The notes beneath the pieces were generated by a model, which was not told where the DNA came from, made no database searches, and was given only the letters and a program-made list of their open reading frames with translations. 44,431 bases of DNA from Folioceros fuciformis (Eukaryota): NCBI GenBank assembly GCA_049999805.1, contig JBNGIO010005382.1, positions 44,296 through 88,726 of the forward strand. Direction: 5' to 3'. The position numbers were made by a program, and so were the translations under genes. Shown piece after piece: positions 1 to 44,431 of this stretch. Each line of letters starts with the position of its first letter. The first letter of the stretch is position 1.

Positions 1-633
1 TTGAGGAAGTATCTGCTGCTGCTCGCCAGGAAGGAGAAGGGTGTTGATGACGTGAAGCTGCCCAAGAGGATGAGAGTTCGGGCTTTGGGCTTGGTGAATA
101 CTAGGAAAAGTCCTGGGTTGCAGGAGATGGCGGAGATGATGAAGGGGTCTGATTCCAAGGCCCGGTGGGGGAACCATCTGGGCTACCTGCTCATTCCTCT
201 TCCCATGGACGACTATGCCACTGCTCTGGACTATGCGCGGGCTGCCAAGCTAGTTGGGGACCGGAAGAAGACTTCGTTAGAAGCGCCCTTCACCTATGCC
301 AGTGGGTCTCTGCTCATCAAGGTCGCGGGGCCCGAGGCTGCTGCGAAGTTCACTTACAGGTCGTGCACACAGACTTCCCTCTCCATCTCCAATATGATGG
401 GGCCATCTGAGCTGATGATGTTCGGGGACAATCCGGTCACTGCCATTGTCCCTACAGTTACTGGCCACCCTCACGCCCTGTGTTTCCATCTGCAAAGTTA
501 CGCTGGCCAGGTGAGGCTTGTGGTGACAGTAGTGGAGTCCGTCATTCCTGACCCAGAGACCTTGTTGCAGTGTTGTGTCGAAGCGCTGCACGCGATGAAG
601 AAAGAGACCTTGACTCCTCCTTCCAACCACTAG
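1..633 (+). CDS. WSD1: WSD1-like wax ester synthase/diacylglycerol acyltransferase, C-terminal part (5' end outside window)
   Basis: Open frame with WS/DGAT C-terminal motifs (RWGNHLGYLLIP, RKKTSLEAPFTY, SISNMMGPSE, HLQSYAG, IPDPETL); stop TAG at 631-633; no intron in this part. Confidence 0.85.
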   Translation: MRKYLLLLARKEKGVDDVKLPKRMRVRALGLVNTRKSPGLQEMAEMMKGSDSKARWGNHLGYLLIPLPMDDYATALDYARAAKLVGDRKKTSLEAPFTYASGSLLIKVAGPEAAAKFTYRSCTQTSLSISNMMGPSELMMFGDNPVTAIVPTVTGHPHALCFHLQSYAGQVRLVVTVVESVIPDPETLLQCCVEALHAMKKETLTPPSNH

Positions 634-1057
634 GAGGTCTGCTTGCTCCTTCACGTTTTTCCTTTGAGAGTGAAGGGACGTATTCTATCACGACCCGGGT
701 TATCGGGCGATGAGATCATAACAAATTCAATACAGTATGACCACAATACGACAGCCCAGTGTGCCTATTTCTTGCACATGCTAAAGCTATAACGGCTTCC
801 GTAGTGCACATTCGTCGTGGCATCCCAGGGTCCATCGCCCTGCCGTAGCCTCGCCAATATAGCTCCACTTCTACATGCTTATTTCCTATGCATCCTTGTA
901 CTGGACATGTAGGTTAGAGACAGTAAGGATGCTCTGAAGAGTTTCCTTGGGTCCGCGAGGATTGAGACGTAGACTCAGGTTGCAAAGCGTGTCGTGCTGG
1001 GCGGTGCGAGCTGACAAGATACATACACATTTGCAGCTGGCGCGCGTACTCTGCAAT

Positions 1058-3342
1058 TCATCTGTCCGCGTCGTAGAACTCTATAGCTTTGTACTTCTGA
1101 GAAATTATCTCTGCCTGCACCTTCCTCGCCGTATCGGTGGCACAGCCAACCAGGATCAGAATAGAAGTTCCTGCAAAGCCTCGGAAGGCTGTCAAGTGTG
1201 TCACGCCTTCCACGGCTGCTGGGGCTGCAGCCATGACGCCCAAAAATGCTGACCCAAGCACTGATATCCGGGCTAGTACCTGCACGGGAGGGGAGGAAGC
1301 GAGAAAGAGCCGTTACATGAGTGAGCAACTCTGCCAAAATGGAAAGGCTAAGGCTCAGACAGTGATGACGGCATCTTCCTTACGTTTGTGATGTATGTGG
1401 CAGTGGCCTTGCCAGGACGGACGGAGGGGATGGAAGCCCCTTGTCGTTTCAGCTGGTCGCTCACATCATTGGGATCCAGCTGCAGAAAAGTGTAGAAGTA
1501 GTTGAAGAAAGCGATGAGCAGCACATTCGTAGGGATGTAGAAAGGACCTGCAAATTGACAGGGTGTGTGAACCACCGAGATATGAAGCTCTGCCGCAGCG
1601 TAAGTAGAAAAGTTTGACCCGTCCCACCAGGCTGTAATGCAAGATCGACGTACCGCCAGGATATAATGCGATAGCAACGTCTTTCAGAGCTGCCACACCC
1701 GTGAATCTTGCCACAGAGCCAGGTATTGAGAGCAGCGACGTTGAGAAGATAATAGGCATAACTCCGGAGCTGTTCACCTACGCGAGCAGCCCACCAACTA
1801 CCGCTTAGCGCTCCTTCCTTTCTCTCAAACTTGATACTGACCACGTATGGGTACAAACCTTGAAGGGAAGGTAAGCTGATTTGCGGAGTCCTCCACGAAA
1901 GCTGTATCTCTGGGCATAGTTCAGAGGGATCTTTCTTTCCGCTTCCTGTCTAGTCAGAAACCAGTCTCTCATCAATTTTGCAGTACAAGAGACTACAACA
2001 CCGTCTTCAGCAAGAAAGCAAAAATGTTGCGTACCTGAACGTAGACAATGCCCAAAACGAGCAGGAAAAATGATGCTGCAATACCAGCCAGCCCAGCATA
2101 GTTGTTCTCGTCAAAGGCTTGAACAACAGTCCTTCCGATGGACGCAGGTAGGTAGGAGACAATGTTGGTGAAAATGAGGAGGGACGTCCCATTCCCAAGC
2201 TTCAGTTCCGAGATGATCTCAGCAATCCAGACGGTGGCCATTGCGCCCAGAGTCAATAAGGAGACGGAACTAAATGCCCACTGAGGGCTGAAGTCTATCA
2301 CATACGGCTTGATGTAGGATATCTGTCCAATGGCCTGCAACGGAACAAAACACATCCTTCAAAGTCTCCATGACACATCCTTTTGCACCTGGAGAAGGTC
2401 ATGCACAAGGACGACGTTACCTGAATAACGGCGAATCCAGCTGCAGCGTACTGTGTCCATTTTTTAACCTTGTTCCTCCCAGCCTCTCCTTCCTTTCTTT
2501 GAAGTTCCTGAAGTTTAGGATAAAGAGTCCCTAGCAGCTGGAACACGATCTGTGCATTGATGTATGGCACTATACCCAGAGATGAAATTCCAAGCCGTCC
2601 AATTCCACCTCCAGAGAAGGAATCCAGAGTGCCTAGCAAGCTGCTCTGATCAATGCTTCCAGCGAACGCGGCCCTATCCACCCCAAACAATGGTATGTAT
2701 GTCCCGACCCGAGACAACACTAGTAATCCCAAAAGTTGCAAGAATTTCCCAGGCAGCTGACCCTTGAAAAAGTCTCCTACTTCAATGGAACTGTCCTCAA
2801 TAGCGGCTGTGTCACAATAGAACGGATGTCAGTCATTCCCATCCTTCCAAAACAACAACAGGGACGCCATTAGTGACAAAAATGACACATCTCCACGCAC
2901 CTGCAGCGCCTTTTGTCGACGGCTTGCCTCCTACGGCTTTCATCACCATCTCCACGACAGCTTCCCATTCACTCCGAAAACGTGAAGGAGAACATTCCCC
3001 TATCTCAAGAGGATCAAATTGCCAGTTCCCATTCTCCTGTTTAATCCTGTCAAGAACATCCTTCCACCCATCACATTCATACCCGCGCCTGGACACCTAT
3101 ACGAGAATTACATGAACGCTCTGAGCAAGACTTCGGTACCTGTCTGTCCCAGACTTGAATGAAGGCAGAGATGAGGGGAACCTAAACGCGGAATCGCCCA
3201 GCGACCATGACCTTCTGCTTGTATCTGCAGCAAGTGCTGCTCTGCAGCCTTGCACTCCGACCCTCCTTCCTCCAGTCCGCGGCCCCAGCCTGACTCTCAA
3301 TCCCCACAGACCACACCCAGAGCAAGTCTGCACCAGCGCCAT
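1058..3342 (-). CDS. SCY1: Plastid thylakoid preprotein translocase SecY (SCY1/cpSecY), ~543 aa, 8 exons
   Basis: Exons 3342-3140, 3046-2901, 2806-2421, 2334-2035, 1945-1859, 1777-1654, 1547-1384, 1279-1058, all GT-AG and in phase. Motifs: FDPL..AAIEDSS, SLGIVPYINAQIVFQLL, LGNGTSLLIF, VNSSGVMPIIFS, GTSILILVGCATDTARKVQAE. The N-terminus resembles a transit peptide. Confidence 0.95.
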
Positions 3343-3805
3343 CGCTGGCAGTCACCAAGGAGGGGAGATATCCCACACTGTCCAGAGTGTCTCTGTACCG
3401 ATGGGTTCAGGTCCAGGTTCCCATCATGACGAAGAAGAACAGAAAACAGGTTCACACACTTTTCGAGTGAAGCAGATGTAGAGCACCCGCTAAGTCATCC
3501 AGCTCACCCGGATTGCTCATGGATTGGCATTTCTTTCACTTTCGCTCGCCTTCTGACGGTGAAGTTTAAACCCTATACCGGGTCTGAAGAAGCCCGCTTT
3601 AAAACTACAACGGTAGCATTCGTCTTGGCTCCAGGAGCGGACAGCGTACAGTCCGCGCCGGACCGAGCGATTGGTAGCCATCTGCTTGCGCCTTGTGGGG
3701 GCGAAGAATGCTGTACAGCGCGGTGTAAAGGTCTGGGTTGTGGTTTGTATGCAGAAATTCTAAGAGATCGGGGTGTGAAGGGACAAAATAGTCCGAGCAG
3801 TGGGG

Positions 3806-4693
3806 ATGGAGGAGGGGAAGCTGGCGGATGCGGAGAAGAAGGTGAAGAAGGCCAACAAGCTGACCAGATACAGTGTGACGAGGTGGAGTGTGGACTGGCT
3901 GACAGCCACGCAGCTCTATGAGCAGGCAGCTGTGCAATTCAAGCTCGGGAAACAGTACGAGAAGGCCAAGGAGTGCTTCGAGAGGGCGTCCATGGGGCAG
4001 GAGAGGCTGCAATCGGAGTGGAATTCCGCCAAACACTTGGAGTCGGCCGGGGCCATGGCAAAGGAGCTCGGATTGTGGGTGGAGGTGGCGGATCTGTATA
4101 GGCGAGCCAGCGTGCTCTACAGCAACTGCGGGAAACCCCAGCCTGCGGCGGATGCTTTGAGACGGGGAGCTGCGGCTCTGGAAGATGGGGTTCCGGAGGA
4201 GGGCGTGAGAATGTATCTGGATTCTTGTGCTATTCTGGAGGAAGAAGGGAAGCACCAGCTTGCTTTCGATGTATACCGGGCAGCCACGGCGCTGTACTTG
4301 AAGCTGGAGAGGTATCAGGATGCGGCAGCCATGCTGCTGCGCTGGGGGCTTGCCGCTGATCAGTGCAAGGCCGTTTACTCGCAATGCAAGGCTTATCTCA
4401 GCGCCTTCCTTGTCTACCTCTACGTCCACGATGAGAAGCAGGCGGAGCAGTGTCTCAACGATTGCTCCCAGATTGACGCCTTCTTCAACAGCGAGTACAA
4501 TAGATGCGCTGAGCAGCTTCTTCAAGCCTACAGGGATGGTTCTGTGGAGGACATTAAGCGGGTAGCCAAAGGAGGCACTGTCAAGCAGTTAGACCATCTC
4601 ATTGTTAAGCTTGCCCAGGACCTTCCAACCGGGAATGTGGCGTCCCAGGCTTCGCTCGAGGATGACGGATTGGAGGATGATGAACTTCTATGA
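3806..4693 (+). CDS. GSNAP: Gamma-soluble NSF attachment protein (gamma-SNAP), 295 aa, single exon
   Basis: KLTRYSVTRWSVDWLTATQLYEQAA, SAKHLESAGAMAKEL, SQCKAYLS, CLNDCSQID and the acidic tail EDDELL match plant gamma-SNAP. Confidence 0.92.
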   Translation: MEEGKLADAEKKVKKANKLTRYSVTRWSVDWLTATQLYEQAAVQFKLGKQYEKAKECFERASMGQERLQSEWNSAKHLESAGAMAKELGLWVEVADLYRRASVLYSNCGKPQPAADALRRGAAALEDGVPEEGVRMYLDSCAILEEEGKHQLAFDVYRAATALYLKLERYQDAAAMLLRWGLAADQCKAVYSQCKAYLSAFLVYLYVHDEKQAEQCLNDCSQIDAFFNSEYNRCAEQLLQAYRDGSVEDIKRVAKGGTVKQLDHLIVKLAQDLPTGNVASQASLEDDGLEDDELL

Positions 4694-5810
4694 GCCAAGT
4701 TGGTTGTGTAGCTGCAGCTTCCTCTCAGCATTGCAAAAAGATGCTCTTGTGCAGAGAAGATGCGTTACTTCCACTTCCTTGTACCGAAGTCGCGCATCTT
4801 TTTTTTCTTTTTCTTTTGTTCTCTGCAGGTGTTTCTACCGTCACTAGCCTTCAACAGCCACCTGCATCCTCTCTTGTTTTCACTCAGCTTGCCTCTGCTG
4901 GTGATGGCTAGCTTTATGTACATGTCTTCCATGTTGTACATCTGTACTGATCCGGTACTGCTTCTAGGGCCTATGTAGCGAATGAAATCAAGCAGCTGTG
5001 TGGCACAAACACCAGCAGGGCCATCTGTTTCGGGCGCCAATATAGTTTCGGTCCTTAAACAGCTTGCCTCTCCTTGGTTCTTAATGAGGATGCCATTAGC
5101 TACCTGCACGTCTGTACTGTTCCTGGAGTGGAATCGTAGAGTTAGGTCAAGTCCCACAACCAACCGGTCTGGCCGTCTCCAGAAACCACCAAGGCATGGC
5201 CTGCCGGTTACGTCTGCTTGTCTTCTTTTGACGATGTCCTGTGAACTCGAGTGTCGCAGGAAAGGGCTTTGCGTGACAGAGGAAACGGATTCGACACCAA
5301 GCGACACGACGACCGCTCGGAGCCCGGATCCTTGACTGAGTATGTCAGGAACCCACCTGGCAGAACACGAATTCCCAGCCTCTCCTGTCTTTCAGTCGGT
5401 GCCAGCTTCTGTTCTTGAGCCGACAGGGTGATTCAGAATGTTTGGCGCTCCTCCATGTATGTGCGTCATGACGGGCAGGAGCGAGAAGGCTTAAATCTCG
5501 GACACTTGAATGTGAGGGCTTCAAAATTCGGTGCTTGGGGTGGCGGGAGAATCGCCGGCAGTGGGCGCTATCATGTGGACGTCCAGCGCCTGCATTGAGT
5601 GGATAGACGCCATTGACAGGAAATGGTGCAATGGTCCACCAGGAGCAGGAAGATGCTTCTTCAACTCAAACAGCTATGGCTAAGGTGGCCAGACGGGAAA
5701 GAGGATGCGGCCGCAATGTAGGGGTGCGGAAGCAGCGGAGAGGAGGGTTGTCAAGACAAGCCTCCGATTCCTGAAGCCGTAGATGTTGCCAGACAGCCCA
5801 GCGTTCAGGT

Positions 5811-7738
5811 ATGGACGGTAAATGTGCGCTGCACAAGCGATCACAGAGCCTGGGGAAGAGGGAAGAAGTTGCTGCTGATCATGGCGGCGTCCGGACAAGC
5901 CCCCATATGCACCCAACATCACAGCCACCATCCCAGCCACCCTCTCCACCAGCTTCGCGATGCGCCGAGAGAGATCCAAAAGCTACCTCTACAGGTTCTC
6001 ACACGGGCCACACGTGCCGCCAGCAACCGACGCCAGTGCCGCCTGAGATTGCCGAGCATGTCCCTGTTTTCGCCGCATGCCCTCACCGGAACACATCCAT
6101 GCAGCCGATTCAGGTGTTCGGTTGTGCTCCTGTGGGCTCTGGCTTCAAATACATGCTGGGTAATGGAAGGCCTGAGAAAACGTATGGCCAGCTTGCGGAA
6201 GAAGCCAGGGTGACGAGGGAGAGGCTGCGGATCATGCACAATCGTGCCAAGGGAATCCCCAGTCGGACTCAAAAGCGGGCCAAGGTATGTATGCATGCAG
6301 TATGTGTGTGATTTGCTACTGCGCGAAGCGCAAAGCGTGTTGTTGCTTCGCAGTGTCAGTAGGGTTAAGGACGTGTGGGGTTGGGTGACATTGAATGCCG
6401 CAGTTACTGAGAGCATGCAATGTCACCGAAGATAATTCTCTAGAAAGTTTGAAGACGATACTAAGCGGCCCTCATTCTGATCTGGCCAAACAAGCAGAGA
6501 TTATGGCTATGTTCTCAGCCAAGCTTCATTACTATGAAATAGCACTAGACGATGCTCTGAGAAAACTCTCCAACTTCAAACAGCATGACGACGGGCGACA
6601 ACAGGCACTCGAACACTGTGAAGCTCGGCTTAAAGACCTTCAGGACGAGATTCAGAGAAACAACGAGCAGCAGAGACATGTTTCATGTTTGCTGTCCAAC
6701 TGTCTCAAGAGCCATGAATGTGAAAACGAGTTGGAGGACAAGAACCGGGAAATCAAGAGCCTGCAAGACTCTCTTTTCCGGTCATCCATAGAGAAGGACA
6801 AGATAAAGTCCCAGAAAGATCGTGTTGATAAAGTTCTGGAGCAAATGGCTTCTGAGAGCAAACAGGGAGCCTTCATACACCTTGGGGCCATTCCTCCTCT
6901 CTTTGAGTCTGCAGTTGCAAGGGTCAACGCCACGACAGAGATGTTCACCAAGCTGTTCATGATGGCAATGAAGAAGGCGAAGAGGAACTTGGTGACTGAC
7001 GCTCATAATCTCTTACCGGGTGTGTACGTTTCCAAAGCAATGCACATTGCTTACGTCTTCCAGGCCTACATCAGCAACCAGATGTTCGTGGGGTTCGAAG
7101 ATGCAAACTTCTGCCTAGATGATGCGGGACTGGAAGACGATAGGAAACGGCGAGGCGACTGCTTCATGCACTTCAGTAACATGGTCCTGCCACTGGACCC
7201 CAAGGAAGAGGACCCCTTCTCCAAAGGCAAACAGGTTGCGTTCCAGAAGTTTTGTTGCAGCAAGTTCATGGCTGTTGTTCCTCCATGGCTGGAGAGGACT
7301 TTGTTCAAAGACTTGCGAAGCCGTGAAAGGATAGACAAAGGGGAGGAGCCCGAGAATGAACTGTACGAAAAACTGAAGGACATGGCAGCATCCATTTGGC
7401 TGCTCCACCGCCTTGCAACGTCCTTCAAGCCAAGTGGGGCTATTTTCAGGGTCAGGAGGGGAGCCGATGTAAATCCTAACCTCATGGATGTAGTTGTGCC
7501 CAAGGAGGAAGACGTCAACTTTTTTGACAAAGTCGGTTTTATGATCATGCCCGGCTTCGAGGCCAAGGGTACGACAATCAGATCTAGGGTATACTTGGAT
7601 GGCCCCAAGCAAACTCTTGAGCAACTACAGCAGCTGGCTTCGGCAGCTGGTGGAGTCACAGGACCAGCAGCTCCCCAGCCCGCTTCTGCCCCTGTCCCTT
7701 CAGCAAGGAGGGCTGGAAATCTGAGGAAAAGAGCTTAG
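5811..7738 (+). CDS. GIL1/IRK-interacting-like coiled-coil protein, ~602 aa, 2 exons (5811-6284, 6404-7738); start uncertain
   Basis: Long coiled coil followed by a family-type C-terminus (MAASIWLLHRLATSF, IFRVRRG, KVGFMIMPGF...IRSRVYL). Phase-0 intron AAG|gtatgt...ccgcag|TTA. Confidence 0.75.
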
Positions 7739-8333
7739 CCTCATGTTCTTCCAGCCAGCAAGATGGATGTGGATAACAAGCAAAGCTTCCTTCGCCCACA
7801 GGAGGAGAGGAAGTCTATTCTAGTCCACTCGGATGGAGTTCTTTGTACGATGGTACAAGACAAATTGTACCATAGCGAGCATACACTACTCCACAGAGTA
7901 CCAACCACACCCACTCCCTCCTCCTCTAGGCGGACACATAGCTTCCTTAGCTACTGGAATTTTGTGCAGTTGGTGGGTGGTAAATTAGCATACATGTCTC
8001 ATTGATTGCTCGCAAGAGTGTTTTTTTTAATTAAATAAAGGTATCTATGTTAGCTAATGCAATTTTAAAGTAAAAAATACTAATATTTAATGTGGACTAT
8101 AAAATAGAATACTGCTAAGTCACATTAACAAACATCCAGAAAGACGAAGAGAAGGGAGAGAGAAGGAGAGATCCAATTCGTGTGCCCTAACGAATAACAA
8201 AGTACAGTACAGCATGCTGATGAGCTGAAGTGGCCACTACATAAACGGCCTGATTTTGTCAGAGGAGCAGAATATGTACGGCATGTCCCGCTGCCAATTT
8301 ATGTATGTATGATGCAGCTGGAAATGTCTGGAC

Positions 8334-10014
8334 ATGGATGCTCCTCTGCATGAGACGCACGTTAGAGTCGAGCGATTCTTCGAATCCGCCAGATGCGGCA
8401 CCAAAGCGAGCGCAGACACTCCAAGCACCGTGCTCGGCTGTGGCTCTGAGGCAGCGCGCTCTGCGTGTGCTGTGCTGCGCGATGGCTGCATTGCTGGGGG
8501 AAGTAAGCGCACGGTGACAGAGGGGTGGAATTTCTCAGCGTTCTCTCGCTGGCCGCAACCAGGGGCTTTGCATCTCCCCGCTGCTGCTTTCCACCGAGTT
8601 GTTGTTTCGAGTATCGAGGATTTGGCGCTCCGGCGTAAAGCAGGAGGGGGAGGGGCGAATTCGGATGTGCGTGCCCTGATTCGGTGCGGTCGGGGATAGC
8701 TGCACTCCTTTGGAAGCATTTGTGGCGGAGGGCAGCAATGCCCCGTCCGCAGAATTCTGCGTGTAAGGAGAAGTTTGCGAAGGAGCTGCGTGGAGTGAGG
8801 TTGGTGCACAACAGGATAGCTCACGAGGATTGCAGCCACGCTGCGGACGGCAGTTTCCTCGCCGGCTTGGAGAACCCCACTTTCCGTTTCAGGTATGCAG
8901 GGAGACTTGTGAGGTTGAGGGTGTGGGAAATTGGATGGCCTCTCATGCGCCTCTTCTGCGTCTTCACTGCAGAGTGGTGCCGTCTCAGGAGATCTCCTTT
9001 GACAAGTCTGTCCAGCATCCTCTCAAGGCGTTATGGGACCAGCTGCCCGCGTGGTTCAAGCCGATCCATTACGCCTGCGATGGTGCGTGACCGGGTCCCT
9101 GTATCGCATCGCGGTCTTGGTGTCCGTGCGGCTGGTCAGTTGTCTGATTAGTAGCCCGTCTGCTGCATCTTCAGGTGATCGAAATTTGCAGGAAAGGGTT
9201 GCCAATGTTATAACCTCCATTCCCTTCGTTATTCTTGGCCTTCAGATTCCAAGGTCAGCACTGAAATCTTAGTTTTTGCTACCCCAAGCTCTGGCTAGTT
9301 GTTTTCAAGGGGAGACGTGTTTTCATCCGCTCCGCCGCTCTTGGTTTTGGCAGAAAGCACGTGTCGTCCAAATTGTATGGAGCGTCTCTTTGTGGAGTAG
9401 GTATTGCTTCTACATTGTACCATGTATCCAGTGGGGAGGCAAGGAAGGTGTTCAGATATGGGGACTATGCCATGATCGCGGCTTCGACACTGGTAAGCTT
9501 CAGCACTAAGCTTGAGACCACCGGTGATGCGTCCTTCTCTTTGCCTGGATGGTGAGATAGCATGCCTGCCATGTTGAGCAACCTGTCGTGGCATGTTTGC
9601 CAGTGCTTGTCTGGGGCTGTGAGGCAGAAGAACTCCATTACATTGATGGTGGCATCAGTGGCCTTACTGCCCTTCTCCCCTTTCGTTGTCAGCGTGGTGC
9701 ACACGAGCTTGATGGAGGTACTTGCATTTGGTGCTGCACGATGGCAAGTTTTACATGTCTGTGGGTACAATGTTTGAACTGAGAGTTGGTGTTTTAAAGA
9801 ATCGAACTGTCCGTGTGAGCAGGCGACTTTTGCCCAGAGGGCCAAGACTGAGGCTGCGCTGAGAAAATCATACGGCATCCACACATTGTCCTCTGTCATC
9901 GGTGGTGCCCTGTTTATAGCAGACGACTGCTTCCCCAACACCCCTTACATTCACGCAGCGTGGCACCTTGCTGCTGCTCTGGGGGTTGCGACATCGGCAG
10001 CTCTGGTAGGGTAG
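8334..10014 (+). CDS. Conserved plant multi-pass membrane protein with CREST-superfamily-like motifs, 7 exons
   Basis: Exons 8334-8502, 8700-8892, 8973-9082, 9175-9253, 9354-9492, 9604-9717, 9823-10014 splice in frame. Motifs ERVANVITSIPF, GIASTLYH, YGDYAMIA, HAAWHLAAA. Confidence 0.8.
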
Positions 10015-10380
10015 CCAATATGCAGGATATTAAACAGGAATTCCTATTGGTTGGGACTCTCAGATATGTCCAAACCCATTGCTACTGTCAGATATGTCCT
10101 ATTGGTGCGTGTGCCTCCTCCACAAAAGAATCCTGGACTCTTCACTATGAGACGAATGTGCAGTACGCCAAGCCATGAGGCAGAAAGGTGTAAAACATTA
10201 TGGCAGATATCTTACCGCCCAAAATAGGTATTGAAAATATCAAGTCACAAGAATGGGCACACTGTCATAGCAACAGTGAGCAAAGCAACGGGGCGTCCGC
10301 CCTCCGTAACTGCAACGAGGCATTGAAGCTACGCAAATGCCACGCCGCATACAAACTCCGTGTGTAGGAAAAGTCTAGGG

Positions 10381-11197
10381 TCATTTGCACTTGCACGGGT
10401 TGTCCTTGCAGTTGCACACTTTCTGGCCGCTCGCAGCCCAGCCGTTGAAACCGTGTTCCAAGACGAGCACTTTAGGAAGGTGCGAAGCAGTTCCAGCTGC
10501 TTGAGCTCTGTTGATGTGGTCAGCAAAGGACCTAGCACAGGTCGGGCCTCGCACCTAGCGAGCAACGTGTGCCAGAATCATCAGGTTGTGAGTAGGATGA
10601 AAGCTGTCAGAGAAGAAGCATAAAACATTAGGACTGCCATACCCGGCTCTGGGCACAATGGAATATCACGGCATCCTTTCCCTGCACATCATGCAGCAAC
10701 TCTACAACGCGTGCCTCGAAGTTCTCACTGGCATAGTGCAACGAGCCAGCAATATGGCCCCCTGACTTGCGTTCCTCATCCCTGCCAAGCCATGATGTGT
10801 CAGGACATGATGCAAAAAGAGCGAGCACTCATGTGACATGATTCCCAGGCCCGTCACACATCTGTGTGACAATATGCGCAAATGAAGCACAATTCGCAGG
10901 CAACTACATCCTCAACGGCCAGCGTTGTGCAGTGCGGTGGTTCCATCCAGTGTAGAGAAAAGCTGTGAAAGGGGGTTCCAATCGCAAACCACGAACACAC
11001 GCTACAGCAACAGGGCAGGAGCAATTGCGCTTGAACATGGGGACAACGGCAAAACATTCCCGCAGCGCTTGCAACCGTCATCCGACAATCCCGGAACTCG
11101 GCAGCGTCAAGCCTCACCTCACGTCCACAATGGCGATCTTGTCTCCCTTGGTCTTGGCGAGATCGGCCGCTGTGACGTACTCGACCTTGGAAGCCAT
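10381..11197 (-). CDS. ACR2: Plant CDC25-like/ACR2 arsenate reductase (single rhodanese domain), 130 aa, 3 exons
   Basis: Exons 11197-11118, 10781-10643, 10554-10381. Motifs [23 protein letters not shown]5-R loop [23 protein letters not shown], Cys-rich tail [12 protein letters not shown]. Confidence 0.93.
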
Positions 11198-11556
11198 GAT
11201 CGGGGTACGGAGTGGTAACACTCGGGCTACACCAACGCGGCGCTTTATTCGAAGCGTGGAGTCCCGGGCAAGCGATGGTGCCAGAGAAGGGATCGACCGG
11301 ATGCACTGCATCGCCTTCTGCACCACGTTTCCCGGAGCACCCCGTTACTTGGACTGTTCAAAGTATCTTCTGAAGAGAAGTGGAAGGGTTGCAAACTCCT
11401 GGCACCCAGGAATAGGAAGCTACAGTTTCTCGCCAAGCCTTTCGGATAGAGGTGGGCAAAGTTGGAGGGAAATTATCCAGATTTTGCGAAGTACACTACA
11501 TACAAAAGACTTGGTTTTGGAACCGGGGATGATCATCGGCATGTGGAGGCAGTTTT

Positions 11557-13894
11557 CTAGTCTGGCAGTTGGTATGCGGCTTGGTCGCTGTTGGAGGAGT
11601 TGGACCTGGTCACGCAATATGGAAGAGACATGAGAAGGTGGAGGCCATACCAGTGAGCTGTGGGTTGCTGGGGAGGATAGGATTGAGGGGGATACCTCTG
11701 TGAGTCGTCGAAGGACATTGCTTCGTCTTCGATTTCCAAGGGATTCAGCATCACATTCCGATCGAAGAAGCCTAATTTGGCTTCCAGTGATTGGCACTCC
11801 TGCAGCACCCTGTCTGTCATGCTGTTAGGTTTCAGAAAGCTCTTCCTGTAAGGAGCTGTGGACCATGAGGTGGCCACCACGGGGTCGGGGATGCCCATGA
11901 TGTCTCGGAAGCTTGCGGCTGCTGTGCTGTTGTCAACCACATTGCTGTCTGAAGATGGTAGTTGGGAGCAGGCCTCGGAGAGAGACTCAGCCAAGTCTAC
12001 CGGGATCTGCTGGGGTGTTGCTCCAGTTTTCGTCACAATGATGTTGAAGTCCCTCTTGGGTGGAAATGCTGACGAGAGAGAGATGCAGAGCAGTTATGGT
12101 AGGCAAGCAAAGCCAGGCCTGACGTGCTAAAGCCAGTCCAGGGGGATGAGGCAAGCTTACAGTTGTGGGCCAGGGAGCCTTGGGTCGGAGGAAGCTTTTG
12201 AAAGGAGGACAGCCGCGTCACTTGGATCATGTTGCTATGTTCAGGAGATGGCTGCGAGAGCCCGTGGGCTGGGATAGCCACAGGAATTGGCACCCTCGGC
12301 TTTAGCTGCTTAATTTCCTCCTGTGCAACATATGGTTCCAGGTGGGATGGCAGTTCATCTTCATCTCAACCCAGCTTTCGGTGTGGTGGCAGAATCATGG
12401 AAGGTCTTTGAATGCAAATGAAATACCTGAGGAGCAACAGCAGCAGCAAGAGGCAGGGCGGAGTCTTGAGGCTGATGAACAGCGGTGAGTTTCTGGCCAG
12501 CTGCATTCGTCACATACACAGCCGACCCATTTGTGACCACAATGTTCCGTGATGAGTACGGCTTGGATGCGGGGTTGGCATGACCAGACTTCCAGGCCCC
12601 TGCATCAGTAGTGTCCAAGAGGCTGGAAACTGTGACATTCTGCAGCTTCACATCTTTCAGCACGTTCTGCCTGGCTGACGCAGGTTCGCTCCCGCTGAAG
12701 CTGCTCACGGAGTCCAGGTTGCTGAAGCTCAGCACGCTTGCTTGGTCCAGGTTAGCAAACCTCACGGTGTTGCCGTTCTGATTGGGGAACAGAAGTTTGC
12801 TGTAACGGTGGCAATGGCGGTAGTGCGCGGAACTGGGAAGTGGAGTTTTCCGGGGACGCCGCAGTTGCTGCTTAGGTGTAGAGGTTGCCGATGGGGCAGG
12901 TGATGCCGAGGGGGATGGCGAGGGCGTTGTGGGTGCTGACCTGCATGCCTTTGCAGCAGGTGAAGGAACCCTAGCCCTAACCCCGGCTCCAGTCCCAGGC
13001 CCGGTTGCTGCAGCCTGCAGGATGTGTGAGTTGATTGCTGTGAACTGTTTCTCTGGTGATTGCCGGGATGCCATGGTCCTGGCGGCAAGTTGGCTCGGGA
13101 TTACGGACTCCAATTGAGCAGGAGGAGACGGAGCGTGCACAACGAAGTACCCGGCCTTGCTGAGAGCTGTCGTCACTGTTTCCTGTATGGCAGATCCATT
13201 CGGAAAGCGGGGGGCCGACTCCGTGCCGAGCCTCGCTGATTTGCAGACTGTCAGAGTTTCTGTCCCTTGCACCTTTCCTTCATGGGTGAACTGCGTCACT
13301 CACACGGATAACAGGATGAGGATTTGTCCTGAAAGTAGAGGATAAAACCAAAGAGATGCTTGCCATGTACAAAGCACCCTCCTTCCTCAACGCCAAATCC
13401 AATCCTATTCCGAGGGAATGGAACAGTTCGCACATATTGGAGTTCCTGACCTGCATCATCATCAAAGTGTCGTCATTCGATGGAGTCGCATATTCTTTCA
13501 CATCCACCGCTCCCGCCGCGACATTGTGGGCCTTGTCCAGCGCAACAGTCTCGGTGTGGATGGTGTGTCCTTCAGGTTCGGGTTCGGGTTCGGCTCGCTT
13601 GGAGCGTGAAGAAGCCTCGTCATCAAGAGGTCCCAGTCCTGGAGTGGTTCTGGCAGGGGAGCGGCCACTGGACGAGAGCTGAGGAGATGTGTCTTTCTCT
13701 TTCCCGGACAACTGCGGGAGGATGATGAGGCTGGACCCTGACTCCGGAGTGGAAGGACAGCTTGATCTCAGCCGAATTGCGCTCACCGGCACAATTATCG
13801 GGATGGAGTTAGCAGAGCCGAGGTAAGGCGGGGCACCGGATTTGTTAAGCGTGGCAGGCCTGGAGGCACCGAGTCTGGACGTGGAGCAACCCAT
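11557..13894 (-). CDS. Unknown Ser/Pro/Thr-rich, probably disordered protein with an MGC N-terminus, ~659 aa, 4 exons
   Basis: Four ORF segments join in frame through GT-AG introns: 13894-13451, 13290-12427, 12320-12161, 12068-11557. Starts MGCSTSR. No family recognised. Confidence 0.6.
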
Positions 13895-13940
13895 GCAGGC
13901 TAGGCTAGGCTAGGCTGGGCTAAGCTAGACTTAGGCTTGC
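13895..13940. repeat. (AGGCT)n-type pentanucleotide microsatellite directly upstream of the start codon at 13894
   Basis: gcaggctaggctaggctaggctgggctaagctagacttaggctt. Confidence 0.8.
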
Positions 13941-14742
13941 ATGCTTCCCGCCTGCCTGCCTCTGATTCCATCCCCACTGACCACGATCACCCCTTTCCTT
14001 TCCCTTTCCTCACGTCCCTTCCTTGGCTCTGTTCTTGATTCAGACTTCCGCAGACCACAGACAAAAGAAAAAAAGAAAAGAGAAGCTCCCACACCGGTTT
14101 CAGCATCTGCTAAAGCTTCCAGCAGCACAGCTTTTGCAGTTTCGTCCAGGTTCCATGTCCTGCGGCAGCAACCTTGTCATGAGCCTGGCCTAGAGACACA
14201 CAACATTACTTCCCCCGCCGGGCCGCCGATGGCGACAGCCGCGTGCTCTCCCCCCACGCCCTACCTCCCCGCACATGCTCGCCGGGCCGGGCCATTGTAG
14301 TACCTAGACCTAGCCACCTTCACGCTCCAGACGAGACAGACAGCTTCACGCTCCCGCGATGGCGACGTGACAGCCGCATTACAGCGCACTCTTCCTGCAG
14401 CCTGTGCTCCGGAGCCACTGTAGGTTCTTCCTGCTCGAGATCCGGACGACGGGCTGGGGCGCAACAGCAGCAGCAGCAGGAACGGTGGATCCCATCCCGA
14501 TGCAGTCACAGGCGGAGCAGAGAGGCCGGGAAAGGCTGGCGAGCAAGAAGCGAGTCACGGGCATCCGGGATCCGTGGGCAGGGCCAGGCAAGTTGATGAG
14601 GAGCAGGACATGCGGCCCTGCTGCTCCTCCAATGAATGGGGCTGAAGGCGGGATTGAAGGTCGCACATGCGGCCGGTGCACGGTACCTTGGACGCCATCA
14701 CTGTGAGCATGTTTGTGCCTGGAGTCTCTCCGACAACGAGAG

Positions 14743-14887
14743 CGGTCTGGTCTGGTCTGGTGCGGTGTGTGGTGTGTGGTCTGTTCTGGTGTGGTGTGTT
14801 GTGGTCCGATCTGGAGTCTGGTGTCTGCTCTGCTCCGCTCTGTTGTGTTGTGTTGTGTTGTGTTGTGTTGTGTTGTGTTGTGTTGTG
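14743..14887. repeat. Pentanucleotide microsatellite tract (GTCTG/GTGTG degenerate, ending in perfect (TGTGT)n)
   Basis: Directly visible; perfect tgttg/tgtgt run at about 14841-14886. Confidence 0.9.
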
Positions 14888-16485
14888 CTCCCGCGCAAGA
14901 GCAAGCAGCAAGGAGCAGGAGCCCTTAAGGGCGTGCTCGTGCGCGTGCGCCAGAGGCTTCACTTGAAGTGCCACGGGAAGCGAAGCGCGTAACTGCCATG
15001 GCAGTGCGCTCTAACTGCAGTCAGCAAGTCAGGCCTGTTTCCAACCATACGTGATGTGTGCGTTGTACTGTGCATACACATATGAAGTGCTGTGGGGCCC
15101 TACTGGTGGCACGCGTATGTCAAACTAAACTCCAATGTGAGTGGGGCCCACCGATAGCTCCAGGCCATGTGAAGCGTATGTACCGTCCAGCACCATCGAT
15201 GGCCCTTCATCATGGCAGTGCCTCCAGCCCTCTAGAGGCTTCAGGGAAGCAGATCTCTCCGTCACGGAGTAAAGCTTCTTTCCCACTTCCTTTTCCCCAT
15301 CCACGCGCAGGCTCTCCGGGAGCTCTTTCAATTTTGCTTTCCCGAGTTCCCCACACCAGTACTTTTCTTGGTTTTTCATCTTTGATATTTACTGCCCCAT
15401 TACATATCTAGGTGATACATGGTACGGGAGCAGGCACAGCCATGATAGAATGGGGGCTAAGAAGAGGAAAAAGAAGATGAAGATAAAATGCAAACCAAGC
15501 TTAGGGTTTGGGTTTAGGATGAATATTAGGGCTAAACATCACTGATCCATATCTCTAGAATGTGATTACTTCTTCTTCTTCTTACTCTTGCTCTTGCACT
15601 GCAATGTTGAAAGATACTATGTGACAAGTATTGGACTTCTAGCTAACACAAACCTTCTCTTCATGACCAAAAGTCCATCACAATCCAAAGAGTGAAAAGT
15701 CACTCAGTGGATCCTTTCGAGTTTGATTCATGTACATATATTTGTGTCCGACCAACCAACATACATAGGACAATAGCAAAGTGTCCTGGACCTAAAAGTT
15801 GTACACTAAATTGACTGACACGAAACTGCCTGACACCCATCAGCAACACTCAATAGACTAGTCAACTTGGCTAGATCGTCATCCAATGTATGTATGTACA
15901 TCTCTTCCTTTCGTTTCAATGCAATGCACCCAACAAGCCTATGTCACAAATCTTGTCTATTGTGTCCTTGCCACAAAACCATGAGAACACAGGATTGAAC
16001 TACCAAGACTAGAACAAGAAAGGGAAGAGTCTTACAATGTAAGCAAACAATAAGACAGTCAGGTGCTAGACTCTATACAAGGCATACATCCTTGTCTTCG
16101 TAATCTAATCTTAAGCACATCCTCAGCACATGCAAACATGAGGTGAAGGCGTGTTCCATTAAATGATCTAATGTTGCCTATATGCAGCCTTGCCTATAGC
16201 CATGTGAATGTAAATATAGTATTCTAATACATGAGCTTCGATTGATATAAATTATGAAACGAACGACTTGACGGTTACGAAGAAAGGGTGTACAGTTTGT
16301 ATGCGCAAAATACAAACGTAGGGGGAGGAATAAAATTAGTGGGAAGGTGGTGTGTTGGGAGCGGCCCGCTTCAGGCCGCTCAGGTTGGGACAACACGGAA
16401 GCGGGGAAGGCAGGGAAGCAAGCGGGCGCACTTGACTAGGCTAGGCCAGGCTGGTTGAGCTGGACAGAGACTTGGGAGCTACGCA

Positions 16486-16563
16486 CAGCCGAGGTCAGGT
16501 AAGGGAAGGTACGGTAAGGCAAGGCAAGGCACGGCGAGGAAAGGCAAGGAAAGGAAAGGTGAG
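16486..16563. repeat. Degenerate (AAGGN)n pentanucleotide tract
   Basis: aggtcaggtaagggaaggtacggtaaggcaaggcaaggcacggcgaggaaaggcaaggaaaggaaagg. Confidence 0.75.
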
Positions 16564-17175
16564 GCATCCGACCTCCGTCCTCAGGCTTCCGGGATCCGGT
16601 CAAAGATGAGGGATCCATGATCCAGTGGGGATGCTGTGTGGAGTAAGCCGATAGGGGGAGGCGTCGGGGTAGGAGCAGGGGCAGGGAAAGTGTTGTTTTC
16701 ATCTGCGGGTTCTGATTGCCGTGGGCGTCCGTCTGGTCTGGGCGCTGCTATGGCATCGGGTGGCAGAGTGAGTGAGAGAGTGAGTGAACGAGATGGGGAG
16801 TTTGCGTGCGGGTTTGCTGTCCTTGACTTGGATTTGATATGCTTTGCTTATAGGCGCTCCGCTTCTGGCTGGCAGCGTGCGTGTGTGCTGTTTGCCCGCT
16901 GCCTGGTGCCTGTTGCCTGTTTCCTGTAGCGGTGTGGCGGGGCCGAGGGCAGCCCAACGCAGCCAAGGTCGTCCTTCTACTTCCTTCTCGCGCCCGCGCC
17001 AGCGTCCGCGCTCAGCTGAGCCCAGGCCCAGGTCCAAGCCCAGTCCCCGACCCAGACCCTGGCCCAGGCCCAGGACGAGGCCAGTTCAGGCCAGGCCACA
17101 TCAGGCCACATCAGGCCGCATTCTATCTCGTCTGGCCTTCCCTATCGGCGTGCATCCGGTCCTCGCCCCTCCCCT

Positions 17176-17275
17176 NNNNNNNNNNNNNNNNNNNNNNNNN
17201 NNNNNNNNNNNNNNNNNNNNNNNNNNNNNNNNNNNNNNNNNNNNNNNNNNNNNNNNNNNNNNNNNNNNNNNNNNN
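17176..17275. other. Assembly gap (100 N) flanked by GC-rich simple repeats
   Basis: Run of 100 N. Confidence 1.
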
Positions 17276-18134
17276 GCCCAGCCCAGCCCACCAGCCGACG
17301 GCAGCGCGAGCGGAAGCTTTACGCGGATCCGACCGCAAACGCAGATGCAGATGCCTCCGCTGCTGGCCCTTCTTAAAGGCCCCGAATTGGGTGCTGAAAC
17401 CGAGGAATTGGAGCCCCGGTTGTGCGCGCCTTCGTCCTCGCCCTCGCCCCTCATCTGGCCAATTGGCGTCCTCTGCTAGGGTTCAGCCATGTGAGTGCGC
17501 CCTCGCGCTCCTGCCCCCTCCTGCTTTCCTTTGCCTTTGCCTCTGCCTCTGCCTCTGCCTCTTGCCTTGCCTGCCTGCCGCCTGCCTTCCCCAGGCTTCC
17601 TTTCCAAGTGCTGCAGCTGGATTGCGGGTTTTGTGTGGCTCCTTGTGAGTTTTTCGTGGCTTGTTGCTGTGTTTGTTGCCGCTGCTGCCGGGGCAGCTGC
17701 ATTTGCTGGGAGGAGGAATTGGGTTGCCTCCAGCGCTCTATCCCCCCTCCCCTTCTTGCCGCATTTGCTTTGCTGCCGGCCAGGCGGTGCAGTATTATTT
17801 GCTTTGGTGCGTTAGGGGGTTTGAATTCCATTTTGTGGGCGCTCAGGATTACCCGGGTGCAAGATCCCGGCCTGGCCTGGGCCGTCAAGTGGCTGGCGCG
17901 AATCTGGTAAGCTCGTTGGCCTTGGCTTGACTCGGGAGCTCTCCTCTACTTACCTACCTACCTAGCTCGCTTTGTGGCCCGAACTTTGGAATTGGGATTT
18001 CATCTCATTTCAGCCCACTGGCATTTCATTCCATGCCATGGCAATTCCATAGCCAGTAGCAATGGAGGCAGCAGCCATTTGATCTCGTGCTGTTTGTGAT
18101 CCGGAATTGTGAATTGGGTAGCGAGGGCAGGGAC

Positions 18135-20491
18135 ATGGATCAGATTGCGCTGCCGGAATGCGTGGTGTGCCTGCAGCACTACGACGAGGAGCAGCACGTC
18201 CCACACGTCCTCTCGTGCGGCCACTCGCTCTGCGTCAGCTGCGTAGTGGAGCTCCCGACGCAGTGGCCGGCTGTGGATTCCGTCGTCGCATCTTCCTCCT
18301 CCTCCGCCCACGCCGCCACCTCTTCCCTGCTGGGCAGCACTTCCAGGCCGCCTGGCTCCGTCATCCGCTGCCCCGAATGCAACTACCGCACCCGCCTCCC
18401 CTTCGGCGGGCCCTCGGGCCTTCCGCGCAACATCGAGCTAATGCGGATGGTGGGCTGCGTGCAGCGATGGGTCGTCAGCCAGGATATGAAGGCCAAGGGG
18501 CTCAAGGCAGCAGGGGACGCCGGGAGGCCGAGGGAAATTGGCGGGCAGCAGCCGTCCTCGGCCCCTGCCTCGGCCGTGGGCCCGAGCACGAGTCCGATAC
18601 GGGTCCCGGTCCCGGAGTCTCGCCACTCGGCCCTCGTTCCGCTCGCCGAGGGGATGATAAGTGAGAACTCTGGGAATTGGGGATTGCAGGAGGAGAGAAG
18701 GACGTGGAGGGATCGGGGGAAGCTCGTCACCAACGCCCCGCCGGACACTGTGTCCGTGCCTCGCCCCGCCGTCGCCAGCCCCGTCGTCATCAGCAAGCTC
18801 ACAGCAATCAGGGCTGCGGAGCAAAGGCGTGCCCAAGCTAACGCTGACGTGAATGGCTCTGAGCTTGGACTGGAGGACGACATGTCGGATGGGCAAGATG
18901 AAGGCGGGGATGACGATTCGGAGGAAAACGATGTGACCGGCTGGGCTTGTTTGGTGGAAGTGAGGACTCTGGAAGGACATTGTGACACCGTGACTTCGCT
19001 CGTGATCTATGGTACGCATCTTCACTTCATTTTGCATCCCTACCCCTACCCCTTTCGGCATTCAGCTAGGTGGGTGGATGGGAGTGAGGAAAAATGGAAA
19101 TGGTGGGGATTGGTGGTGTGGCAGACGGACGTCTTCTCAGTGCTGGCTACGACAAGGGTGTCAAATTGTGGTCACTGGAAGTAAGAGCCTTACCTTGCCA
19201 TTGCTTCCCTTTCGCATTTCAAGGTGTCAGATGTTGAGTCGGTGGGGTGACACGTTGCTCCTCCTCCAGGATGGTGCACTGCTGCAGACTCTGGACGGAC
19301 ACCCGCACAGAGTGATGGCTCTCGCCATAGATCATGAGTCCAAGGTCCTCTTTAGCGGTGACTACGGAGGCCAGATCTTCGTGTGGGATCTGGCTGACTT
19401 GAATGATGTTAAGTCGGTTGTAAACTGGCAAGAACACAACGATTGGAGGTACACCGGGGTGTCTGCCCTTCTGGCGTCGGGAGATGGCTTGCTGTACAGT
19501 GGCAGCGGAGACCGGACCATCAAAGCCTGGAACCTGCAGGTACGTGACGTTGCCATATCTGCCGTCTCTTCATATGTCACATGTTGTGCTTCCTTCCCTT
19601 CCACTGACAGCATCGTCCATTCCTTCTGCTTGCCAGGATTATTCCCTCGTCACGATTATGGAAGGGCACAAGGCCTTGATCTCGTCCCTGCATGTCGATG
19701 GAGAGGTGCTTTACAGTGGCAGCTGGGACGGTTCTGTCCGCTTGTGGTGGCGCTCTGACCACACTTGCCTCACCACCATAGGGGCTGCTGACAACTACAC
19801 GCATGGCTCCATCCGAAGCCTGTCTGGAGCTGCTGGCCTTTTGTTTGTCGGCCGGGACAGTGGTGCCATTCAGGTATGCATATACGTACAATTGCACATC
19901 CAGTACCTTCTGCAACACGTGCGATGACGTACCCGCTATCTTTGTATTCCTCGCTGACACAACTTCCCACAGGTCTGGAAAGATGAAGAGTGCCTGGGCC
20001 TTATCAATGCACATACGGGAACTGTCGCTGCACTATGTGTGGGCGGGAACTGGCTCTACTCGGCCAGCTGGGACAAGTCCCTCAAGGTATCTGCCATCAC
20101 GTCCCTTCTCCACTGAGTTGCTGCTGTCCCATCCAGCCGCCATCCAGCGAGAAACAGTGAATTGTACTCACAAAAAACTCCTTCCCAATTGCAGGCGTGG
20201 CAGCTTCTTCCGTCCATCCTGGACTCTCGCCCGGAAATCGTCAGCATGGGTTCCTCCTCTGTGACAGCAATCGTCGCCCACGATAGAAAACTGTATGGAG
20301 CCTTTTCGGATGGATGCATTAAGGTACAAAATCACTTCCTTCCCTTCGCACCTTCCCACCTGAAATCTCGTTCCCTCATCCCTCAATCAACTTGTGACTG
20401 ACGCCCCCGGTCTGGATGGCAGGTATACCGGGAGATAGAGAATGCCAGAGAGATGCAGAGTGACTCGGAAATCTTTCACTGCAGCGCGTAG
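18135..20491 (+). CDS. RING-finger + WD40-repeat protein (putative E3 ligase; resembles the At1g21651 type), 7 exons
   Basis: RING: PECVVCLQHY...PHVLSCGHSLCVSC...IRCPEC...LPRNIELMR. WD40 repeats: LEGH, LYSGSGDRTIKAW, LYSGSWDGSVRLW, LYSASWDKSLKAW. Exons 18135-19011, 19125-19180, 19270-19539, 19637-19873, 19973-20086, 20195-20323, 20423-20491. Confidence 0.9.
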
Positions 20492-21880
20492 TCCTCTACG
20501 GAGCTGCACTGGTTTTGAAGATAGACAAGAAACTGCCATGGTCCTCAGCTAGGAACGACCTGGCGAATTTTGCACCCGATATTGTCATGGGTACCCTCAT
20601 TGGCGTAGGTAGTATACTAGGCAAAAGATGCCACAGAGCTGCATATACTGCCTGAGTGTGCAGAACTCAGAGACAATCTCTATGAATATCGACTATCAAA
20701 ATACTTATTTCTCCACGCTTTGAAGTCACGTACCGTAAGAGGTGCTCTCGTCCGGACACCTATTTGAAGCATGAAAAATTCTTGCCTCTAGGTCACCAAG
20801 ATGAGCGCCAGCCGCGGGGCCCCTGTACTGTCTGCCCTATCCAGCCCTACTTGCGTCCTGGGCAGAAAGCACAAGCCAGTCCTCGTCGGCAGTGCCCCGT
20901 AACCTTGAGCACATGCTTGGTTTTCTCAGCGAGCCAACCAGCACGCAAGGGGTGGCACACGCAGCCTCTTACTCCTCCCTCCGACCAAGAGGACAATGAC
21001 TGCAACTGGCGAAAACCCTAAACCCCTGAACACGCCGTGAAAACCCTGATGACAGTCCAACAGCCCTGACAGCAGATCCAAGCGACCTGTTTACGACGCC
21101 CTCCCGTCACACCTACGGTGAACTCCTCCCTCCCGACTCCTCCTCCCTCCCTGCTTGGAGAGGATGATGCTTGGAACCCTTGCGGCTAGGGCTACTGCTA
21201 CCACTACCGCTACCGCTCCCGCTCCCGCTCGATAGCTGCCGTGTATTGCAGGATCTGATTGAGGGCCAGCAGCACAGCCAATTCCTGCTCTCCCTTATCG
21301 TCCATAGCCAGCCAGGCTTGCACAACCACCACCACCACCTGACAAACCATGGCTGCTAGGGTCGCAATCTGCCGCTGTTGAAGTCGCTTCTTCCGCCTCA
21401 TTGCCACGCAATCAAGGTGCAATTGCAGAATGCAGATGCAGCTTCCGAGCATCCCAGGAACAAAGCCGCAAAACCCACACAACCTTGATGCACGGACAAC
21501 AGAAAAGCGGGGACTCGCACCTGCCTTCACCTCACACAGTAAGTGTCATCTTCAGTGGGATGAGACCTACGTGTGAACCACCCACAGTCTACCTACCTCG
21601 CTGCGCATCTCATCTCTTCCTACATATTCGGTAAATCAGTATCGTTTTTCCAATCATAACTCCGTTTCTAAATTTTTTATAGCTATTATATAACTAGTGG
21701 ACAAAACTTGATATAAAGATATTGGTTTGAGATTTTTTAACGCACATACAACATGTGAGGAGACGTTATATTACATCCTTTCTTCCAGCCAGATTATCTC
21801 TTTGAAATCATTCCTTAAAATCAAAGATAATATTTTTATTCAATATATATTTAATTCATAAAAATAATTTAATATGTTTT

Positions 21881-22445
21881 TAGTTTTGGGTTATTTGTCA
21901 TCAAATTTAGGTTATTTGTGATTGACTTTGAGTTATCCATAATTGATTGAGTTTGCGCTAGGCAATCAAACTTGAGTCATTTGTGATAGAGTTTGAGTTA
22001 TTGGTGATTGATTTAGGGTTACTTGTTGTTCGAGTTACAGATGATTGAGTTTGAGGGATTGGTGATGAGTGTGGGTTATGTGTGATCGAGTTGGTCACTT
22101 ATGATCGATTGTCGATAATATATAATCGAGTGTGGGTTATGTGTGATCGAGTTGGTCGAATATGATCAATTGTCGGTAATCTATAATCGAGTGTGGGTTA
22201 TCTGCGATCAAGTTTGGGTTACCTATGATTGAGTGTGGGTTATCTATGGTCTAGTGAAGGGTATATCTGATAGAGTTTAGGTTGTCTGTGATCTAGTTTG
22301 GGTTATGAGTGATCAAGTTTGGGCTATGTATGATCGAGTTTAGGTTACTTGTGCTCAAGTTGAGTATCGATGATTGAATTTGAGTTATCTACAATCGAGT
22401 GTAGGTTATTCGTGATCGAATTTGGGTTATCTGTACTCGAGTTGT
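21881..22445. repeat. Degenerate ~21-bp minisatellite (consensus about GAGTTTGGGTTATCTGTGATC) with a local 62-bp higher-order repeat
   Basis: Recurrent gagt(t/g)tgggttat..gtgatc units; near-identical 62-bp blocks start at about 22067 and 22129. Confidence 0.85.
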
Positions 22446-22716
22446 GGCAAGCTTATCGAGTATATATGTTAATCCTCGAGCTCTATGTAGTTATAGAATT
22501 TCTCACTACTATCACTATTCGAAAGAAGGTGAGCTGCTTGATTGTGCATTGTGATTTGCCTCACTCATACTTGGTTTCAGCTTTATATTAGATAGATTTC
22601 ATCAATTTCTGTTGTTACTGATTCCATGTATTATTGTGTTCAAGTTGAAAGTCTAAGCACTTGGAGGAGATGGAAAGTTTTATTAGATCATCCCACTTTT
22701 AAATGGGGCTAAGAGG

Positions 22717-22868
22717 TTTTGTATGTTGCTTTGTTGGGTAGGTCAAAGGTGAAGGGAAGGAAGTGAGCAAGTCAATCTGTACCAATCAGATTTTGTATGT
22801 TGCTTTGTTGGGTAGGTCAGAGGTGAAGGGAAGGGAGTGAGCAAGTCAATCTGTACCGATCGGATTTT
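22717..22868. repeat. 74-bp tandem duplication just upstream of ADA2
   Basis: ttttgtatgttgctttgttgggtaggtca.aggtgaagggaagg.agtgagcaagtcaatctgtacc at 22717 and 22791, few mismatches. Confidence 0.92.
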
Positions 22869-23022
22869 GGGTATGGTGGAAGATGGACAGTGAAAGATCT
22901 GCAGGTTCTTGTTGGAGCAGCTGAGGTGTGTGTGGGTTTTTTGTTTTTTTAATAATAATTCGAAATTCTGGACAGGAAGGAAAGAGGCACCAGGGTGGTT
23001 TCGGAGAGAGAGTCCGTGCGCG

Positions 23023-26000
23023 ATGGGGAAACAAGGGCGTGGGAGACAAAAGAGGTCGGTTATGGTTACCCAGGGAATTTATTACTGCGGTTTTCACTTT
23101 TTAACTGGGGTGAGTGATATATGAATGACATGTGTGGGGATGCCTTGAAATTGAGAATCGACAGTACCTGGCGGTGTGAGGGCTGGGCTGTGAGAGCGCG
23201 CTGTGCTAGCCTCGGTAATTATGTATGCCGAGGGTACAGATTTCAGATGATCATGTTCTTGGATGGTGTGCTTAAGTGACCTAGGGTTTAAGATGCACAC
23301 TGCAGACCTGGGTGCTCACCCTTGGAAATTGCACTTCCTCACAGGAAGAACACAATGCGTGTTCCGAATGCAGATGCCTCGGATCGCCTTGGCAGTGGTG
23401 ACCCCAGCCCCACCAGGCACGCATTCTGCTCAAGCTGCCGGAAGCTGGCTGGGGTTTACGCCGTCTCGTGCTGTCCCTTGACTGGGTGTCGTCTGCTGCT
23501 TGGTGGTGCAGGTCTAAGAGGAGGCGGGTGGCGCTCGGTGCTCCGGACCCATCTTCTGCTGGTTCCTATTTTTGCCCCCTTTTTCCGACGGTGTTCTGAA
23601 TTTTGCGAATTTTAGGAGTTTGGTGCATTTGAGTTTTCTGGATTCAGGCTGCCAGCTGGATTGAAGTGGGAATTCCTTGTCTCCTGCAGCAGCCGGAGAG
23701 GGGAAAAGGGCCCTGTTTCACTGTAATTACTGCGGGAGGGATATTTCTGGCAACATCAGAGTCAAGTGTGCACAATGCAACGATTTCGATCTGTGTCTCG
23801 AGTGCTTTTCCGTTGGGGTGGAGCTCACTCCACACAAGAATAATCATGCCTATCGAGTTATTGTGAGTTCATGGTCTGCTTGGATGCTGCTGTTTCTGGT
23901 GCTGTGCCTGTCCTTGGCTGCTAGTCTGTTCTGAATCTGCACGTGGCAGGATAATTTGTCCTTTCCTCTCATCAGTCCAGATTGGATGGCTGATGAAGAA
24001 ATGCTGCTTCTGGAGGTAACTCCTCAGCTGTGCCCAGGGTGATTCTCTGCTTTCAGCCATGAAATTTTGGCTCCAGTTTTCATGGAGTTTGTGTTTGACA
24101 GCGGTTGTGTAACTTGGGTTTGCAGGGAGTGGAAATGTATGGGTTGGGAAACTGGGCAGAAGTTGCAGAGCATGTTGGGGTGAAAACCGCGGGAGAGTGT
24201 TATGAGCACTACATGGCTGCATATATGGATTCTCCGTTTGCCCCGCTGCCCGTAAGCCTCACCGAGTCTTCTATCCTTGTCATGTGTTTAGACCGGGGTC
24301 AAACCAGGAGTGAGTGCAGAACTGGGATTCTGACGTTTGTTTCGTTGGGCTCTTACAGGATTTAAGCCACCTGGCCGGTAAGACTAAATCTGATCTCTTG
24401 GCACTGGCCAAGACGATAGCGGACGGGAAGAGGGGTACGTCATTGGTGCTCTTTCTCGGTGTACTCTGAGAACCGGTTGCTTCATGCATTGAACTGATTT
24501 GTGACCTGTGCAGGCTTCCCTACCGTCAATGACGGCCTTAAAATGGTCAAGCAGGAGCCAAGCATTTCACCTGCGAGAGGAAGGTGAGAAGCTGCGGTTC
24601 TGCTGTTGTTGTCTTGGCTACAGGCGACTTCTGTCAGTGTCTGTCTTTTGTAAAAGTGCCCATTGCAGAGCAGAGTGCATCTTTCTGATTTCCATATGTG
24701 ATATTAAGGGTGGGCCATGCCTTTCCAGGATGGATGAGGGCAAAGACCGTGATGTGTCTGCAGACAGGCGCTCGCCCTCGACCAGTTCAAAAGGTATTGT
24801 CCGTCCACTAGTGATGTCTGCCGCACCATGGCACTGTTGAGAGAGTTAAGAGTATGAACGTGTCCTGTGAGAGGAAGTATGCATTGAGACAGAGGTGCAG
24901 CATCCATGATCGTAGACCAGTATTGCTTTTGGGCTTCCAAGAGTGGGGAAGAGAAGTTTTCTGTTTGAACTCTTCCGGACTCATACTCACTGTGTGAATA
25001 GCAGGACTGAAAGATGAAAAGCCTCTGTTCAAAGTCATGTCAAAGCAGGATGATGGAGGAGAAGGTATCGGTGGCCCAGCATCTCATGATCTTGGTGCAC
25101 CCAAGGGCACAGTAGCTGCAGCTAGGAAGACTGGTGGTGGTCAGACTAGAGAAAACTCCGAGGGAGCTACTGGGGTTTCTGAGGGTATGTACCGTCAAGA
25201 CGTGGACTTGAATCGCAAGGTTTGCAACGTGGAGGCTGGAAGGATTCATGTCTCGTTTGCTGTTGACCTGTAGATGGTGCCCATAGCAATCGGAGTCTTG
25301 GGGTGAAGAAGCCGAAGCCCTCAGCTGAGGATATCAAACCTGGAATCAATGGGATTGATCAAAGTGGCTACAATGCAAAACGTGATGAATTCGACACAGA
25401 GTATGACAATGATGCAGAAGGCCCTCTGTCTGAGATGGACTTCAAAGAGACAGATACCGAAACTGACCGCGAACTCAAGATCCGCATGCTGAATATCTAC
25501 AATGCAAGGTGATGACACTGATGGGAATTATGTTGCCTGTCGATCATTCAGTTAAGTGGTTTTCATACAATTTTTTTTGGCATGAGACCAACGGACCTCT
25601 CCATCTTGATTGCAGAGCCCTAAGTGTGCTGTGTCTGTTTCAGGCTTGATGAGCGGAAGCGGCGCAAGGAGTTTATCCTGTCCAGAGGTCTGTTGAATGT
25701 CAAAGCCCAACAAGCTCTAGACCGAAAGAGGTCCAAGGAAGAGCGGGAGCTGCACAATCGTGCGAAGGTTTTCATGCGATATCACTCTCAGGAAGATCAT
25801 GATAGCTTGCTTGAGGGGCTGTTAAAAGAACGGAGGCTGCGACAAAGAATCGAGGAGTTGCAGGTTAGAGACGCTCCGCATAACTCGGTGCGTCCAGTAC
25901 GTTGTCGTTGTTTTCCAGTGTTAATCGCCGAGAAACGCCAACATTTCTCACGACATACCTTTACCCCTTCGTTCAGGAACTGAGAAGGGCTGGGTGCCAG

Positions 26001-26629
26001 ACGTTGGGAGAAGGGGAGGCGTATATTTCGGAGAAGAAACGGCGGGAAACAGAGGCGAATGCCAGAAAAGCTCGGGAAAGCGCATCATATCTTTACCGGG
26101 GAAAGGTAGCCCACAGGTCAAACCGATATGTGAACAGGGATAGAGACGCTGATCCAACCTCTGCAGGCAACTTGAAGGAGCCCCAAAAGTCTAGGGGCGC
26201 CGGTGCCCATCACCCTCTGAGCAGTAGCATGCTTCCAAGTAGTGGGAGGGGAGCAAGGCGGGAAACCTCGCCTTTAGATCTGTCGGGTCTTTCAGGGACT
26301 GAGTTGCTGTCACAAGCTGTACGTCTTTTTACAATCCCCTCTTTCATCTCATCTCCTGTGACAAGTACTGCAGGGTCTGACTTGTGATTTGGAATAATGC
26401 GCAGGAACAAGAGCTATGCTCGCAGTGCAGACTTTTCCCAGCCCACTACCTGCAGATGAAGGAGAAGCTCATGTTGGAAAGCCTGAAGAAAGGGCAAGTA
26501 CGCAGAGCTGTTGCTTATGGCATGTTCAAAGTCGACCCCGTGAAGACGGACCGTGTTTTTGAGCTCTTGGCGGGAAGGGGATGGATTCAAGGTGACAGTC
26601 CGCCGATGCTTCCTCCTCCGGACCGATAG
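23023..26629 (+). CDS. ADA2: Transcriptional adaptor ADA2 (SAGA HAT module; ZZ, SANT and SWIRM domains), ~14 exons
   Basis: ZZ finger [104 protein letters not shown]...KVDPVKTDRVF. Start at 23023 is tentative (alternative ATG at about 23355). Confidence 0.95.
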
Positions 26630-27137
26630 CATCGTGTCTGGACCCCATGTACCATTTCCATCCTTTGTACATTAATTCATTGCACGAATTATCGTGCCCA
26701 AACTGTTGGCCCAAGCCAGAATGACAACGAGCATTCTGTATCGAGTGTACGCGACTAACCAGACAGCATACGCACTGCATATCCAGCCGGTTGGCCTCCA
26801 AGGGGAGCCAGCAAGCCCAAACGATTCCATTCCCGCGTTACATTTTGCTTTCGCTTTCTGGTCTGGCGTCGAGATATGGATCGATGCTTGTGGTACCGGT
26901 ATACCGAATTATGTCGTGGGCGAGCCAGAGCTGATTCTGGAGCCCCGGCCTAGTGGACGCTTTGGAGAGGCATTGTACAATGTTCCACTGTCAGATGCTT
27001 AGGGAGACGAAGGCACTGTGGCTGAGTGAAGTCTTACAACACAGTTTTGGCAGCTTCAGAGGATTTTAAAGCTTCAGCATACCATTTCAAAGCGAGGCAC
27101 TTGGTTGGTGAAATTCTTCTTGGAAGTAGATTTGATC

Positions 27138-29098
27138 ATGGCGCTTCACCAATGTTCACAGGAATGGCCAGGTTTGCTTGCTTTGGAATTTGTGCCCGGA
27201 CCTGCTCTCAGTTGTGTACTATCAGAGTGACGTCTGTACACCTACTTCTTACTTACTGGTAAATGTTGCTGATTGTGGCCCGCAGGTGGGCATGAGGTAG
27301 CCCACAGCAACGGTATAGATGGAAATTTGGACGTGCACATTCCCGATCCAACTATTCTCATAGCTTTGCAGCCACCTCCTGGGGAAGGTGAACCTAGGTT
27401 GGATCTCGTGGTGTTGAGTGATTCTGAATCAGAATACGAGTATTCCAGCGAAGACGAGGTTGACAGGGACATTGTAGGGGAATCAGATAATGAAAGTGGA
27501 CAGAAGGACAACGATGAACATGGCAATAGGGACAGCGCAATCTTGGTAACCAATGAATGTAGAATTTGTGCAGCTTGTGCGTTCGGTTATGAGGATGAGG
27601 AATTGTTTCTTACTCTTCGACATTCAGACAACTGTAACACTGATGGAGACAGACGAGGAGATTCAGACAGAAATTGATGCTCTGTTGCAGCATGAAAGCG
27701 AGGTGATATCTGAATTTCCTCGCAGCAAACATAATTTGACAGTGCAAAGTGTGACCGTCAGTTGCACAGGGCTACTCTTCGTCAAAAAATCTTACTCTAT
27801 CGTCGTACATATTTCCTGCAGGCGGCGGAACTGCAGGAGATGCTGGAAGAGGAGTCATTGGCGTGTGTTAGATGTGAAGCGAGATTGGAGCTGTCTGAAA
27901 AATTTTCAGATCCTGACGAGGTGAGTTATGATTTTCAGCAGCAAGACTGGGCGTCCAAAGTGCAGGACTTGATGTCGACGGTGCCGGGTCCACCTGCACA
28001 GCGCAGCTGGCTGCAGCAACTGAGCAGGAGATGTACAACTATCAAAACATTTTGGAGGAAGATCTGCTCGAAGTTGAAGAGTACATCATCGGCATACAGG
28101 TAACTCCAGCGGTCTGATCGAATATCTCACACCTAAGTCTACACGCGCGTGTGCAATAAATGTGCCTCCACTGCATCTCGGTCCAGGGCGCGGGAAAATA
28201 AAGAAATGCTGAATTGCTTGTCGTGCAGGAACGGTTGGACGCTGCTGGGATCAGCCTGCCCGCCATCTATAAGGAGATTGAAAAGCTGGCTCCAGATCAC
28301 TGCAAAACGGATGCATGGAGGAAGAGGACGCACTGGGCTGGCTTGCAGGAAACATCGGAGGTGCTCAGTATCATTAAGGACGCAGACTCTGAGTTGGAGA
28401 AGAGCAGACCTGTCACAAGGTAAGTGCATGCATTGGCAAGACCTGAAACCTACCTGGAAGACTGTTCATAATGTGGCCAGTTTCTTGAGAGAAATAAGTA
28501 GTTGGCAATGCCCAAAGTAACATGAGCGTGTGTCGTGGATCGATCAGGCGTCGTGGGAGGACCTTCGAAGCTGGAGCCAGCGGAATGCTTGCTAGAAAGT
28601 TTGACCTATCCACCAGTGCAGATGCTCCAGTGGATCAGGGATGGCAAGCATTTGATGCTCGAACGGAGGCTGATGCAGATGCTAAGATATACGCGGCATC
28701 CACACCACAGGAAGCAGCTCAAGCACTGGGGTCCGAGGTTCCAGCAGCTGAAGAGGTTCGTTGCAATTTGTGATCACCTTGATCAAACATAATCGTTAAG
28801 ACGGGTGTGAGCTCACAGCTTAGTCTCGGGTAGGTGGAGGAGATTTCGGAATGGGAACACGCGGCAGGACCATTCTCTGAAGCCCTGAAGAATGAGGGAG
28901 AAAACGGTCTTACAAAGACACAGCGAGAGAACCTCAAGAAGGTACTCCACAATTTTTGAATCCGGGTCCGTTACTTTGGTAATTGCCTCACATCACAAAC
29001 GTGTAAAGAATCTCTCTTTGCAGATAGACGAGCAGAACGACGCTTGCAAGTACACAACAGTGAAGCCGAGAAAACGCAAAGGCGAATGGCTGCAGTAA
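27138..29098 (+). CDS. ATRX N-terminal-region-only protein, copy A, ~380 aa, 9 exons
   Basis: Exons 27138-27171, 27286-27545, 27628-27702, 27822-27920, 28007-28099, 28229-28419, 28548-28755, 28834-28941, 29024-29098. Translation EIDALLQHESEAAELQEMLEEESL...ERLDAAGISLPAIYKEIE...CKTDAWRKRTHWAG...RPVTRRRGRTFEAGASGML...YAASTPQEAA...EEVEEI is collinear with the plant ATRX/CHR20 N-terminus as I recall it. Confidence 0.82.
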
Positions 29099-29099
29099 G

Positions 29100-29203
29100 C
29101 AGGTTTATGTGATTGTAGAACAACTTCTTCGAACAGGTTTCTGTGGTTGTAGAACAACCTCTGAGAACAGGTTTATGTGACTCTTGAACAACCTCTGAGA
29201 GTT
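29100..29203. repeat. ~34-bp tandem repeat, 3 copies, right after the copy A stop
   Basis: caggttt(a/c)tgtg....gaacaac(c/t)tct recurs three times. Confidence 0.8.
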
Positions 29204-29227
29204 CGAGGCTTCTGGAAGAAAGATTTG

Positions 29228-29428
29228 CTTGAGAGGCCAAGGTGTTGCAGGCGGAGAAGAATTTGAAGGTTCTGGAGCCGAGAGGGTGGATAAGTCACTC
29301 CACAACATAGACATTCAAATCCAACCAAAGCTGGGCACGTTTCGTGCTTGCTAGATTTAGTAGAGCTAGCAATTTCAAGCTTTCCTACAGTCCAATGCAA
29401 TGCTTATTGGGTTTCAAGATGTACCCAG
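29228..29428 (-). pseudogene. Decayed duplicate of one exon plus flanking intron of the downstream U-box gene
   Basis: The minus strand encodes SDLSTLSAPEPSNSSPPATPWPLK versus SNLSILPAPEPSNSSPEATPRPPK at 34421-34350. The splice acceptor is mutated (gttgcag to gttgtgg). Intron similarity continues (gctagcaatt...atgtaccca). Confidence 0.8.
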
Positions 29429-29979
29429 GTACATTTTCGCATTCAAATATCTCTATCTTCGCATTCGGATATTTTTATCTTCTCAACCTCTGGAGCTGGC
29501 TGAAGTCAGTTTTTCTTTTGACCTCTCATAGCGGAGCTGTACCACATATTAATGGGATATAAGAAATAAAATGATAGGAAGACTGAATATTGAAATATCA
29601 TATATAATACCTATCTCTATTTATAGAGATATATATGTAGATAATAGAGAGATCATATCTCTCTTTGTGTATAGGTTTATATGATATTTAAAATTCAAAT
29701 TTCTCTAATAGAGATATAATATAGTGAACCCTAACTGAAATAGGGTTGAGATGTGCTTGCTGAAAGACGGCGTATCCATACCTCTTCTTCGTGTCTACTC
29801 TCTCGAAACAGTCGCAAAAGTGATAGTCGGGCATACTTAGTCTTAGTTTCTAGTCTCTTCGACAGTTTCAAAAGCGATAGTAGGGAGACGCGATAGTAGG
29901 GAGATGCAATAGTAGGGATACTGGACACATTTGCAAAAGTGATAGTAGGGATACTCGATACAATTTGCAAAAGCGATAG

Positions 29980-30723
29980 TAGTTGGGATTGCTGTATTCT
30001 TCTCTTTGTGTCTGTATCAGTTACTTATGTCTACTCTCTTTATAGATTTTGCACACAGTAAGAATGGGATGAAGTAACGATTGCTGTATTCTTCTCTTTG
30101 TGTCTACTCTGCTCATAGATTTTGCACATAGTACAAATGCGATGAGGTAATGATTGATGTATTCGCCTCTTTGTGTCTACTCTGCTGATAAATTTTGCAC
30201 AGTGTACAAATGTGATGAGGTAATGATTGCTGTATTCGNNNNNNNNNNNNNNNNNNNNNNNNNNNNNNNNNNNNNNNNNNNNNNNNNNNNNNNNNNNNNN
30301 NNNNNNNNNNNNNNNNNNNNNNNNNNNNNNNNNNNNNNTACAAATGTGATGAGGTAATGATTGCTGTATTCGCCTCTTTGTGTCTGTACCAGTTCTGTGT
30401 GTCTACTCTGCTAATAGATTTTGCACACGGTACAAATGTGATGAGGTAATGATTGCTGTATTCGCCTCTTTGTGTCTGTACCAGTTCTGTGTGTCTACTC
30501 TGCTAATAGATTTTGCACACGGTACAAATGTGATGAGGTAATGATTGCTGTATTCGCCTCTTTGTGTCTATACCAGTTCTTTGTGTCTACTCTGCACATA
30601 AATTTTGCACACACTACAGTTGGGATGAGGTAATGATTGTTGTATTCTTCTCTTTGTGTGTACCAGTTCTTTGAGTCAACCCTTTTGATAGATTTTGCAC
30701 ACAATACAGTTGGGATGAGGTAA
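29980..30723. repeat. Satellite array with ~92-bp and ~73-bp unit variants, interrupted by a 100-N gap (30239-30338)
   Basis: tacaaatgtgatgaggtaatgattgctgtattcgcctctttgtgtct... at 30339, 30431 and 30523 (period 92) and at 30132/30205 (period 73). Units decay at both edges. Confidence 0.93.
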
Positions 30724-30936
30724 CTGGCTTCAATTCTGTAGATGGTAGAGTGGAATGGGACATTCCAAATTCCAATATTCGTAATCGCATGATTTGCTAA
30801 AGCAAGATTCGCTGAGGTGATATTCACAATGTTATACCTTCTAGAGAAGATGGAGATCACGGCAATCTCATGGTGATAAAAGTCACTTAGGAATTAGACT
30901 TAAAGTATTCCAGTGGAAAACAGGTTGCTTAAGGAC

Positions 30937-33283
30937 ATGGAAGAAAGATTGGATAGTAAACTTGGAGAGAAGGATAGCGGAAAACTTGAAGAGAAGAAAC
31001 TTGAAGTGGCTAATGGTGTGGTATTCACTGACTCAAAGGTTTATGTTAAAGAAGAGGTTGACGAGCACATGCAAGGAAAGTCAGATGCTGAATGTGGAGA
31101 GAGGGACAGTGAAATACATATTGTAGAGGAGGAGATGCAAGAGGCTGATCCCATTATTTATTTAGGTTGGCAGCCACTTCCTCGGGGAGGTGCAGGCAAA
31201 TTGGATGGTGTGGTGTTAAGTGACTCAAAGCTTGGTACTGAAGAAGAGGTTGACAAGCACATGAAAGGAATACCAGATGCTGAACGTGGAGAGAGGGACA
31301 GCGAAATGCATATTGTAGAGGAGAAGAGACAAGAGGCTGATCCCATTATTTATGTAGGTTGGCAGCCACCTCTTCATGAAGGTGAAGCTAAAGTGTACTG
31401 TGTGGTGTTAAGTGACTCAAGGCTTGATAATGAAGAAGAGGTTGACGAGCACATGAAAGGAATTCCGGATGCTGAACATGGAGAGAGTGACGGCGAAATA
31501 CATGTGGCGAAGAAGAGTAAAAACTACGGGGCTAATCCACCTCCATGGGAAGGTGAAGCTAAGCTGGATAATAACCTGGATAATGGCATGGATATCGTGA
31601 TAGGTGATTCTGACTCATACTCTGAGTATTCCTCGCAAGGTTATGTTTCTGAGGACATGGAAGTGAGTTCAGATGATAAACATCTGGACAGAGAGGTGAT
31701 CCATAAATCATGCATAATTTGCGCAGCTTGAGCGTTTGGGGACAAGGTATATAGGTCTCTGACGCTTGGATTTCAATATGCAGACGGCAAGACCAATACA
31801 GACTGAGAGGGAGGCTCAGGAAGAAGTTGATGATCTGTTGGATCTTGAAATCCAGGTCATATTTGAATTCCATTTCAGCAAATATAATTGGACCGTGTGA
31901 ATTGTGACCACCGTTGTCCCTCCTACTCAATCGTTTTACAAATTTTGTGTAGGCGGCGAATCTGCTGGAGGATCTGGAAGATGAGTCCTTGTCTTGTCTT
32001 AGAAGTGAATGCAGATTGGAGCTATCTGAAAAAATCGCAGATTCTGATGAGGTGAGATATGATTCTCCACAGTGACACCACTAGTTGTCTGACGTGCTTA
32101 ATTTGATGTCGAGGGTGGTGTGTCTACCTGCACCCACGCAGCTGGATGCAGCAACTGAGGAGGAGATGGATATTTATAAAACCATTGTGAATGAACACCT
32201 GCTTAAAGTTCAAGAAGACATTGCCCGCTCACAGGTATGGCCAGTGGCCTGGTTGAGAATCTCATGTCTACCTCTATGGGTGCGTGTGCAATGCATGGGC
32301 CTTCACTGGATCACAGCCAAGCTGTGCTAACGAGCGAAAAGAATGAATGCTGAGCTGAGCTGAGTTGCTTGTCTGCAGGAACGGTTGCAAGCTGCTCATA
32401 TCAGCTTGCCCCACACGTACAAGAAGATTGAGAAGCTGGTTCGAAGTCGCTGCAAAACGGATGCATGGAAAAACAGGGCGCACTGGGCTGGCTCGCAAGT
32501 AACACCGGAGGTACTCAGTATCATTAACGGCGCAGAGTCTGAGTTGGAGAAGACCAGACCCGTGATGAGGTAAGTGCTCGCATTTGCAACAACTAGAACC
32601 TAGGCTGAAAGCGTCTCATGTGGTCAGTTTCTTGAGAGCTACAAGCAGTTGGCAATGCACAATGTAACAAGAGCGTGTGTGGTGCATCGATCAGGCTTCA
32701 TGGGAGAACCATGGAAGCTGGAGCCAGCGGAATGCTTGCCAAGAAGTTCCATCTACCCAATTGTGCACATGCTACACTGGATCAGGGATGGCTAGAATTT
32801 TATGTTCGAATGGAGACTGATGTGGATGCTAGGGTATACGCGGCATGCACACCACAGGAGGCAATTCAAGTACTGGAGTCCAAAATTCCTGCTGCCGACA
32901 TTTCAACTGTTAATGAGGTTTGTTAAAATTTGCGAATTAAGAATTTTCAGGCTGTGATACAATTGTTCACGAGGTTCTCACCGCCACGTCCCTCGTTGTT
33001 GCAGGACATCGCGAGATTGGAAGAAGTAGCAGCATCTTCCTCTGACGCCATGACGAACAAGGGAGGCATCACAAATATACGGCGAGAGAACATCAAGAAG
33101 GTATTCTAACTTTGAATTCGGGTCCCGCGCCATGAAACCCTTGACATGTATATAATCTCTATTTTACAGTTTGACGAACAGCACGAGCTCGCAACTGTGG
33201 AGAAAAATGGAACCAAAGAAACGGAGCGGCAAAACGCAATGGCATCTGTGAACAATCCTGTCAAGCCCTCACAAAGCTCCTGA
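30937..33283 (+). CDS. ATRX N-terminal-region-only protein, copy B, ~548 aa, 8 exons, with an N-terminal 64-aa acidic repeat
   Basis: Exons 30937-31695, 31784-31855, 31953-32051, 32142-32234, 32379-32569, 32695-32917, 33005-33100, 33170-33283. Same intron positions as copy A. Motifs CKTDAWKNRAHWAGSQVT, RLHGRTMEAGASGMLAKK, YAACTPQEA. Confidence 0.82.
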
Positions 33284-33899
33284 ATCTGAAACCTCCTACA
33301 GTTAGGGGCTTCCAGAGGCTTCAAGGATAGTGACTAGAATAGCCGACAGGGAACGCAGTCGGAGGCTATTTTGAATGCGCTAAACAGCTACGTGGAATCC
33401 GTATGTATGTAGGACAGAAACTTGTTGCAAAAATCCAGCCTTTACACTTTCAAGAACGACGCTCCTGCAACCTGAGCTTTCTTTGCCCAGCTGCAAAATG
33501 AGAAACGAAAGAAGATGATCAATAACGCGTACGATACTTCCCGACCTATTGCAGTTGGCAAACCTCATGTCTTACGCATCAAGAAATATGCCCAGGGACC
33601 TCCTCACACAAGCAGTCATGGATTGGATGGACCAACAACTACACCAGATAAGCAAAACTACGATGGGTTATTCTATAGACCGTAGCCTGAAATATAGTAA
33701 TCAGACAATAGTAAGGAACAAGCAGCCGCGGTGAAATCACCTCATATATACATATGAGAAGAAGAACATGTACACTATTGCCGCAAGAAATTACTCTCCA
33801 AAAGACATTCCTTCCAAGGCCTGCATATAAAGTACATAATTGGCATAACGAGTTACTCTCTTGTATATTTCTTGTTTCTACATATGCCCTGGTAACGAG

Positions 33900-36800
33900 T
33901 CACAAGTCTGCCGAGTGCGCTTGTCTATCTTCGCTGACCCCATTCTTCAACTCGGTTGTTGCCTTTGCGAGAGAACGGTACTGTAATCTCAAACTCTCCG
34001 AGTTGTCCACCATTGTCACTAAGTACCTGAAGGTAATCACAACCAGGATTAGCACAGACATGAACGGCACGCGAAGCCAGAAGGGCCGCCCATTCGAAAA
34101 CAGAAAGCGCCACGTACCAGCCATTTAGACACTTATTTGTCACAACAGCTTCTCGTCCAACATATTTCCCTGCGGTCCTTTTGTTGCCCTGCATATTGTA
34201 CGGTAATGACGAAGTCAGAATCAAGGAGTAAATCCAACCACATATGAATCATACATACACTACAATCAAAGCTAATCACGTCATCAACCGAGAAGCCAAA
34301 TCACCTTTATCATAACCCTTTCATTCACGGCAAAAGGGTACTGAACACCCTTGGGAGGCCGAGGTGTTGCCTCTGGAGAAGAATTTGAGGGTTCTGGAGC
34401 TGGCAGAATGGATAAGTTACTCTGCAACACCAACAGACAAATTCAAGGTTAGACATCTTCCCACTTGCCGCCGTGGTCATTCGAGACATTCTACAAGGGC
34501 TAGCAATTCAGTCCTGAAGTCCAGTAGATCTTCTACTTTAGATGCAACATGTACCCATCAGAGGAACTTCACACATCTCTACCTTGTTCACTCGCTTGGC
34601 TTTAGGTTCACTAATATCTGCAATTTCTTTTTTTCTTTTAACCCCTCTTAGACCAGTTGTAACTTGAGCGTGTCGATTTCTCTCCTCCCGTCTGAAAGCT
34701 CTAGCAGCTGCTTGCAACGCTGTAGCACGAGCAGGCAGACTATGGTTACAAAAATATTAAAATTGACACCCCACTGAAATGAGGTAGGCAGGGTGTACAA
34801 TCTGGTCTCACCATAGTTTGGAACAAGAGAATTCACGTCCACACCAGCTCCACATGAGATACAAACCCTCTGCAAAAACTCTCTCAGCTTAGATTTCCAT
34901 GAGTGAACTTACTCCTTACAGACGTAACTCGGGTATTTCATATTCATGCCACGCCTAATCCATAACACATACACGGGAGGAGGTCTTACACTTTCGTATA
35001 CTCTTTGAAGAGTTGCACCTCCAAATGAATGGCCACAGGGAGCCACCTTAGCATCTTCTAGCAGAGCCCCACTGAAAACCAAGCAAGTGGAAAATCATCG
35101 ACCCCTCTAGCATGCTAATTTTCAAGAGGCACCTTGCAAAGAGGGTACCTGCCTCAACCAAGGCAGCAAAAACAGAAGGGTACTGGGAAAAGAAGCATTA
35201 AATAATTACTTACGTCAGCGGATCAGACAGTACATTTCTCAGCGAAGGTTCTGAGTTGCCTCTGGCTGGCTCCTAAACAACAAAGGCACATTTCAGACTT
35301 GACTTAGAAAAATGGATGCAGAGCTTAGTATCATCCCAATTGACAGCATAAGATGCAGCAAATTCTCATCCCCCTCTACAACATGCATCCATCTCATCGG
35401 AGTCCAAGATTAAAGGCTGCCAATTACCAGAGCTTTGTCTGCACCATTTCCCATCAATGCCTCTGCTGCCTTCAAGCCTTCCATAAACTGACTAACTAAG
35501 ACGGGAGAAAACGTCTCAGACACAGGATGTCCTGCCTCCGCAAGCGAAGTGCAATCAATCATTGCAGAGTCCCGTGGTACCATCCGGAATGTCATAGAAA
35601 TCCTGTAATAATGACCGTAACATAAGCTAGAGGGCTAGGGACAGAAAACAAAGATCACAGCACGGAAACGAACGAAACTGATTAACTTCAAACACTGTTT
35701 GCTTCACAGAAATCACATACAAAGTCTTTTACCAAGCTATTGACCACCGCGTGACGAGGAACACACCTTCCGACAGGACCGGAGGTAGAAGGGTTTGATG
35801 AGGGCACTGGTACGACACGGAAGGCTGAAGACTTTCGAAGGCCAGCAGTCGCTTGATGGAGGGCCCTGCCAACAAGCAGCAGCAGATCACCTGGACCGAG
35901 TCCACTGTCTGCTAAGTACCACCGACCACTAGAATCACACACCTGCAAATTGGAGAGCAGCATATTAGACATCCCCAACCGCATGGCCCCTCTTACGTCT
36001 TACGGAAAGAGGATTCAGTTCTACTGAAAAGAATCTTGACAAGACAAAAGATTATGTCATACGACCGACCATGCGAATCTAGCTCTTACAACCTACAAAG
36101 ATTAAACTTACCTGCAAACCCGCAGAATCGGATGCAATTAACCTTAGCAGCCCTTTCTCCACATCCTGGCCATGAAATGCTTCGCCTCCAACATGGGTCT
36201 TACCAAGGGAAGAAGTGAAATGCGCAGCCGCAGTCAAAACTGAATGGGACACTTCGCCAGGCACCAGCGGGGAGTCATCTAACAGCGGACAGAATGCGCT
36301 GAAGAAGAAGCAAGGCAAAATTTAAGACAAGTATTGCTGTAGCCATCAAGAGCAGCAAGTGAGAAGTAAAAAGTGATGAAGCGCTGTGATGACGTCTTAC
36401 TCGCTTCGAAGTTGAAGATGCCTGGCAATGGCACTCAAACAAGCTCTAGATGCTTTTCCGAGGCATCTAAACGCCTCAGGCATGCAAGGTGGTGGAGGGT
36501 CAGAGCCTTCACCTGCAGAACTTCTGCGCAGGTGCACAACGTTTCAGTCAAAAGGAAAGGCGACTGCCAAACGAGGTCAGGCCACGAAGGTCAGATGCCT
36601 GATAGCAGCAACATGCCCCAACCAAGCATCCAGAGGGTATTGTGGAAACGTACCTCCCAGCTCGATAACAGTAAAAGGATTGAGCCGCAGTCGTCAAGTA
36701 ACCAGAAGATTTACCCTGGTCCGACGCATGCCAGGGATGCGAAGCCTCCACACCCTGCGGCCTGCTTCTAAAATACAACCTGGAGGACTCCAGGGCACAC

Positions 36801-37303
36801 CTCATGAAAGCTGCGTCTTCCCCGCTGAGCTCTATAATGGCTGCATTGTTTTTGGCAAGAGACTGAGAGAGCATCTCCACCGCTCTGGTGTAGCCCGGCG
36901 AAGCCACCCCGTCCTCGGGGATCATGTCCGCGAGCTTCACCCTGCTCGGTATGTCCGACGGACTAGCCAAGATAGCAGGCTGGTGCGGCCCTTGTCCAGA
37001 GAGCACGCCCCCCGCCGCATTAGCAGTCGCATTGTTGTGACCCGGACCCATGAAAGGGGCGGCACGCGGGGTAGAGCCTCCCGCGGCCGCCTGCTGCGAC
37101 GCCACGGGCAGAGCTAGAGAGAGCGAAGAAGCTCCAAGGCCCGGTGACGCCGCCGGCACGGCAGCAGCAGCAGCAGCAGCAACAGCACGCCCCGCCGGCT
37201 GCTGAGTCGCGAAAGGAGGAGCGGCAGCCCCGGTGGCCGGTCTGGTGGATGGGCCCGGAGGCGGAGGAGGCATGGAAGGCATCTGCATGGCCATGGCCGT
37301 CAT
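33900..37303 (-). CDS. 2OG-Fe(II) oxygenase-like fold + U-box/RING-like + PUB62/63-type C-terminal domain protein, 12 exons
   Basis: Exons about 37303-36654, 36523-36401, 36298-36112, 35942-35767, 35602-35427, 35272-35214, 35071-34990, 34869-34812, 34719-34583, 34421-34305, 34187-34118, 34026-33900. Motifs RVKLADMIPEDG, EKGLLRLIASDSAGLQVCD, LSDPLSGALLEDA...CGHSFG...CISC...LVPNYAL, GVQYPF...GNKRT...CLNGWYL...LRLQYRSL. Confidence 0.88.
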
Positions 37304-39421
37304 GCTTGATGGATGTGAAACAGGGTATCCTGTCCCTGACTCAGCTGACTCCTCTCAGGCGTCACTCCGGGGGCAGCAACGCCCGAGTCCGGGTCCAACC
37401 ACCTGCAAAAAAGCGACTACTTCTGGAACAAGCGCGCACGCAACCACTGCTCATCCTGGTCCCCACAGCGCGCGCACGGAATCAAGAATCCTACCCTCGT
37501 CTCCCTCCCGCAGTCCAAGAATTGAGCAAGAAAAGCGCCATGGCTGCAGAGACGCACGCAATTTTACTACGCCACCACCACAGCACAGCACATCACACGA
37601 CACCAAACCAGAGCAGAGCAGAGCAGACTGGACCAGCTGAACCCTATCAGGTAGGAAGACACACACAAACGCGCAGCCCGTCGTGCATCGTGCCGGGCAT
37701 GCCTTCCGATCCCCCTTAGCCGCGCAAGAACCAACCTACAGACCACTCCCTACCCTCCCTCCAAAAATCCCTCCTCGCCGTCCCTCTCCTTCCCTCCACT
37801 TTCCAATTCCCCTACCACCTACTCCAGCAGCTCACTCCTCCACCATTCTCCTCCTCTCACTCCTCCTCCCTCCTAGGCGCCTCCAAGTCACAAATCAGCT
37901 TCACATTCTCCAATGCGTCTTCTTCCTCCTTCAGGCCTACCTTCTCCTCCCAGGCAGCCAAACTCCCTATTTCCGCTCCAATTGCTGCAGACCGATCCCG
38001 CGCGACGTTCTACACGCGATCCAAGGCCTGCTCCACGCAGAACAACAATCCCGTCCCTCCCGCTCCAGCGTGCGAATTATTTTCCTGTCCGCTGCGCTGT
38101 GCTGCGCTTCTCCTTGCCCTCCTCCTTTCAGCGCCTTCTTCCACTCTTGACTGGCTTGCTTGCCAGCTAGCTAGCTGGCCAGCTTGCTTCCCGGCTGCTT
38201 CTGGTCCGCCGCAAAGGTGCCTCCTGCTCCCCGTTCCCCTGCCCGCCTTCCTTTCTCGACCGCGTCTCGCCTGCGACGTGACTCGCGACTCGCGAGGTAG
38301 TCAGAGCGCGGAACCCCGTTCCCTGGCAGCGCAGCGCAGCTCCCGTCGCGCGCAGAAACCCGTTCCGTCCTAGTCCACGGTCTCGGCGGGGGGGGGCTTG
38401 CCGGGCCCCACGGTCGCCTTTATCTCCGCTAGGTTAGGTTTCCTTAAATGTGTTGGTAGGTGATTTAGGCAGGCGCGGTGGAATGAGGTTTACATTTGAG
38501 GCCATGCCATGCCGGTAACTTAGGATGCAGCACATGCGATGCGAATGCGCGGACAGCTGGATGCCATGTAATATGTATGGGAGTGAGCAGGTTCACGTGC
38601 ATCGCATGAGGCAGCCATCATGGTGGGGGCCATATGGACCCATGACACTCACACATGCTTCACGCTGCCCTTCTTTCCTACCTTCTTTCCGTTTCCGTTT
38701 CCGTTCCCCGTTCCCCGTTCCCCGTTTCCACAGCCTCAGCCCACATCACATTATCCCCCTCCTTCATGACATGACCAACCACCCACGCAACGTGTCATGT
38801 ATGTACATATCCACACCCATTCCCGTCACATTCCCATGTCATACATATCTCCTTTTTGGTTCGGTTGGCTTAGATTAGCTTCACCTTCGTCTGCTTTGCT
38901 TTGGGCCGCACGTAACGTAACGTAACGTAACTACTTTTGCTTTGCATTGGGAAGCATGTAGCGTAAAGTAGTTTATGGATGTAAATTGCCGTCAGAATTT
39001 CGTTTCTCGAGACGAAGACTTTATTGTGAACGACAAAATGAAAACCCCTCTACCACTCGACCGAAGGAGGACACGTCCCGTGAAGGGCTGGCCAGCCTGA
39101 CGAAATTAGCAATTGCCCGGGGGCGTGAGATTCTCTGTAAAAAGGCATGAACTTTTAATCTTCTGTGGTCCCTTGCGGGTTAAATCCGTCTCTCTTCCTC
39201 TTCCTCTTCCCTTCCCTTTGTAAAGTTTCGTCCGTGGACGGACCGTGATATGGCGAACCTGGAAACCTGAATGCCACTCCCACACTGTGGGGTTGGAGAG
39301 CGTGGGACGGATTCCTCCGCACGTAGGATGTGCTTGTCACAGAGTGCAAGGTCTGTTTGTCACGCGAAATCGTGATCAGGTGACGGCCGGCTTGCCCACT
39401 GGAACGTGGAGGCGAGACATT

Positions 39422-40498
39422 ATGGATTGCGGTTGCAAACAGGCCGCCCCTGTGCAGGCTATGTGTCCGTCACCACTGGCCGTGGTGCGGCCAGTGTGTC
39501 TTGCCTCTTCCACCTGCGCCTTTTCTGCACCCCGTGTCTACAGGCGAAGAGCTTCTTGCCGGAGTGTGCGTCCGCGGAGTGGCTCACCTTCGGAAGGGGG
39601 GAACAGGCCGCCTCGACGGCCTGGACTCCCTTCAGGACTGAAAGTTTCAGGTCAGACGGCGACGGTGGAGCGGGGGCCGCGGGTATGGCAGACAGTAGGC
39701 TGGCTGGAAACGGCACTTGCAACAGGTTTGATGCTCATAGCTGGTGACGCGCGTGGAGAGGAAGCGGCGGCAGACTCTGGCGGTGCGGGTGAAGATGCGG
39801 GAAGTGTGGTGGAAGCGGGAGGCGGATCGGAGCAGGAGGGAGACTCTGGTAGTGCGGGTGTAGACTCTGGAAATGCGGTGGAAGCGGGAAGCGAGTCCGC
39901 GCAGGATGTGGTTGAGGTCGTTCAAGATGTCGACTCTGGTAGTGCGATTGTAGACTCTGGTAGTGCGATTGTAGACTCTGGTAGTGCGGTGGTAGATTCG
40001 GGAAATGCGGTGGAAGCGGCAAGCGGACCCGCGCAGGATGTGTTTGAGACAGTTCAAGACGTAGGCTCGGATGCTCCACTCGTAGGCGCAGAAAGTACGG
40101 CGGAAGTGGGAAGCGGACCCGCGCAATATACGTTCGAGATCATTCAAGGCGGACAGTCTGGTAGTGGGGCTGTAGACTCTGGAAGTGCGGTGGAAGCGGC
40201 GAGTGGATCCGCACAGGTCATTCAGGACGTTGATACCGGTGACCTGTTTGGCTCTCTAGCAACAAGCACTATTAGCCTCCTGTTCGTCTTGGCTGCCGTT
40301 GGCCTCGTTGTCGTCACAATTGGCGTGGTCTATCTGTCCATCGCGGATTATCGCGAGAAGAAGGATGCCGAAAAGGACAGGGAAAGTAGGTCGCCTGTCA
40401 ATGTGCAAACCGACGACGCAGGTACCTCGGTCACTGGACGAGGCAAAGGATTCGGGAAGAAGCCAGAAAAGGTCTCCAAGGAAAAGACCCGAAAGTAG
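39422..40498 (+). CDS. Predicted thylakoid single-pass membrane protein with an acidic repeat region, 358 aa, single exon
   Basis: Ser/Arg-rich transit-like N-terminus; hydrophobic signal TALATGLMLIAGDARG|EE; VDSGSA repeats; TM helix ISLLFVLAAVGLVVVTIGVVYLSI; basic tail with GKGFG. Confidence 0.72.
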   Translation: MDCGCKQAAPVQAMCPSPLAVVRPVCLASSTCAFSAPRVYRRRASCRSVRPRSGSPSEGGNRPPRRPGLPSGLKVSGQTATVERGPRVWQTVGWLETALATGLMLIAGDARGEEAAADSGGAGEDAGSVVEAGGGSEQEGDSGSAGVDSGNAVEAGSESAQDVVEVVQDVDSGSAIVDSGSAIVDSGSAVVDSGNAVEAASGPAQDVFETVQDVGSDAPLVGAESTAEVGSGPAQYTFEIIQGGQSGSGAVDSGSAVEAASGSAQVIQDVDTGDLFGSLATSTISLLFVLAAVGLVVVTIGVVYLSIADYREKKDAEKDRESRSPVNVQTDDAGTSVTGRGKGFGKKPEKVSKEKTRK

Positions 40499-41068
40499 TC
40501 AGCTTGCACATGTAGACAATTGGGCAGTTTTTCAAGTTCCAACCAGCATCGCAATAATTCCGTGCACAAAATAGCCATGGCTGCCATAAATCCTCATGCC
40601 CTCATAGTACTCCAGTCCTTTGTCCACCATGCCGGCATATTATTCAATGCACACAGACCAATTGAATCCTGCATGCGCAGCAAGAATGGCACCAAGTCCA
40701 GAAGACCTTTCACAAACCGAGACACTATCTGGCTTCGGATCATCTGTACAGGACAGCCACCAGCATGGCACTGAAAAATGACAACCAATCAAGAGGCTCT
40801 GCCTAAGCCTCAATCATTCACCCAGCAAGCGGTTTTAACTAGATTACACTCCCATAGTGACAAATCTACATGCCACCTTCAACGACAGATACCCAACGCA
40901 TGGATTCCTAACTAGCTACTAGTACCTTCTAAGTACCTCAACCATTACCTCCACCTGGATCCACAAGGAAGGAGAAAAAGGAAACAGGCAATCGTGTTCA
41001 TAGTCATCTATCAAGGAGGAGAACCACGTATCAGCCCTCACAAACAGTATGATAGGCACCCTGTTTAG

Positions 41069-44000
41069 TTAAGTGTTTGGCCTGGAAAGGCTTCCAGACA
41101 CCCCTGCAGACTTCAACTTCGCATTCACACTTCGGAAATCGACCAAATCCTCAAAAAGCTTGTCTGTAGGCTTGTCCTGCCCGGCTGGCTGCTGTGTTGG
41201 TGGGCCCTGAACACCAAGACCATCTTGCAAAGACATACTATGGGTCCTGCTTGTGATATCCGCCACCTGTGTGAAAGAGGAAGACCTCTGATAAGGGTCA
41301 GAGTTCAGAGTGGATTGCTGCTGCTGCTGCTGCTGCTGAAAGAACTGCTGCCTTAGGGAATGCTGGCCTGGTGGTGGCGGAATCGGGGAGAGAACATTGT
41401 TAGGAACCAAACTTTTCCCATATAGCAGCGCACGCTGCTGTTGATTCATGGGTTGCTGAGCCTGTTGCTGATTCAATGCCTGCGGGGCTCCGCTCCATGC
41501 TGTTTCACTCGAATATCCACTTGGAGGAGAAAGTGGACTAGACCAAGGCGCTGCATACCCTGCGGAAGGCAGCTGGCCAGTTGCTCCCTGATAGTGTTGA
41601 AGAGTTTGCTGCGCCTGCTGCTGCTGTTGATACTGAGCATATGTATATTTAGGCTGAGGCACTTGACCGACCACTCCTCCATTTGAGTAAGAGTACTGCT
41701 GCTGTGGAGGAGACGACCCGTATACCCCAGCCTGAGGTTGGGGAACAGCCTCAGCCTGAGGGACAGCCTGAAAAGGAGCTGTTGCGAAGGGGTTCACAGA
41801 TTGCTGCTGCCCGCTAGACAGCGGCACCAGAGCAGTGGATGACGGTTGAGAGGAACCTAGCGGAGTGTGCACATAGTTTGGGTTCACCACGGGCTGAGGC
41901 TGTACTGTCTGCGGTTGGGTATCCTGGTAAGCATCCCCACTAAGTAAATCTACCGTCATCTCCCGCTGGCTTGGAGTGGTAGACAATTTCCTTGGTGGAG
42001 GAGGCGGGGGAAGGGCAAGCTGGGGAGATGCCTTGCTTGGTTCAGAAGCCTGGCTCTGTGATCTGAAACGTGAAGGTCTACAACACCAGGGTCACAACCC
42101 ATCAGTCTACACAATCAACAGGACTGGTAAATCTATACCCACAAACACAGGCAATCCAGTGATGGCCAACAGAAAGAACAGGAAAAAACCTGTGTGCAAG
42201 CTGCTGAAAATCATCCTCTGCCTCCTCTTCTTCGTGATCAAACTGTCGTCCATGTGGAGCAGGTGGAGCGGTTGCATTTGAAGAATCCCGAGGTAACGGA
42301 GACCCTGACGCTAGGGCGTCATGCTTAGCAATGACACGCTGGAGATCATCATTTAAAGCTAGGCCCCTACGAAGCAACTCCTCATCTCTGCAGCAAAGCA
42401 TAGAGGCATCCATCTGAGTTCAGGAAGATGCTCGTTCATTTTCGAAGGGAGACCCGATTAACTGGATCGCATTACTCACGATGTGGTGCTGACAAGGTGC
42501 TCCACCCTCCGCTGAGAAACACGACACTGCTCCAGAAGCTCGACAATAACCTCCTCTTTCACGGCCTGCAAAGTAGAACGCATGTACCTGATTAGTGGCT
42601 ACATTCACTCCCCAACACACTGTAACTTCTAGAATAGACTTGCTGACCTCTTTACTTGGAGGCTCTATAGCATTCAACATCTCGCTAAGTAAATCAACCC
42701 CACCCCGAGCTGTTTCGATGTCTGACAAGCTGCAGTCATGAACCATTGTCACCAAGACAGCCATTTGTACCCAGAAAGCCAGAATTTGTAGCCAATGACA
42801 AATATTAGATCATGCCCTTAGCATCTACAACTAAGGATAACCCTACTTCATGGTTGTCTCCGAAGTGGCCTGTCGAGCTGCTTCCACCCTTTGTGAACCG
42901 TATCCTTGAGGATTATACGCAGTTATTGGCTGGGTCTGTGGGGGAGTGAAAATGGGAACAGCTGCTTCTGCTGCTCTCTGTGGGAATTCGATACCAAATC
43001 GCTGTAGGTAACAAAAACCGTGTGCTTTAGTAGACGAACAAGATGCGAAATTTAAAATACAAATACAATGTGGGATTCACTTGCACGCACTCTCAACTCC
43101 TCATACGCCATGTAGTATTGAGGATATCGACCTCCTGGACCGCCAAAAGCTTCCTGCCAGGCATCTACCAAGACCAGGATCTTATCTCTCACTTGCATAT
43201 CCGTCTGCAAAAGAAAAACGCAGTTTAGCACCATGGTGATGCCATCAAAGGGCAAACAAAGCCAAGGCTTCATCACAGTCAAAGCTGAGGACCTAACCTT
43301 TTTCTTCACAATCTTGACCATTTCGTGCAACACATCTCGTTCTGCCACTTGCTGATGTACAACATCGGTGCAGTTTTTTATGAGAGTTTCCAAGACCTGA
43401 CAAATCCAAAGGGGACGAACAACCTCAACGTCTGTCCTAGAAGGTGCACAACGGACGGCTACAGCACACAGGAAAGCAAATATCATGCTCCATGCGAGAC
43501 ACATGCATGTTGCAAACTGCTCGGGGGCCTCAGCCCTCATGTATACGCAGCTCCAGTACTCCACGTTCACTTACAGTCAGAGCAAGCAGTTGCACTTTCG
43601 GGTTCTTGCTCCCCAGGCGTTTCTTCACTGCCTTGATCACGTCTCTTGCTTGCCTGCGGACGCAAACGAAGACAAGATCAACCAGTGCAAAATACCACTG
43701 TTCGAAACAGCTATCTACAGAAGGTCATCAGCAGGCGACAACAAAAACACTCACTCGCTCCAACTTGCATGCCACCTCACATTTCGCTTCGCATTCACAG
43801 GCTACCCGTTCCTCAACTGTGCCAGAGGTAGGAGGGAGACAAGAAGCGCAAGTGACAGGTTTGTACGACTGCCAAAACTCATTCAAGCGCAAGATCCCGT
43901 TCACAGAACTTGCTCTTCGCACGACGGCAACATCGCACCATCCCAAACGCATGCACACAAAAAGATGCCTCAAGGCCTGCTCCACCGGCCACGCACTCAC

Positions 44001-44390
44001 GGCTGCCGACCGCAGCTTAAGGCCCGTACTATTGCACGAATTGCACAACACTGACACTCACACCCACACACGCACAGCACAAGCTCACTCTCAGCTGCAC
44101 CGGAGGCTCCAGCCCTAACACAAGGCAAGCGAACCATCACCACTCCAACAACAAAGCTCGAAACAAACCCTGCCGACACCCAAATTCCCACCCTTCCAAA
44201 CCTCCAAAATTCCCACACCACCACAGCAGCCCCGAATTAACCCCCCGAGGCTCCTAATTCGCCAATCCCGGAACACAGCTTACCCCGGGTCCCCGTTGAT
44301 GATGTCGCAGATGTCGAGGTTCATGGCCCAGTCTGGCCCGATGAGCAGATCGCTAGTAGCCTTATCCACGAGGCCTGCCGCCGCCGCCAT
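41069..44390 (-). CDS. TOL: TOM1-like (TOL) VHS-GAT ubiquitin-cargo adaptor, 9 exons
   Basis: MAAAAGLVDKATSDLLIGPDWAMNLDICDIIN; VLETLIKNC; VRDKILVLVDAWQEAFGGPGGRYPQYY; GAT DEELLRRGLALNDDLQRVIAKHD; DKLFEDLVDF. Exons 44390-44284, 43653-43575, 43396-43298, 43204-43091, 43001-42847, 42729-42648, 42565-42480, 42387-42190, 42077-41069. Confidence 0.95.
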
Positions 44391-44431
44391 GTCGCTCCCG
44401 CTTCCTTCCTGCTCCTGCTCCTGCTCAAGCT

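What the first reader, a model, noticed from the sequence alone, without database searches (positions are those of the whole stretch)
27138..33283. Tandem pair of intact genes encoding only the plant-specific ATRX N-terminus (no ADD finger, no SNF2 helicase)
Seen: two same-strand paralogs, hidden from the ORF track by short exons. They share intron positions and exon sizes (99/93/191 nt are identical), have intact GT-AG sites and show no frameshift or premature stop despite heavy divergence. Both end just after the RENxKK exon. Known (from memory): the translation follows the Arabidopsis ATRX/CHR20 N-terminus (AAEAQEALEKESL; EQLDGAGIELPKLY; CYTEAWKQRAHWVG; RPVRKRHGKLLEEGASGFL; YLASTP; PGVNEVEEI). 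In ATRX that region precedes the ADD and SNF2 domains and has been implicated in LHP1 binding. Inference: this may be a lineage-specific family of helicase-less ATRX derivatives under selection, acting as decoys, dominant-negative modulators or adaptors for ATRX partners (H3.3 deposition, LHP1/Polycomb).
Basis: partly seen in the sequence, partly recalled or inferred. Interest (0 to 1): 0.8.

Follow-up and report, generated by a model that had tools for sequence, protein, structure and literature searches.

The report
Tandem helicase-less ATRX N-terminus genes
A land-plant genome carries two neighbouring, transcribed and correctly spliced genes that encode only the plant-specific front end of the chromatin remodeller ATRX, without its zinc finger or motor; they look like partial gene duplicates, one conservative and one fast-evolving, and their function is untested.

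Summary
Copy A (27138-29098, 9 exons, 380 aa) and copy B (30937-33283, 8 exons, 548 aa) are open spliced frames with GT-AG at 15 of 15 introns and identical 99/93/191-nt exons. Contigs of a run that holds spliced copies show all 7 B introns and 4 of 8 A introns exactly as modelled; two DNA runs show none.

A profile of one 63-aa exon finds plant ATRX/CHR20 at E down to 1e-17. In full-length relatives the match lies upstream of the ADD and SNF2 domains. Full-length ATRX queries hit only the N-terminal part in the 44 kb window.

- B's last exon is frameshifted relative to A.
- Pairwise dN/dS is about 1 (0.85-1.25), so "under selection" is supported only as maintenance of open frames.
- B evolves about four times faster than A.

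Best reading: a 5' partial duplicate of ATRX, cut at a former exon-intron junction and then duplicated in tandem. A decoy or adaptor role is inference only.

I could not test whether the genome has a full-length ATRX. The closest known analogue is the mammalian helicase-less isoform ATRXt. I rate this a new variant of a known kind, of moderate interest.

The parts
27138..27171 (+). Copy A exon 1 (provisional start codon)
   Evidence: ATG, GT donor. Sequence only; no transcript support.
27286..27545 (+). Copy A exon 2: acidic region with a SIM-like hydrophobic-acidic/serine motif (residues 50-60)
   Evidence: Homologous to the repeat unit of B exon 1 (27345-27514 matches 31147-31304 at 68%).
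27628..28099 (+). Copy A exons 3-5 (27628-27702, 27822-27920, 28007-28099): the helical-hairpin part of the ATRX N-module
   Evidence: The equivalent region of an angiosperm relative folds as two long helices with pLDDT above 90. The intron 5 joint 28099|28229 is in run X3.
28229..28419 (+). Copy A exon 6, 191 nt: the best-conserved ATRX-N block
   Evidence: E down to 6.7e-17; 31-35 of 62 residues identical to the best hits.
28548..28941 (+). Copy A exons 7-8 (28548-28755, 28834-28941), ending in RENLKK
   Evidence: Joints 28755|28834 and 28941|29024 are in run X3.
29024..29098 (+). Copy A exon 9: basic tail KPRKRKGEWLQ. The TAA stop (29096-29098) overlaps a possible CA|GTAAGC donor.
   Evidence: The old-frame stop of B lies at the same aligned position.
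29100..29200 (.). 34-nt x 3 tandem repeat directly after A's stop
29228..29324 (.). Fragment paralogous (78%) to 34350-34446, downstream of B
   Evidence: This suggests the duplicated unit reached into the neighbouring gene's 3' region.
29862..30723 (.). Satellite arrays (units of 33/34, 73 and 92 nt) on both sides of the 100-N gap at 30239-30338
   Evidence: The 73-nt and 92-nt units share sequence, so the gap most likely hides more satellite (inference).
30709..30936 (+). 5' untranslated part of B's transcript contig. It begins inside the last satellite unit.
   Evidence: record 20, starts at 30709.
30937..31695 (+). Copy B exon 1: acidic region with a 192-nt (64-aa) in-frame repeat, 2.6 copies, each carrying a SIM-like motif
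   Evidence: No Pfam family and no Atlas look-alike.
31784..33100 (+). Copy B exons 2-7 (31784-31855, 31953-32051, 32142-32234, 32379-32569, 32695-32917, 33005-33100): ATRX N-module, ending in RENIKK
   Evidence: All joints are in one X3 contig.
33170..33283 (+). Copy B exon 8: frameshifted relative to A, new 31-aa tail, TGA stop at 33281-33283
   Evidence: No letter differences or indels in X1, X2 or X3 (tables 3 and 4).
33928..34248 (-). C-terminal domain of a convergent PUB62/63-like U-box gene, which bounds B on its 3' side
   Evidence: PF23112, E 1.4e-12.

Best explanation
What is shown. A and B are two tandem, transcribed, spliced genes. They descend from the 5' part of the plant ATRX/CHR20 gene by DNA-level partial duplication, with intron positions kept. 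Each encodes an acidic N-terminal stretch followed by the plant-type ATRX N-module. Neither has an ADD finger or an SNF2 motor.

What is inferred about origin. The truncated gene existed before the A/B duplication:
- Both copies share a deletion of the motif before the ASTP block and many shared changes.
- A's stop and the old-frame stop of B sit at the same aligned position, on a GT that looks like the former donor site. The frame therefore ends where an ATRX intron once began.

After duplication A stayed conservative. B evolved about four times faster, expanded a 64-aa acidic repeat and lost the basic tail through a frameshift.

Likely mode of action (inference, about 0.3). These are non-catalytic nuclear proteins that present the ATRX N-module, and SIM-like acidic motifs, to the module's normal partners. 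They would then compete with or bridge to full-length ATRX complexes, much as the mammalian helicase-less isoform ATRXt shares partners with full-length ATRX.
For: - Gene models and splice sites.
- Spliced contigs with exactly these joints, absent from the two DNA runs.
- Homology to ATRX/CHR20, with the match upstream of ADD and SNF2: (ADD in 6 of 7 and SNF2 in 7 of 7 long hits scanned).
- A collinear alignment of about 260 residues.
- No ADD, SNF2 or Helicase_C similarity anywhere in the window.
- Exon borders of exons 6 and 7 coincide with the points where single-exon ORF proteins of other plants leave the homologous sequence: (P0005, P0007).
- A and B are sisters (UFBoot 98), with branch lengths 0.18 and 0.71.
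- Polarised differences: 22 on B, 7 on A, 80 ambiguous (p=0.008). Shared derived states at 24 of 92 conserved columns.
- 48 of 51 hits score higher with A than with B.
- Introns align at about 70%, so this is a DNA duplication and not a retrocopy.
- Same-position stops and the frameshift in B.
- Open frames are unlikely under neutrality. P(no stop in 282 codons) is 0.03 at 10% change, 0.006 at 15% and 0.0007 at 23%.
- B is bounded by a convergent U-box gene.
- ATRXt precedent: abstract of PMC13074095.
Against: - dN/dS between A and B is not different from 1, and the same holds within B's repeats. Amino-acid-level constraint is therefore not shown.
- B carries a frameshifted tail.
- A's stop overlaps a good GTAAG donor, and a 100-N gap lies 1.1 kb downstream. 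No transcript contig that I saw reaches A's stop.
- The B contig runs on 3288 letters past 33500. Its 3' end is therefore not defined, although the stop at 33281 lies in uninterrupted contig sequence.
- Whether the genome has a full-length ATRX is unknown.
- A's branch is no longer than those of canonical ATRX N-modules, so paralogy to a separate full-length gene is assumed and not shown.
- No partner binding was tested.
Confidence: 0.6

Rival explanations
1. Transcribed relics. One copy (most likely B) or both are decaying partial duplicates with no protein function. They are still transcribed and spliced because promoter and splice sites survive.
For: - dN/dS about 1 between A and B and within B's repeats.
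- Exon identity (65-82%) is barely above intron identity (about 70%).
- B has a frameshifted last exon and has lost the basic tail.
- B's branch is four times longer than A's.
Against: - Both frames are open over 380 and 548 codons despite about 23% nucleotide divergence. Neutral simulation gives P=0.0007-0.03 for the shared 282 codons alone.
- All exon length differences are multiples of 3.
- B's repeat expansion is in frame with no indels.
- A keeps 31-35 of 62 residues of the best-conserved block.
- Spliced transcripts exist for both copies.
Confidence: 0.25
2. Copy A is simply the 5' end of the organism's real full-length ATRX. It would splice from the GTAAGC at 29095 into ADD and helicase exons that are missing from the assembly (the 30239-30338 gap, or a misjoin). 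Only B would be a truncated duplicate.
For: - A strong GTAAG donor overlaps A's stop.
- There is a gap of unknown size downstream.
- A is as conserved as orthologous N-modules.
- I saw no transcript contig across A's stop.
Against: - The gap is flanked on both sides by the same satellite family, so it most likely hides more repeats.
- B's transcript starts at 30709, directly after the array.
- Introns here are 69-144 nt, against the 1.1 kb or more that this reading needs.
- The old-frame stop of B lies at the same aligned position as A's stop.
- No joint from 29094/29095 is listed in X3.
- tblastn finds no ADD or SNF2 in the remaining 14 kb downstream.
Confidence: 0.08
3. Gene fission. In this lineage the N-module is encoded apart from an N-less ATRX and works with it in trans. 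A would then be the functional orthologue of the module, not a spare copy.
For: - A's total branch (0.64+0.18) is not longer than those of canonical N-modules.
- N-module-only gene models without any Pfam domain also appear in Chlorokybus (540 aa) and Spirogloea (448 aa).
Against: - Those algal and other short models may be split or partial annotations. This was not checked.
- All full-length land-plant ATRX proteins seen carry the module in cis: the best 120 of 497 hits are 1297-1933 aa.
- The pairwise dN/dS of about 1 is odd for an essential sole copy.
Confidence: 0.07

Closest known systems
Plant ATRX / CHROMATIN REMODELING 20 (CHR20), e.g. Nymphaea XP_031481996.1, Ceratopteris KAH7426145.1, Riccia fluitans KAL2624343.1
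   Same: The N-terminal module of about 260 residues is collinear with these proteins, including the blocks around the 191-nt exon. A is 38-45% identical and B 33-37% over 276 trimmed columns. Exon borders of exons 6 and 7 agree.
   Different: There is no ADD zinc finger, SNF2 ATPase or Helicase_C. The conserved motif before the ASTP block is deleted in both copies. The SIM-like acidic motif lies upstream of the module here, whereas the four full-length land-plant ATRX proteins scanned and the short Chlorokybus model have it between the module and ADD, or after the module.
Mammalian ATRXt, the helicase-less ATRX isoform made by intron retention (Levesque and Picketts 2026, PMC13074095; abstract read)
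   Same: Both are ATRX forms that lack the whole SNF2 domain, with a frame that ends in what is, or was, an intron. ATRXt still binds ATRX partners (DAXX, HP1alpha) and has activity without remodelling. This is the model for how A and B could work.
   Different: ATRXt is an isoform of the ATRX gene itself and keeps the ADD domain. A and B are separate genes, lack ADD, and consist of a plant-specific module that animals do not have.
Short 'CHR20-like' and unnamed gene models with the N-module in other plants: Brassica (770-774 aa, N-module plus Helicase_C only), Eruca (501 aa), Carica papaya (378 aa), Eleusine (424 aa), Selaginella (306 and 472 aa), Spirogloea (448 aa), Chlorokybus (540 aa)
   Same: They carry the ATRX N-module without ADD and SNF2-N in database annotations. 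The papaya model ends at the same point as copy A, after the basic stretch.
   Different: None is closer than about 55% in the best block. I could not check whether they are real genes, split models or assembly fragments. None is known to me as a tandem, transcript-supported pair.

Membership tests
Plant ATRX/CHR20 SNF2 remodeller | Plant-type N-terminal module upstream of ADD | tested here: met
   (E to 6.7e-17).
Plant ATRX/CHR20 SNF2 remodeller | ADD (GATA-like plus PHD) zinc finger | tested here: not met
   no hit at E<0.01 to ADD residues of 4 full-length queries. The single weak hit (E 0.031, at 20785-21009) lies upstream of A in non-finger sequence; no Pfam family in 6 exon translations.
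Plant ATRX/CHR20 SNF2 remodeller | SNF2 ATPase and Helicase_C lobes | tested here: not met
   no hit in 44431 bases on either strand; no such ORF seen.
ATRXt-type helicase-less isoform | Made from the full-length ATRX gene by intron retention or early polyadenylation | tested here: inconclusive
   A's stop overlaps a GTAAGC donor. No downstream ATRX exons are in the window, and A's 3' end was not seen in transcripts.
ATRXt-type helicase-less isoform | Retains the ADD domain | tested here: not met
Unprocessed pseudogene (dead partial duplicate) | Disabling stops or frameshifts | tested here: not met
   No in-frame stop in 380 or 548 codons. One frameshift, confined to B's last exon, changes the tail and does not truncate the module.
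Unprocessed pseudogene (dead partial duplicate) | dN/dS near 1 | tested here: met
   (0.85-1.25; bootstrap 0.60-1.29).
Unprocessed pseudogene (dead partial duplicate) | No transcription or splicing | tested here: not met
   10 GT..AG joints in X3 contigs and none in the DNA runs.
SUMO-interacting-motif (SIM) proteins | Hydrophobic core followed by an acidic/serine run that binds SUMO | tested here: inconclusive
   A pattern scan finds one such motif in A and one strict plus three looser ones in B's repeats. Short motifs arise by chance, and binding is not testable here.

The most novel reading that the evidence does not exclude
The plant-specific ATRX N-module is an autonomous unit that evolution has released from the remodeller. 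Copy A would be a conserved trans-acting regulator (decoy or adaptor) of ATRX partner complexes such as LHP1 or PKL-DNAJ-ATRX. Copy B, with its expanded acidic SIM-like repeats, new tail and dN/dS at or above 1, would be under diversifying selection, for example in a conflict over H3.3/ATRX-targeted repeats. A bolder variant is that the module began as a stand-alone gene in streptophyte algae (the Chlorokybus and Spirogloea models) and was fused to ATRX only later.
Probability: 0.15. Interest if true: 0.65.

Novelty: new variant of a known kind. Interest (0 to 1): 0.38.

Why it matters
The N-terminal third of plant ATRX is conserved from streptophyte algae to angiosperms. It has no Pfam family and no match among solved structures. 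From what I could read, its function is known only through one paper title that links plant-specific domains to LHP1.

Natural genes that express this module alone, one conservative and one divergent, are ready-made separation-of-function reagents. They could show which ATRX partners bind the module, and whether a motor-less form modulates H3.3 deposition or Polycomb targets, as the mammalian ATRXt isoform suggests for animals.

If they prove to be relics, the locus is an ordinary partial tandem duplication.

Tried and rejected
- Word-indexed protein search with exon 6, 'longer' lengths: 62 candidates, none scored. The exhaustive HMMER search then found the family.
- Third protein search, with alignment A2, meant to list short N-only proteins: it returned only full-length angiosperm ATRX (best 120 of 497) and was uninformative for that purpose.
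- Pfam on 6 exon translations: nothing apart from a sub-threshold Cauli_AT match, E 0.14.
- ESM Atlas on B exon 1: no usable hit.
- AlphaFold2 of an angiosperm N-module (P0027 with a 31-row alignment): mean pLDDT 69.7, pTM 0.36, a confident helical hairpin only. Foldseek against the PDB: 0 of 92 matches at E<=0.001. No fold assignment results.
- Complex prediction, two copies of the N-module (P0027 residues 45-335): no verdict, score 0.00. This is not evidence either way.
- The look-up of sequencing runs: no RNA holder listed on record. X3 is labelled RNA only as a guess.
- In one search, X3 has no cover over 26900-28004 (A's exons 1-4) or over 29331-29772. I draw nothing from these blanks, and nothing from contig depths.
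- The 30-letter X3 loose end at 29278 is not in the window at 3 or fewer mismatches. Its first 23 letters resemble 34401-34423 by eye. Its origin is unresolved.
- Whole-genome search: no genome is held.
- Earlier scan notes: nothing relevant.
- Wang et al. 2018 and Duc et al. 2017 are not held, so I could not read which ATRX region binds LHP1.
- Literature searches for helicase-less plant ATRX paralogues listed no such report. Supplements are closed.
Per-branch dN/dS therefore remains a rough inference from branch lengths.

Full report
THE OBSERVATION

I built both gene models from the window sequence.
- Copy A has nine exons between 27138 and 29098: 34, 260, 75, 99, 93, 191, 208, 108 and 75 nt, giving 380 aa.
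- Copy B has eight exons between 30937 and 33283: 759, 72, 99, 93, 191, 223, 96 and 114 nt, giving 548 aa.
- All 15 introns are GT..AG and 69-144 nt long.
- The 99, 93 and 191 nt exons have the same size in both copies, and neither frame has an internal stop.

The two proteins are 56% identical over 276 aligned codons. The DNA aligns at 74% straight through exons and introns, 27657-28751 against 31810-32898. Introns are about 70% identical and exons 65-82%. The pair therefore arose by duplication of genomic DNA, not by retroposition.

TRANSCRIPTS

One public run (X3, coded; labelled RNA only as a guess) held 0.44 of the sampled words of 27100-33300. Two DNA runs of the same organism held 0.90.

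I laid the three runs on 26900-33500.
- X3 contigs show ten joints, all GT..AG and all exactly at my exon borders.
- These cover all seven B introns, in one 5380-nt contig that starts at 30709, and A introns 5, 7 and 8.
- A 13-letter loose end equals the end of A exon 6, which supports intron 6.
- The DNA runs show none of these joints, and no letter or indel differences from the window.

Spliced copies of both genes therefore exist. A's first four introns and its start codon rest on the sequence alone. The B contig runs on 3288 letters beyond 33500. I could not follow it. A convergent gene lies there, so a merged contig is possible.

HOMOLOGY

Pfam finds nothing in six exon translations. A word-indexed search found nothing either.

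An exhaustive HMMER search used a 63-column profile of the 191-nt exon from both copies (alignment A1).
- It found 51 proteins at E<=1e-3 and 28 at E<=1e-10 among 1.84 billion.
- Named hits are CHROMATIN REMODELING 20 / ATRX of Nymphaea, Kingdonia, Ceratopteris and Riccia, and further plant models.
- Of seven long hits scanned, SNF2-rel_dom is present in 7 of 7 and ADD_ATRX in 6 of 7.
- The match lies at residues about 120-310, upstream of ADD (about 420-750) and SNF2.

A MAFFT alignment shows collinear similarity of A and B with the ATRX N-terminus over about 260 residues, from the acidic helix before the first conserved block to the exon ending RENLKK/RENIKK and the basic stretch after it.

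NO FINGER AND NO MOTOR

I ran tblastn against the whole window with four full-length ATRX proteins and five shorter relatives. Every hit at E<1e-3 fell inside copy A or B and within query residues 57-433. The few other hits have E of 0.026 or more. One of them is to ADD residues, at 20785-21009, upstream of A, in sequence that does not look like a zinc finger.

B is bounded on its 3' side by a convergent PUB62/63-like U-box gene (PF23112 at 33928-34248 on the minus strand).

HOW THE FRAMES END

A ends in KPRKRKGEWLQ-stop. The TAA overlaps a CA|GTAAGC that would be a good donor.

B's last exon is 2 nt shorter, net, between the DEQ codons and this tail. The homologous tail, EPKKRSGKTQWHL-stop, is therefore in another frame, and B's used frame runs to a new 31-aa tail.

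A's TAA and B's old-frame TGA sit at the same aligned position, each on a GT (GTAAGC and GTGAAC). My inference is that the common ancestor of A and B already ended there, at what had been an ATRX exon-intron junction. A papaya 'CHR20-like' model leaves the homologous sequence at the same point. That is a hint and not a test.

Both copies also share a deletion of the conserved motif before the ASTP block, and derived states at 24 of 92 conserved columns. This again places the truncated gene before the tandem duplication.

COULD A CONTINUE INTO HIDDEN EXONS?

The 100-N gap (30239-30338) lies inside a satellite. A 73-nt unit lies on one side and a related 92-nt unit on the other. B's transcript contig begins directly after the array. 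No joint from 29094/29095 is listed in X3. Introns here are about ten times shorter than such a splice would need. I put this rival at 0.08. It needs cDNA ends to close.

SELECTION

Pairwise dN/dS between A and B (276 codons):

| Method | dN/dS |
|---|---|
| NG86 | 0.85 (bootstrap 0.60-1.29) |
| LWL85 | 0.91 |
| ML | 1.15 |
| YN00 | 1.25 |

dS is 0.26-0.34, and the core exons 4-7 give 0.74. B's internal 64-aa repeats give 0.94-1.18 for the best pair. Constraint at the amino-acid level is therefore not shown.

Against simple decay stand three points:
- Random substitution of the 282 shared codons leaves no stop in only 3% of trials at 10% change, 0.6% at 15% and 0.07% at 23%.
- All exon length differences are multiples of three.
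- B's 192-nt repeat expanded in frame without indels.

Evolution after the duplication is asymmetric.
- In an IQ-TREE tree (16 rows, with Eleusine dropped because half of its model is not homologous; 276 columns; Q.plant+G4), A and B are sisters (UFBoot 98) on a stem of 0.64. The terminal branches are 0.18 for A and 0.71 for B.
- Differences polarised against 12 embryophyte rows fall 22 on B, 7 on A and 80 ambiguous (p=0.008).
- 48 of 51 database hits score higher with A than with B.

If synonymous change is split equally, this implies roughly omega 0.4 for A and above 1 for B. That is a rough inference only.

A's total branch is not longer than those of canonical N-modules. I therefore cannot show from the tree that A is a paralogue and not the lineage's own module.

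THE PROTEINS

- Both are acidic (22-23% D+E).
- A has one hydrophobic-core-plus-acidic/serine motif of the kind I recall as typical of SUMO-interacting motifs. This is recalled and not tested. B has one strict and three looser copies inside its repeats.
- The four full-length land-plant ATRX proteins scanned carry a comparable motif between the module and ADD, and the short Chlorokybus model carries one after the module. These positions lie beyond the point where A and B end.
- An AlphaFold2 model of an angiosperm protein co-extensive with A (P0027, 31-row alignment) gives a confident long helical hairpin (residues 52-137, pLDDT above 90) followed by less certain helices and a small hairpin. 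Mean pLDDT is 69.7.
- Foldseek finds no PDB match at E<=0.001.

THE ORGANISM

No genome is held. An intronless gamma-SNAP ORF in the window is 76% identical to one unnamed protein and 57-68% to the named and further unnamed plant proteins among the 120 listed; the named ones include gymnosperm, lycophyte, liverwort, fern and angiosperm proteins. The window is therefore from a land plant whose lineage has no named proteins in that collection. A hornwort is my guess, and it is untested.

COMPARISON WITH WHAT IS KNOWN

- Helicase-less ATRX exists in mammals as ATRXt. This isoform is made by intron retention, lacks the whole SNF2 domain, still binds DAXX and HP1alpha, and represses rDNA transcription (abstract of PMC13074095). 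A and B resemble it in logic. They differ in being separate genes, in lacking ADD, and in consisting of a plant-only module.
- In Arabidopsis, ATRX is reported in a stable complex with PKL and DNAJ proteins (bioRxiv 10.64898/2026.08.25.747133, section 5 read).
- ATRX is also reported to interact with LHP1 'through plant-specific domains' (Wang et al. 2018). I saw only the title in reference lists. Neither that paper nor Duc et al. 2017 is held.
- Short N-module-bearing models occur in the annotations of Brassica, Eruca, papaya, Eleusine, Selaginella, Spirogloea and Chlorokybus. I could not tell real genes from split models.
- Six full-text searches listed no report of helicase-less plant ATRX paralogues.

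VERDICT

Its evolutionary reading, helicase-less ATRX derivatives, is well supported. 'Under selection' holds only for frame maintenance. The proposed function remains inference.

This is a new variant of a known kind: a motor-less form of a remodeller, fixed here as a tandem gene pair. It is of moderate interest mainly as a natural handle on the uncharacterised plant ATRX N-module.

Noticed in passing
window 29862-30723 (gap 30239-30338): Satellite arrays with units of 33/34, 73 and 92 nt fill the space between the two genes and flank the N gap. An X3 contig (29802-30233) also holds part of the array, and B's transcript contig starts inside the last unit.
   Followed up: partly
window 29228-29324 and 34350-34446: A 97-nt stretch after copy A is 78% identical to a stretch 1.07 kb after copy B, in the 3' region of the convergent U-box gene. 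The duplicated unit was therefore probably larger than the gene, and A's flank has since lost about 0.9 kb, or B's has gained it.
   Followed up: partly
window 29110-29278: An X3 contig (depth about 10) fits A's 3' flank and then continues for 255 letters that are unlike the window. Those letters begin like 34401-34423 and then look like a minus-strand splice or a third copy elsewhere.
   Followed up: partly
window 33500 onward: The 5380-nt X3 contig that carries all of B continues 3288 letters past 33500. This may be a merge with the convergent PUB62/63-like gene's transcript through overlapping 3' ends.
   Followed up: no
window 3806-4693 (+): An intronless 295-aa gamma-soluble NSF attachment protein ORF. 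The best named relatives are only 57-68% identical.
   Followed up: partly
window 30851-30880: A short upstream ORF (9 codons) lies in B's 5' untranslated region, 57 nt before the start codon (read).
   Followed up: no
proteins P0054 (Chlorokybus, 540 aa) and P0038 (Spirogloea, 448 aa): Streptophyte-algal gene models carry the ATRX N-module with no Pfam domain at all. The module therefore predates land plants and may exist there as a stand-alone or split gene.
   Followed up: partly
proteins P0019 cluster (Brassica, 770-774 aa) and P0043 (Eruca, 501 aa): Brassiceae 'CHR20-like' models keep the N-module, with only Helicase_C (Brassica) or no domain (Eruca). This is a second case of truncated ATRX relatives that keep this module.
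   Followed up: no
window 1-27000 and 35000-44431: Neighbouring genes by Pfam on long ORFs: SecY (2301-2828, minus), GIL1/IRKI-like (6395-7735, plus), RING plus WD40 (18060-19755, plus), ADA2-like (25624-25980, plus) and a VHS-domain gene (43055-43570, minus). A second 100-N gap lies at 17176-17275.
   Followed up: no
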